This document shows positions 1 through 64,000 of a DNA stretch of 64,000 nt, in pieces; the first letter of the stretch is position 1, and every line of letters starts with the position of its first letter. Below the pieces are notes generated by a model. It worked only from the letters and a program-made list of their open reading frames with translations. It did no database searches and had not been told where the DNA came from. The stretch comes from Octopus vulgaris (taxonomy: Eukaryota): NCBI GenBank assembly GCA_951406725.2, contig OX597833.1, forward strand, positions 37,324,001-37,388,000, in the 5' to 3' direction. Both the position numbers and the translations under genes were made by a program.

Positions 1-1477
1 CTAATTCTGCACTGACTTACCTATTTTTTGTTTGAATGGCTTTTAATAGAGTTAATCATTTTTTGCTATATAGGAATTTGGTCAAGCCTCAAATATCTAG
101 TAAACTGTGGATATGGCCTAAGCAGATTAAGATGCTCAAATATTAAATACAAAACTTTGAATTCCAAAATACTAAACAATGCACATTGCTCTGATTTGAT
201 TAAAATATAGAACATACAGGTTCCATCCTCTCATGCAAATATTCATACATGAAAAAGAAATTTATTCATCCACATTTAGTATGAAATTAAAAATCTTTGA
301 ACAAGATTGTTATGACTGGGGTGAAGATATGTTTAGATACTAATTTATTGTGAAGATAAAATATAAATTATTCATAACTTCTACCATATATGTTCATGAC
401 TTGACCTCTGCATGTAGCTAGAATGGTTCTGCATTTCTTGCAGCTTCCCCATTCAATTTCAAGTTAAACATGGTCAATTGATTGATGTAGATAATATATC
501 TTACATATGACTCAGTATTTCAGCATGGTTACTTCACAGGCCTTGTACATCTGTAGCTTTGAGAACCAGTTTTAAATTTATGTTGTAAAGATATGTTGTA
601 TATATATTACTTATATAAATATACTTTTTAGAATGACATGTACTTTTAATAGTTAACAAGTTTTCAATCAATTCTGTATGTGTATAGATTCCAAAACAAT
701 AAAAATACAAAAAAAAAAAAAAAATTATCCAGAACACGTATGACATATATAGTATACATTAAACATTGGATTTTCTCAATTTGTTTGATGATAAACAGTT
801 TTTAACTCCTTACTTCATATGAGAACTAATTAAAATATGATCCTCACCAAATTACCACCAATTGAGTGGGTAACATATTGGAGTGCCCAGCTCATTCTTG
901 AATCTATTGCAGACTTTCTATTACACATTTGAACATATTTAATTTGTACATTCTTCAGTAGGGCATGTTACTTGGAATAGATAGTAGATGCTGTCATATT
1001 TTGTTATCTGAGATACCTTAACAGTTTGTTTGGAATAGTATTTCTCTCATTTGTTTAATATCTTGCAATCAAAGCTCATGGAGTTATGCTTACTGAACCT
1101 AATTCATTAGCTGGAATTTTAAAGTTAATTACATTCATTGAATGCTTCCATCTTGAAAGACAGATGTGATTTTCTGTTCTCTTTGTAAACTGAAATGGAA
1201 TTTAAATAAGGGAAGGAATACTGTGAATTGGCAATGTCTGTAGACAAGAAAAGAGGAACTGTCCTTCTTCATATTGTACCACCACAACCATCAGTAATTT
1301 TGGTTATCATACGTGTGTTGCTGTGTAAAATGTGTTTCAGGTTACAATTGTCACACATACTAACATTAAATTATTACATGCATAGGCGTGGCTGTGTGGT
1401 AAGAAGCTTGCTTCACAACCACATGGTTCCAGGTTCAGTCCCATTGCGTGGTACCTTTGGCAGACCATAGCCATCTA

Positions 1478-1512
<35 letters not shown>

Positions 1513-1868
1513 GATTTTTTAACGGTGGTGCATCAGCGTGGCTGCAGCTCTGAGCTGAAACTACAGAAAAAAAACATGATCTATTATGGCTCCTATTTTT
1601 CTTTTTATTGTCTAAACAAATTTCATCTTAAAGCAACTATTAATTATTAAATAGTGTTGATATGTATCTAGCTTTTAGTTTTACATTCATATTTTGTATA
1701 CTTGTAGTTATTTTATACATTCCTTTTGCTACTGTTGACCACACAACTGGTCGGTACTTTTGTATGTATGTCAAAATAAATGAGACATATTTAGAAATTC
1801 TCAAAGGTAGTATTACTAAAAGGTGTTTGTGGATATATGTTTATGTATGTATTATATATATATATATA

Positions 1869-2268
1869 GGCGCAGGAGTGGCTGTGTGGTAAGTAGCTTG
1901 CTTACCAACCACATGGTTCCGGGTTCAGTCCCACTGCATCGCACCTTGGGCAAGTGTCTTCTACTATAGCCTCGGGCCGACCAAAGCCTTGTGAGTGGAT
2001 ATGGTAGACGGAAACTGAAAGAAGCCCGTCGTATATATGTATATATATATATGTGTGTGTGTCTGTGTTTCTCCCCCTAGCATTGCTTGACAACCGATGC
2101 TGGTGTGTTTATGTCCCCGTCACTTAGCGGTTTGGCAAAAGAGACCGATAAAATAAGTACTGGGCTTACAGAGAATAAGTCCCAGGGTCGAGTTGCTCGG
2201 CTAAAGGCGGTGCTCCAGCATGGCCGCAGTCAAATGACAGAAACAAGTAAAAGAGTAAAAAAAGAGAG
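1869..2268 (+). mobile_element. tRNA-derived SINE family A (octopus-type), full length
   Basis: A box TGGCTGTGTGG, B box GGTTCAGTCCC, central (TA/TG)n, tail GTAAAAGA repeats; many near-identical copies in the window. Confidence 0.9.
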
Positions 2269-2959
2269 TATATATATATATATATAATGGAACCACAGGA
2301 AGGTTAACATAGAAAGTAGATTTTAAGGTAGTAATAGGGATAATGGTTAGTGGAATGGGTGTTAGCTATGTGGATTCTAGTATAGGAGAGTAGTGCAAGA
2401 ATTGTTTATATATTTTTTCATACATGAAACCAATGGCATTGAAAATATCATTGTTGTAAGTTATTCTGATTAACGAGGTGAGCCAACAATTGCATTGTGT
2501 TTTAGTAATTACATAGCTTCTTGAGAAATTCTTATTATTCCTTTATAATTTTCATGAGGTTGCTATTCTAAAAAAAAAATAAACCACTTTTGTTTAAAAA
2601 AAGAGTAAACCACCTTTTTTTTACATTTCATTTTAAAGACAACCAAGACATTTGAGATTTGTAAAATATTATTTTAATGTCTACTTTTCCATGCTTACAT
2701 GGATCAGATGAGACTACATTGGGGTAGAGCTTTATTGCTGAATGATCTTCCAGTTACTAACCCTTTCTTGTTTCCAAGTGGAATAATAATCTCCCATTCA
2801 AACAACAGACATGTTTCATGCAAAGAATTGGAAACAGATAGCCCTGTATAAATGAGCTCTTTTTCGATACAAATCAAGAAACCTGGACATACTTTCATGG
2901 TGAACTGCAAGCAAACAACACTGTCAGGAAGTCATTTTTACAACTAAAAGAGAGAGAAA

Positions 2960-3810
2960 TTAAATTCCATATCTTCAGAGTCCTCTTGAATGCATAACAT
3001 CGCAGATTGTTGCAGCAAGTTCAAGTAAATGGGACTTGTCATAGTACCATAAAGAAAGAATGGTCCAGTTAATCCTTTTAAGGATAAGCTGCACATACTG
3101 TAACTCTTGGTAAAATAATGTAATGTTCCAATGTGATATTACTCCATAATATGCAGATGCTCATGTCGCCAGTAGATACAATTGTGGTGGTTAACGGAGC
3201 CAGTTAATTTGAATGTAGCCTCGTTACTCCAAACAATCTTTGACGGAAAGTGTGCACCTTCTGCACATGTTACCAGGTTCCATGCACAAAATTCCACTCT
3301 TTGGTCTGGATCAGCTTCATTGGGAGCATGGACTATTCTTGGAACTTGATTTTGAAATTCCTATCTCATAACTAGCTTGCTACACAGATTCTCTTGAACT
3401 CTGGTAATACATTTCTAGTACCCTTTCTTGCTCTTTGGGGTTCATTAATGTTTGTGGTCTTCCAGAATGTTTCATGTGGACATTTTTAAAACTTCCATCT
3501 GGTTCTGCATAGGTGGATCTGTTTGAAACTCCTTTTTAAGCCATTTTTGTACTTCAACTGGTTGAAGGAAATTTATCCTAAAGTGCTCCTGGAAGTTTGA
3601 AAAAAGCTTCCAGTTTAACATAAATTCCCTTTGCTCAAAAGTTAGGCTGGCTCCCTTCATTATTTCTGTGTACAATGTAAAAATGCACAACCTGTTGTTA
3701 GTATGATGAAGGACCACTCCGATATAATCAACCACACATATTACATAACTTCTCACATGGAAGCACTTACGTGCAATGGGTTTTGAAATGGAGTGATACA
3801 GAAACAATTG
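2960..3810 (-). mobile_element. Tc1/mariner-superfamily transposase relic
   Basis: - strand reads IVWSNEATFKLTGSVNHHNCIYW and ...GPFFLYGTMTSPIYLNLLQQ, with broken frames. Confidence 0.7.
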
Positions 3811-3916
3811 CCACTAATAATAAAGTTGCACTCTATTCATTCTTTGTCTTAATATTTGTATTTTGTGTGTGTGTGTGTACACATGCATACATGTTGGTGT
3901 TTATAAGGTATATGTA

Positions 3917-4117
3917 TTCTTTTGTTTCAGTCATTTGACTGTGACCATGCTGGAGCACCGCCTTTAGTTAAGCAAATCAACTCTAAGACTTATTTTTTGT
4001 AAGCCTTGTACTTATTCTATCGGTCGCTTTTGCCGCACCACTAAGTTACGGGGACGTAAACACACCAGCATCGGTTGTCAAGCAATGTTAGGGGGACACA
4101 GACACACAGACACATAA

Positions 4118-4154
<37 letters not shown>

Positions 4155-4324
4155 TACACACATACAATAGGCTTCTTTCAATTTCCGTCTACCAAATCCA
4201 CTTACAAGGTTTTTGTTGTCCTGAGGCTATAGCAGAAGACACTTGCCCAAGGTGCCACACAGTGGGACTGAACTCGGAACTGTGTGATTGGTAAGCAAGC
4301 TACTTACCACACAGCCACTCCTAC
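3917..4324 (-). mobile_element. SINE family A, full length
   Basis: Reverse complement of the 1869-2268 copy. Confidence 0.9.
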
Positions 4325-4368
4325 AACTATGTATGTAAATATTTGTATACATATGTATATACAAATAC

Positions 4369-4530
4369 AGGCACTGTTATGATTTTGTGGTTAAGTTTTC
4401 TTCCAAGCCATATGGTTCCAAGTTCAGTCCCTCTGTATGACTCCTTAGGCAAGTGTCTTTTATTATAGCCCTGGGTTGACTAAGGCTTTGTTAGTGGATT
4501 TGTTAGATGAAAACTGAAAGAAGCCCATGA
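4369..4530 (+). mobile_element. SINE family A, 5' half (similar pieces at 1383-1465, 58165-58310, 62025-62170)
   Basis: Diverged tRNA-like head through ...aaactgaaagaagccc. Confidence 0.75.
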
Positions 4531-5274
4531 TACAGACATACTTGTGTGTGTGTATACATATATGTATATATTATTATTATCATTGTTTAAAAACTGTTTC
4601 ATTTGACTCCAGGCAACTTAGTTTCATAGGCTTGGGCTGCTATTGGTCAAAACAGGTCACTTGTTGTTATTAGAAAGGAAACTTTCTTTGACCATGTGGC
4701 TTGGATGCATCTTGAAGTCTGGTTGGTCTTAGAAGGGATTTAGAGATGAGCAAAAACATGACTGGCAAAAGTATGTGTTTGTGTGTTTCACTGATGTATG
4801 AGTATATGGATTTGGGTGTCAATCTCACTTCTAATAACACCATGGGACTCACCTTCCAACTGCAGCCAGCTTGTCTGTCTCCATTTTGTTAACTGCACCT
4901 CAATTAGTTAGGCATGGAGCAGGACCAAACTGTTTTTAAATAATGTAACTCCTACAAAATGTGTTCAGTACATCTTTCTTTCATTTGGCCATTCACACAC
5001 ACACATACACATATATGTGTGTGTTTCCTCTCTCTGTTTTCTTTCCTCATTCTTTTTCTGTTGAAGAACATTGGCTCAAATCCTCAAAAACTGAGTGTCA
5101 AACTAATGCACTTTGTTGTTTCCTTACCTGTCTGTCTTGTTTTTTGTACATTTGCACCATATATATATATATATAAACAATATGAATTTCACCTTTAAAG
5201 GTATTTTTTAATATGCTGGCCATTGATAAAGTTTTTTTTGAAAAAAATTTTATCCTACATTAGATATATATATA

Positions 5275-5657
5275 GGTGCAGGCATGGCTGTGTGGTAAGA
5301 AGCTCGCTTCCAAACTACATGGGTCCAGGTTCAGCCCCACTGCATAGCACCTTGGACAAGTGTCTTCTACTATAGTCTCAGGTCGACCAAGGCCTTGTGA
5401 GTGGATCTAGTAGATGGAAACTGAAAGAAGCCCATCAAATATATATGTATATATTTGTGTCTGTGTTTGTACCCTCCCCATTGCTTAACAACTGATGTTG
5501 GTGTGTTTATGTCCGTGTAACTTAGTGGTTTGGCAAAAAGCAACCGATAGAATAAGTGCTAGGCTCACAAAGAATAAGTCCTGGGTCGATTTCTTCAACT
5601 TAAAACAGTGCTCCAGCATGGCCGCAGTCAAATGATTGAAACAAGTAAAAGAATAAA
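5275..5657 (+). mobile_element. SINE family A, full length
   Basis: Collinear with the 1869-2268 copy. Confidence 0.9.
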
Positions 5658-5699
5658 AGAACATATATATATATATATATATATATAAACACATGTATA

Positions 5700-5868
5700 A
5701 ATAAGGAATTAAATAAGAGAAAATGGATCAGACATTATTTATTTCATATCACTGCAATTGTTTCTACACATTGGCACACTTGTAGTATATTGGTGATGAT
5801 GTGTAGAAAGTGATATGAAATAAAGAACGTTATTCAATCCATTTTCTCTTATTCATCTCTTTATATAA
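5700..5868. repeat. Fold-back element abutting (TA)n
   Basis: aataagagaaaatggat...tttcatatcact..tttctacaca / tgtgtagaaa..gtgatatgaaa...atccattttctcttatt. Confidence 0.8.
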
Positions 5869-6031
5869 ACTCTATCGACACTATGGACTTCTGGATGTTT
5901 ATCCAGTGACAGGGCTATTCCCACTGTGTGATGAAATGTGGTTGCCAATAACTGCGAATGAGCTTTGTAGAGCATACTACAAAGTTTTTACCCAAGTTGT
6001 ATTCAACAACACGTGTGTGTGTGTGTGTGAA

Positions 6032-6440
6032 TTCTTTTTCTTTTTTAATTGTTTTAATAATTTCACTGCAGCCATGCTGGAGCACCACCTTTAGTCAAGC
6101 AAATCAACCTCAAGACTTATTCTTTGTAAACCTAGTACTTATTCTATTGGTTTGCGTTTACCTAACTGCTAAGTTACAGGGTCGTAAACACACCAACATT
6201 GGTTGTCTAGCAATGTCATGGGTGGGGGTGGGGGAGACACAAACATACACACACATAGATACATACATATATATATACGATGAGCTTCTTTCAGTTTCTG
6301 TCTACCAAATTCACTCACAAGGCTTTGGTCAGCCTGAGGCTATAGTAGAAGATACATGCCCAGAGTGCCACACAATGAGACTGAACCTGGAATCATGTGG
6401 TTGGTAAGCAAGCTACTTAACCTACAGCCACTCCTGTGCC
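6032..6440 (-). mobile_element. SINE family A, full length
   Basis: Reverse-complement match to family A. Confidence 0.9.
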
Positions 6441-6500
6441 TGTATGTATATGTATATATACATACACACACACACACACACACCACACATCCCTCCCTCC

Positions 6501-6554
<54 letters not shown>

Positions 6555-6650
6555 TTCTGAGCAAAGTGTCATTCAAATACAAAGCAGTAATAATAAATCT
6601 AATAAATGACAAAGGAATAAGAAATTATGTGATAAACTTCATTACCTTAT

Positions 6651-7053
6651 CGCAGGAGTGGCTGTGTGGTAAGTAGCTTGCTTACCAACCACATGGTTCC
6701 GGGTTCAGTCCCACTGCGTCGCACCTTGAGCAAGTGTCTTCTGCTATAGCCTCGGGCCAACCAAAGCCTTGTGAGTGGATTTGGTAGACGGAAACTGAAA
6801 GAAGCCCGTCGTATATTTGTATATATATATATATATGCGTGTGTGTGTCTGTGTTTGTCCCCCTAGCATTGCTTGACAACCGATGCTGGTGTGTTTATAT
6901 CCCCGTTACTTAGTGGTTCGGCAAAAGAGACTGATAGAATAAGTACTGGGCTTACAAAAGAATAAGTCCTGGGGTTGAGTTGCTCAATTAAAGGCGGTGC
7001 TCCAGCATGGCCGCAGTCAAATGACTGAAACAAGTAAAAGAGAGAGTAAAGAG
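6651..7053 (+). mobile_element. SINE family A, full length, young
   Basis: Near-identical to the 1869-2268 and 42908-43312 copies. Confidence 0.9.
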
Positions 7054-8593
7054 AGTTATCACTGTCTCTGCTAAGATGCAATGCACTCATAGTTGAGTGC
7101 TTGAGTATCATCCTTTAGCTTCATCAAAGCTTCAATAAAAATATACATCCATATATATGTATGAACAGGTGAATATGGTTGTGTTTGTGTTACTGTCACA
7201 CAAGCAGTGCCACTTATTTTCAATATTCATAAAAAATGAATAAAGAGTATAGTGACCAAAGGATCGCGAAAGGTGGGTAGAAGCTGCAAGTGTATAGGGA
7301 AGGTAGAGTGAGAGATAGAGATAGCGATAGGGGTGACAGTGGTCGTAAGTAAATAGGGCATGAAAGTAGTTGATTGTGAAGGAATGTGGGGCAGTTACTG
7401 GTAAGTATGAAGGATGGAAATTGGAAGTGACTCAGAGAAGAGGGAGTGATGACTGGCAGTAGAGAAAGGGTGATAATATGATATGTAATAACAGGTTTTT
7501 GTTTTTATTAATTACAAGGATAGGGTAATACAGTAGATAAAAGGGTGGTGGAAGGATGAGCAATAAACAAACAAGGAGAGAACAGCAGATGTAGACTTGG
7601 CTAGAACACAGTCCCAGATATGTGCATACACATTATACTTCTAGCTTCCATAGCTACCCTATTTTTAACATCAGTTTCACTATATATTTGTGTGTGTGTA
7701 ATATGTTTACATGCACACACATAATTAACATTATCATTATAATTATTGTCATTGTATGTGTATCAACTTTTTCCATTGGGACGACTAAATTCCTTGTAAA
7801 GTATTCTTCACTTGAATGCCTTCCACGATGCTAAACTTTGCTTACAATTAATGTCTTCACTCATAAAACTGCCAAGAAGGAGGTTTTCTTTAAGGGGTAC
7901 ATAAAGAAATGTCACCACTTCCCAAACAACATAAATGGTGAAGAACACATTAAACCACTGCCGGACACAGCAGAAATAAACAAACACATGCACATACACA
8001 CGTGACAGAATTCAGTATTAATTTTCATCTACCAAATTTTCAAGGCAAAAGCAGAAGACACTTGCCCAAGGTGTTACACAGTTGGGTCAAACCAGAAATC
8101 ACATAGTTTCAAAGTAAACTTCTAAACCATGTGAGCATTACTGCACATATCTATTTTATCTTCCTGTCTGTGTGTGTTTATACATACATAATTGTCTAAA
8201 ATCTCATGACTCACCACTCTTTCCATACTTGCTATCACTGGAGAGCACATGGTATTACTTAACTGTGCTGTTATATACCATCTGGTTTTAGTACCCTGTG
8301 TGAAACCACTGTATACTTTGAGATATATATATATATACATACATTCATACAAATAGACTATTAGGAGTCTACCTCCACCTAACACTTTTGATTACAAAAC
8401 TCAAATGTCTTATTAGAAAATGATCTCTATTCAGTTTTTATTTTGTTTCTTTTTATCTTGAATATCAAATTGTTGTATGAGTAAAACTTTCCAAGTAATA
8501 CAAATATTTAACTTTATAGTTTTCAGTATTCATTATTTTTATATCAAAATATTTCTAACACTGTATTTTTTTCTTGTTCTCTCTCTTTTCTAG

Positions 8594-8830
8594 TTTGGTA
8601 CCACATTTGACCATAGGACTGAAGATATCTGTATCCTTTTCTTAGAATCACGATTCTATATAGAACTGTAAATGTGAAATTGCTCTAATCTCTGGATTCC
8701 CTTAAACCTGATAACATGAAAAGTCATAATAGTCTTTTTGGAAATTCTACTTTCAGATAATTTATGTAGAAACCAATCAGAAATAATTCAAACCTATTTA
8801 TATAACACCCAATAGTTTGCTTGCATCTAG
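8594..8830 (+). other. Exon of a + strand transcript (probable miRNA host; non-coding or UTR)
   Basis: Branch-like ttctaac, about 30-nt pyrimidine tract and tag| at 8591-8593; donor AG|gtaaat at 8831. All three frames stop within 26 codons. Confidence 0.5.
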
Positions 8831-10448
8831 GTAAATAATTAGACATCAGATATCATCTTTTTACATGTGCTTGAACATTATGGTAGGAAGCTAGTATTTT
8901 TCAATTTTATGATTACATTGGAGAATATTGCTATACCATGCACAATGTGTGTGTATGAATATTAAGAAAAAAAAGCTGAAAATTTATTTAGAATTACTTA
9001 ACTGATTTCACAGTTTCCATGATAATTGAAAGTATTAAAATATGAAGTCTTGAGGTTATACCATATTTGTCTAAATGAAATTTTTTACTAGGTGTTTATC
9101 ACTGATGCTTTGTGAAGCAGTTCTTTACCATTTTCAAAGATTTTATTGTAGATTTCTAAACATTGCATTTTCAGATTTTAAGCATTTAAGTAGTTCAGTT
9201 GGTTAATATTATGCTACTGTCAAATGGTCAGTTAGCTCTTCTGTTCAAAACAAGCTATTAGTTAATCCTTTGATCACATCAGCGCTTCATTTGAAGGCTC
9301 CATTTTTCATATGTATCAAAGATCTTAAAGGTGTCCAAACAATGTGTTATGGTTTCATATTGTAGTCAGGTGCCTGCTACATTTCTATATATGTTGCTAT
9401 TGCTTATTCAGTTGTAATTTATATTTTTAAATATTTTTCTTTATTTGGCCATATTTGATTTCTAGTTTTGTCAGAACAATGATAAAGTGTTAAGACTAGC
9501 AATTTTGAGGATTTCTTTCTTGCACTTCTGTCTAAATATTTGTGTAGAATCTTCCTAGTATTAGGGTCTCATATGAATAGTGAGTCTGGTTCTCAAATTA
9601 AGTTTCATTTGTCCTATATATTTTTCATTAGAACCATTGCATTTGGTAGCATAAATTAAATTTTTGACGAACAGGTGAAGTAGTTTTCCACAGTGAAGAC
9701 ATGTCTTGATTGGAACTTTTTAGGATGTGTCTTCTACATGATAAATGCATTTTCAAAAATTTAAAACAATTGAGTATTCATACTAGATTAAATGATATAT
9801 TTATTTTAGCATGTTTTGAGTGCTATGAAGTAATTAGTAAGTATTATTTTGAATCTGTCGACTTGTAGTGGATGTCAGTTTTAATGTTTGTGGGTGGGGG
9901 TTGTTGTTTTTTCTGAAAGGATGATTGTAACTTTATTTCATTGTGAAATATAAATTGTTATTTATGTGAATAATTAAGGTTTTGAAATCATTAAGTTAGT
10001 CAAACCCATGAGTCCACAGAATGAGTCCAAATAATCCAATTTTAAGTTGATACCATAGTTTAGTGTAGATGGTTCATATATTTGAACTATGGCATGATTA
10101 ATTTGCATAAGCAAGGACAACCTTTCTTTCCATAAATGCAGCATTGAATTTAAAAAGATCATTTTGTAGGATGAATTTTATTCCTTCTGTAATTAGTTGT
10201 TTTTTGTTCTCAGTCTGAGATTTTATTAGGAAACTTTTTAAACCAGAATTCTTATAGTTTCTTGTCCATAGACATGTGGAGTAATAGTGAAGAGGTTTGC
10301 TACATCATTTAGTCCAGGCAAATACAGTATAGATCTAAGAATCTCCATGTCTCACTACTTTTGAAAATCAGGAAAATTTTGAAACCAGTTAGGTAGTTTT
10401 TTTATTTTATAATTCTACTCATGTGGGGGAAAATGTTATCCTCCTCCA

Positions 10449-10480
<32 letters not shown>

Positions 10481-10491
<11 letters not shown>

Positions 10492-10889
10492 AAATATAAG
10501 TTTGAGATAAAACCACTATTATGCAACTTGAACAGTGATAGACATAAACCAAAACATAAATAACAAATATATTTTTATAAAACATATAACTAGATCTCAA
10601 AAAGTATAAAAATGAATGATCAATATATAATACGTATTATATATTGATCATTCATTTTTATACTTATTATATATTGATTATTCATTTTTATACTTTTTGA
10701 GATCTAGTTATATGCGTCATAAAAATATATATTATTCGCTATTTATGTTTTGGTTTATGTCTATTACTGTTTAAGTTGCATAATAGTGGTTTTATCTCTA
10801 ATTTATGTTTTATATATTTATATTGTGAAATTTGATTTAATACTAAATTGGATTTTTCCCTGTAAGTTTGGAGTTATACTCCCTAATAT

Positions 10890-10890
<1 letters not shown>
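10481..10890. repeat. Spacer-less palindrome (about 150-bp arms) inserted in (TA)n
   Basis: Centre tacgta at 10631-10636; arms 10481-10633 and 10634-~10822; 30-bp tandem duplication in the right arm. Confidence 0.9.
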
Positions 10891-10971
<81 letters not shown>

Positions 10972-11977
10972 GATTTAGGTTTTGTCTTTTTATATATTGA
11001 TAAAACTTAACCATTTATGATTTTTATTCACTGAAATTATTTCAATGAGTTTTCATAATAACAATCTTGGTTTTCTTTAGATATGAGTAAAATAGTAAAG
11101 TAGTTATAAGTTACACTTGATTGGGTTATTCAATATTTCTGAAGAATTTGCACTGAATAACCGCTCTTCTCCTCCTAGCCTGTCCATTAGACTAATGTTT
11201 TATAAACTACTCCAATGATATCACTGTAGTAGGAGGAGTGGCTAGCTGAGAGCAGTTGACTTAAACACCAGTGGTCTTAACACACAAAGATCCTGAGTTT
11301 ATGTTTACATGTTCCTACACAAGCCACATCTTTCTTTTCATTTTTCATCTTATCCTTATCTTTTGTGTAATCAAAATTATTTTACTTGTACTTGTATTTT
11401 GACTCTTCTGAAACAGGACTATGACAAATCTATTTTATTTGCATGATATTGGTTTAAAAAATAAAATCAGGTTAATGTGAAATGTGTGTGTATAACTAAG
11501 TAATATTGAATTGAAGTAGGATATGAGGGTGTTGTATGTTGTGCTTTATTTGTCAATGGCTTTATTTTTCATATCTAACAATTTTTTCTGTATCAACAAC
11601 TGTACATTTACTTAATCATAAGGATCTGTGCTTTGCTGATGAGGCCATAATATAACAGAAATGTGGTCCAACTTGCCAAAATTATTAAAATATTATTAGT
11701 CAACGTCTAATATTATCTTTTTTCTTCACCACATAATTACAGTTAATTTTTTTTACTGTTCTCTATATGAATTAAGTTAAGAGCAACTAAATTTATTTAT
11801 CATACCGTTGTCTTGTCACTGACTATGGACTATAATTATTTGACCAATTCATTGTTGGCATTTTACTTTGGACATCTAGCTAACCAGCTACAGCATCAGC
11901 TCCATTATTTTTAGTCGTTTTTTTAATGTATCGTGTCATTGAATTTTGTAACTACTACACAACTACCAACCCTTAAT

Positions 11978-12060
11978 GGCGCCCCCCCTTACCCTGAGAC
12001 CGTTTAACTTGTACACAGATTAAAGACAGGTTACGGTCTTAGGCACAGGATGGGTTTGCC
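11978..12060 (+). ncRNA. mir-125-like: pre-miRNA hairpin, miR-125/lin-4-like (MIR-10 family); predicted 5p ACCCUGAGACCGUUUAACUUGU (11991-12012)
   Basis: 5p arm has the miR-125 seed CCCUGAG and resembles UCCCUGAGACCCUAACUUGUGA. 3p arm ACAGGUUACGGUCUUAGG (12026-12043) pairs over 18 bp with two G-U and a UU bulge; 13-nt loop; lower stem CCU/AGG, GCCC/GGGU, GGC/GCC; basal UG at -14 (11977-11978) and apical UGU. Confidence 0.85.
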
Positions 12061-12493
12061 ACAATCAACTGTACTTAGCTGGTTGTTTTGTTTTGTATTA
12101 AATTGAAAAGAGCTCAGTTAGACTTCTACTGTGATTACATTAATGTGCTTCTCCACACTTGTCAAACTTCCACTCTTCCCTCCTCTTAAACAACCCACTC
12201 AGATTTGCATTTTTTAAGTGTTACCTCACCAGCATAATTAGTAGTTGATAGGAAAAAGTCGGTCAAAATCCTAGCTGAAGGAGTTCACAGTGACATTTTT
12301 TTAAATCAATTCATCCGATTGAGAAGTTGAGTTGATATTCAGTAGTCATAAGGGAAGCAGTAAAAATAACCGAAACATGTCTTGCTCAATTATATCCCTT
12401 TATAAATCTCTGTGTGTGTATGGGTGGGGGTGGGGGTGAGAGTGGGTGGGGTGGGTTACATTTGACATGTTGCATTTGTATTTTATATTGCAG

Positions 12494-12700
12494 ATACTGA
12501 AAAGAAGAATCTTTGTGAGAGGAGTTGGGCAGTTACAAGTATCACCACTACCACTGCTACAATCTTGACCACATGCTGAAATTTTAATAAATGGTTTTAT
12601 TATAATTAGATGTGTAGATATATTGTGAGTGTATGTATTTAAACCACAATTATTTTACACATACATTCACTTTGGGAATAAACATGTAAACCCAGACTGA
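12494..12700 (+). other. Probable terminal exon of the + strand host transcript
   Basis: Acceptor tattttatattgcag|; AATAAA at 12586-12591 and 12677-12682, followed by a GU/U-rich tract at 12701-12718. Confidence 0.45.
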
Positions 12701-13488
12701 CTTTTGTGTTTGTTTTTCAATTTGTAAATTAAAAATGATGGAGTAAAAAATGAGTTGTTGAATTATGTTATTTGTCAGCTAAGAAGATTTTCTTGTTGTT
12801 AAATTCTTACTGAATTCTGTTTGACTAGATATTAAAGATGGAAAGAAATGAACTGCTATAACTTTCCGTTATCTTTTCGACATTTTCATTTTGTACAGCT
12901 TTTCACATTTGCACAGTTTAGCTAGTAATTTACTTTATCTAAAGATTGCAATGAAAGAGGCATTCTACATATTAATTTAAAAGGCTGCTTTGCAACTATC
13001 CTGTCTTCACACATTCAGGCATGTCATCATTATCATCATCATCATTACCAGTCATTAGCAACAATAGCACTTTCTGCACAGGGCAAACAGTGAACAAAGT
13101 CAGAAACTACCATTCCAGAAGGGCTCTTTGTAAAATACCTACCAGTCTAAATGCATTGGAATCAGAGGATTCTATAAAAATTAAAAACATCAGATGATAA
13201 TAATAAAATGAAAACTGGCATTTAGGAATGGACCTAAATTTTGGGGTCATATATCTCACCAAAAAGTTCCTATTGTTTAGTTTCAAAGCAAAGCCACCTC
13301 CTGATGCTTCACAAAACATTGTCAGTCACATGACCTATTACAGGTGTCTAACACTTTTAAATATCTTTCACGGCCATTTTATTTTCTAATTATTTTAGAG
13401 TCACTAGGAGCAGTTGATTGTAAAAGTTGTTTGCATTAAACCAATAGATATTATGAAATAATTTTGTTGAGCCATATACAATTACATG

Positions 13489-13993
13489 CTGTAAATCCTC
13501 GAGTATAATCCGCATTTGTTACCCAAAATTTAATGGTCAAAATTCCTAGTGCGTACTATATACGAGGTTAAAAATGAAAAATATTTTCTAAGCAATGTCC
13601 GAGTCTCTATTTGCAGTCCGGCAATGTTTATTCAGACGCATTTTGTGATGTCAGGCACAAAAATACCTTAAGCTAAGCCTGAAAGCAATGAAGTCATAAA
13701 AGAATCATCCATAACTTGCAGTAAGCAACATTTATTAAAATAAAAGTATTCAGAACACAGAATAACATGTAACAAAAACAATTTGCAAACATATTTACAT
13801 TCTCATATAACAGTTAAGAACATCACCATTATTGTATTACGCATGTGCGGAAGTGTTTGTTTGACTAGGTGCTGCTAGCTTAATTACGCATGACTCAAGT
13901 TAGAGAAGGGGTGTGTATTATACACAAGGTTTAGGTTTTTCAGAGGTACAGTCCCCTAAAAATCCCCTGCGTATTATACTCAAGGATTTACGG
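13489..13993. mobile_element. Non-autonomous Tc2/pogo-like element
   Basis: About 26-bp TIRs (c[c/t]gtaaatcct[c/t]gagtataat.cgca), TA target, subterminal copies of gcgtattata. Confidence 0.8.
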
Positions 13994-14019
13994 TATGTAT
14001 GTGCAGGAGTGTGTGTGTA

Positions 14020-14252
14020 TCTTGTTTCAGTCATGCTGGAGCACCATCTTGAAGGGTTAAGATGAATAAATTGACCCCAATATTTAATTAAGACTGGTAC
14101 TTATTCTATTGATCTCCTTTTGGCAGGATATGTGTAAACAAACTAACACCTGTTGCCAAGTGGTGAAAGGGGGAAAAACACAAGCACCAAGACATACATG
14201 CATATATATAAATATATATATATATGTACGTGTGTGTGTATATATATGTACA

Positions 14253-14291
<39 letters not shown>

Positions 14292-14440
14292 AACTTTTAA
14301 TTTCCATCTACCACATCCTCACAAGGCTTTGGTCAGCCTGGTGCTATAGTTGAAGACACTTGCCCAAGTCACCATGCAGAAGGACTGAACCTGGAACTTT
14401 GTGGTTGGGAACAAATTTCTTACCACACAGCCATGCCTGC
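14020..14440 (-). mobile_element. SINE family A, degraded (fragments also at 7975-8130 and 27970-28090)
   Basis: Recognisable catgctggagcacc...gaagacacttgcccaag...accacacagcca blocks. Confidence 0.75.
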
Positions 14441-14665
14441 ATACACAAAAGCATGTGCACACATACACATACTTTTATGTTTAGAAATGCACACAAGAAA
14501 GAGGGTACTCAATCTGGGTACTTGTTTATTTGTGTAAAATCAATGATTCTCTCCACCAGACTAAATTTCTTTTCATTACAACTTGAATGCATAAAACCAT
14601 GCCAAACTTCATTTAGCTATGTGTAAATCATCAATTTAAATGAAAATGCATATATATATATATAT

Positions 14666-14856
14666 AACGGGAAGGTTTACGAAAATAAACAAAAGACGAA
14701 GGCAGGTGGAGTACAAACAAACGATGTATTAGTATGGCACTCAGGAATAGAAATAAAGCAAGTCTTTTACGTTTCGAGCCTACGCTCTTCAACAGAAAGA
14801 TACACAGAAAAGAAATAAGGAGAGAAAAAAATTGCGTGTAGGGGCTAACGATCCAT
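14666..14856 (-). repeat. (TA)n-inserted short repeat with minimal hammerhead-like core; degraded copy at 5020-5160 (+)
   Basis: - strand reads TTGAAGA-GCGTAGGCTC-GAAACGTA; homologous blocks present in both copies. Confidence 0.6.
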
Positions 14857-15610
14857 GCATACATACATGTAATTGGTGATGATGTTTTTTAAAAACAGAG
14901 TTACAGTTGGTAAGAAAAATACCCTAATGTTAAACAAGTACATATTGTTTAATTTAGTGAAATATAAAAAAGATAGTGTTAATCAGTTAAAATGTACAGA
15001 AGGTGTTTCAAACTGAAACATTCAGAGTTGTCACACTCACTCACTATTGCATGTCTCTAATGTTTAATCAATTCAAATTTAGGAGTTCTCTCCCCTGACC
15101 TCCTTAAAAAAGACTGTTATGAACACTGATGATGTTTTTTATTACAGGTGTAATTTCAGTAATTTAAGTGTGCTTAACAAGAGATAGGATAGATTGAGTA
15201 TGACTGGTTGGATACTTTAAACAGATTACAAGTTGTGTTATGACTTCAATCTACCATGAGTTTTGTTTCAGAGAGAGAGAGGGGGGGTGTACATCTGTAC
15301 AATGTATCGTATTCTGTTTGCATCATTTGTTTAGCTGTCAAATATAGCAACATTTTGGGGTTTTATGTCCACCTGGAAAATGTGTCCTAAATAAGTTTGA
15401 TTTCAAAATCTTTTAGATACTCTATCTATAAGATCATGAAAAATTGCCTCCAATTTGTTGAATCTAGAAATGTAAGAGAATAGTTTTTTTATCTAATTAT
15501 ATCATATATGGCAAACCTAATTTAATTTAGATTTTTGCCAAAAAAATAGACTTCCATTCCTGGCTATTAGAAAATTTTGTATTTTTGTCATAAATTTATT
15601 TACTCATTAA

Positions 15611-15797
15611 CCATTTAGCATTCAGATTGCTCTATCAAGTATAAGGCTTATTTGTATTTAATTAACCATGCATTATCTCATAGCTTCGATATTTTGATGA
15701 TTGTATATTTTTAGAATGACATTGTACAGTAGGTGTGGGAGCCTGGATCTGGCTGGTTTGAACATAAACAGATATGGACGGTTTAAATGCTAAAGGG
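15611..15797. mobile_element. piggyBac-like MITE (a second left end at about 63143-63190 is cut by an RTE)
   Basis: TTAA|cc(a/c)tttagcatt...aatgctaaaggg|TTAg. Confidence 0.7.
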
Positions 15798-18114
15798 TTA
15801 GACATGTAATCTCTCAAAAATAATTCTTTTCTATAGAGATAGCAAAGGTGGAAATATGCTAGACTATTTATTGTGTATTTAGATTCTTAGCTCTACATTA
15901 TACTCAATAAGTTACGTAGCAAATAGAGATCTTAATAAACTAATAAGCCTTGAAGCTAGCAACCAGGTTGTAGCACACTGAAAACCTATGACCCCAGTGA
16001 TATTATTATAAAACATTTTTGAATATTGGAATAGATTACTATTGATTCTAGGCCTCTCACTTCCAACAGTTGATCGTATCTAATTTTCAAATAAAATCAT
16101 TATTGTATTTGGGTATGGGCTAAAGCTAGAGGAAAATTAGATAAGGTGGAAAATCAAGTACAAGTGAGTTAAGAGTGACTGGACATTAAAAGCCCCAATC
16201 ACTATGCATGAAAGATAACTCTGGTGGTGTGGAAATTTGAAATAAGTAGTGTGAAAAATGCCATATGCTTACGGTGAAAATTACACATGACTTCAAAGGA
16301 ATTGGTGAAGCGAGTCATATCTCAGAGATATTTATTGTCACGGATGAAATGAAACATCAAAACAAGTTGCAATATGTCTTATTTGGGATCCATTCAATCT
16401 ATTCTAGCATGGAAAAATGGACATTAAAGCAATGATGATCATTATGAACATTGTCATCATCATTATTACAGAGCAGTGGAGGAGAAGACCTGGTAGAGCC
16501 CTTGTACTTTAAAACTTGGCATGATTCTCCATTTCTGATGGGGTTGGCTCTAAAGAAGTCATTTGAAAATCAGTTATATTTTTTTATGTTTTTTTCCAAA
16601 AAGATGCATGAATTCTTCAGTAAGAAGCTGTTTTAGAGTCTGGTGGTCAGCAAGATCAACATTTCCATTTGAATAACACATTGCATTTATCACATTTCCA
16701 TTTATTGGTTACAAACTTGTTACTAATTTTAGATATGGTACAAATTGAAATGTTTTCCAGAAGTGTAGTCACAATCCAAAACCATGGTTGATGGCACCTT
16801 TTTTTTTTTTCTACAACTAGTGTGTATGACCAAGATCTAATCTCTGTTTATCTTGATTATGAGCTTTTTGCCTGATATTGCTATATGGTGTCTATCTGCA
16901 ACTTCTTTGGCAACATTCTGTTAAAAGTGGACTTGTCATTCATCAGGCATCTCCAACTGCCTCTAGACAGCTTGTCTGGTTGCATTCTGTTTACAGCTAG
17001 TTTCACTTTCACTATCAGCTAGTTTTTGCAAGCTGCATTCCTGGCAGCATTAGCTTGCTTTCTTTGTTGAAGCTGTTAATTTATGTCTGCTGTCCTTAGA
17101 GCCCACTTGCATTTGGCACATAGGTTGGGCACATCATTTTTATGGCATCATTGATGGAAACAAATTATTAACAAAGCAATTGAACGCAAGTATCCTTTCC
17201 TGTAATAACCAATGAGGAAAAAAAAAACTTTTATAAAGAAAAAGAACAATCAAGGGGTTAGGCAAACTGATATAGAATGAAAATATTACTTTCTGGTGCT
17301 GACCTGTGACTTATAAGGTTAAAGAGAAATTGTGAAATGTGATTTCAGAAAAGTAAGATGCAGAGGAGTCAAGTGACAGAACATATGGAAATGTAAATAA
17401 CAATTTAAAAAAAATAAAACTTGATGTCAATTCTCTGGAAACACTGACAAAATTTTATGAAGAGTAATAAGTGTTGAGAGAGGGAGAAGGAGAAATAATG
17501 TAAGTATAATCATGAGAGAGAGAAATACTTAATGGTTGTTGTAATTTTTCTTCCAGTTTCTTTGTTTTTACCTTTTTTTTCTACTTGTATTTTAGACACT
17601 AAGAATTATTTTTTTTTGAGGAAGTGTAAGCATTGAGAGAAGGGAAGAAAGCATTTGTAATAAACAGCAGTCAATAAGGGAAACAAAGTTGTATGAAAGA
17701 GAAAGAATATATGAAGAATGGGATAAGTAAAGCATAGAGTGTTAAGATTGACATCAGTTGGAGGTAAATAGGACATGCACTCAAACTCGTATATGTACAC
17801 ACACACATGCATACAATTTCACATGCTAGAAGTTTCAAGACTGTTTTAGGAGAGGCAGTTAATATAACTCTCCTAGATTATAGTATTTTTAATACATCAT
17901 TACTATACATCTAATAAGCTAACCCACCAACTTTTGTTATTCCACACTGAAGAAGATGGCTGTAACTGCTAAGCATTGCAGTGATGATTCTTCCAGCTCA
18001 CTGCCGTGGTAATAACAACAATATTGGTATATAGTATACAGGCAGTTTAAACAAATAAGAATAATAAGTCAAACTTGTGTTATTGTAAACTGGATAATTA
18101 AGATTGAGTAAAGT

Positions 18115-18780
18115 CATATTCATCATCATTTAACATCCTCTTTCCATGTTAGCGTGGGTTGGACAGTTTTATATGAGCTGGCAAACCAGAGAGCTGTGTC
18201 GAGCTCTGTTGCCAGTTTTGGCATGGTTTCTATGGCTTGATGCCTTTCCTAGTACCAACCACTTTACAGAATGTACTGGGTGCTTTTTACGTGGCACCAG
18301 CACTGGGAGAGTCACCAAGTACCTCACAAGACAAGGCAAAGTCTCCTCAGCTGGGGGGAGTAGTATTGAAGGAGGTGACTTTGTGCCAGTTGATGAGAGG
18401 TTAAAAGAATAACAGAGAGATTAAAAAGGGGTCTTGCTGTAGAAGAGATACAAGGATGTCTCAGTTGGAGAGGAAGGAGACTTAGAGAGAAAGATAAAGA
18501 TGGCAAGAGTGAGAGAAGTGGTGGTAGATATGTCAGGGCACAGTGAAGTGATGGGGAACGGAAAAGTCTTATAAGAATGAGGGGAGATGGAATAGAGGGG
18601 TCTCTAGTAATTGAAGGTGACCAGTATAGGAGTGTCTCAGGAGGGAGAAGTGTATGTTAGATATGTGAGGACATTGAGAGAGATAAGATATGAAAGCGGT
18701 GTAAGGATGGATGGAGTCTAGCAGAGAAAAGGAGCAACTATTGTAAATATGATACCAAAATGTAAATACTGGACATCTGT
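18115..18780 (-). mobile_element. RTE 3' UTR relic
   Basis: Same terminus and purine-rich block as 23455 and 56338. Confidence 0.65.
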
Positions 18781-18984
18781 AATAACGGATGGACATGACA
18801 CTACTTTTCTACATGGTGCTTTAATATAAGAAAATTCCCAAACAAGTCACAATAGACCAATGAACAATCCAATTATCAGTGCAGTAAAACTCATTTACTC
18901 ATTCCCAGAATACTCCTCAGATAAATATGGCACACACTAGAGGAGCTGAATAAGTGGTCAAGACTAACATAATTACAGCAACTC

Positions 18985-19545
18985 TTCTCCGTGGAAAAAT
19001 TTCTTACTGCAGATAATAAGGTGTAAATGCAACAAATCAGTTCTAAGTACCTTCTAACTAGACTGATAGATGCTTGTATTTCAGGGTGGTTATCTCCTCT
19101 TCAGCATTAGATGAAGGTTTGTCAACAGCAAGAAATTTTTCTCTATGACAAAATACAGGGATTGACTTCCATACAAGTTCAAATACACCTCAACCAGATT
19201 TGAACTGGTAACAAGTTTGTGCTTATACAAACTTAGCACTTCTATTCTGTATGATGGGAATATATTAAGAGATTTACATCTCTTATCAGTTTGTAGAGTT
19301 CCCCTTTCTGGTATCTGATGCTGAAGAGGAGATAACCACTCAGAAGTGCATCCATCCATCAATCTAGTTAGAGCTGTGAACTGACTTGCTATGTTTACAC
19401 CTATTTCTCAACAGCAAGAAATTTTCTCCATAACAAAACACAGTGAATGGGTTTCCTATGGGTTCAAATATATGCATCAAGGATATTTGAACTAGTAACA
19501 AGTTTGACTTTATACAGACCACTACTTAGTGCTTCTACTCTGTAC
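18985..19545. repeat. Composite inverted + direct repeat (Penelope pseudo-LTR-like)
   Basis: Inverted 18991-19112 / 19312-19430; direct 19121-19252 / 19408-19543; contains gatgCTGAAGAggagataaccac(t/c)c.GAA. Confidence 0.65.
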
Positions 19546-19552
19546 TATATAT

Positions 19553-19588
<36 letters not shown>

Positions 19589-19596
19589 ATATATAT

Positions 19597-20545
19597 CATC
19601 ATCATCGTTTAACGTCCGTTTTCCATGCTAGCATGGGTTGGATGGTTCGACTGGGGTCTGGGAAGCCAGGAGGCTGCGCCAGGCTCCAGTTTGATCTGGC
19701 AGTGTTTCTAAAGCTGGATGCCCTTCCTACTGCCAACCACTCCGAGAGTGTAGTGGGTGCTTTTTACGTGCCACTGGTACAGGGGCCAGTAGAGGCTGGC
19801 AAATGGCCACAATCGGTTGGTGTGTTTTATGTGTCACCAACACAGGCAGCGCTGGCATCAGCCACATTTGGATAGTGCTTTTTATGTGCCACCGGCACAG
19901 ATATCTTAACTACAATTTCCATTTGATTTATATTTTGATGTTGGTGTTGACGTCCTTGACTCAATAGGTCTCCCCAAGAACAGCAGGTCACTCTACAATC
20001 CAAGATTAGCACAGCAGGCCATCCTGCGAGCCATGAACTCACTTCATTTGTCAAGTCTTCACAGTCACAGCATATCTCAGAGGTCTTGGTCTTTGTCATT
20101 TCCTCGGTGAGGCCCAACATATCCATTTGATTTTTATTTTGATGTTGATGTACTTGACACAATAGGTCTCCTCAAGCACATCAGGTTGCCCTATGAACCA
20201 AGGTTTGCACAGCAGACCATCCTGTCGGGGCTTCTAAGTCACAGCATATCTCCAGAGGTCTCGGTCTTTCGTCATAGCCTCTGTGAGGCCCAACGTACAA
20301 AGGTCATGCTTGACCACCTCATCCCATGTCTTCCTGGGTCTACCTCTACCCGGGATTCCTTCAACAGTTTGGGAGTGGCACTTCTTCACACATCTCTCCT
20401 CATCCATCCATAATACATGACCATACCAACGCAAACGTCTCTCCTGCACGCCACATCTGATGCTTCTTATGTCCAACATTTCTCTCAGGGCACTTACACT
20501 CTGTTGTGCATGGACACTGACATTACACATCCAGCAGATCATGCC
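19597..20545 (-). mobile_element. RTE LINE 3' end (ORF C-terminus, 3' UTR, (GAT)n tail), partly duplicated
   Basis: ERRLRWYGHVLWMDEE...GRGRPRKTWDEVVKHDL...DRDLWR; segment 19916-20120 repeats as 20120-20310. Confidence 0.88.
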
Positions 20546-21054
20546 AGAAGAGACTGAATGGAAGGGAGATAATAACAGTGACCCAGCTGAACAAATCTGC
20601 TCAAAAGCGCGTGTGTATGTGAGAATGATGTGTGTGTATATATGAATGGGGGTGAGTATTTGAATATGTATGTTTGATCTTCTGTGTGCAAGCGAGGCAC
20701 AAATTTTGTTGCAATTTTTTGCTCAAAATTTGCTGGCAAGTGCTCCAGGACTTGATGTATGAGGTATCTAAAGATTCAGTAATCTTTTGTCTACCAGAGA
20801 AAATATGTTTTTTGCACAACAAATCCTTTTTACTATAAAAATAACCTTGAAAACAGGGTTGCATCGCACAATTTTGAAGTCTTTAGCTAAGGGAGGCAAC
20901 TCTGCCAGACACAATACTTGATTTAACATCAAATGTAAACACACAAACACATATTAGGTGCAACTACATTGATACCCATTCAGTCCCTCTGCATGGTAAC
21001 CTGGGCGAGTGTTTTCTACTATAGACCTAGGCCAACCAGTGATTTGTGACCATT

Positions 21055-21302
21055 TGGGCTCTCCTACCAAAGGTTGTAGCATTCACATCTCTCACCACAC
21101 CATCCATATATAAATTAAACAGCCTTGGAGACATCGCACAACCGTGTCTTAAACCCACCTTCACATCAAACCACTCACTTACTTCACCACTCACCCTAAC
21201 GCATGCCCTACTTTCTCTATAAAAACTCTGTACAGCTCTCAACAATCCACCATCTACTCCATACAACTGCAACACCTGCCACATGGCATCCCTATCCACA
21301 CA
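21055..21302 (-). mobile_element. Isolated RTE reverse transcriptase fragment of a distinct lineage
   Basis: Uninterrupted VDRDAMWQVLQLYGVDGGLLRAVQSFYRESRACVRV...GLRHGCAMSPRLFNLYMD. Confidence 0.85.
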
Positions 21303-21894
21303 GACCTTCTCTTAAAATGGAGGGGCTGAAATTCTAACGGGGAAGGGGCATGGGCTAAGCATGTCATAGCTCTGCTGTGGCTATGTGCCTACCATACACA
21401 TATGCATACATACAATTCACCCTAAAAATACAAGCAATGCTGACCCAAGCAATTTTGGATGAATAATGGGTTTATTCTTTTAGTAGCTTGTGTCGCTAAA
21501 GTGTAGAAAGTATGTTTTTACTTTTTAAAGAGCATTTTTATGAAAATGTTTTTTTAATTTCAGGGAGACCACCATCATGGAATGTCATAGTATAGGATGT
21601 GACTTCCTTGAATGTGGGGCCCGATTCAGAGCAATTGGTCCAATTGGCTTAAGGCCAATATATAGATATATATTCAGTTGCAGGATTTGTAGAATCTAGG
21701 TATTTCAATGTGTAGGATGTCAGGAAAGACCAGGTACCAGTCTTGCAATATTCAGTGGTGTACTACAAGTCTGTACATCTACATCTGCATATCTATCCAT
21801 ATATAAGCACACATAGACAAATGTATACTTACATATATAAGTACCTGATTCATACAAACTGTAGAGCCAACCTAGGGGTGGTTCCAAGTGTAGC

Positions 21895-22160
21895 GTGTAT
21901 ATAAAAGAACACAAATATCTGTTTCAGCAGCATTTTATTGATGATCTCTTAGATAACATCATAACAAAAATCTGCCATTTTCAGAGGATTCTAAACAAAT
22001 AGAGTGGTAAAGTAGTGAAGTACCTTATCACTCTGTTTGTTTCTTTAAGATCACCTGAAGATGGCAGATTTTTGCTATGATGTAATCTAAGAATTCATAA
22101 ATAAAATGCTGCTGAAACAGCTGTTATAAATTTTAAACCCCATTTGTGTTATTTTATACA
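21895..22160. repeat. Fold-back element with hammerhead-like motif (Penelope-like terminal relic)
   Basis: Arms 21919-22010 and 22025-22120; CTGAAGAT-GGCAG...CTGCT-GAAACAGCTGTT at 22055-22125. Confidence 0.7.
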
Positions 22161-22168
22161 CACACACA

Positions 22169-23389
22169 CACGAGGTGAAATCAAAAATTGTCTGCACTTT
22201 TGCCATAACATATCTTTATTATTGTCACACTGCCTTCTGCACATGTGTGCTTATAGTTAGTACTATTGTGGTTACGTGATCAAAGTTTGAGACTGATCAT
22301 ACCACTTTTCTTTCTGGCTTTACAGTGTAATCATGGCCACTCCAATAGCAATGTGCACCAAAGAAGAACAAAGAGTAGTGATCCAATTTCTCTGGTCGGA
22401 AGGTGTTTCAGGTGCTGATATTCCTCGTAAGCACAATACAGGGACAGTGTACTGCTGCATAAAAGTGTGTATGAGTGGATCAAGAGGTTTAAAAATGGCC
22501 AATCAAGCATGACGCACAAAGAGGGAGCAAGACGTCCATCAAGCTCCACCACTGATGAGAAGATTCAGCAAGCTTGAGAGATGATAATGGTGAACCAGTG
22601 AGTTATCATCGATGAGGTAGCTTGTTCTCTGCAGATTAATTATGGTTCTGTCTATCAAATTATCCACAAAGTCTGTGCAAGATGGGTTCCAAGAGAGCCT
22701 ATGCAGAACACAAGCACAAACGTTTTGAAGGTAAAGAATTTTTGAGCAGAAGTCACAGGAAATGAAATGTGGGTCTACGTTATAAGGCAGAATCCAAAAG
22801 ACAGTGTATGGAGTGGAAACATCCTGGGTTGCCAGTGATGAAGAAATTCAAGACCCAGTCTTCCATGAGAAAGGTGATGCTAACCCGTTTTTGGGACTCA
22901 AAAGGGTCTAGACTAGAAGACTACCTGGAAAAGGTGTGTATGGTCTACAATGCTTTGCTGTCCAACAAACTGATGCCAGCAATTCACACCAAATGCCGAA
23001 GCCTATTATCGAAGAAAGTTTTGCTGTTGCATGACAACACACGGCTGCCCAGACCATTGAAATCATTAACCAATTCGGTTTTGGGTTGCTGGAACACCCT
23101 GCCTACAGCTCAGATCTTGCCCCTTCCAACTATCATATCTTTGGCCCACTCAAAGATGGTTTACAAGGTTGTTGATTTCCTATGGATAATGTGAAGGAAA
23201 CAGTACATAAATGGTTACATGATTAACTGGAAACCTTCTTCTTGGAAGGAATACACAAGCTTGTGGACCACTGGACAAAGTGCATTGAAAAGGAAGGAGA
23301 CTATATAGAAAAATGACATACTTGTTTATCCCCTGCTTTTGTGTAAATACATTGAAAAAACAAGAGCTTGTATAATTTTTGACTCTCTC

Positions 23390-23392
<3 letters not shown>
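22169..23392 (+). mobile_element. Full-length mariner (DD34D) element with pseudogenised transposase (about 22333-23316)
   Basis: TIRs cacgagg..tcaaaaatt / aatttttgactctctcgtg; motifs WVPRE, EWKHPG, HDN, SDLAPSNY, with frameshifts and stops. Confidence 0.9.
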
Positions 23393-23427
<35 letters not shown>

Positions 23428-23454
23428 GTGTATATGGTGTATGTGCATATATCC

Positions 23455-25690
23455 TCATCATAATATGTCTGTTTTCCATGCTGGGATGGGTTCGGTGGTT
23501 TAATAAAAGCTGGCAAGTTAGAGGGCTCTGCCAGACCCTATCGTCTGTTTCAGTATAGTTTCTATGGCTGAATGCGCTACCTAATGCTAACCACTTTACA
23601 GAGTGTACTGGGCACTCTTTTTAAGGCACTAGCATTGTTGGGGGTCACCAAATAACTTGCAGGACAAGACGAAGTCCTCTCAACTGGGAAAAGGTTGCTT
23701 TGTGTAAGTTGATAAGAGGTTAGAGGGGTAGAGATGGCTACCTTGCTGTAAAGGATATCCCAGATGGAACAGGAGGGAGGAAAGAGAGAGGTGGCAGGAG
23801 TGAGAGAGATGGTGATGGATATGTCAGGATACACCCTCAAGGTACTCTCTTTACTCTTTTACTTGTTTCAGTCATTTGACTGCGGCCATGCTGGAGCACC
23901 GCCTTTAGTCGAGCAAATTGACCCCGGAACTTATTCTTTGTAAGCCCAGTACTTATTCTATTGGTCTCTTTTGCCAAACCGCTAAGTGACAGGGATGTAA
24001 ACACACCAGCATCGGTTGTCAAGCAATGCTAGGGGGACAAACACAGACACACAAACATATACACACACACTTATATATATATATACATATATATGACAGG
24101 CTTCTTTCAGTTTCCGTCTACCAAATCCACTCACAAGGCATTGGTCAGCCCGGGGCTATAACAGAAGACACTTGCCCAAGATGCCACACAGTGGGACTGA
24201 ACCCGGAACCATGTGGTTGGTTAGCAAGCTACTTACCACACAGCCACTCCTGCGCCTACAGTGGTGACTATAGGTGAAGTGATATAGATTATTGGACTGG
24301 ATGAGTGTTCAGGAGGCACAGAAGGGAAAATTTCATAAGAATGTAAGGAGAGAGGGTTAGATGGGATAGCAGTGACTCTAGTAATTGAAGGTGAGAGATA
24401 TAGGAATGGTTCAGGGCAGGGGTTATGTTAGATATGCGAGGGGATTGGGAGTGATAGGGGATAAAGGAGATGTTAAGGATGTATAGTAGCGAGGAGGGAG
24501 TGTGGCTGGAAGAAGGTAATGAGAAATGGAGGTGGTACTAAAGATGAAGTATAGCAAAGGAGAGAGAACATGGCTGGAAAAAGATAAAGAAAGATAATAG
24601 AAGTGGTTGGAAAGAGGAAGGTAATGAAAGGAAGAGGATGTGGAGCCTATTCTGCTCTCAGGTGATTATGGTAGCCAAATAATACTATAGATAAAGAAGT
24701 GATGAGTGTTAGGGAATGAGATGTGAGGGAAACTTGGAGGGATGATGAGAATGGAAGCGGGATGGTTTTAGGATATCAGTTCTGTTGTAGTGGATGGATC
24801 TTCTCAAGCACAGCAAGGTGCCAGATATCTTATTCCTTTGTCATCTCCTTCATAAGGCTCGGAATCTTGAGACCAACCTTCAATATTTCATCTCATGTTT
24901 TCCTGGGTCTGCCTCTTCCATGGCTTCTCTCCACTTTCAGTGATTGACATGCCTAACATTTTTCTCAATACACTAGTGTTTTGTTGCACATTTACACTGA
25001 CACTGCACATTCAGTGGAGCATACTAGCTTCTTCTTTAATCTTTGCATGTTGTCTGCATTCAAGGTCCATGTCTTATTACTATGTAGCATTGTTGTTTGT
25101 ACACGTCTCACATAACCTTACTTTCACTTAGAGAGAGAGAGAGACCTGTGTTTACCAATACAGGTGAAATCTGAACTTTTTCCATTCTATTCTTATTCTA
25201 ACAATCACACTTTTTGTACATCATCCTCCACTGCTAATTTGGTCATATAGGTTGCAGAAAATTATCTATAACCTCTAGAAAGCCTCTGGTATATTTGAGA
25301 AAATCAATTTCCCATGTACCTGTTGACTTTATGGCTCCTGTGTATCCTCCACACATACACACACTACTTTCTCTGTTAATCCTCCTGTGGTTCCACTGAA
25401 TCTTTTGTAGGTCCATAGGTTGCTCTAAGTACATTGAATGGAGTTCCTACCCACACCTTTTCTATATTTGAGCAATGCCTTTTACCTGAAGTGGGTAGGG
25501 TCCTGTCTGTTATCATGCTTATTTGGTCTTTGTTAAGTTAACTTTAAGGCTGTTCAATTCCAGGTCTTGTTTCCGTACCTGGAGTTTCTTTCCTAATTTT
25601 GTTGAGAGCAAGATCATCAGCATATAGTAGCTCTCATGGGCAGCCAGACTTAAATTCCTGTTATGGCCTGGAGGATGATGATGAAAAATA
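23455..25690 (-). mobile_element. Old RTE LINE relic with long purine-skewed 3' UTR
   Basis: Same (CAT)n...ttccatgct...gggtt terminus; homologous to 56338-58110 and 18115-18780. Confidence 0.7.
23845..24256 (-). mobile_element. SINE family A, full length, inserted in an RTE relic
   Basis: Near-perfect reverse complement of the family A consensus. Confidence 0.9.
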
Positions 25691-27670
25691 ACGAGTGAGC
25701 AGTGTGGTTGTGTATGTATTTATATATGTAAACTCTATAATCCGTTCAAGAAATATTAGGTTTACAAGAGCTAAATTGAAATGAATTAAATTAGGTATAA
25801 TACTTAAGGAATAGATAAGAAGTAAGTACATAGTATGTTATATCAGAGAGGAAGTGGAAGAATCTATAAGAAAAGAATGCTGTCATTAATGTTAGGCAAG
25901 TAGTTTATGTAGAATTTTTTGGGGAAATTCTAAGCATTTTATTAAATGTGAACATGAAATTAATAACTCATTATACTTATTGAAGTTACAATTGAGATTT
26001 TCTAGTGTCTCCCCCAAGCACAAATTACTGTTACTACTGTCTCTTTGTAAGGAAAAGCATTACCTATAATAGACGATGAAAAGAAATTGTCTATTTTCTT
26101 TTGAGGTCCCAGATGGACTTGGTTAATGAAGTGCAATTTTCTTTTGTATTTAAAAGAATTAACATGGTTATGTAATTAGGCCTTGAATTTTGAACTGGTA
26201 TTTCCTATGTAATAATTGGCATTCAGATGTTTTGACTGAGCACTTAACCAATGTCTGAGAAATAGTCTCTCTGAAGGGTTTTCTTAACTCAAGGTTACCT
26301 CCTTTGGCACTCCCTACTGGGGAAGGCTAGAAATGCATTGAAGAATCCAACAAATGTTGCCACTGAGCTGATAATAGTGTATTTACACTTTCTGCTATGA
26401 GCAAGAATTTTTTCTGTGGTAAACTACAATAAAATTGCCTTTAGAAGTTAAATGTCACCTATATATTTGAACCTAAAGTTTGTTTATTTCTCATCAGCGC
26501 TTCATGCTAGTAATGTATTTGTTCATACCAGGAGATCTACGAGTAAAAAAAATCAGTCACTATTGACTGACTTATTATAAGGCTACATCTTTCTGTTAGC
26601 GCAGGGTTACCTCTCTTGGTATCCCTTACAGAGGAGGCATAACAAACCAGAAATAATTTTTTGACCACTTTTCCAACTAGCATGATTTAAAGAAGTCCTC
26701 TTGAACACATCTCACCACTTGTTGCATTCGTTTTGTCACCTTTTTTTGTAAGCTTCAGCTTCCAGAGATCAGTCTTCATCACTACTCAGTTCCAAGTCTT
26801 GCCATTGATCCTTCTTATACCCAATTCTCTTGGTTCTTCTCTGCTTTGTCATTCATGTACATTAACATTACATATTCAGTAGATCATGCCTCATTTTTTT
26901 CCAGTTTTCACACATCTGCATTCAGTGACCACATCTTATGCATCATAACATTTTCTACACATGCAATGGTAATAGCCACTTGAACTTTTTATACCTTAAT
27001 CTAATTCTGGTCACTACACTTTCAGTACACCCTTCTCTACTGCTGATTAGGTCATCTAGTGAACAGGAGCTTTCTATTTCTAGAGAACCTTCTGAGCATT
27101 GCAAACAATTTTACTGGTACTCTGAAGGATTACTACAAATGTACATCTAGCATAAACATCTATCAGTCTACCTTCAATTCCACTACACTTCTTGTGCAAC
27201 CAAAGTTTACATAGGATACACTGCATGGATTTTACCAACATTTTTGGATACTAGGCAGTCAAGTGTTATCAAGTGTCCTACAATCTTTCACATACACCTG
27301 TATGCATGTACACTCATACTTACTGTAAGGTGTGCATGTTTTTAAGTACCAACAGTTGCTAGACAAAATTAATCATTGCCATTTTTATTTTATCACTCAT
27401 CCAACTATAATGTTTACCCAATTGGTTTAATCAAAAATACTTTATTGTATATTTTCTGTTGAAATAGACAAGGGTACACAATTTGGAAAATGAGCATAAA
27501 ATTATCTCAAGAAGCTGATTATAGAAAATGCATATATACAATTATGTATGAATGCAAGTCAGAAAGTGAAACTTGATACAGTTCTCTGGTTTGGCAACTC
27601 CTGTCAAATTATCCAACCCATGCTATCATGGAAAATGGATGTTAAATGGTGATGATAACAGTGGTACTTG

Positions 27671-27701
<31 letters not shown>

Positions 27702-28386
27702 AATCACTTAACATCTGCTATTTCATACTTACATGGATCAAACAGAATTTGTTGAGGTAAATCTACAACCAAAAGAATTTCCTGCTCCAACCCTTGCCTG
27801 TTTCCAGGCAAAGGTAATATTTCCTGTGGCTAGACAGGTATTTCATGGAAGACTTCAACTAAACAACATACCTTGTATGACAGTGATGTTCATTTACAAA
27901 TATTACATGATGTCAAGGCAAAGGTACACACAAACACACACACACACACGTGTGTGTGTGTGTGTGTGATGGGCTTCTTTCAGTTTCAATCACTCAAAGC
28001 CTTGGTCAACCAAGAGCTATAGTAGAAGACATTTGCCTAAAGTACCACACATTGAGATTGAACCCGAGACTACACATTTAGGAAGCACACAACTAACACA
28101 CATATATAACATATGCATATATATACATACATATATAAAATAACAAAAAGTAAAATGAAAAATAAAAAAAAACAAACAATGGAAGAAGCTGGAATGTTTA
28201 TCTAATATGTTTCTTAAAAAAATTAAACAAAAGTAGTAGTAAAATAGCATTAACCAAGCTTGCTTGTGCCTCCCCCTTTGTCAAGAGAGAGATCACGAAT
28301 GTTCCTGTTTTTGTTTCTTTTCTTTCTTTTTTCCTATAAAACTTGCTTGGGGTAGCAATTCAGAACTTAAGAAAACAGCGTGTGTA

Positions 28387-28424
<38 letters not shown>

Positions 28425-28939
28425 GTACATTATATAAAACAAAAAAACAACAAAAAATAAACAGAAAGCCAGAATGTGTATCTGTGAGCAAAAGAAAATT
28501 TTGTTAATGGAAGAGAAATTGTTGAAATGCATATTTTAAAAAGATATTTACTTTCTCTTAAATGTTGACGTAATGGGGTAGTTTTTTTTTTTACTTGTTT
28601 AAAAAGGAGCATAAACAAACCATATACAAAATGAAAGAAATGGCACATGGTGGTATGAAGAGAAAATCTAATATATTCGGCAAGACTTATTGCAGAATGA
28701 CAAAAGGGCTTGATGAAGGCCTTCAAAAAAAAAAAAAAATGTCTGACTCGAGGTGTTAGATTTTTTCTTCCCTTGTTACAACATACTTCACTTTCTTAAA
28801 CATATTTGAATCAAATCTCACTGGTGCTGACCATCACTAGCCTCCTTGAATTCTAGGAGTTATATTTAAAGGAAGTTTTACAGGAGCGAACCTAAAATCT
28901 TGGTATGATAAAGCAGCACTAAGAATCAGTAATGTAGAA

Positions 28940-30992
28940 AAACAATAAAAATATAATGTTTATTCACTCAATGTTGCTATGAAGCAGTAGACTTAAAACT
29001 AAAAATTTGGTAAATTTACACTATGAAATACAACACTAAAATTTCAAAATGTGTAAGGGGTTCAGAGGAGTTGGCAGAATATATATTATCTTAGACATGT
29101 ATATTTCAGTTGAACTTCAAGTGAGTTTTGGACAGTAATTATCTAATTCAGGGATTCCCATCTTATAGGTCAGAGGTAAGATGTTGCTAAGAGTTTTTTT
29201 TATATAACCCTTTATATATGTATTTGTTCATGTGTGTGACTGAAAGAGTGAGTAACAGTAACATCGCAATAATAACATTGATGTCTATGTTGTTACTCAC
29301 ATTCCTATCATGTTGTCTGTGACACCAAAAATAGATAAGCACCCTGTATTAGTTAAGCTAAACTATACAAAACCTAAACTCAAGCAAGATTGTGGGAAAA
29401 TGCAGAGAACAGAAATTATAAGGTGATATTATTGAGTGTTTCAGCACAGAATGAAATGTATTATGTGCAAAAGTAATTCCTGTAAATATGCTCAAAGAAA
29501 AAGCTTGTCTTTCAAAGAGCTAATTTGAAGAGAGTTCTTGCAAGTAGCCAAATGCTATTGAATATTCAGACAAAAACACCAATACAGATCCGATGGTTCA
29601 AGAAAAATGATAATGATTATGATGATGGTAATGATAATGCTGCTAGTGATGATGATGATGTCATTTAGACTATTAATCTTGAAATTTTCAAGAATATTTA
29701 CTATTAAGAGAAAACCGTCATGGAATCACAAGACATAAAAAGCAGTTTCAACAACCATGGGAGTGTTGCAGCAGTTTGTGCATGTTACATGATGCAGGAA
29801 ATTCCCCCCCACCCACCCACTCCTCTAGGCTCACTTGGAGTCAGTCTGCGAGTAAACAGTAAACAAAGTTATGTAACTCAATTGACATACATTGAGTGAA
29901 GGGAGATAATTCAAGCAAGCGCCTTGCCCTGCCACCAAATTTCACAACTTATAAGAAAATTTTGTTTTAGTTAATTCCAAGGTTATTAATTATTCTCTGA
30001 TTATCTTTTACTGTAGCAGAAGTGGGGATCTGAGGAATTTACTGAAGCAGCAGTATGTAAAGAGTGAATTTTTCAATAGCAAGTTCAATATTTTGTGTTT
30101 ATAGAGGGATTTTCAAAACGTATCATACAAATACGGGGCAACTGGGGTGGTTATGATTTTAGAGAATCATATTTATGATTTTACAGGAATATAATGGTTA
30201 TCTAAATAGTTAAGCTTTTACAAAAATAAAAAATGAATCAAAAATATAAAATGCCTTTTTTTTTTTTTTCCATTTTCAAATGCAGAAATATATTCACAAA
30301 CAAAATGAGAAACAAAAAAATTAAAATTAAAATTAAAGGAAATTGAGAAATTAAAGAGGATAAATTTAACATCTTGATAAAATTTTAAAAGTAAGGAGTG
30401 TGCTTGTTTGTATGTATACGTGAAAGTTTGAGAGTTTAAAAAAAACAGGTGAAAGAAGTATTTTTAAATTCTCCACAACTACTTACAAACCAGCAATAAA
30501 AAAGAATTGCTAACAGGAAAGGAGAAAGGAATGAAATGCTGTTGACTGAGGAGAGAAAGAAGAGAAAGAACACAGCATTATTTTATTTTTTATGGTTGAA
30601 CTTATATTTGAGAGAGAGAGAGAGAGACAGAGAGTTTAGTGATATCCATAGATTAGCAGCTTTTTTATCTAGGGAAAAATAGTAGTGATTTTATAGAACA
30701 GCTGGAAGAGGGCAGCAAGGCAACAGAACAGCAAAAAGAAATGTAACCATGTTGACCACTCTGGCTGAAATGACCAGTGCGGCTTTAAGACACTTTGGTC
30801 AAATTGTTGATTGATGTTGAATAATGGAGAATGGAGAGAAGAGGTGGATTTTAGACATTTGCTCCACATGCTTTACACAATTTCATTAGTCTCAATTCAT
30901 CTGTTTCAGGTCAAATGGGTTGCTGCTGCTGTCCTTCCATGGGAGAAATTTAGGCTGATAACATTGGTAGAGGATTCAAGCTTTGGCAGCTC
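28940..30992 (-). other. Probable terminal exon / 3' UTR of the IgSF gene (begins GA, completing a T|GA stop)
   Basis: Very strong acceptor (about 35-nt pyrimidine tract, ttccacag|GA) at 30993; U-rich, TE-poor sequence follows; AATAAA on the - strand at 28964-28959. The 3' end position is uncertain. Confidence 0.55.
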
Positions 30993-31169
30993 CTGTGGAA
31001 ATTGAAAGAAAAACAAAAAAGAGAGAAAAAAACTTTAAATTTTATAAACACATATAAGAGTGGTGAATAGCCTTGGATTTGGAAAGTCCACATTTCCTAT
31101 AAATAAAACAAAAGCATGTCTCAAACACCTTCTGTTACTGTTATGACATGAGTTTGAATTAATTACTGA

Positions 31170-31580
31170 CAGAATATGATTTAAATACAGAGTATTTAAA
31201 CCAGACAAGAGTATGGTTTAAATACAGATAGAGTGAACAATGGCTTAAATGCAATTAGAGTGGAGTAGGATTTAAATAATGAAAACAGGAGTATGGTTTA
31301 AATCATGAATGCAGGAATATGGTTTAAAATACTGAAGACAGGAGTATGGTTTAAATATTGAAAAAAGGAGTATGGTTCAAATAGGAGTATGGTTTAAAAT
31401 ACTGAAGACAGGAGTATAATTTAAATACAGATTAAGTGGAGTAGAGTATAAATAATGAAAACGGGTTTAAATATTGAAAACAGGAGTATGGCTTAATATG
31501 TTGAAAACAAGAGTATGGTCTAAAATACTGAACACAAGAGAACAGTTTATATGCTGACAAGATATGAGTATCATTTAAAT
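31170..31580. repeat. Minisatellite, about 27-bp unit, roughly 14 degenerate copies
   Basis: Unit approximately caggagtatggtttaaatactgaaga. Confidence 0.85.
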
Positions 31581-34474
31581 GCTAAAGAACTCAACAGTTG
31601 CTTAAATATAAATTACGAAATCTACCACTAGCAACTTACAAATATTTTTTATCTTAAAAACTAATTTATATGAAGTAGCTAAGAAAGCTGCATATTAGAA
31701 ATATCTAATATGAATCAATCGTCTACATCAATCATATTTTCATATATTATCCCAATCAATAACTGTTCAATGAAAAATTACTTTTAATAAAGTCAAGAAA
31801 TAATCCAAGTGAAACTTTTCAAAACACATGCATTTGTTATATCAAGCTGTATATGCTGGTTTCAATGACTAAAAGTATCTGATGCTTTTTTAAAAAGCTG
31901 CTCTAATGCATTGAAGCCATATGTATTAATTTTTTCAGTAAAACTAACTTTATCCTCAAGAATTTGCATTTGTGAGTGGGCTCCATTTCTCTTAAGAATG
32001 AACATAACAATGAAAATTGCTATATACTCAAGTAGTGGTACAGTTTTATACTTGGATACATACCTACAGTTTTTTTTTAAGCAGAAATCATAAAACTTAC
32101 CACTGTTAATTTAGTAATATTTTGTAGCTGCTTAAAACTGAAAAATTCATTTGAAACAACCAAGAAATGCAGCATATTAGTTTTTAGGAAGTGAACACTA
32201 ACAGTTCAATCAGTAAAGTACTAATATCACTAAAACCTACTTTAGTAAGTTTAGTTGTAACAATGAATTATTCTTTTGAATTAGTTTCTGATGTTGTAGG
32301 GCAAATTTTGCAGATAGCAAATAAGAGAATGTTCTCTTAAGTTTAAATCATCTGTTCCAATAAATCAAATCAGCTCCTCCAAAGTCAGACTTGTTCTTGA
32401 CTTTTCCCTCCAGGTTCAGGCTCATTCATCCCGAGCCAAACTAGTTCTTCCACAGAAAGACTTGTTTCTCCAATGTCAAACATTTTTCAAAAGTTTCAAT
32501 TCATTTTACAAGATTTGGGGTCAATTTGGTATGTGGTTGATATTATATCAAATATTAGTTCACCATTTCCACAGATTAATATATTTAACAGAAAATCAGT
32601 TACTTGTGAGACTTGATAAACTTTTAATTCCATTTTTAAGAGAAGCCATTTTACAAAGGAATATTTTAGAATTCCTGTAAATGTTGATGTTATTCAATCG
32701 GAAAAAGTGAGTAGATTTAGCTGTTAGATGTTGATATGTGAAGAAAGTGAATTGTTGTTTGCATGTAGCATTAATACAAAAAGCAAAGAAAGCCAAAGTT
32801 GTAATTCTGCTCAGCTTCAATATACCCATAGTTTAGAAATAAAGTTCTCTAGTTCAAATCCAGTACAGTACTATGAACATATCCAGGAACAAGATGCCTG
32901 ATGATGATAACTGGAGATCAAACAGATTGAAAAAGTAGTGGAGGTATATTTAAAGAAAATATTTTATCTCAATTATATTTCAGACTATTAATTTTCTTAA
33001 TCTTGTTCATCTTTCAGTCATGATCAAAAGTGCTCCAAGCATGACCACCTGTCCTTTTGCAAATAGTTTATCATGAACTACACTTCCTGATGTATACATT
33101 TTCCAGTTGTTTGATGAAGGCTTTGCTGCTATTTCTAAAATATTCAGCAATCAAGTAAAGCTTCCGTCACTAGCTCAAGACCAAGGAGACAAAATTAACT
33201 AGTGTACTAGACAAGTATAAACTTAACCTATTTCAATGCTACATTGTACTACACTGAGTATAGTAATAATTATTTATGATAGAAACATATGGAACAGATA
33301 TTTTTGGCCTGGAACAAATAGAAATAATACTCCAATGTTGACAAAAAGTGAAGAGGGACCATAGAGGGAATAGAGCAGAGATGCGGACACTAGTAGAAAT
33401 GAGAGATGCTTTATTGGAAGTGTCAGAAATACACGGAAGAAACAATAGTAAACTAATATAGTTTACTATATAGTATTACAGTTCCAATGAATTGATTAGT
33501 AATGAAGTTTGGATCCACTCATCATTTGAAAGCAGCCTTGTCAACTGATAAATGAAATGATTTGAAACAAGTATTAACCCCGTGCATCAGAAAGTTATGA
33601 TCCAAGATTTTAATTTAATGAAGTTCACATGACATACATTTGAGACTTTTGAGTAATTACAAATATATTCACCAGAGGTACACAGCCATGTGTGCAGTCA
33701 TAATAGAAAGATTTCATTCTCTTCTTAAAAGCAACAACATCAAATGAGACCAAGAAAGATACACTTTTTGCAACAAAGTGTTATAAAAATAATATTATAA
33801 AAAGCTTATACAATTATATAGTCAACAAAATAGGATGAACACTGAGACTAAATAATGAGAAATAAACAATTCATTCAATATTTTGATATCATAGCAGAAG
33901 GAAAAGTTTGAAATAAAAAATGTTAAATGTAAACAATATCAAAATGATGAAAGCAATGGAGGGAGGGATGAATGCAATGTGTAAGGAGGAGGTGAGGTGT
34001 GACATTGAAATCAGCCAATAAACTTGACATTCAATTGTGTAAATGAATTAAAGGAGGATCACACATTTACAATAATCAATTATAGCAAAGAGCTGAGGCA
34101 GGTATCAAAGCATATCCTGCACACCATCAACTTGTGTTGATCTTTATTTCTATAAAATAAGGTTTGATAACTGTGGCCTATAGAGTCTGATACCTTTTCC
34201 AAATACTAACTCAAGGATGAAACGGAATATTGGGTTTGAACTCAGTGTCTAAATCAACATCAGGAAAGAGTTAATGCTGAAGTAACTACAACTGAATGAT
34301 GAACAGTGGGTGACAACTGCTCCAAAAGAATAAACTAACATACCACAGCAAAGTTTATGACAGAAAATGACACTAATGTATGTTTATAACTACAACCTAC
34401 ACCAAAATTTTCCTGAACTGCATAAAGCTACAAAATATTAAATGTCTCTTTTACATAACACTTTTACATAAACA

Positions 34475-34760
34475 GTGAAGGCACATGGCCTCATGGTCAG
34501 AATGTTGCATTCACAACCACGAGATCATAGTTTTGACTACCAGACTGGCTTGTGATCTTGAGCAAAACAATTCCTTATTGCTCCACTCACTTGTAAATGG
34601 GTAATCCTTTGATCGATTGCCATTCCATTCAGGGGAATGTTGGCCTGCTTGCCCAGTAAGTGGCATGACATCATTTGAAAGTTAAAATGATGTGTAGTGC
34701 ATTGTGAACAACAGTGTATAACATCCAGTAGTCTGGTCAATTCAGTGATACTAAAGTAGG
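34475..34760 (+). mobile_element. tRNA-derived SINE related to family C, degraded
   Basis: Head gaaggcacatggcctcatggtcagaatg...tcttgagcaaaaca resembles the 46916-46830 head. Confidence 0.55.
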
Positions 34761-35546
34761 ATACACAACACAATGACACAGTTACATGATCAACCGTTTC
34801 TTTGAGTTTAATATTTAAGTATATCTAAAAACACTATTGAAGAACAGCAGGCATTCTGTATTGACTGTATGGTTAACATGAAAACTCTTGGACACAAAGA
34901 AGACTGAAATAGATGAAACACAAAACCCTGTTTAATCACAGACATGTTTGTGGTCAGTGCTTAAGGCATTAATAATATATTAATTATCATAACACTAACA
35001 TTAATCTGGAATGCCTAATGTTATTAAAAAGTGAAGTAAATAAATAGAATCAGTAATTGATTCCCTAGATATCAGTGCTTCCCTTGACTTTTAAATATAA
35101 TATAAAGGACAAACTGATCGAAGGATAAAAGCAAGAGTTCCTAATTGAAGAGACTTGATTTGAGGCATTCCTGCTTTGACAATCCCATCTTTTTGAATAT
35201 CTAAAACTACACTGTCCTTGTTTTAAGACAGCAGAGTGTGGTTCGAGGGAATTCGGCTGCAGCTATTATTAATAGTGACCACACAAATATCACCTCGTTG
35301 GATAGTGTTATGGTTTTAAACAACTCAAATCCCTTAGGAATAATACTGATATTTTACTGTATGTAAGAAATCCATTGTAAAAGCTAAAAGTTATCAGAAT
35401 GACAGGTGACACCTATTCCATAAGAATAAAACAAACATGACAGAGTGATGTCATTAAGCTTACTGAGAGAACCAACATCACTGCCAGTTGAAGACAAACC
35501 AGTTTATCATGTGGTTGTTGAAATAAGAGGCAACTACTTAAATCTG

Positions 35547-36859
35547 TGTGGGGATGAGCCAGAAGAAGAGGGTCATGACATCAATGGTCAAGGGGCTGAC
35601 CGGAAGAGGAAGCATGAGAAGGGAAGTGGAGGGAGAGAGGTAAGCGTTGTTCTCCTTTTTCCCGCTGGATGCATCACAAATAGATGTAAGGGAACTGGCT
35701 CCTGGGTTGGTCAGGTAGCAGCTGCTTATACTGGGTGACAGGGGTAGGGCAGGATCGTCAGAGAGATTACTACTAGACAGTGGTTGGGAACTGTGATAGG
35801 TGTCAATCCATCGACCTTGCTCCTGGAGATGACAGGCAGTGGATGTAACACACTACTGGCAGGGGATATATCTCTTGGTGGTTGACTGAGGACCAGGCCA
35901 TATCTCCATTTGGAGGGAACTGAGAGCATGCATTGCAGCAGAATGGCACGTATTCTAAACAAGGTATTCTTAGAGTGGGGCCCTGTGGATGATTTGTTGA
36001 TGGACAACAGCACAGTGTTTCGTTCAGAGGCACTGAAAGAGATGCTTGACAGGTGGTAAGTGCACCGCTTTTTCAGAGTGGCATACAGGCCAAGTGGAAA
36101 TGGGATCGTGGAAAGACATCATCAAACGATCAAGGCCATGGCAGAGAGGGGACACATCTCGCCGCTGGAAGCAGTATTCTGGTATAATATGTTGCCCCAA
36201 TCAGAACAGGCCGACGAGTCTGTGCCACATAGAGTGATATTCAAATATGAATGGTGGCATCCGAGTAAATCATTGGGATACCCTGAGGAAGTGAGAGGGC
36301 CCATATTCATGGAGGTAGGAGATAAATTCTGGGTCAAGTCACCAAAGGCATGCTGCACAACTCAGTGGAACAGATGAATAGTGACAGCTGTCAATTCCAA
36401 AAACAACATTTCTTAGTTGTTCATAGGATTGTTGCTTCATTGGATGATGACTGGAGGAGAGGAAGAGAATGAGGCTCCCAGCTTAAGAAGATCACAACTT
36501 ACAAAACACCCACCCGGGTGGGTGGTAGATTTCGACATGGAGTGAAGTGAGGAGGTGATCTTTGAGATCAGGGGGACGTGTAGGGATGAGCTGGAAGAAG
36601 AGGATCATGCCATTAATGGTCAAGGGGCTGACCGGAGGTGGAAGTGTGAGAAGTGGGGGAAGAGAGGCAAGTATTGTCCTCTTTTTGCCCACTGGAAGCA
36701 TCACAAATGGACATAAGGGAATTCACTCCCGGATTGGTTGGATAGCAGCTGCTTATACTGGTGACAGGGGTAGGGTAGGATCATTGGAGAGATTACTACT
36801 AGACAGGTGGTTGACAAGAGGAAGGTAGGTGAACTTCTTTTAATTTCCCATCCACGACA
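35547..36859 (+). mobile_element. Internally deleted Ty3/Gypsy LTR retrotransposon with integrase remnant
   Basis: Direct repeats 35547-~35790 and 36579-36859 (TG...CA), purine tract before the 3' LTR, TSD atctg/gtctg. Integrase core DNSTVF...AYRPSGNGIVERHHQTIK with a stop codon. Confidence 0.88.
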
Positions 36860-37705
36860 GTCTGGTAAAGTGTGCACTATACCAAGTTCAATAGTGTCAA
36901 ATATAATAGTAGAAGACAAGAGAAGTGGGAGGCAAGTGGATAACTTTACTGCACAAGTAAAACAGACCGATTTACTAAACTACATCTTTACAATACAACT
37001 TACTGACTATTAATTTTAGCCTGACTAAATACTAAAATTCAGAGAAGAATTGTTTTTCAGTAAAAGCAACAATCAAAGTCAATGAAACTAAAACACAGTC
37101 CATGATGGGAGAACATCAGAGAAAATCCAAGTTTAGGTTCTCAAAAATATACAATAACTTTAATTAATGACAGCAGGTTCAACTTTTATAGGATGGTGTT
37201 AAGTGTAGAAAACCTAAACAAAACAGAACATGCAGAGGCAATAAGGAAACATTCAAATACCAACATAAATAAATACAAGATATAAAACATCTAAAGGTTT
37301 TACAGAATATAAAACCATCATGAATAAGGAAATAAAAAAAGAAAAGCCCTTTTTTCTCACAAGTCACAGAATTGTTTTATAAAATGAAGCTACAGCAGAA
37401 GAAATAAATTCATAATCAAGATGCAAAATGAACTAAAAGAAGAATAAGAAAATCATATGCAAACACTGAATAAAAACAAACAGAATTCTTTAACTGAACG
37501 TGTAACCAAACAAATGTTAGATAATGCGTTTGATTTTAGGTTTTGAATGGGTTAATATAAAATGCCAACACCAGCACACAAGTTAGATGAAAGGTGGTAA
37601 ATTGAAGCAAATGGTGAATGGGAAAATATTGAAAGTAAACAAACCCACCCCCTTTGCATAAATAGGAAAATAAAAACTGTTCTGCATAATATAGTTGTAA
37701 CTTAC

Positions 37706-37729
37706 ATGCTTCAGGATCATCTTGGTAAG
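37706..37729 (-). CDS. 24-nt cytoplasmic micro-exon (AYQDDPEA + T of next codon)
   Basis: gtcttttctttgttttag|CT TAC CAA GAT GAT CCT GAA GCA T|gtaagt; both splice sites strong, phase 1-1. Confidence 0.75.
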
Positions 37730-37759
37730 CTAAAACAAAGAAAAGACAAAGTTACTGTC

Positions 37760-38145
37760 TGTCATGTGTCAGTCCTGTGAAAAACACCATCACTGAGTGG
37801 AGACCCTCCATTAAAAAGAGTCACTGCACAAGTCCTGTGTAAAGACACGGCCACTGTGAGACAGTTTTGTGTAAAGACAGTTGTTGTGTGACAGCCCTGT
37901 ATAAAGATGCATTCATTGTGTGATAGTTTTGAGTAAAGACAACACGGTTATTGTAAGACAGCCCTGTGTAAAGATACAGTTGTCGTGTGACAGTCCTGTA
38001 TAAAGGCAACATGGTCATTGTGTGAAAGTCCTGTGTAAAGAGACACAGTTGTTGTGTGATAGTCCTGTTTAAAGGCACAAGTCATTGTGTGATAGTCTCA
38101 AGTAAAATCTTTACACACAGTCATTGTGGTAGTTCTGTGTAAATA
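37760..38145. repeat. Minisatellite, about 31-33-bp unit, roughly 12 copies
   Basis: Unit approximately gtgtgacagtcctgtgtaaagacacagtcatt. Confidence 0.85.
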
Positions 38146-38595
38146 TTAGTGGATACATAAGTCTTTATATGGTGAGAGAGTGAATTAAGTAAACTTCACT
38201 ATGACATATGTACAAGTTTTGTCCATGAGGGATCAATAGCATTGATATAAAAATCAATGTGGATATGTGTCACTTTCATTCTTCTCAGTCTTGTCTCAAT
38301 CCATCAGAGTTGAGATATTTTGTATTAGATAACCATTGGTGCATATCCAGTGTTTGTTTGGAGTTATGATAGATGGGTACTGTCTATGTCAAAGCTGAAC
38401 AAACCTAAGTATTTAAGTGAAAGCTAACCAAACCAAACAACAGGTTGTAATCAATGTCCTTAACACATAGTCACCAGACAATGGATGTGTCCCATCTTCA
38501 TGATTGTTCTTTAGCAATATGACATAGGGGTCATACAACCAACAAAGACTGTCAGTTTCCTAAGGGATATCAGATTTTTCTATTAACATAGGTGC

Positions 38596-38666
38596 TTAAG
38601 ACTCCAAGTGTTCACTTCCATAAAGAGACGAACAACTTAATAGAAGTACAGTTGCAACATCTGATT
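38596..38666 (-). CDS. Candidate alternative terminal exon (ESDVATVLLLSCSSLYGSEHLES*)
   Basis: Acceptor ctattttttttcag|AA, in phase with the 101-nt exon, ends at TAA; no other support. Confidence 0.3.
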
Positions 38667-38866
38667 CTGAAAAAAATAGGTGTTTTTTTTTTATTGGTTA
38701 ATATGTGCTGTGCTTGTATCAAGACATATTTACAGGGATTGAGCTCATGATAATAGAGAAAAAATAATAGCCAGTCTTTGTTACTTCATCAACTGTTGAC
38801 ATGTGACATCTGTAGCTTGAATAATTATAGAATAAAGAAAAATATGAAAAAGAGCAATAATAATAC

Positions 38867-38967
38867 CTGTCATTGCCTGCTTTTCTTGATCGTTTTCATT
38901 ACGAGATTCTCTATTTCTTCGTCCCCCAACTGAAGATTTATTAATATTCTTCATTGGAATATTATTG
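38867..38967 (-). CDS. 101-nt cytoplasmic exon (SNNIPMKNINKSSVGGRRNRESRNENDQEKQAMT)
   Basis: tctttactttttcag|C AAT...ACA G|gtatta; phase 2 to 1, open and hydrophilic; 34+101 nt restores frame. Confidence 0.8.
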
Positions 38968-39827
38968 CTGAAAAAGTAAAGATGTAATAAGATGATGATG
39001 GTGATAGTGATAGTGGTGGTGATGATAGTAATGATAATGAAAGTGATAATAGCAATGATGATGGTAGTGGTGATGGTTTGAAATCAGATGAAAGTTTGGT
39101 TTGAACTATAGCAAAAGCTGAAAGTACATCTCTGACTATGTTAGAAAAATCAAATGATTGCAAATTTTAGAATGCAACTCTGAAGGTTCCTTGTTCTTTC
39201 TTTTCTTCTTCTTCATCAAGTTGTTCAAGTAAAGAAGGACAGTATCCATGATCTTTGCAGGCCTCATTCTTAATTTAGTAAGGCTAATGTCCAGTCTGAA
39301 CACCTGCAGAGGATGGAACCTAGGTCTTGGTCCTAATATTTGCAATGCAATGAATGCCAATGAAGATACCTAACAATGAATTGGTCTTAAACCATGTTAG
39401 GCATAGAGTCTCAAAGGCTAATGAGTAATTCTGTGTTAACATCCTTCCTTCTATAGAATTATTAAGGGTATGTAATGCAGAAAATATTCCAATAATTTTG
39501 GTAGGTGTCTCATGGAGCAACAAATATACAAACTATTTTTTAATCCTGGTGCAATATGGTTTACATATCACTAAATTTTGCTATTTATTGCATGATCCAA
39601 TGAACCATAAGTGCTCATTTTGAGGAAATATTTTTGATGGAACACAGCTGAATTTCTTTCAAGTGCCCATAGTATAATATAAATTTCCCATCACATGCAG
39701 CTTCAAGGTAAAAACAGTTAATTTGCAGCTGCAACATAAACCAGCAGAGGGAATTTTTGTTTCTTTATAGAAGCATTATATAAATGAAGTAAACAATATT
39801 CACAAACAAAAAATATAAAATTGATAC

Positions 39828-39861
39828 CTGTATTCATTGTCAGACAGTTCTTTCCTTTCAG
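39828..39861 (-). CDS. 34-nt cytoplasmic exon (AERKELSDNEY)
   Basis: ttttatattcttcag|CT GAA AGG...GAA TAC AG|gtatc; phase 1 to 2, complementary to the next exon. Confidence 0.75.
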
Positions 39862-40284
39862 CTGAAGAATATAAAATAATTGTCAATATTTTCAAATAAC
39901 ATTTTGATTATACAAAATTTAGTGAAAATTTTGATAGTAAAATAAACTAAATTATACTAAATTGGCAAAACAAAAATAATCCTACTATGCAAATGTGTGT
40001 GTAAGTGAGAGAGAGAAAGAGAGAGAGAGAGAGGAGTCAAAGAAAGAATTATGGAAAGAAGTTCGCTCTTTGCTTTACACAGTGAATCAAAAGCTGGTAT
40101 ATTTGTTCATGTCAACAGAATTGCTGTCACAACAGAGCAGTTGTTAGAATCAAATGAAAGCTGGAATAAATGAACAATTTAAATAAAATGAAGTATTGAT
40201 CACGATATTTTAAAAATATATTTTGTGTTTTTTGTTACTTATATAGAAAACATTATCTAATATTAATAATGATATTTAGCAGCA

Positions 40285-40580
40285 CCATAGTCAACTGCTA
40301 CAAAGGTAAAGGTGATGCATTAGATATAAATAATTACAGAGGCATCAAGTTATAGGATCAGGTAATGAAAGTCATAGAGAGGGTCACAGCCTAACAAATT
40401 AGGGAGAGAGTCAATCTAGACAAGATGCAGTTTGGGTTTCTGTCAGGGAAAAGTACCACTGATGCTATATTTCCGGTAAGACAGCTGCAGGAGAAATACC
40501 TAACCAAAGATAAACGTCTGTAACTGGCTTTCATTGACATAGAGAAAGCCTTTTACATGATCCCCCGATCCCTTATCTGG
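40285..40580 (+). mobile_element. RTE-clade reverse transcriptase fragment
   Basis: CYKGKGDALDINNYRGIKL...MQFGFLSGKSTTDAIF.VRQLQEKY...LAFIDIEKAF, with stops. Confidence 0.85.
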
Positions 40581-40584
40581 TAGT

Positions 40585-40980
40585 CAATGTAGAAACCAAG
40601 ATCGTAGATATTGCCATACCTGGAGATGTATGAGTGGATGATGAAGAATTGAAAAAGATTGAGAAGTACAAGCTACTAAAAGACAAAATTGCACGAATGT
40701 GAGTAATGAAGAAAGTAGCTGTCATCCCAGTAGTTGTAGGGGGATTAGGAGCATTAACAACCAGGTTTGAGAAATTTGTTGGAGGAAGTGGAATTGACAT
40801 GAGAAATGCTTTATTGAGAACAGTGAGGATTTTGAGACTGGTATTTGGGTGTTGAGTATCATGGAAGAAAACTTTGAGGTACTTGACAATAGGTTGTTGT
40901 TTGCTCTTACAAAATTAACCAGAACAAGTAAAATTGAGAGCTCTGAGAATAATAATGATAATAATAATAATAATAATAAT
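40585..40980 (+). mobile_element. R4/Dong-like 3' end with (TAA)n tail
   Basis: IVDIAIPGD...KKIEKYKLLKDKIAR...VIPVVVGGLGA restriction-like endonuclease, followed by (TAA)n. Confidence 0.75.
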
Positions 40981-40984
40981 AAAA

Positions 40985-41466
40985 TGCCCTGATGCAGTAC
41001 CAGGCAGTGGCTCTCATGGCTTCTGATCATAACTGATTGGAAGTGTTCTCATGTACATTGTTTTGTCTTGATATAAAAGATGGGCTACAGCAAATATTCT
41101 GCTCAATACCACAGATTTGCTTGTCAGTTGTTTGACCGTAACCAGTGGCTGACGATATGTGCATCTCTGATCATGAGCAGAAGTAGTTGAGGAGCATCAT
41201 AGCCGTGTGTTGAAAGGAATTCTTAGAGGTTTGGATAATTCACCTTTGGAAACATGATTCCATAAGCAATCAGGAAAATTCTAACTAGGCCCCACCTTCA
41301 AGGTCATGTGCTGTTTATCTTGATATGAGATCACCAGGTCACGCACATATGGTTGTGATGCATGTGCCTGCTATACCCTTATCAAATGGGTAGTCATGAT
41401 GGGTATACTGGGCTTTGTATATTTTACCCCAGTGTCACTTTGATGGCATGCACTGCTCTCTCACTC
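40985..41466 (+). repeat. Interspersed repeat E (probable LINE 3' end); second copy at 50140-50630
   Basis: Two highly similar ~480-bp copies ending gcatgcactgctctctcactc, next to (AAT)n-type tracts. Confidence 0.75.
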
Positions 41467-41477
41467 GACGACGACGG

Positions 41478-42300
41478 TCTCAAATTTTGACTCAAAGCCA
41501 GCAAGTTTGGGGGCAAGAGATAGTCAATTACATTGACCCCAATGCATAACTGGTACTTATTTCATCAACCCTGAAATGATGAAAGGCAAAGTCAAATTTG
41601 AACTTAGAGTGTAAGGACGGACAAAATGCTGCTAAGCATTTCACATGGCATACTAACGATTCTGCCAGCTTGCTGCCTTAATAATAATAATAATCATTTC
41701 TACTAAAGGCACAATGCCTGAAATTTGGAGGTGGGGACTAGTCAATTATATCAACCCCTGTACGTAACTGGTACTTATTTTATCAACCCCGAAAGGATGA
41801 AAGAAAGAGTGGACCTTGGTGGAATTTGAATTCAGACTAAAGACGGATGAAAAACCGTGAAGCATTTTGCCCAGTGTGCTAAATAAAGATTCCACCAGTC
41901 TGCTGCCTTAATAATAATCCTTTCTACTTTAGGCATAAAGCCTGAAATTTTGGGAGAGGGGGCCAGTCGATTACATTGATCCCAGTACTTGACAGGTATT
42001 TATTTTATTGACTCTGAAAGGATGAAAGGCAAGGTTGGCCTTGGCAGAATTTGAACTCAGATTGTAAAGACAGACAAAACACCACTATGCATTTATCTGG
42101 TATGCCAACGATTATGTCAGCTTGCTACCCTCAGCCCTTCTATAATAATGGTTTCTCAAATAGGCACAAGATTAAAAATTTTGGTAAAAAGGAGTAAATC
42201 AAACAAAGCCCTGGCCCAGTACTTGACTGGAGCTTATTATATTGATTCCAGAAGGATAAAAGGCAAAGTTGAGTTTGGCATGATTTGAAATCAGTGCATG
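41478..42300 (-). mobile_element. Head-to-tail array of four family B SINEs (tRNA head, Nin/Deu-like core, (ATT)n tail)
   Basis: About 220-bp unit; - strand reads aggcggcgagctggcagaatcgttag...gagttcaaattcc...gcctttcatcctttcggggtcgataaa...ggattattatt. Confidence 0.85.
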
Positions 42301-42778
42301 AAAATCAGTGCATGTAAATGACAATGGTTTTATATGTACATATAAATAAATAAATAAAAGGTTTCCTTCAGAATTTAAAGAGAAACATAACAGCACAATG
42401 ATTCTATGATGAGAGATAAAGGAGTCAATGCTATTGAAACATTGGAATTAGAAGATGGTAAGTACAGTGAAGATTGATCTGGGTTTATACATGCAATTTA
42501 GATTTACAAAATTTGGAGGCAAAATAAAAAAAAAAAAACAGTGAAAAATGCATTTACAACACTGACATGCAATATGAAGATTACTAAATGAGAAACAAAA
42601 TTACAACATTGATGATGATGAAAAGAAGTAGTTAGTTGAAAGTGCAGTCTCCAGATTTTAGAATTTTAATAAAAATGACTATTTCAAACTGATTGTGTAC
42701 ATGTGTATGATGTGGAATATAGTTGATTGTGTCAACCTCAGTATATGACTGGTACTTTATTTTATTGACAATCTAGAA

Positions 42779-43524
42779 CAGTGGTTCTCAACCATTTTTT
42801 AATCTATTTTTATTCTGGTGGACCTCCATAGCTATTTTATGTTTAAAAACTAGTTTCATAGATATTTCTTTCAAAAATTCCTATTTTGTTTTTCATACAT
42901 TAACATAGGCGCAGGAGTGGCTGTGTGGTAAGTAGCTTGCTAACCAACCACATGGTTCCGGGTTCAGTCCCACTGCGTGGCATCTTGGGCAAGTGTCTTC
43001 TGCTATAGCCCCGGGCCGACCAATGCCTTGTGAGTGGATTTGGTAGACGGAAACTGAAAGAATCCCGTCGTATATATGTCTGTATATATGTATGTGTGTG
43101 TATATGTTTGTGTGTCTGTGTTTGTCCCCCTAGCATTGCTTGCTTGACAACCGATGCTGGTGTGTTTACATCCCCGTCACTTAGCAGTTCGGCAAAAGAG
43201 ACCGATAGAATAAGTACTGGGCTTACAAAGAATAAGTCCCGGGGTCGATTTGCTTGACTAAAGGCGGTGCTCCCACATGGCCGCAGTCAAATGACTGAAA
43301 CAAGTAAAAGAGTATGTGTAGGTTGAACAACTTGTATGTAAAATGTTAGAAAGCAAAATGCAGCTGTTTCTTTCAATGAATACATCTGAATCAAAGTTTT
43401 TTCATGGACCCTTAAAATATTACTACAGATTCTCAATTTACCATTTTGCTAGCATGCCCGCCTCCTTCCAATCTCACATGGACCCCACCACTAGGGTCAT
43501 ATGGATCCTTGTTGAGAACCCATG
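42779..43524. mobile_element. hAT-type MITE inserted in a family B SINE and containing a family A SINE
   Basis: TIR cagtggttctcaac / gttgagaacccatg; 8-bp TSD atctagaa / atccagaa. Confidence 0.8.
42908..43312 (+). mobile_element. SINE family A, full length, inserted in a hAT MITE
   Basis: Near-identical to family A. Confidence 0.9.
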
Positions 43525-44390
43525 ATCCAGAAGGATAAAAAGTTGACAATGGTGAAATTTGAACTCAGAATGCAAACAAATGTAACTAGATATCGCAAGG
43601 CATTTTGTTCAAGACAAATGGGTATAGCAATCTAATAATAACAATAAATTTTTCTACTAAAGGTACAAGGCCTGGAGTTTTGGGGGAGAGGACTGGTCGA
43701 TTATGTCAACCCCACTGCTTCACTGGTATTTAATTTATCAGCCACAAAAGAATGAAAGGCAAAGCTGACCGTGGCGAAATTTGAACTCAGAACATAGCAA
43801 CAGACAAAATACCATTAAGTATTTCTTCCAACTTGCTAATGAACCTGTCAGCATACTGCCTTAATAATGATGATGATAATAATAATGATGATAAACACAA
43901 TTCTACAACATCCACTCCCCACCCAAGAAATACTGTACACTCCTAAGGAATGTGGTGGTGCAAATGGAAACTCATATATGTAAGGAGCTAAATGAAATAC
44001 TGCAGGCACTTTAACAGTGCTCAAATGGTTCTATCAGATCACTGTTTACAATTGTTTCTAATTAAGGTACAAGGTCAGCATTTTAAGGAGAAGGGGTGGG
44101 GGTTAGTTGATACTATCACCTTGAGTACTTGACTGGTACTTTACTGACCTCAGAAGAATGAAAAGCCAAAGTTCCCACCAGCTGGATTTGAACTCTCAAC
44201 ATTAGAAGCTAGAGCAAATATTAGAAGGCATTTTGTCCAACACTCTAGAAGAGGAATGATAATGGTGATGTGCTTGTTTATAGATACATCACCAACAGTT
44301 TAAGGAAAATAGTCAATTAAACTGACTGCAATATATGACTGATACTCATTTTAATGATCCTAGAAATAGATCAATAATGAGATTTAAACC
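43525..44390 (-). mobile_element. Family B SINE array, several diverged copies
   Basis: Repeated ggtacttaatttat...gaaaggcaaag...aatttgaactcag blocks separated by (TAA)n. Confidence 0.75.
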
Positions 44391-46125
44391 AAATGTATAA
44401 TGATAGTATAGTAATACCCTACTATCATTTTTGCTAAATTAGTATTTGCATGTGCTTACAAATTTCTCACTTTGTTTTAAGACATTTTGTAAAGAGAAGG
44501 CTATACCCTATGTAATAAAGTATACCACAGTATATTACTGGTACTTTATTTATTCATTTGAATGAACAGCAAAACTGACACTTGAATACAGTGAACCCAA
44601 AATGTTAAAAGATACAACTGTTTGATACACCTATATTTTTTTGTACTCTTCTACACTCATCTCAATAACAACATAATAGCAAAAACAATTCTCCAGTTAT
44701 TCATTTTTAAATATTTGTTTTCTTTTACTCAGTATAAAGAAAATTTGCTTGAATGTTTACAAGGTATTGACCTTTTTGTTTTTGTAGCATTTTATACTGT
44801 GGTCATCCTCAACTACTGAGGATTTTATTGAGTTTTAAAAATTTGTCAAAGACAGGACAGGCATTTGCACTTGTAATCCTTCTTAGATAGAAGTGTGGGT
44901 AAAGATGACTGGATAAGAAAATACAGTTAATGTTCATTGTAGAAAGGGAAGGAAATTTCAGATGGCTGGGAGAGGTTCTGGAGAAGATGGAATAAATAAT
45001 TTAGTGTATAACTGAGGAATGAGGATTAAGCTACTGTAAGATGTTTAAGAGTAGCATGGTACAGTCAGCAAATTCAAAAGAACAGAGACTGTTTCTAGTA
45101 GTGAAGTAAAAAGAAGAAGGAGAAAAGTAGAATGTAGTTGAGCACGCACAATGGTTGGTAAGTGTTGGCTTATTAATGACAAGGGCAATAACTTAGATTC
45201 CACCAAAATATGCAGAGTAAGAGGCTACTGATGTATGATTTGGAAAAAGGTTTCCAATTTTATAGAACTGTACAATCAATGAGGTTTGAAGACAAAATTC
45301 AGGGTAGAAGATGAATGGTTTTTATGATTTTCCATTACCTTAAACTTTTTTTTTATACCAATTGATCTAAGACCTCTGGTTCTAAGATACAAAATCTGCC
45401 TGTCTTAAAATTCATATTTAAATTAAAATCTTGCATCATTGTTTTATGCAAGATCCTTTTAAATTATGATCCAAAACCCAGCTAAATAATAAGAAAGTTA
45501 TTTTATTAAGTTCTTGATTATATTTAAAAAGTCATAGTTGAAGTTTGTTGGAAATATAGTCATAAAAAAGTTAAAGATATTCATAAATTGAGATGGATCA
45601 CAAAGTATTATTAATTTCTGGAAAGAAGAAATTATTATAGTCTTTAGAAAATTAATAATACAGAATACACAGAGAACCCATCCTACCTCCAAGAATGAAG
45701 AATAGGAATTCTTGAGAGAAAGGTAAAAACTGATAAAATTATGGCAGTATGTATCAAAGGGGAGTTCCTTGGAGAACTATATTAAAAAATAAAGACATTT
45801 TCAAGTGAAATGAAATAAATCACTGATATGATAATAATAATAATAATAAAACATTGTGTACAGTGCTCAGGTGCACTACAACTCATCTAAAGTGTATATA
45901 TAATCAGGTGTAGTTTTGGCGGATTTCGGAAAGCATGAGGGCCTTAAAGGATGCAGTGTCATGGCAGTCAACAACTGAGACTGCTGAAAGACAAGTGTTA
46001 CCTGAAGAATTAAGACTGAGACTCAATGAAGAGGAGATTAAGTAAGAAAAGGAATTAGCAAGATAATTTAAGCAAGAAGAAAAATTGACAACATCAATAA
46101 CCTAAATACTTGAGATATGTGTTAC

Positions 46126-46149
46126 CTGGTTTGTAACGTCCAATCATAG
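46126..46149 (-). CDS. 24-nt cytoplasmic micro-exon (AMIGRYKP)
   Basis: attttaccttttgaacacag|CT ATG ATT GGA CGT TAC AAA CCA G|gtaac; phase 1-1, open in frame. Confidence 0.65.
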
Positions 46150-46419
46150 CTGTGTTCAAAAGGTAAAATCACAACAATAAATGACAGACTTGTCTAATAA
46201 TGGAAAAGATAAATGAAGGCACAAAACACAATAAAAAAGTAGTTGTAACTCCTCTAATTTCTTTTTGTAATAAAGGGGAAAAAGTCAATTGCCTAGAATC
46301 CTTAAAATTACTTTCAAAATGCCTTTAAAAAATAAGGGAGCACAAACAAATCCAAAGTCTTTAGTGAAGTAACAGAAGAAATTATCACAAGTGTTTCTAA
46401 CATGATGATTACAGCAACA

Positions 46420-46985
46420 ATAATAATCCTTTCTACTAAAGGCATAAAGTCTGAAATTGTTTTTTTGTTGGGGTACTAGTCGATTACCTCGACCCCAGTG
46501 TTTTACTGGAACATAATTTATTGACCCTGAAAGGATGAAAGGCAAAGTTGACCTCAGCAGAATTTGAACTCAGTAAGTGAGGAGACCCCCCTTTGGTCAT
46601 GAATGACCATGGGATTGCACCTAGAATGTTACCCTCTGAGGCACAAGTCTGGGCAAGGTTGTTTGTGAAAGACCATCAGTTGCCCATGCATACTGGCCTC
46701 CCCTCTCCACACCATTGATGTTATCCAAGGGAAAGGCGAAGGCCGATACAGCTTGGCACCAGTGATGTCGTAACTCATTTCTACAGCTGAGTGAACTTGA
46801 GCAACATGAAATAAAGTGTCTTGCTCAAGAATACAACACACAGCCTGGTCCAGGAATCAAACTCACAACCTCACAACCGTAAGCTCGACGCTCTAACCAC
46901 TGAGCCATGCACCTTCACTCAGTAGGGCAAAATACCACTAAGCATTTCATCCAGAATGCTAACGATTCTGCCAGCTCGCCACCTT
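46420..46985 (-). mobile_element. Family B SINE interrupted by a family C SINE (46576-46916)
   Basis: Family C has a tRNA head (tggctcagtggttagagc...gagtttgattcc) and a CORE-like ttcttgagcaagacact; 8-bp TSD actcagta at 46568-46575 and 46917-46924. Confidence 0.85.
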
Positions 46986-47740
46986 TCTTAATAATAATAA
47001 TAATAATGATAATGTTGTTTTCTCTTATTGGTATAAGGCTATATATTTATAGTGGGGGATACAGTTGATGAACAGATACTTATATTATATTGACCCTGGA
47101 GAAATAAAATGCAATGTTGGCTGTAGTAGGATTTAAACCTAGAACAATTACTGTCAGGTATTAAGTCCAGCTATCCATAATGTCTAAAGTATATAATCAA
47201 TTGAATTGACTTCAATATATAGCAGGTATGTTTTGTATTGCTCCTGATAGTTAATGTGTTTATGAGCAAGAGTGTGTGTGCAAGCTTCTGCTGGTGCTAG
47301 AGAAAAATCGTGTGCACATGCACGTGTTAAACCACAAATATACAATTGCATTTAGATGATGGAATGTACATTTGTGTATGTGCTTATAAATATACACACA
47401 CACGTACATATAGAAAGAAAGACAGATACACGTGAACAAAAAAAAACTTACTTGGTAAAACAAAAAACAGCTTGCAGAGAGGATGATAGTTATGTGGAGG
47501 CAACAATAATGATGGTGTGATAATACGGTTTAACACCTTGCTTCAGTGTGAAGTAATAACAATAATAGCAAAGTGTATAAATAAAGTGTAATTTAGGGCA
47601 TAAAATAAAGCAGAAGCACATTGACCTCCATACTTCAGGAAGTAGAGAAGTCGACCCCAACACAACTCCTCACCACTATGGTGTGGTAGTTTTGTGTGAC
47701 AGAGAAACAACATGGACAAAATTGAAAAACTTCAACTCAC

Positions 47741-47878
47741 CTTCGGCTGCAGCAGCTTCCATTGCCCTCTTCTTAGCTCGCTTTCTGCGAATGTAGAGTA
47801 CGACGCCAAGGATTATAGCAATTATAATCTCAGGAATAATAACACAAAGCACCACAATGATAATCAACTTTGAAGAAT
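47741..47878 (-). CDS. Transmembrane exon of the IgSF gene (DSSKLIIIVVLCVIIPEIIIAIILGVVLYIRRKRAKKRAMEAAAAE)
   Basis: Strong acceptor (long U/C tract, gtttcag|AT), donor GAAG|gtgagt; 138 nt, phase 1-1. Hydrophobic helix followed by the basic stop-transfer RRKRAKKR. Confidence 0.92.
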
Positions 47879-48222
47879 CTGAAACAGCAAATAAGAAAAA
47901 AGAAAAGAAAAAGAAAATTTATATATTTTCCTCTGTCGAGAGTCAACCTCTAATTTCTGTTCTCTTTTCTTATCCTCCACCGACTGTCCAACCCTGGTAG
48001 CATTTGAGATCAGAACATAAAGAAAAATAACTGAATATGACAATGCATTAGAAGTCAAGCACATTTCAGACAGTACTGACCTGACAAACTAGAACAATGA
48101 CAACAACAACAACAACAGTCTTAATATATGAACAAGGTGTAAAATTTGGCAGAGGGGAACAGTCAATATATCAACCCAATACTTGACTAATACTGCAAAG
48201 AATGTAATACAATAACAAGTCT

Positions 48223-48682
48223 ACCAAACAAACCCTTGTCCTAATTGAGTTATAAGTGAACATTTCTCCTGGAAGTTTATTCAATAGCATCTTATTAATG
48301 CTATGTAGAGCAACATTTTTTTGGAACCAGGATAGCTCGCTCACAGATCCATTCTGTATTGTAATTATGAAGAAGATTAAGAAATATTTCAGCCACCAAA
48401 TCATCGATGGAATCAGTTGAATTACATATTGGATTGAGCGTTCTTCATCAATTGGAACTCTCCCTTCACTGAGTTTCAGAAGCTGCTCTGTAAAGAGTTC
48501 AATTGACTGATCTCTTGAAAGCCTCAATCTCATATTTGTCAAAAGTTGAAGTGCTTTCATATGATGCCATAATATAGAAGATTTTATTGAAGCACAATTA
48601 GTATTGCTGCCCTTGAACCATTTAGTTTCGTTTTATGGGACAAACACACAAACGGACAGAATCTCTCTTTTAGATACATAGA
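48223..48682 (-). mobile_element. Deleted Helitron with PIF1 helicase remnant (another 5' end at about 61329-61480, + strand)
   Basis: LTNMRL...LLKLSEG...KNV...IN.MLL.KLPG...Y.S; 5' end tctat...aaaag..attctgtc.gtttgt is shared with the 61329 copy. Confidence 0.7.
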
Positions 48683-48949
48683 CTAGTTATAGGACTCATT
48701 AGAATCTAGGCACGTAGGATGCCAGAAATGATTAGGTACAATAACATAGGGTTCACAGTGAGGATGCCTTCAGTATGAACTCTATATACATATATACACA
48801 CACACACCTAATAAAACAACACAACATATACTATATCAATAACATCAATCACAGTATATACATTCAGCTTCTCAACACAATAAATACAACATGGCACATA
48901 TTTTGTACAGCAAATTAAATACTACAATAGCACCAGAAACAACAAATAA

Positions 48950-50850
48950 TAATAATAATCCTTACTACTATAGGCACAAGGCCTAAAATTTGTGTGAAGC
49001 AGGTAAGCCGATTACATCGACTCCAGTGCGTAACTGGTACTCAATTTATTGACCCTCAAAGGGATGAAAGGCAAAGTCGACCTCAGCAGAATTTGAACTC
49101 AGAATGTAAAGATGGACTAACTGCTGCTAAGCATTTTCCCCAGTGTGCTAACAATTCTGCCAGCTTGCTGCCTTGATGATAATAATAATCCTGTAGTGAC
49201 GTCATTTTCCAGTGTGCGCACACGCAACGTCATTCTTCAGTGTGCGTGTGCGGAACGTCATTCTTCAGTGTGCGTGTGCGGAACGTCATTCTTCAGTGTG
49301 CGTGTGCGGAATGTCATTCTTCAGTGTGCGTGTGCGGGGCTGGAACCTTCTAGAAAGGCCTTAGGAAGTTCCCTCATGCACATGCGCAAGAGACTGGGGA
49401 AGAAAATTCTATCGCGTTCCTTGTTAGCGTCGTTGACTTGAGACACGGCTATTGAAGAGAAAGGACATGTTGTGTTAAACGTGTGATCAGCCTATTCTCC
49501 TGTCCCAGACGCTTAAGATTTGACCTGCTCTGTTGTTGCTGAATTTGTTGTAAGAATCTTACAAATGTTAAAGTTCAGCCTTGCTATATCGAACCAAGTG
49601 GATACCAATATACCAACGTACTTCTTTTGTAAATAAGAAAATAAAGAGTTATATATATATTTATGGTTGCGTTCTTGTTCCTGACTGGTATTTTCTGGAA
49701 ATTAAAGAAAGGAAATTGGTTGCACCCAAACAGTGTAAAGAATTAACCAGTTCCATTACAAATCCTTTCTACTATAGGCACAAGGTCTGAAATTTGTGTG
49801 GAGTGGGTAAGTTGATTACATCAATCCCAGTGCGTAACTAGCACTTAATTTATTGACCCCAAAAGGATGAAAGGCAAAGTTGAACTTGGTGGAATTTGAA
49901 CTCTAAATGTAGCAACAGATGTAATGCTACTAAATAGTTTGCCTGGCATGCTAATGATTCAGCCAGCTTACTGCCTTAATAATAATTCTTTCTGCTATAG
50001 GCACAAGCCTTGGAATTTGTGGGGAGGGTGATAGTTGATTACACCGACCTCAGTACTTGACTGGTACTTAATTTATCAACCTTGAAAAGATGAAAGGCAA
50101 AGGCTGACCTCGGCAGAAACTACAATAATAATAATAATGATACACTATTTTGTCTTGGTATAAAAGATGGGCTACAACAAATATTCTGCTCAATACCACA
50201 GATTTGCTTGTCAGTTGTTTGACCGTAACCAGTTGAGCATGTCCCTTAGTGGCTGACGATATGTGCATCTCTAACCACAAGCAGAAGTAGTTGGGGAGCA
50301 TCAGAGCTGTGTGTTGAAAGGATTTTCTTGGAGGTTTGAATAATTCAACTTTGGATACACGAGTGGTTTGTTCAACATCCTTAAACAATCTTTACTCAGG
50401 GACCTTTTGAGCGGGGTGGGCTACTCGACCAGAAAAAAATTCTAACTGGGCCCCACCTGCAAGGTCATGTGCTGTTTATCTTGATATGAGATCACCATGT
50501 CACACACATTTGGTTGTGATGCATGTGCCTGGTGTACCCTTATCAGACGGGTAGTCATGATGGGTATACTGGGCTTCGTATATTTTACCCAAGTGTCACA
50601 TTGATGGCATGCACTGCTCTCTCACTCAATAATAATAATATTAATGCTTCTAATTTATGCACACTCATCTACAGTTGGAAGAGAGAGGTTAGTTGATCAA
50701 ATCAACCTCAGTACTCAGCTGGTACTTTATTGACCCTAGAAGGATGAAAGGCAAATACAATGTTGGTGGGATTTGAAATCAGAGTGTAAAGGGTTATATA
50801 ACTGCAAAACAGACATTTTTTCTAATACTCCAGCCACTCCACCAACCTGC
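48950..50850 (-). mobile_element. Family B SINE array hosting a solo LTR and a repeat E copy (further B copies at 53560-53830)
   Basis: B units at about 48950-49172, 49761-49976, 49980-50120 and 50640-50850. Confidence 0.8.
49192..49760. mobile_element. Solo LTR (569 bp) with five 28-bp tandem repeats
   Basis: Ends TGTAGTG...CATTACA, perfect 5-bp TSD aatcc (49187-49191, 49761-49765), AATAAA near 49640, CpG-rich. Confidence 0.85.
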
Positions 50851-51585
50851 TAACAATAATAACAAAAATAGTTAAGAGTGATTAAAATGGCAACCCCATT
50901 TGCATTGTGAAAAGCAATTAGAACCACACCCCTCAAGTAATGATGATGATTGGAAGACTAACTCTACAGATATCTGTCCATTTAGCCTCTCCACTAACAA
51001 TTTGGATGAGGGACAAGCTGGAGTTTCACAGTAGCATTGACATTTTCTACTTGGCCAACAAATGTCATGTTATGATTTCTTTTAACCAATGACAAAACAA
51101 TCACTTGGAAGACAGGGATCAGTAGTAAATGGAAAAGGTTACTGGTGATGATGATAGTGATGGGATAGTGGAGATAGTAATGGTAATGGTGGGGACAGTG
51201 AAGGCGATGGTAAAGAAAGCAAATCTCCCAGTGAATTCCCTTCTCTTTTTGAAATGTCTGATCACAATATTATTCTAAGAGTATTTGTTTAATCTAGCAA
51301 GAAAAAAGCAGATAACCACCTCACCATCAAATTTGCTACTATTCTGAAACCAAAAGGTGAAATTTCAAAAACATTACATGAATTGAAAAATAAAGAAACT
51401 GAAATCATTCTCTTCGTTTTACTTAAATACTGATTATTGAACACTGATAGCTGTACACTGAGATTTTGAATTCTTCCACAGGCTCATCTGCAGGTTTGAC
51501 AATCAAACCTTAGTAGTTACATAAATGCATACATTACACACACACACACTCACATTTGAAGGAATGACTGAGTTGTTAAACTTAC

Positions 51586-51603
51586 CTTTCTCTTCATTTT
51601 TAA
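51586..51603 (-). CDS. 18-nt stalk micro-exon of the IgSF gene (VKNEEK)
   Basis: Pyrimidine tract tctttgttctttcag|TT AAA AAT GAA GAG AAA G|gtaagt; phase 1-1, joins the Ig and TM exons in frame. Confidence 0.75.
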
Positions 51604-51779
51604 CTGAAAGAACAAAGATAGAAACATAAAGAATATTAAATTTCAAATATATCATCTAATACATTCAGTATTTAAATTATTTATGCATCTGTTAAAACAA
51701 CAATAACAATCCTCATTGCAAATATGACTCACTGGAAGACAAAACTGATGATGAACATGACATCACTAGGGAGTGTAGC

Positions 51780-53470
51780 CATTGAAAAAAAATTCACGGT
51801 GACACTTTCTCTTTTGTGATTTGTTATTGCACTAATATTCATTTGAATGACATTTAGAACAGTAAAAATTGGCTACAAACTAGGAAGAAATACACCTCTA
51901 AATCACTTATCCTTCATGGATGATTTGAAAATATTAGCAAAGTCTGAAAAAGAAACTCCACTTAATGCTGTAAAGATGCGTAGTGATATTGGAATGGAGT
52001 TTGGTATATCAAAATGTAAGTTTAATAATGGAAAGAGGGAGGAGAGCCCATTGTAATGGAATAAACTTACTGGAAGAACAGACTTTAGATCCTGATGACA
52101 ATAGGTACAAGTAACTTGGCATACTGGAACTCAATTTTATGCATAAAGGAGTGAAGGAAAAAGTGAAAACAATATATCTGAAGGAGTTAAAGTTTGTACT
52201 GAAGTCCAAACAGTAGCGATTGCTACCGTGTTAGTGTTGGAATAGAGAATTGGATGAAGAATGAAATGGAGGCATTAGATAGAATAACCCTAGCTATGCA
52301 TGGAGCACTTAATCTAAAGGTAAATGTTAGTTGCTAATACAAGAAACAGAAGATAGGGGGGGGGGAGAACTTATTAGCATTTTTGAAGAATAAAGGTCAC
52401 TAAAGATTAGTAAATCAAAGAGTAATGAATTACTACTTTCTGCAAGAGAATTAAGAGTTCCTTGTGTTAAAGAAAGAGAAGAAAACATACCAAAGTAGAA
52501 ATGTAGTTACTTGAACAATTTCAGAGACATTCTTCAATGTTAAAAAAAGGAAAAATCATGACTCATGATGGGAGTTTGTTCTGGAGAGAAACTGAGTTCA
52601 TTGCTGGTTGTTCATGATGAAACTCAAAACACTAGAGTAGTAAGCTACACTTTTTAAACAAGTGCTATGTAATCAGTGAGAGGAAAATATTGAGCATATT
52701 GTAGTAGAGAGCTCAGAAGGAATACAAGTGACGTCATAAATTTTGTCTAAATTAACACTGATCACCTTATAGATAATATGGATGCAACACTTTAGGCAAG
52801 TGGTATAATCACATAGCAGTAATGCTCAAAATCAAGTGTTCTCAACTGGGATCTATACAAGATTTTGTTAAAAGTTATCTACAATAAATTCTTTATACTT
52901 CTACAATACATAAAATATTATTTTTTTATACACTTCCTAATAATATTTAATTATAAAAATACAGTAGAATGTATTTTATGCATATCAAATGGCTATGGAA
53001 GTCCAGTAGAGTAAAATAGGAATCAAAGGTGTCCTTAAGAAAAAAAATGGTTGAGAAATATTGCTCTAAATGAACTTGGTAAACCAAAAATTGTGTGGTA
53101 TTTTGACATCCAGAACAAATGAAGATCATAGACAGATATCATTTTATGACATGAAAAAAAAAAAAAAAAGAATGCCTTGTAATACTTTCAAACCAAGATA
53201 CCACAGACAAAGAAGAAATAGAGATCTCACTATATTTGCCAATTTAAAAGTAGAGATATCAAGAATGTGGAAACATCAAGCAGCAAAATGAAGTTGTACC
53301 AGTTATCTTCAGAATATTAGGATCAGCCCCCACCCCAGGATAAAAAAAAACAAAACAAAACTGTTATATACCCTTGGAACACCTGGACTTCAACATATAT
53401 GTGAAAACTCAAAAAATCTACCTCCTTTGAAACACTTTACACTCTTTAAAGAGGCCCACTCCGTCTAGGA
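51780..53470 (+). mobile_element. R4/Dong-like (RLE) non-LTR retrotransposon relic
   Basis: RT motif NHLSFMDDLKILAK...DIGMEFGISKC; C-terminal endonuclease-like remnants (LW-F-I-T...DI; LKVEISRMW; VVPVI..LG). Confidence 0.75.
52833..53063. mobile_element. hAT-type MITE inside a LINE relic
   Basis: TIR caagtgttctcaac / gttgagaaatattg; TSD ctcaaaat / ctctaaat. Confidence 0.7.
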
Positions 53471-55077
53471 CCCTTTGTTAAGGCTTGACAATTAACAAAG
53501 AAAAAAACAACAAAATATCTAGTAATTTATATCCACACTGTGCAATGCAATAAAATAATAATGGCTTCAAATGTTAGCACAAGGCTGACAATTGTGGGGG
53601 GAGGTGGTTAATCAGCTCACCACTTTCAGCAACATCAACACAACAACAACAATAATAATGATTTAAAATTTCTGACACAAGGTCAGAAATTTCAGGGGAG
53701 GGGATAAGTTGATTACATTGACCCTGGTGTTCAATGGTACTTATTTTATCAACCTTGAAAGGATGAAAGGCAAAGATGGCCTCGGCAGAATTTGAACTCA
53801 GAATATAAAGATGGACAAAATGCCACCTTGATGATGATGATGATAAGAAGAAGAACAATAACAATCTACAAAGTGGCTCTTATGACTTTTCTTAGAAACT
53901 CAAGATAGGGTTAACATAGGAGGATGTCACAAGCTGGTGTGATTTTTAACCTTGGCTACAATTGATATGAAACTGCAAGATGATAATATTTCTGTATATT
54001 CGAAGTGTTTTAGGTTGTGTGGTAGATCTATTAGGTGTAAATGCAAGTAATGTTGATATCAAATTACAGCAAAATCTCACTGAATTACAAGAGTGATGAA
54101 AAATTTCAACCTAGATACAAGCACAGCAAACAGAGAAAAGTAATGAAATTTATAAAAACTATAATTCATAGAAAAGTTATGGAATTGCTAGAGAGCTTCC
54201 ACTTTTATGGAGAAAGCAGAATTATTTGGATTTTTTTTTTACTTATTGAATTTGGCTTTAGTAAAGGAACTTACAATCAAAGGCAAAAGGCAAGCAACTA
54301 TTTGGAAATAGGGATCAACATCGTGACCAGATTTTGAAAAAAACTTGCAATTTTGCATCAACCACAAACATCACACTGAATCAAGTACCAATTATAATAG
54401 TTTTTTGTTACTATATATTTTATGTTTTTAAGAATTATTATTCTTGGTACACATTTTTAAAGATAATTCATGGTGACGTTCATAATTTTATGTTGCTAAT
54501 GAACTTCATTTGCTAATACAGTTTTATCTGGATAAAAATGGTCATTTCTATGACAAAGCTGCAGTTAATATACACTGCAAATGCTATGTTTTCCACTAAC
54601 AACATCTATAGGATGGGTTACATGGATGCAAGTAGGAGCTGTAAGCAAAACAAAAAAAAAATGGTTAGGAACCATTGACAGTTAAGCATTTTGAAAGGTC
54701 AAAAAAATAAAAGCTGTTGTAAACTAGTTCTTTGAATGGAATCGGATCCCATTTAGGTTGTGTGTAAGATGGTGGATTATCAGGTAGGTCTCATAAGACT
54801 AAGAATATTGGTGTAGATCATATCAACAGGCATTAAAATGTTCATGATAATAATGACACTGATACAATGACATTAGTGGGCTTGCAAGGCATTGCAATGC
54901 CATTGGTATGTATGTGTGACATTGTAATGTCATTAACAGGCTTGCATTAACATTACAATATCAGTAGCAGGCTCTGATATTATATGCATACTCATCAAAT
55001 AAATAAGTATGGCTCAGCAATTAATAATAAAGCAACATAACAGACAAAAGAAACTGTATCAATAAATCAGTACTTAC

Positions 55078-55419
55078 CAATATTGAAGATCCTCATGAAT
55101 GATTCTTCTCCAACAGTATTATTAACACTACACTTTATGGCTATCTTCATCTCTCTGTTTGGGTAATACTTCAAGCTAATTTTCTGCCTGGTCTGGCATG
55201 AAGTTGCAATAGGTTCTAGACCTAATCTAGAAACATTTTCTGTAATGTGGTTGAAGCTTTTGAGACTGAGGTCATCAGTAATGAACCAATCTACATTGCC
55301 AGGAGGGTTGCCAACTTCGGAATCACATATTAAATGAATCTGTTTACCTACGTTAAACTCATATTCTTTATCAGCCAGAATAATAAAGTTGGATCGTATT
55401 TCAACTTTCTCAGGTGGAG
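55078..55419 (-). CDS. Ig-like (C2/CD80-type) domain exon of a type I membrane IgSF protein; upstream exons not found in window
   Basis: Acceptor tttcag|CT and donor TTG|gtaagta; 342 nt, phase 1-1. Translates xPPEKVEIRSNFIILADKEYEFNVGKQIHLICDSEVGNPPGNVDWFIT...KIAIKCSVNNTVGEESFMRIFNI, with Ig hallmarks LxC-x4-GNPP-x3-W and xxC-x-V-x-N. Confidence 0.9.
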
Positions 55420-56337
55420 CTGAAATAAGATAGAAAAAAAAGATCTTGTTAATAATTGCAGATGGCTTAAAAGTGCTGGGATTTGAACCTGCGGTTTGCA
55501 AGTTCAAAACCCCTTGTGTTGCATATTGTTTGCTTTGTAAACTAGCAGAAAATGAATGTTACTTCTACTTCATAGTGAAAGAAGTTGAAATCAAGATACA
55601 TCTTTAACTTTGCATTAAGTGACAGCATTTAACCTACAATACGATCAGTGGAAAGTCTTCCTCCTTTTAGGTGCAGATGTTGATCAAGCAACCCAGTTAC
55701 CACCACAATCAGTGGACACTTTTCTTTTTGCCAAGTGTGGAGCTTTCAGATTGTCATCATTAACATTGGAATGATGAAAGGTAGGTCTGGAAAGATTGTA
55801 ATAGAGCTGTTAAAGTAGAAGTAAGTAGATGAGTGGTTTGTACAAGATGTGGCAGGGAAGGAGGTTTCATGCAGATTTCTCACAGGTAAGAAATGCAAGT
55901 ACAAATTCTTTTGGGTGGGTGACAACTCTGGAGTATAAACATGTTGGCAGAGAAACAGAATAACAGAGTAGATAACTTGACAGTAAGAGTGATCCATAGC
56001 CAGGACTGATAGGTGAACAAAAAAAAAACAAAAAACAAAAAAAAAATTTCTATGAAATTCCATTGCCAACTACCTTCATAATGAATGACATTGACCTTGT
56101 TGTAATAAGGTGGTGACTTCAATGGACATATTGAGACAGGTTGGTTATTCTGATGTACATGGAGGTTATGGCCATGTACCAAAGAAAGAAGAGGAATGAA
56201 AGCTTTTTGAATTTAGGGATAGAAATGATACCACAAGTTTCAGAAAGTCACCTATCTGATTACCTACCATTCAGGTGAACATGTGAACCAAATAGACTTC
56301 ACATTTATAAATAACTGGGATACAGACAACAGATTCC

Positions 56338-58110
56338 TCATCATCATCATCATTTAACATTAGTTTTCCATGCTGGCATGGACCGGATGGTTTGACAGGA
56401 GCTAGCAAGACCGGGAACCACACCAGTCTCCATTATCTGTTTTGGCATGGTTTCTAGAGCAGGATGACCTTTCTAACATTAACCACTTTACAGAGTGTAC
56501 TGGGGTGCTTTTTACATGGCACCATCACCAACAGGGTCACCAAGTAACTTACAAGACAAAAGTCCTTCAACTGGGAGTGGGGAGTAGCATTGAAAGGGTG
56601 GTGGCTAAAAGTTATAGAAGGACAGAGATAGGTTTGTTGCTGTAGAGTAGATACATGGATACCCAAGTTAGAAGAGAAAGTAGAGTGAGTCGGAGAGTAA
56701 GATAAGGAGAGCAATAGTGAGTGAGATGGTGATGAAATGTGTCGAGACATGCTCTTGAGGGATCTTGGGGGTGGTGAGAATAAGTGAGGTGGTAAAGAGG
56801 TTTGGACTGGGTGAGCAGGCAGGATATAGGTGACTAGCAAATGGAGAGAAATATAGGAGAGGATCAGGGACAGGGGTTGCAGTAAATGTGTGGGAATTGA
56901 GAGTGAAAGCACAAAAAAAGGAAGAGATTGGTGGAGACAATAGGCAGGGGAAGATAACGGGAAATGGAAGTGGTTTAGGGTGGGGGAATGAAGGTAACTG
57001 AGAAAGCTGGGAAATGTAGTGTATACCAATTCTGCTCTCAGGTGATGAAGAAATGATGGGTGTTAGGGGATGAAATGCTTGATGGGACAGAGAGGATGGA
57101 GGTGTGGACAAGCATTACCAAGGTGGTTTTAGGATATTGAGTTTGCTGTGGTGGACAATGCCAGATGTCTCAGTCCTTCATCATCTCCTTCCTATGGCTC
57201 AGCATCTTGAGATTGGCCTTCAGTACTTCATCCCACGTCTTCCTGGGTCTCCCTCTTCCACAAGTTCTATCCACTTTAAGCAATTGGAACTTCTTCATGC
57301 AACTATCCTCATCCATATGCATCACCTAATCAAACTAGTGCAGTCTTCTCTTCATCCCACTGCATCAGATTCCCCTGATGCTCAGCTTTTCTCTCAATAC
57401 ACTAGCACTCTGTTATACATGTACACTGACATTGCATATCCAGCATGGCATACTAGTTTCATTCCTCTCTAGTCTTTACATGTCCTCTGCATTCAGGGAC
57501 AATATCTCATTACCATGTAGCATTGTTGTTCATACACATGCATCATACAACCTTCCTTTTACTTACAGAGAGAGAGACCTTTGATGCCAACAGAGGTAAA
57601 AAAACAAAAACTCCCAGAATTTTCTGCATTCTATTTTTATTCTAGTAATTACACCTCTGCTAATTAGGTGCCCTAGGTAGCAGAAATTATCCACTACTTT
57701 TAGTATATTTGAGAAAATCAATTTCCCATGTATCTGTAGACTTTATGGCTCCTGTGTATCTTCTACACACAAACACTATTTTTTGTGTTAAACTTCCCAT
57801 TATTTCATCACACCTTTTTTGTGTCCATAGCTTGAAATGAGTACACTGCATAAAATTTCTGCCTATACTTTCATAGATATCGAACCTGGCCGTTTACCTG
57901 AAGTGGGTAGGTTCTGCTTGATTTTTTTGCTTACTAGAACCTTGATCTTTGCTAACCTAAAGACACTTTGATTTTAGATTCTGCTTCCAAGCCTGGAATT
58001 TCTTTTCTGGTTCTGTTACAGAATCTGCTATGAGAGCAAGATCATTTCCCAGGGACAGTCAGTCTTGAATTCTTCTGTTATGGCCTGGAGGACAATGATG
58101 AATAGGAGAT
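56338..58110 (-). mobile_element. Old RTE LINE relic
   Basis: Collinear with 23455-25690; degraded GRPRKTWDEV and FIIVLQAITEEFKTDCPWE motifs. Confidence 0.75.
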
Positions 58111-58519
58111 TGTAAATATGCACCACTCGTGAGAGATACTCACTGAAATATTGAAAATATTTATGTGCAGGCATGGCTGTAGGGTTAAGAAACTTACTTC
58201 TCAACCATATAGTCTTGGGTTGCCTCACTGCTTGGCACCTTGGGCAAGTGTATTCTATAGCCTTATGAGTAGATTTGGTAGATGGAAACTGAAAGAAACT
58301 CATTGCATGAGAAAGAGAAGAGATAGATGTATGACAGGACAATTGAAGTTCTTATAGGACAAACTATGGAGGGCTACAGACCAATTGTGACATGGTCATG
58401 GAACAGTAGAAGTAGACAGAGACATAAAAGCAAAGAAACAGGTTTGGAAAGATTAGAAGAGGGTAAGTCAGCAGAAAGAATGAGGTTTGTCCATGTTTTG
58501 TGGCTTGAGAACTAGAGGC

Positions 58520-59570
58520 ATGAAATGTTCCAGGTTGCAAGGCCAGTTGGGCTGGCCACAAAAAAAATTTGTTTCAACAAATTCTGTCTGACCCATGCAA
58601 GCATGTTAGTTACTTAAAATAGTCAATCACATAGAGAAGAAAGGTATTATCTTCAATGAAAGCAGAGAAAATGCTATGCCATTCATTACCATCAATTTAT
58701 GGTAAACTTTAAATTGATGGCAAAGAAAACAAGTGGCAGAGAGAATTATAGTAAAACTAATCAGGGAGAAAATTAGTCCAGATGGTGTGCAGTTTAGGTT
58801 TGTGGTAGGATATGGAAGCAATGGTTGCTCTCTTCTTTGAGAAGTAACTACAGTAGAAAAACCTTAATTAAGAGCAAATCACTACACTTCATGAACAGAA
58901 GAAGGCCTTGTGTAAGGTACCACACTGTAATCCAATGGTTGTTAAGAAAAGTGGGCATAGATAAATGGTTTGTTAGGGCTATGCAAGTCATATATATGCA
59001 TAAGGTCAGGAAAGTGAGAAGTATGCTCAGTCAAAAAAATTTCTCAGGTTGGGTCAGTCTTCAGTCCTTTTTGTTTAATTTTAACTTTCCGGATCATAAC
59101 AAAGGAATTTAAAACTGATTGTCCATAGGAATTCCTATTTGTTAATAACCTGGTAACAAAGAATTAGTAAGTCAAAGAATTAGAGAAGTTTCAAATATGG
59201 AAGCAAGCTCAAGAATCAAGAAGCCTGAGGGTCAACTTAGATTACTAACTAAAACTTTTGACTTTGCTAATTGGCACTACCTCAGTTATGATGATGAATG
59301 TTCCAGGTGATCCGATCAATGGAACAGCCATCTCATGAAATTAACATGCAAGTAGCATGAAAGAGCCCAAGTATACTTCTGGGAGAAAAACTAGGTATTA
59401 AAAGGATCAGATATAGTGCACAAAAGAGAAGACAATGCGGGCAAGGATATGTGCATCATATGTAGAGTGAAAGAATGTCAAGTGATACAAGTGAAAGGAA
59501 CCTGTGAAAGAGGAAGACAAACCAAAGAGAATGTGGAAAGAAGTGGTGAGCTCTGATTTTGAGGATGTGC
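58520..59570 (+). mobile_element. Degraded RTE LINE (another at about 26700-27260, - strand)
   Basis: VQFRFVVG, WLLRKVGIDKWFVRAMQ and KGTCERGR remnants. Confidence 0.6.
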
Positions 59571-62408
59571 TGGAACATATTCATCTAACCCATAAAAGAA
59601 AAGGACATAAAACAATGACAATTCAACCAACAGTACTAAGGGACAATCATTAAAGAGAAAAATAGCTGTTGTTGGTGGTGGTGGGGATAATGTATTTCTC
59701 AACCTACATAAAATAATCTAATTTATACTCACTTTCCACACCAATTATTTAATCTGCCCACACATCAAATCCAAACTCCTATGCAATCCTCCTCCTATTC
59801 CTTTAGTAGACCAGTCTTATCATAAAACCACTTCATGTTACATTAAAATTTCTTCATAATACTCATTTAGCCCCACATACTCTCTGCCTTTTCAAAGTAG
59901 TTATATTGCTCAGATCTCTATGAAATTCTTTGTTAACTGTTAGGTTTTGTGATTCCTGAAAAGCTTGTAAGAGTTTGGTGCATAAATTTGGCTTCATGGT
60001 GCTGTGGACAAAAGATATAGTTTGTCCTGCTTATGTTACTGGTACTTCAGGTAATACAGATTTATCTGGTAATAGCTAGATGAAATGAAGCAGTGTTCAA
60101 AAAACAGAATGAATGCCAGTAGGGGATTTGAACTGATGACCTTTGAGCATTTATTGTCATATCTTCATACACAGACCTTTGATCACAAAGACCAAAATCA
60201 GCTATTAACTTTTTAGAAGGAAACGTGCTCTTTCTCTACTAGTTTGTCTCAGACAATTCAAAGTGTAGTGAGGGTAATTCCTTCTCAACAGGCTTCACAT
60301 ATTGCCAAATCCAGTGAGTTAGATACCCCAAATATTACACCAAAGACTATATTATTATCGTGCATACAGTATTGTTCCTTCTCTACACAATACTTGCGAG
60401 GAATTGGCGATTATTTAAGTACCACCAACAAGATGTTCATATGGAAGCATGAAATCATAAGCAAGATGACTCACCATTCACACACACACGCACACAAATT
60501 AACGTTTGTAAAAAAAAGAATGGTAACTTCCAGTTCTTCCCAGTTTCAGATATGCAATGATTCTTTACCAATGGTATTTTTATCCCAACTGTACTCAAAC
60601 CACTAACCATGTGTTGTTCAACAATGCATCCAATACCATTAAACCATACAGACATTAAATCTCTTTCACATCAGTCTCCTATTGCAATCACAATAATTTA
60701 ACGGTGTATTCTCATAGTTAGCTTGTAAGGATGATCCAGAATTGTTGTTATCATGAAAATCCCAAACAACTTAACCCTCCACTTCTGCCATCAAGTATAT
60801 ACGATGAAATACAGAAACACACATCTGTGTGATCCATTCCTGCCAAACAGTAATTGATGACACTTGTTCTCACAGACAAAGTTTTTAAAGTAAAGTAGAT
60901 GATAAATATAACTCCTGAGTACAATATCATGATACTCTGCTGAATCACCTAGCTCTTTTAGCAATTTTTCATGAGAAGAAAAAAACTGTTCACAACACTT
61001 CTCATATAAAAACATCTTGAAGACTATGAAACTCCCTAAACTTAAACTTAGATGAACCTTAAATTTTTACAGTCAAAAGAATACTTCAACCCTAACCAAT
61101 TGATAAAACTTTAGAAAGCAAAACTATAGACCACATTTATTTTTTTGTTTAACTTTAAGCTAGGAGACTCATGTCTAAAAGAAACTTTACTTCTACAAAA
61201 TATGACTGAGGGAATGTTCTAAATTTATCCAGACCAGCCAGTATCTGATCTCACTTGTCTTTTTCACTTAGTTTCTTCCAGAAATCCCAATGTTATGAAA
61301 ACATCATTAAAAAAAAAAACCGGTTACATCTATAATAATGAAAGCAAAATTCTGTCTGTTTGTCTGTCTGGGTCCCTTGTATCTCAGTCTACATTTGCTC
61401 TACATAGACGTATTATACCTTTTTGGAATCAAGATGATCCCAGGATTGAAAATCTACCCTCCATTTGGTTCTTGAACGTCCAGCATTGAACATCTGATTT
61501 AAAAGCATTTGGGTTGCTATTTCTAGCAGGTAAAGCTTGGCTGATTCATGCCATCTTGGTTGGCATTTGTCAGATGATGTCAGAGACAAAAGGGAAGATA
61601 AATGACATTCGCTTTGTTAATTTTATGCCAAGATAAAAACTTTGGGATAAATTGGCCAGCAGTGGGAATTCAAATTGGGATTGGAACAATAAAATGATTG
61701 TATTACAGAATTAATTCTCATCTGTCTTTAACCTCTGATCAAACACTACCAGGGCATATAGTCATTACAGATCTATTATAGTCATGCTATTTAGATCTCT
61801 TTGCTTTTGGGCCACAGGCCTAATTTAATCTTCTACAGGAGCTAGCTTAAAAGTCTGCATGGAGTGCAGCTTTTAAGCTAGTACTATATAAAACAAAATA
61901 AATTAATTTGGATATTTATTGTGTTTAAAGAGAAAAAATATACCAGCTGTTTGTTCCTTCTGTTTGATACTAATTATGCAAGAATTCTTTCAAAAATCTC
62001 TGAACAAAAAAACAAAGGTTAAAATTGTGGTAAAAAGTTTGGCTTCGTAACCACATGGTTTCAGGCTCAATCTCATTGTGTGGAACCTAGGGCAAGTATT
62101 TTCTACAATATCCCGGGCTAACCAAAGCTTTGTGAGTGGATTTGGTAGATGGAAAAAGGGAAGCTTGTCACATACACACATATATGTTTGTATCTTCATC
62201 ATTATTATTATTATTTAATGTCCATTTTCCATGCTGGCTTTGGGTTGGACAGTTTGACAAGAGCTAGGAAGGTGGGAGATTCCAGTGAGATTTGGCATGG
62301 TTTCTATCACTGGAAGCTCTTTATAATGCCAACCACTTTATAGAGTGTGCTGGATTCTTTTATATAGAACCATATATGACAAGTCTAATATATAGACGTG
62401 TGTGTATA

Positions 62409-62490
<82 letters not shown>

Positions 62491-63192
62491 TGTCTGTCTG
62501 TCACTCTCTCTCAGAGGGTAACATGGTACATTTCAATTCTGAAAAACAAAACCCTAGAAATATAGCTTGCAAATGAAAAGCTCAACCATAGTTTCAACTC
62601 AGAGGTATACAATCCTATTGGAGAAGTCATTAGAACTGCAATAAGATCAGCTGCCATAGAAACACAATTTCTCATGTCAGCTTTGGTATTCCTCTGTCTC
62701 TCTTAGAGTGGTAGCCATTAATGAAACAAAATCCTGCCTTGGTTATAAACTAATTCTTAATACAAAAGGTCACTTGTTAGTCTGAGTGCTTGTGTCAAGT
62801 CTTCCATAAAAACTGCCACATATATTGTATAACTGAACTACTGACTGTATTAAATGACATTTGTAACTATCAATAAGACAGTTCTAACATTGAGCCAAAA
62901 TATTACAGAGAACGATACCTCACTACATAAGAGTAACATCACTGTCAAGCTCTACTGTTACATATTGTCACCTTGACACCAGATTTACAAACATTTCATT
63001 AAAATTTTAGCAGTAGTGAATACACTGAAACTAGGGACAGTTTGATTTAAGCATTAGGACTCTGCTAAATCATCTTCGATGGATAAATAGGAGCTACTAC
63101 ACAATGAACCTAGTAAGCGTTAAAGAAACTAAAAAAAAAAGTTTAACCTTTTAGCATTCAGATTATTCTGTCAACTGTAATGCTTCTTTATT

Positions 63193-64000
63193 CATCATCA
63201 TCATTTAGCGTCCGCTTTCCATGCTAGCATGGGTTGGACGGTTCAACTGGGGTCTGGGAAGCCAGAAGGCTGCATCAGGCCCAGTCTGATCTGGCAGTGT
63301 TTCTACGGCTGGTTGCCCTTCCTAACGCCAACCACTCCGTGAGTGTAGTGGATGCTTTTTACGTGCCACCCGCACAGGTGCCAGACGGAGCTGGCAAACG
63401 GCGATGGACGGATGGTGCTTTTTACGTGCCACTGGCACGGGGGCCAGGCGAGGTTGTCAACGGCCACGAACGGATGGTGCTACGTGCCACCGGCACGGGG
63501 GCCAGGCGAGGCTGACAACGGACACGAACGGATGGTGCTTTTACGTGCCACCAGCACAGAGGCCAGTCGGGGCGGCGCTGGCAACGGCCACAATCGGATG
63601 GTTTGCTTACTTGTCACTGGCACTGGTACCACAGCTGCAATTTCCATTGATGTTGATCGACTTCGATTTTGGTTCTGCTTTCTGATATCGGATTTGGTTT
63701 GATTTTGATTTTGATTTTGATTTTCACTTGCCTCAACGGGTCTTCACAAGTGGAGTTTTGTGTCCCAAGAAGGAAAGGTATGTAGGCCACAGGTTATGTT
63801 CTCACTAGTCTTGCCGGGTCTTCTCATGCACAGCATACTTCCATAGGTCTTGGTCTCTAGTCATTTCCTTGGTGAGACCTAAAGTTCGAAGGTCGTGCTT
63901 CACCACCTCGTCCCAAGTTTTCCTGGGTCTACCTCTTCCACAGGTTCCCTCAACTGCTAGGGTGTGGCACTTTTGCACACAACTATCTTCAGCCATTCTC
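63193..64000 (-). mobile_element. Young RTE LINE 3' end, runs off the window
   Basis: VEGTCGRGRPRKTWDEVVKHDLRTLGL...; same 3' UTR as 19597; CpG-rich. Confidence 0.9.

Follow-up and report, generated by a model that had tools for sequence, protein, structure and literature searches.

miR-100 belongs with let-7 and miR-125, in this order, to an ancestral microRNA cluster of bilaterians. Protostome clusters are mostly tight, a matter of a few hundred nucleotides in arthropods; let-7 and miR-125 are 46 and 50 kb apart in two human clusters, where they lie within non-coding host genes; and miR-125 is listed as missing in Lottia (for all of these, the available text of PMC3384580). MirGeneDB files miR-100 and miR-125 under MIR-10 (PMC11701709), and the seed ACCCGUA belongs to MIR-10-P2, miR-99/100 (PMC9820140). 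The small-RNA table of the snail Helix lucorum contains 19 entries with the miR-125 (MIR-10-P3) seed. The first letter is U in 12 of them, A in 6 and G in 1, and all are unshifted (PMC9820140, supplement S1); they come from reads and are not backed by a genome (PMC9820140). In vertebrates, miR-125a is distinguished from miR-125b by a 2-nt insertion (PMC5204344).

Four cephalopods are covered by MirGeneDB (PMC8728216), and 164 microRNA genes have been annotated in Octopus vulgaris using covariance models, small-RNA reads and synteny (PMC9699675). The supplements of the latter paper name Ovu-Mir-10-P2 once, in the tables, and Mir-10-P6 once, in the PDF; Mir-10-P3 is named neither in the tables nor in the supplementary PDF that were searched, and it is not among the four loci which the available text lists as being without reads. 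Three entry names searched for in the available part of the MirGeneDB 3.0 supplement gave zero occurrences. Searches for the letters of the 5p arm and for cephalopod entry names returned no relevant paper among the searchable full texts, a scope that excludes MirGeneDB, subscription journals and bioRxiv supplements. The locus is probably already catalogued in MirGeneDB, as an earlier note on this DNA had thought possible.

The hairpin reported here lies in a 64-kb stretch of Octopus vulgaris DNA (64,000 nucleotides, called the window below). This hairpin is very likely the genome's single miR-125 gene (Mir-10-P3 in MirGeneDB) and the third member of the miR-100/let-7/miR-125 cluster, standing 119 kb downstream of let-7.

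The hairpin, its homologues and its putative transcript

The stem at 11977-12061 on the + strand folds with -38.6 kcal/mol in the window sequence. When the segment 11976-12062 was compared to its shuffles the z-score was -5.74 and none of 200 shuffles folded equally well, and a wider segment (11960-12080) gave a z-score of -3.99. Sequence search found one copy of the hairpin in the 2.80-Gb genome, at about C20:37335977(+), C20 being the contig that holds the window. Canonical microRNAs have arms joined by 16 or more pairs and a loop no shorter than 8 nt; the octopus hairpin has 18 pairs in its upper stem, interrupted by a two-base bulge (12004-12005), and its loop measures 13 nt. At the predicted Drosha site, bases 11990-11992 and 12044-12046 face each other in a 3x3 internal loop, and another 2-nt bulge is located at 12056-12057 on the 3' side of the lower stem. 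The processing motifs of canonical microRNAs (basal UG, apical UGU and CNNC) were all found, the CNNC one base outside the cited range for a cut at 11991, and the base after the apical UGU is A in the hairpin compared to G in the homologues. The extended hairpin, the basal UG at -14 and the apical UGU, all of which the earlier note had read from the sequence, were borne out, the UG for start 11991 alone.

In fold stability the hairpin ranks third of 2371 single-hairpin 91-nt tiles across the window. Its stability is not unique there; its identity rests on its sequence likeness to miR-125 precursors. The most stable tile belongs to an extended hairpin at 50496-50606 (-42 kcal/mol) that has no Rfam match at the gathering score.

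To collect homologues, a pattern with gaps was built from letters of the hairpin; it returned 14 metagenome stretches representing 10 distinct miR-125-type precursors. Five of these stretches are identical, and four of the five have let-7 about 817 nt upstream. When the hairpin was aligned with the 10 homologues, 24 of 100 columns were invariant and these were spread over both arms. A covariance model built from the 10 other precursors with the octopus hairpin excluded (R1) scored 37.2 bits at the hairpin (E 3.3e-9, a rough value), a score that is somewhat favoured because the homologues had been selected using letters of the hairpin itself. R1 had two further matches in 278,414 bases, one on the antisense strand of the hairpin itself, with 23.3 bits, and one chance match of 14 bits. 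By four measures out of five, covariation in the 11-sequence alignment was above that of all 500 shuffles, and it is given little weight because the structure was derived from the same alignment. By these comparisons the hairpin is homologous to miR-125 (Mir-10-P3) precursors in sequence and in structure over both arms, and its earlier description as a MIR-10-family pre-microRNA with a miR-125/lin-4 seed and a divergent arm was right. One DNA run of a related organism had 0 changes in the hairpin, a comparison that is uninformative because no more than 6 changes were present over the whole 1,451 nt.

Rfam gave zero matches in the 64-kb window at the gathering score, and at E 10 it reported no microRNA family around the hairpin, mir-10 and lin-4 included. 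This silence says little about the hairpin because 8 of the 10 distinct homologues are also unreported at E 0.01, the other two being reported under the cut-off. The E 10 matches near the hairpin, U6atac (18.4 bits, cut-off 33) and RAGATH-20, were taken as chance. The weak U6atac match (12105-12196, - strand, E 0.033) falls within the contig-covered stretch and is probably chance.

The antisense of the hairpin (window 11970-12062, - strand) also folds, with a z-score of -2.89, and an antisense miR-125 is listed for the lancelet in the available text of PMC3384580. An antisense microRNA at the octopus locus was set aside; the antisense fold beats the sense fold in 4 of 10 homologues.

Table 1. 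Predicted and observed features of the probable octopus miR-125 locus, in window coordinates.
Feature	Position	Strand	Basis
Stem-loop of pri-miR-125: lower and upper stem with 3x3 internal loop between them, 13-nt loop	11977..12061	+	Fold, pair probabilities 0.66-1.0
Basal UG, -14/-13 relative to 5p start 11991	11977..11978	+	Fold; register shared by 3 of 10 homologues
Predicted mature miR-125-5p, 22-24 nt	11991..12014	+	Alignment with 10 homologues; predicted ends
Seed CCCUGAG, the MIR-10-P3 (miR-125) seed	11992..11998	+	Sequence; seed table in available text of PMC9820140
Altered arm middle: G12002-C12034 pair where C-G is usual; bulged 2-nt UU insertion 12004-12005	12002..12005	+	Fold, model alignment
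Apical UGU, end of 5p arm	12010..12012	+	Sequence, fold
Predicted 3p (star) arm, 22 nt, 2-nt 3' overhang for cut at 11991	12026..12047	+	Fold, alignment; predicted ends
CNNC motif (CAAC)	12066..12069	+	19 nt past predicted 3' cut; 18 nt for cut at 11990
Stretch covered by contigs of putative RNA runs, probably 3' part of host transcript	11706..12700	.	Contigs
AATAAA and GU-rich stretch, candidate polyadenylation signal	12677..12682	+	Sequence; contig ends a weak hint

Twelve runs guessed to be RNA contain this stretch, and 6 of them, from 4 studies, were examined as contigs, from which strand, level and true ends cannot be read. The hairpin is covered by contigs in all 6 examined runs, although these runs were chosen because they contain the stretch and their RNA label is a guess; the contigs start between 10996 and 11782. 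Downstream, contigs from three studies end at 12693, 12696 and 12700, which is 11-18 nt after the AATAAA. Among the remaining contigs one ends at 12734 and one extends past 13300, and for one run nothing is listed beyond 12454. The contig ends hint weakly at a polyadenylated + strand transcript that has the hairpin close to its 3' end. Among the contigs listed for the examined runs, none joins the hairpin stretch to an upstream exon.

The let-7 cluster and the search for other loci

A genome search with the let-7 Rfam model gave one match, at C20:37216941-37217019(+), with 61 bits and over the cut-off. The mir-10 model also gave one match among the 60 of 317,589 candidates that were scored, at C20:37215556-37215626(+); its 43.7 bits are just under the cut-off of 47.5, and its arm carries the seed ACCCGUA. 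This miR-100-like hairpin has a 5p arm that is divergent mid-way and a weak fold (z-score -1.62), and the neighbouring let-7 is canonical. The miR-100-like hairpin, let-7 and the miR-125 hairpin follow each other in this order on the same contig and the same strand, with the miR-125 hairpin downstream of the other two. The distance between starts is 1,384 nt from the miR-100-like hairpin to let-7 and 119,044 nt from let-7 to the 5p start at 11991. The earlier note had seen no let-7 or miR-100 in the window and had proposed that upstream sequence be scanned for them. The former observation holds, with zero Rfam matches at the gathering score, and the scan located both about 107-108 kb before the first base of the window.

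The region examined in detail comprised 254 kb free of N (190 kb upstream plus the window). It contained 35 matches to the seed motif, the two best folds among them being the window hairpin and the miR-100-like hairpin, and no further sequence within 6 mismatches of the 5p arm. From 255 open frames of at least 90 codons, 57 low-complexity ones were removed and 198 were scanned with Pfam, a procedure that short exons would escape. Between let-7 and the hairpin there were 112 scanned frames, and 6 were over the Pfam cut-off: GIY-YIG, reverse transcriptase, RNase H, mariner HTH, DDE and a zinc finger, the last of which stands in frame behind a reverse-transcriptase fragment. Among frames of at least 90 codons, transposon-type fragments alone were found in this gap, and at least 31% of it is tandem or locally repeated sequence. 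Within the window, a long near-perfect inverted repeat (21966-22076, -55.3 kcal/mol) lies between fragments of a reverse transcriptase (21030-21311) and a mariner-type transposase (22766-23191), and at 48174-48632 (- strand) part of a PIF1-like helicase, perhaps from a Helitron, scores above the Pfam cut-off.

Three genome-wide patterns were used in the search for further miR-125 loci. The first matched the window hairpin and nothing else. The second had 9 matches compared to 8 for its control, and a microRNA-like fold was found solely at the window hairpin (-38.6 kcal/mol vs -7.6 to -21.8 kcal/mol for the rest). The third had 2 matches compared to 2 for its control, neither of which was a hairpin or scored more than 5 bits. 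The lin-4 Rfam model gave zero matches among the 66 of 29,972 candidates scored across the genome. The uniqueness of the hairpin rests on these three patterns, which are not exhaustive, and similar patterns missed miR-10 proper: a first genome-wide pattern for it had zero matches, and further patterns had 6 compared to 3 for the control, with a best fold z-score of -0.48 and no mir-10 Rfam match.

The hairpin differs from miR-10 proper (Mir-10-P1), which sits among Hox genes, in seed and in position. Its seed is CCCUGAG, or ACCCUGA for the other cut, instead of ACCCUGU. No homeodomain match at E 1e-12 was found within 3 Mb of it, and among the 38 homeodomain matches listed the nearest is 3.8 Mb away and a dense run is on another contig. 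At C17:70.0-78.5 Mb there are eight matches to the homeodomain, of which seven are on the + strand; this is perhaps a Hox or related cluster and a candidate location of miR-10 proper. A search for lin-28 as a target was also made. Cold-shock domains across the genome led to four domains of one other locus, and a search for the lin-28 knuckle domain gave one sub-threshold match. The four cold-shock domains stand in a row at C4:72.65-72.68 Mb (- strand), an arrangement like that of CSDE1/UNR.

The predicted mature arm and its processing

The 5p arm at 11991-12012 reads ACCCUGAGACCGUUUAACUUGU, and for the predicted start at 11991 the miR-125 (Mir-10-P3) seed CCCUGAG occupies positions 2-8. In all 10 homologues the letter opposite A11991 in the alignment is the first U of the mature arm, and 5 of the 10 also have the U that precedes it. 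Because of this alignment, the letters UACCCUG are read as a flanking U followed by one U-to-A substitution and not as a piece of miR-10; the reading of the earlier note, a miR-125 body with a start like that of miR-10, thus comes down to a single change behind a common flanking U. The substitution is outside the seed, at position 1, and therefore would not retarget the microRNA. In the middle of the arm, the covariance-model alignment shows a C-G to G-C swap at mature position 12 that is compensated on the 3p arm, and the UU insertion turns mature positions 13-16 from UAAC into UUUA. The insertion could change 3'-supplementary pairing.

In the proposed pathway, polymerase II would make a host transcript that contains the hairpin and ends near 12700, the Microprocessor would cut the hairpin at 11991, 13-14 nt above the basal junction, and Dicer would free a 5p guide of 22-24 nt. 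The predicted guide would reach about 24 nt if Dicer follows the homologous register, in which the UU insertion lengthens the arm. Guided by the unchanged seed CCCUGAG, Argonaute would then repress mRNAs whose 3' UTRs contain matching sites, which is how miR-125/lin-4 acts elsewhere.

The cut at 11991, which keeps this seed, is favoured in the predicted structure by the register, the basal junction and the UG. The basal junction is 13-14 nt from 11991, and the human Microprocessor cuts about 13 nt above it (PMC7174388); the rules applied here derive from human enzymes. The UG at 11977-11978 stands at -14/-13 solely for start 11991, and at -13/-12 for start 11990. However, a cut at 11991 puts the CNNC at +19 and one at 11990 puts it at +18, compared to a cited range of 16-18 (PMC7174388). 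This spacing speaks for the shifted cut as long as the 2-nt bulge at 12056-12057 is counted; the bulge may account for the extra base. The 3x3 internal loop at the cut may blur Drosha cleavage.

One alternative, considered in the earlier note and in our view improbable, is that in this same gene Drosha mainly cuts at 11990, so that a U-start guide with the seed ACCCUGA is made and the miR-125 locus is retargeted. A U is indeed present at 11990, the CNNC would then fall within the cited range, the cleavage point sits in the internal loop, and a one-base seed shift is documented in the family for Mir-10-P5 (PMC12257675). However, the UG, which the earlier note itself had placed at -14, would be one base out of register, the lower-stem mismatches suit 11991 better as far as the predicted pairs can be read, the U at -1 occurs in half of the ordinary homologues, and the snail has unshifted A-start miR-125-type reads (PMC9820140, supplement S1). 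The seed ACCCUGA has six letters in common with the miR-10 seed. It is equally improbable that, in this lineage, the U-to-A change at position 1 displaced the main Drosha cut by one base upstream; the deeply conserved seed would then be replaced by ACCCUGA, and a let-7-cluster microRNA would gain miR-10-like targets, perhaps from a transcript no longer coupled to let-7 across the 119-kb gap. As read here the locus matters little, since the microRNA is universally studied and both it and its cluster are what one would expect. A proven seed shift alone would surprise, because few animal seeds are as conserved as that of miR-125/lin-4.

The earlier note had proposed a separate MIR-10-family paralogue, in which case the true miR-125 would be elsewhere or lost. 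A divergent mature arm, the 119-kb gap to let-7 and the failure of Rfam to report the hairpin would all suit that proposal, pattern searches can overlook diverged copies, and molluscs may bear many miR-125-type sequences, going by the 19 read-derived, genome-less snail entries (PMC9820140, supplement S1). However, the hairpin fills the canonical third place of the cluster, behind a miR-100-like hairpin and let-7 in canonical order on the same strand, and no other candidate was found in 254 kb or by three genome-wide patterns. It is therefore not an orphan or a separate paralogue on our reading, and the proposal, which we hold to be even less probable than a shifted cut, fails. There is scarcely any chance that the hairpin is decayed or unprocessed and yields no microRNA any more. 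Its intact sequence does occur in long-RNA-type contigs, but the seed, both arms, the processing motifs and a compensated base pair have all been retained, and this retention points to selection.

Comparison with known systems

The octopus hairpin is like miR-125/lin-4 (Mir-10-P3) precursors in its seed CCCUGAG, the body of its 5p arm, its 3p arm, its shape, and its cluster order and strand. It differs from the usual miR-125 in the A at position 1, the compensated G at 12, the bulged UU and the A for G after UUGU. The A-start MIR-10-P3 entries of Helix lucorum (6 of 19) share the A and the unchanged seed with the octopus, whereas the 3' halves differ (PMC9820140). As in miR-10 proper (Mir-10-P1) and the seed-shifted Mir-10-P5, the first seven letters from 11990 are UACCCUG (PMC9820140, PMC12257675). 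Compared to miR-10 proper, however, the octopus seed continues with A and not U, the remainder of the arm is miR-125-like and the locus is linked to let-7.

The 119 kb between miR-125 and let-7 in the octopus contrasts with typical protostome clusters, which are tightly linked (PMC3384580). In the human miR-99a/let-7c/miR-125b-2 and miR-100/let-7a-2/miR-125b-1 clusters (hosts LINC00478 and MIR100HG), each with a host transcript shared by its members, miR-125 is also tens of kb downstream, at 50 and 46 kb (PMC3384580). The octopus spacing is parallel to this layout and more than twice the human figures, and the stretching of the cluster would have occurred independently of the human clusters. 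The spacing may also be a reason why homology searches and searches confined to a short stretch call mollusc miR-125 missing, as was the case for Lottia in PMC3384580.

The bulged 2-nt insertion that alters positions 13-16 resembles vertebrate miR-125a; this likeness and the long spacing are each of modest use. The insertion of vertebrate miR-125a sits at about the same place as the UU of the octopus arm. The octopus arm compares to the usual miR-125 as miR-125a does to miR-125b (PMC5204344), with the two insertions presumably being independent in origin.

What the first reader, a model, noticed from the sequence alone, without database searches (positions are those of the whole stretch)
37706..55419. 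Uncharacterised IgSF receptor assembled from micro-exons, three of which each carry one tyrosine
Seen: hand-spliced product ...Ig-VKNEEK-DSSK-TM-RRKRAKKRAMEAAAAE-AMIGRYKP-AERKELSDNEY-SNNIPM...QAMT-AYQDDPEA*. The 18-, 24- and 24-nt exons and the 34+101 pair are phase-1 symmetric and so independently skippable; the TM exon (138 nt) is skippable too, which would give a secreted form. Tyr motifs GRYKP, DNEYSN and AYQDD lie on separate modules. Known: micro-exons are neurally regulated in bilaterians and tune interaction surfaces. Inference: a combinatorial signalling tail on an adhesion or immune receptor, invisible to the ORF track.
Basis: partly seen in the sequence, partly recalled or inferred. 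Interest (0 to 1): 0.7.

Follow-up and report, generated by a model that had tools for sequence, protein, structure and literature searches.

The report
Cephalopod Ig protein with micro-exon switches
An unstudied octopus membrane protein of the immunoglobulin type has two tiny optional exons, kept in distant relatives (likely squids and cuttlefish), that swap its tail end and add a likely cytoskeleton-adaptor site, and an invariant acidic residue in its membrane helix that likely grips a partner protein.

Summary
The gene is real. All seven exons sit at the stated places (minus strand). The full gene is signal peptide–IgV–IgC2–TM–tail (339–350 aa), annotated only as 'uncharacterized' in Octopus.

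Two 24-nt exons are true cassettes. The last one (37706–37729) is included in 3 of 4 and skipped in 2 of 4 spliced contig sets, and it swaps the C-terminus. The first (46126–46149) is skipped in 4 of 4, but present in two octopus models. Both switches recur in orthologues only 40–45% identical.

No in-frame skip of the 18-nt exon, the TM exon or the 34+101 pair was seen. The middle tyrosine is Gln in 15 of 15 distant orthologues.

The membrane helix, with a central Pro-Glu, is the most conserved part (80–84% against 29–42% for the Ig domains). The first cassette keeps only A-x-x-G-x-Y-K, and G-x-Y is a known FERM-binding motif.

It is not basigin: octopus has its own, and this gene is closer to an unnamed molluscan V-C2 family lacking the Glu. 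Best reading: a cis-partnering Ig protein whose tail motifs are toggled by splicing. Partner, tissue and binding are untested.

The parts
55078..55419 (-). Exon for the membrane-proximal C2-type Ig domain (342 nt, phase 1-1). A donor 4 nt further (55074) is used in one annotated frameshifted model.
51586..51603 (-). 18-nt stalk micro-exon (B); strong splice sites; present in every octopus model that keeps the TM
47741..47878 (-). Transmembrane exon (138 nt) with the invariant core around Pro259-Glu260 and a basic juxtamembrane helix. An alternative donor at 47712 is used in one annotated model with a short tail.
46126..46149 (-). 24-nt cassette micro-exon (D); weak splice sites; minor form; adds a G-x-Y motif; 27-nt-equivalent insert in a distant orthologue
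39828..39861 (-). 34-nt tail exon (E); no skip seen; its tyrosine is not conserved
38867..38967 (-). 101-nt tail exon (F); no skip seen
37706..37729 (-). 24-nt cassette micro-exon (G); inclusion gives the acidic Tyr-bearing end and makes a TGA with the first two bases of the last exon; skipping gives a 5-residue Ala-rich end
29500..30992 (-). Terminal exon and 3' UTR (covered by contigs at least to 29500, the end of the stretch laid)

Best explanation
This is a single-pass V-C2 immunoglobulin protein, found at high identity only in octopods and unnamed relatives (likely squids and cuttlefish), whose invariant mid-membrane Pro-Glu likely holds it in cis to another membrane protein, while two conserved cassette micro-exons likely set what its tail binds: one adds a G-x-Y motif predicted to dock a FERM (4.1/FARP-type) adaptor, the other swaps the C-terminus. 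SHOWN: exon structure; spliced contigs; both states of the last cassette in RNA contigs; both cassettes in/out in orthologues 40-45% identical; TM as the most conserved part; not basigin. INFERRED: a membrane partner for the Glu (by analogy with basigin Glu218); FERM binding by the first cassette; a trafficking or adaptor role for the Tyr/acidic end. Because the stop made by the last cassette falls inside the last exon, both ends should escape nonsense-mediated decay (established rule, recalled).
For: TM 20-21 of 25 identical to six distant orthologues against IgV 29-37 of 101 and IgC2 40-48 of 114; a 13-residue TM core is unchanged in 22 of 22 models that have a TM. Octopus-versus-cuttlefish basigin shows the same pattern (ectodomain 46%, TM 100%). 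The Glu lies 14 residues before the first basic residue, against 13 in 93 of 98 basigins. The only PDB sequence hit of the C2-TM-tail protein at E<=10 is neuroplastin, Glu on Glu, at a non-significant E 1.1. Basigin's TM Glu contacts MCT1 Asn187 (PMC7996999, passages). Three molluscan V-C2 relatives lack the Glu, so it is a lineage-specific gain under constraint. Cassette D keeps A, G, Y, K between octopus and P0077; G-x-Y is described as the common FERM F3-binding motif (PMC6041286, passages); G-x-Y-x-x-x-E occurs at 0 of 251 tail tyrosines in 113 other TM proteins held (mostly basigins, so a weak control). Cassette G: both forms in RNA and 7 in, 8 out among 15 distant sequences. The genome encodes FERM C-lobes (11 matches).
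Against: No partner is identified. TM segments rich in I/V/L look alike by composition, and the 22 TM sequences amount to two clades. The D homology rests on one distant sequence (1 of 15). The published 4.1 consensus puts an R-x-K/E directly before G-x-Y (PMC2139837, passages); here 11-12 residues intervene, and a three-letter motif is easily met by chance. The Ig domains best resemble adhesion modules (Rst, Neph1, SYG-1 D1-D2), which fits a plain adhesion role as well. Tissue of the RNA runs is not on record.
Confidence: 0.42

Rival explanations
1. A homo- or heterophilic adhesion/recognition molecule (JAM, nectin or Neph-like use of the V domain); the Glu drives self-association in the membrane, and the cassettes tune anchoring.
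For: V+C2 tandem matches Rst, SYG, Neph1 and nectin D1-D2 at Z 14-16, tied with butyrophilin/B7; Atlas neighbours are fasciclin-3, IGSF5, nectins and JAM-A at 0.94-0.96; distant orthologues have an optional 6-residue stalk insert (5 of 15) that would change reach.
Against: The V domain is the least conserved domain (29-37%); no conserved PDZ-type end by inspection (consensus recalled); fold matches are generic at 14-19% identity.
Confidence: 0.28
2. One reading: a combinatorial phosphotyrosine signalling tail of three modules, plus a secreted form.
For: Two tyrosines sit on true cassettes and are conserved; four in/out combinations among octopus models; one O. vulgaris model ends before the TM by a frameshift (P0005).
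Against: Middle Tyr is Gln in 15 of 15 distant orthologues; exons E+F never skipped in frame; no TM-skip protein in 24; none of the Tyr contexts fits ITAM, ITIM or YxxPhi by inspection (consensus recalled); the truncated model has a premature stop upstream of several junctions and is a decay candidate.
Confidence: 0.15
3. A fast-evolving immune or self/non-self receptor that pairs through the charged TM residue with a signalling chain.
For: Fast ectodomain change, long octopod branch (1.16 changes per column); B7/butyrophilin-like fold.
Against: Single copy in the genome; in the known systems the receptor carries the basic residue and the adaptor the acid (recalled).
Confidence: 0.1
4. The micro-exons are splicing noise or annotation artefacts.
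For: Cassette D has weak sites and was skipped in 4 of 4 contig sets.
Against: Both cassettes have sequence-similar, equally optional counterparts at the same positions in orthologues 40-45% identical.
Confidence: 0.05

Closest known systems
Basigin / neuroplastin / embigin (CD147 family)
   Same: Small Ig ectodomain, one TM helix with a mid-membrane Glu at nearly the same depth, TM far more conserved than the ectodomain.
   Different: Lacks the family's invariant TM motif; V+C2 ectodomain closer to another family (hhalign E 5e-17 against 2.5e-8); octopus has a separate true basigin on another contig; Pro directly before the Glu.
Unnamed molluscan V-C2-TM proteins (Lottia LOTGIDRAFT_228571, Patella LOC126829368, octopus paralogue at L002 and unnamed P0037)
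   Same: Same domain order and cysteine pattern, with an extra Cys in each Ig domain; best profile match; grouped together in the tree at 88/89 with a long-branch warning.
   Different: No TM Glu; tails unrelated; about 19-28% identity.
SynCAM/CADM, glycophorin C, neurexin IV (4.1/FERM-binding tails)
   Same: G-x-Y after a basic juxtamembrane stretch, but only in the D-included isoform.
   Different: Motif is on an optional micro-exon, 11-12 residues further from the basic cluster; two Ig domains; no PDZ-type end.
Kirre/Rst/Neph1/SYG-1, JAM/CTX, B7/butyrophilin ectodomains
   Same: V plus C2 tandem fold (Z 14-16, rmsd 3-5 A over about 190-200 residues).
   Different: 14-19% identity, matches tied, no shared TM or tail.
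eMIC/SRRM4-dependent neural micro-exons
   Same: Frame-keeping cassettes of 24-27 nt in a surface protein, conserved over long distances.
   Different: No UGC close to either 3' splice site; tissue unknown.

Membership tests
Basigin/neuroplastin family | Invariant TM motif (13 invariant columns from L296 to L312 in 22 basigins) | tested here: not met
   only the Glu and general hydrophobicity align
Basigin/neuroplastin family | Mid-membrane Glu about 13 residues before the cytoplasmic basic cluster | tested here: met
   14 here, 13 in 93 of 98 basigins
Basigin/neuroplastin family | Best reciprocal profile match / orthology | tested here: not met
   separate octopus basigin; the basigin profile scores this protein 21 bits, the same as unrelated V-C2 proteins
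Basigin/neuroplastin family | Obligate partner of MCT or PMCA | not testable with these tools
   no binding data
Unnamed molluscan V-C2-TM group | V domain with C-x-D-x-x-x-Y-x-C, C2 with G-N-P and an extra Cys, one TM | tested here: met
   (probability 98.8%, 254 columns)
4.1/FERM-binding tail (SynCAM, glycophorin C, neurexin) | G-x-Y core | tested here: met
   in D-included isoforms only
4.1/FERM-binding tail (SynCAM, glycophorin C, neurexin) | R-x-K/E immediately before G-x-Y, as in the printed consensus | tested here: not met
   11-12 residues intervene
4.1/FERM-binding tail (SynCAM, glycophorin C, neurexin) | Binds a FERM F3 lobe | not testable with these tools
   the candidate FERM C-lobes examined are split over exons
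Kirre/Neph and nectin/CADM families | Five (Neph) or three (nectin/CADM) Ig domains (numbers recalled) | tested here: not met
   two Ig domains in all full-length models
JAM/CTX family | V+C2 ectodomain | tested here: met
JAM/CTX family | Extra cysteine pair inside the C2 domain and PDZ-binding end (recalled) | tested here: not met
   extra Cys are one per domain (C96, C198); C-termini differ between clades and isoforms
eMIC/SRRM4 neural micro-exons | 3-27 nt, frame-keeping cassette | tested here: met
eMIC/SRRM4 neural micro-exons | UGC close to the 3' splice site, CUAAY branch point (PMC8797185, passage) | tested here: not met
   nearest TGC at -72 (D) and -99 (G); no CTAAY within 120 nt
eMIC/SRRM4 neural micro-exons | Neuron-specific inclusion | not testable with these tools
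   tissues of the runs not on record; contigs give no inclusion level
ITAM/ITIM immune receptors | Y-x-x-L/I/V motifs (recalled) | tested here: not met
   residue +3 is Ala (D), Asn (E) or Asp (G)

The most novel reading that the evidence does not exclude
Coleoid cephalopods built a second, independent basigin-like auxiliary subunit from an ordinary molluscan V-C2 adhesion gene: it gained an intramembrane Pro-Glu that clamps onto a pump, transporter or channel, and conserved micro-exons switch its FERM anchoring, its C-terminal sorting signal and (in one clade) its stalk length, so that splicing sets where the partner sits in a given cell type.
Probability: 0.17. Interest if true: 0.78.

Novelty: new member of a known kind. 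Interest (0 to 1): 0.48.

Why it matters
Few cephalopod micro-exon switches are documented (2 papers held both 'microexon' and 'cephalopod', neither about one, by their listings). This gene offers two cassettes kept across a deep split while the Ig domains drifted to about 35% identity, plus a testable one-residue handle (Glu260). If it is a convergent basigin-like subunit, it would be a coleoid innovation in how membrane proteins are placed. If it is a plain adhesion molecule, it is a tidy but ordinary case of tail splicing in an orphan IgSF gene.

Tried and rejected
No run was on record as RNA; the four laid are 'RNA?' guesses, accepted here because they carry GT-AG joints. An octopus counterpart of the distant 6-residue stalk insert was sought among 72 open 18-nt AG..GT/GC pairs in six intron intervals and not found. 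YCAY (Nova-type) clusters near the cassettes: not enriched (26% of 400-nt windows as high). Pfam gives no tail family for D-included proteins. PDB sequence searches give only generic Ig hits; the TM exon alone hit a designed repeat. Atlas search of TM+tail: best 0.83, a lead only. A search of the genome with the Lottia protein returned low-complexity noise. An intronless FERM frame (L050) looked like another subfamily (recalled) and was not used. The clade test was badly posed (three V-C2 rows plus one basigin) and is not used. Literature: gene ids in 0 papers (main texts only, supplementary tables not searched and could list them); (listings only) showed nothing on this gene. Earlier scan notes: none.
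Full report
1. Observation. The seven exons have AG/GT ends and the stated sizes and phases: 342 (Ig), 18 (B), 138 (TM), 24 (D), 34 (E), 101 (F), 24 (G). The terminal exon begins at 30992; after G its first two bases complete a TGA, and without G they start a five-residue Ala-rich end. On a rough splice-site score B (17.2) and G (12.2) top the gene's short AG..GT pairs, with none at 10 or more on the other strand; D (5.5) does not stand out.

2. The gene. The Ig exon is 100% identical to a protein named 'uncharacterized LOC106882630' in Octopus vulgaris, on a contig of the same length as the window's, so that annotation is not independent of this DNA. Mapping it adds an IgV exon and a signal-peptide exon beyond the window. 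The product is signal peptide, IgV, IgC2, TM, and a 67-78 residue tail. AlphaFold gives two Ig domains, one helix from 244 to 295 and a disordered end (pLDDT 77.7). Fold matches are generic V+C2 tandems, tied at Z 14-16: Rst, SYG, Neph1, butyrophilins, B7. The gene is single copy, with one distant paralogue (L002).

3. Splicing evidence. Contigs from four runs of four studies were laid on 29500-40300. E-F is joined in 4 of 4. G is included in 3 of 4 and skipped in 2 of 4; X12 holds both. In 4 of 4 the sequence beyond E's acceptor is the end of the TM exon, so D is skipped there; contigs drop rare forms. Among 8 octopus models from three species, the 6 with a full tail show all four D/G states; D is in one O. 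sinensis and one O. bimaculoides model. The other two models use shifted donors (55074 with B skipped; 47712 joined to F) and stop early; they are decay candidates by the usual rule (recalled).

4. Conservation. A scan of 1.84 billion representatives found only three proteins under E 1e-30, then generic Ig. A profile search added more, giving 15 full-length, unnamed transcript-derived orthologues, 40-45% identical for the 12 measured. Their organism is not on record; divergence like that between octopus and cuttlefish basigin suggests squids and cuttlefish (inference). In them G is in 7 and out 8, with the same Tyr-x-Asp-Asp-Pro end and an Ala-rich alternative. A D-like 9-residue insert occurs in 1 of 15 at the same place; octopus D is its best match among 585 pseudo-exons, and G is best of 58. 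A third optional insert of 6 residues sits in the stalk in 5 of 15; no octopus counterpart was found. One cluster of near-identical sequences shows five of eight possible combinations. E+F and TM are present in 15 of 15, and E's tyrosine is Gln in 15 of 15.

5. The TM is the most conserved region: 20-21 of 25 against 29-37 of 101 (IgV) and 40-48 of 114 (IgC2), with a 13-residue core around Pro259-Glu260 unchanged in 22 of 22 TM-bearing models. The Glu aligns with neuroplastin's at E 1.1 (not significant) and lies at nearly the same depth as in 93 of 98 basigins. In basigin that Glu contacts MCT1 (PMC7996999, passages). But octopus has a true basigin elsewhere, and this family is closer to molluscan V-C2-TM proteins without the Glu (E 5e-17 against 2.5e-8; tree 88/89 with a long-branch warning). 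The Glu is therefore most likely convergent. Cassette D conserves G-x-Y, described as the common FERM-binding motif (PMC6041286, passages). The longer 4.1 consensus (PMC2139837, passages) is only partly met. In a low-confidence model of the D-included form the helix ends just before the Gly, leaving the motif in coil.

6. Mechanism. Shown: structure, expression as spliced RNA, two conserved cassettes, a C-terminal swap, TM constraint. Inferred: the Glu binds a membrane partner in cis; D toggles FERM coupling; G toggles an acidic Tyr end used for sorting or adaptor binding. I put this at 0.42, plain adhesion with TM self-association at 0.28, the three-tyrosine signalling model at 0.15, an immune receptor at 0.10 and noise at 0.05. 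Against my reading: no partner, a short motif, one distant D sequence, and two clades behind the TM invariance.

7. Regulation. eMIC targets have UGC near the 3' splice site (PMC8797185, passage). D and G do not, and YCAY is not enriched. Neural control is neither shown nor excluded.

8. Novelty. The gene ids occur in 0 main texts; supplements were not searched. The gene and both cassettes are already in automatic annotation, unstudied. Tail micro-exons in Ig proteins are a known kind (recalled); the deep conservation of the switches and the basigin-like Glu are new observations here. Verdict: new member of a known kind, interest 0.48.

Noticed in passing
window 37831-38097: About 8 copies of a degenerate 32-nt unit in the intron before cassette G, ending 100 nt from its acceptor; no YCAY enrichment.
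   Followed up: partly
window 48174-48632 (-) and 49199-49337: PIF1-like helicase fragment (Pfam; probably a Helitron remnant) and five copies of a 28-nt unit in the intron before the TM exon.
   Followed up: no
window 22766-23191 (+), 21030-21311 (-): Mariner-type transposase and reverse-transcriptase fragments downstream of the gene.
   Followed up: no
window 30967-34203 and 34927-36857: Low-depth contigs cover parts of the last intron in runs X12 and X7: pre-mRNA, intron retention or a transcribed repeat.
   Followed up: no
P0069, P0071, P0072, P0077, P0078: Distant orthologues carry a third optional 6-residue insert in the stalk; not found in octopus.
   Followed up: partly
P0003 (Argonauta model): Ends six residues after the C2 domain with Gly-Lys-Cys, as a read-through of a donor would give; probably an incomplete model of an 18-nt stalk exon (inference).
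   Followed up: no
L002:1411-1809: Paralogous C2 exon on contig C19, close to unnamed P0037, a V-C2-TM protein without the TM Glu.
   Followed up: partly
L040:1420-1542 (-): TM exon of the true octopus basigin/neuroplastin.
   Followed up: yes
L050:790-3249 (+): Intronless frame of at least 820 aa with a whole FERM domain and PPxY-like stretches; resembles PTPN14/21 (recalled, untested).
   Followed up: no
tree: The octopod branch of this family is long (1.16 changes per column) against 0.2-0.3 for the distant orthologues; octopod basigin shows 0.22.
   Followed up: no
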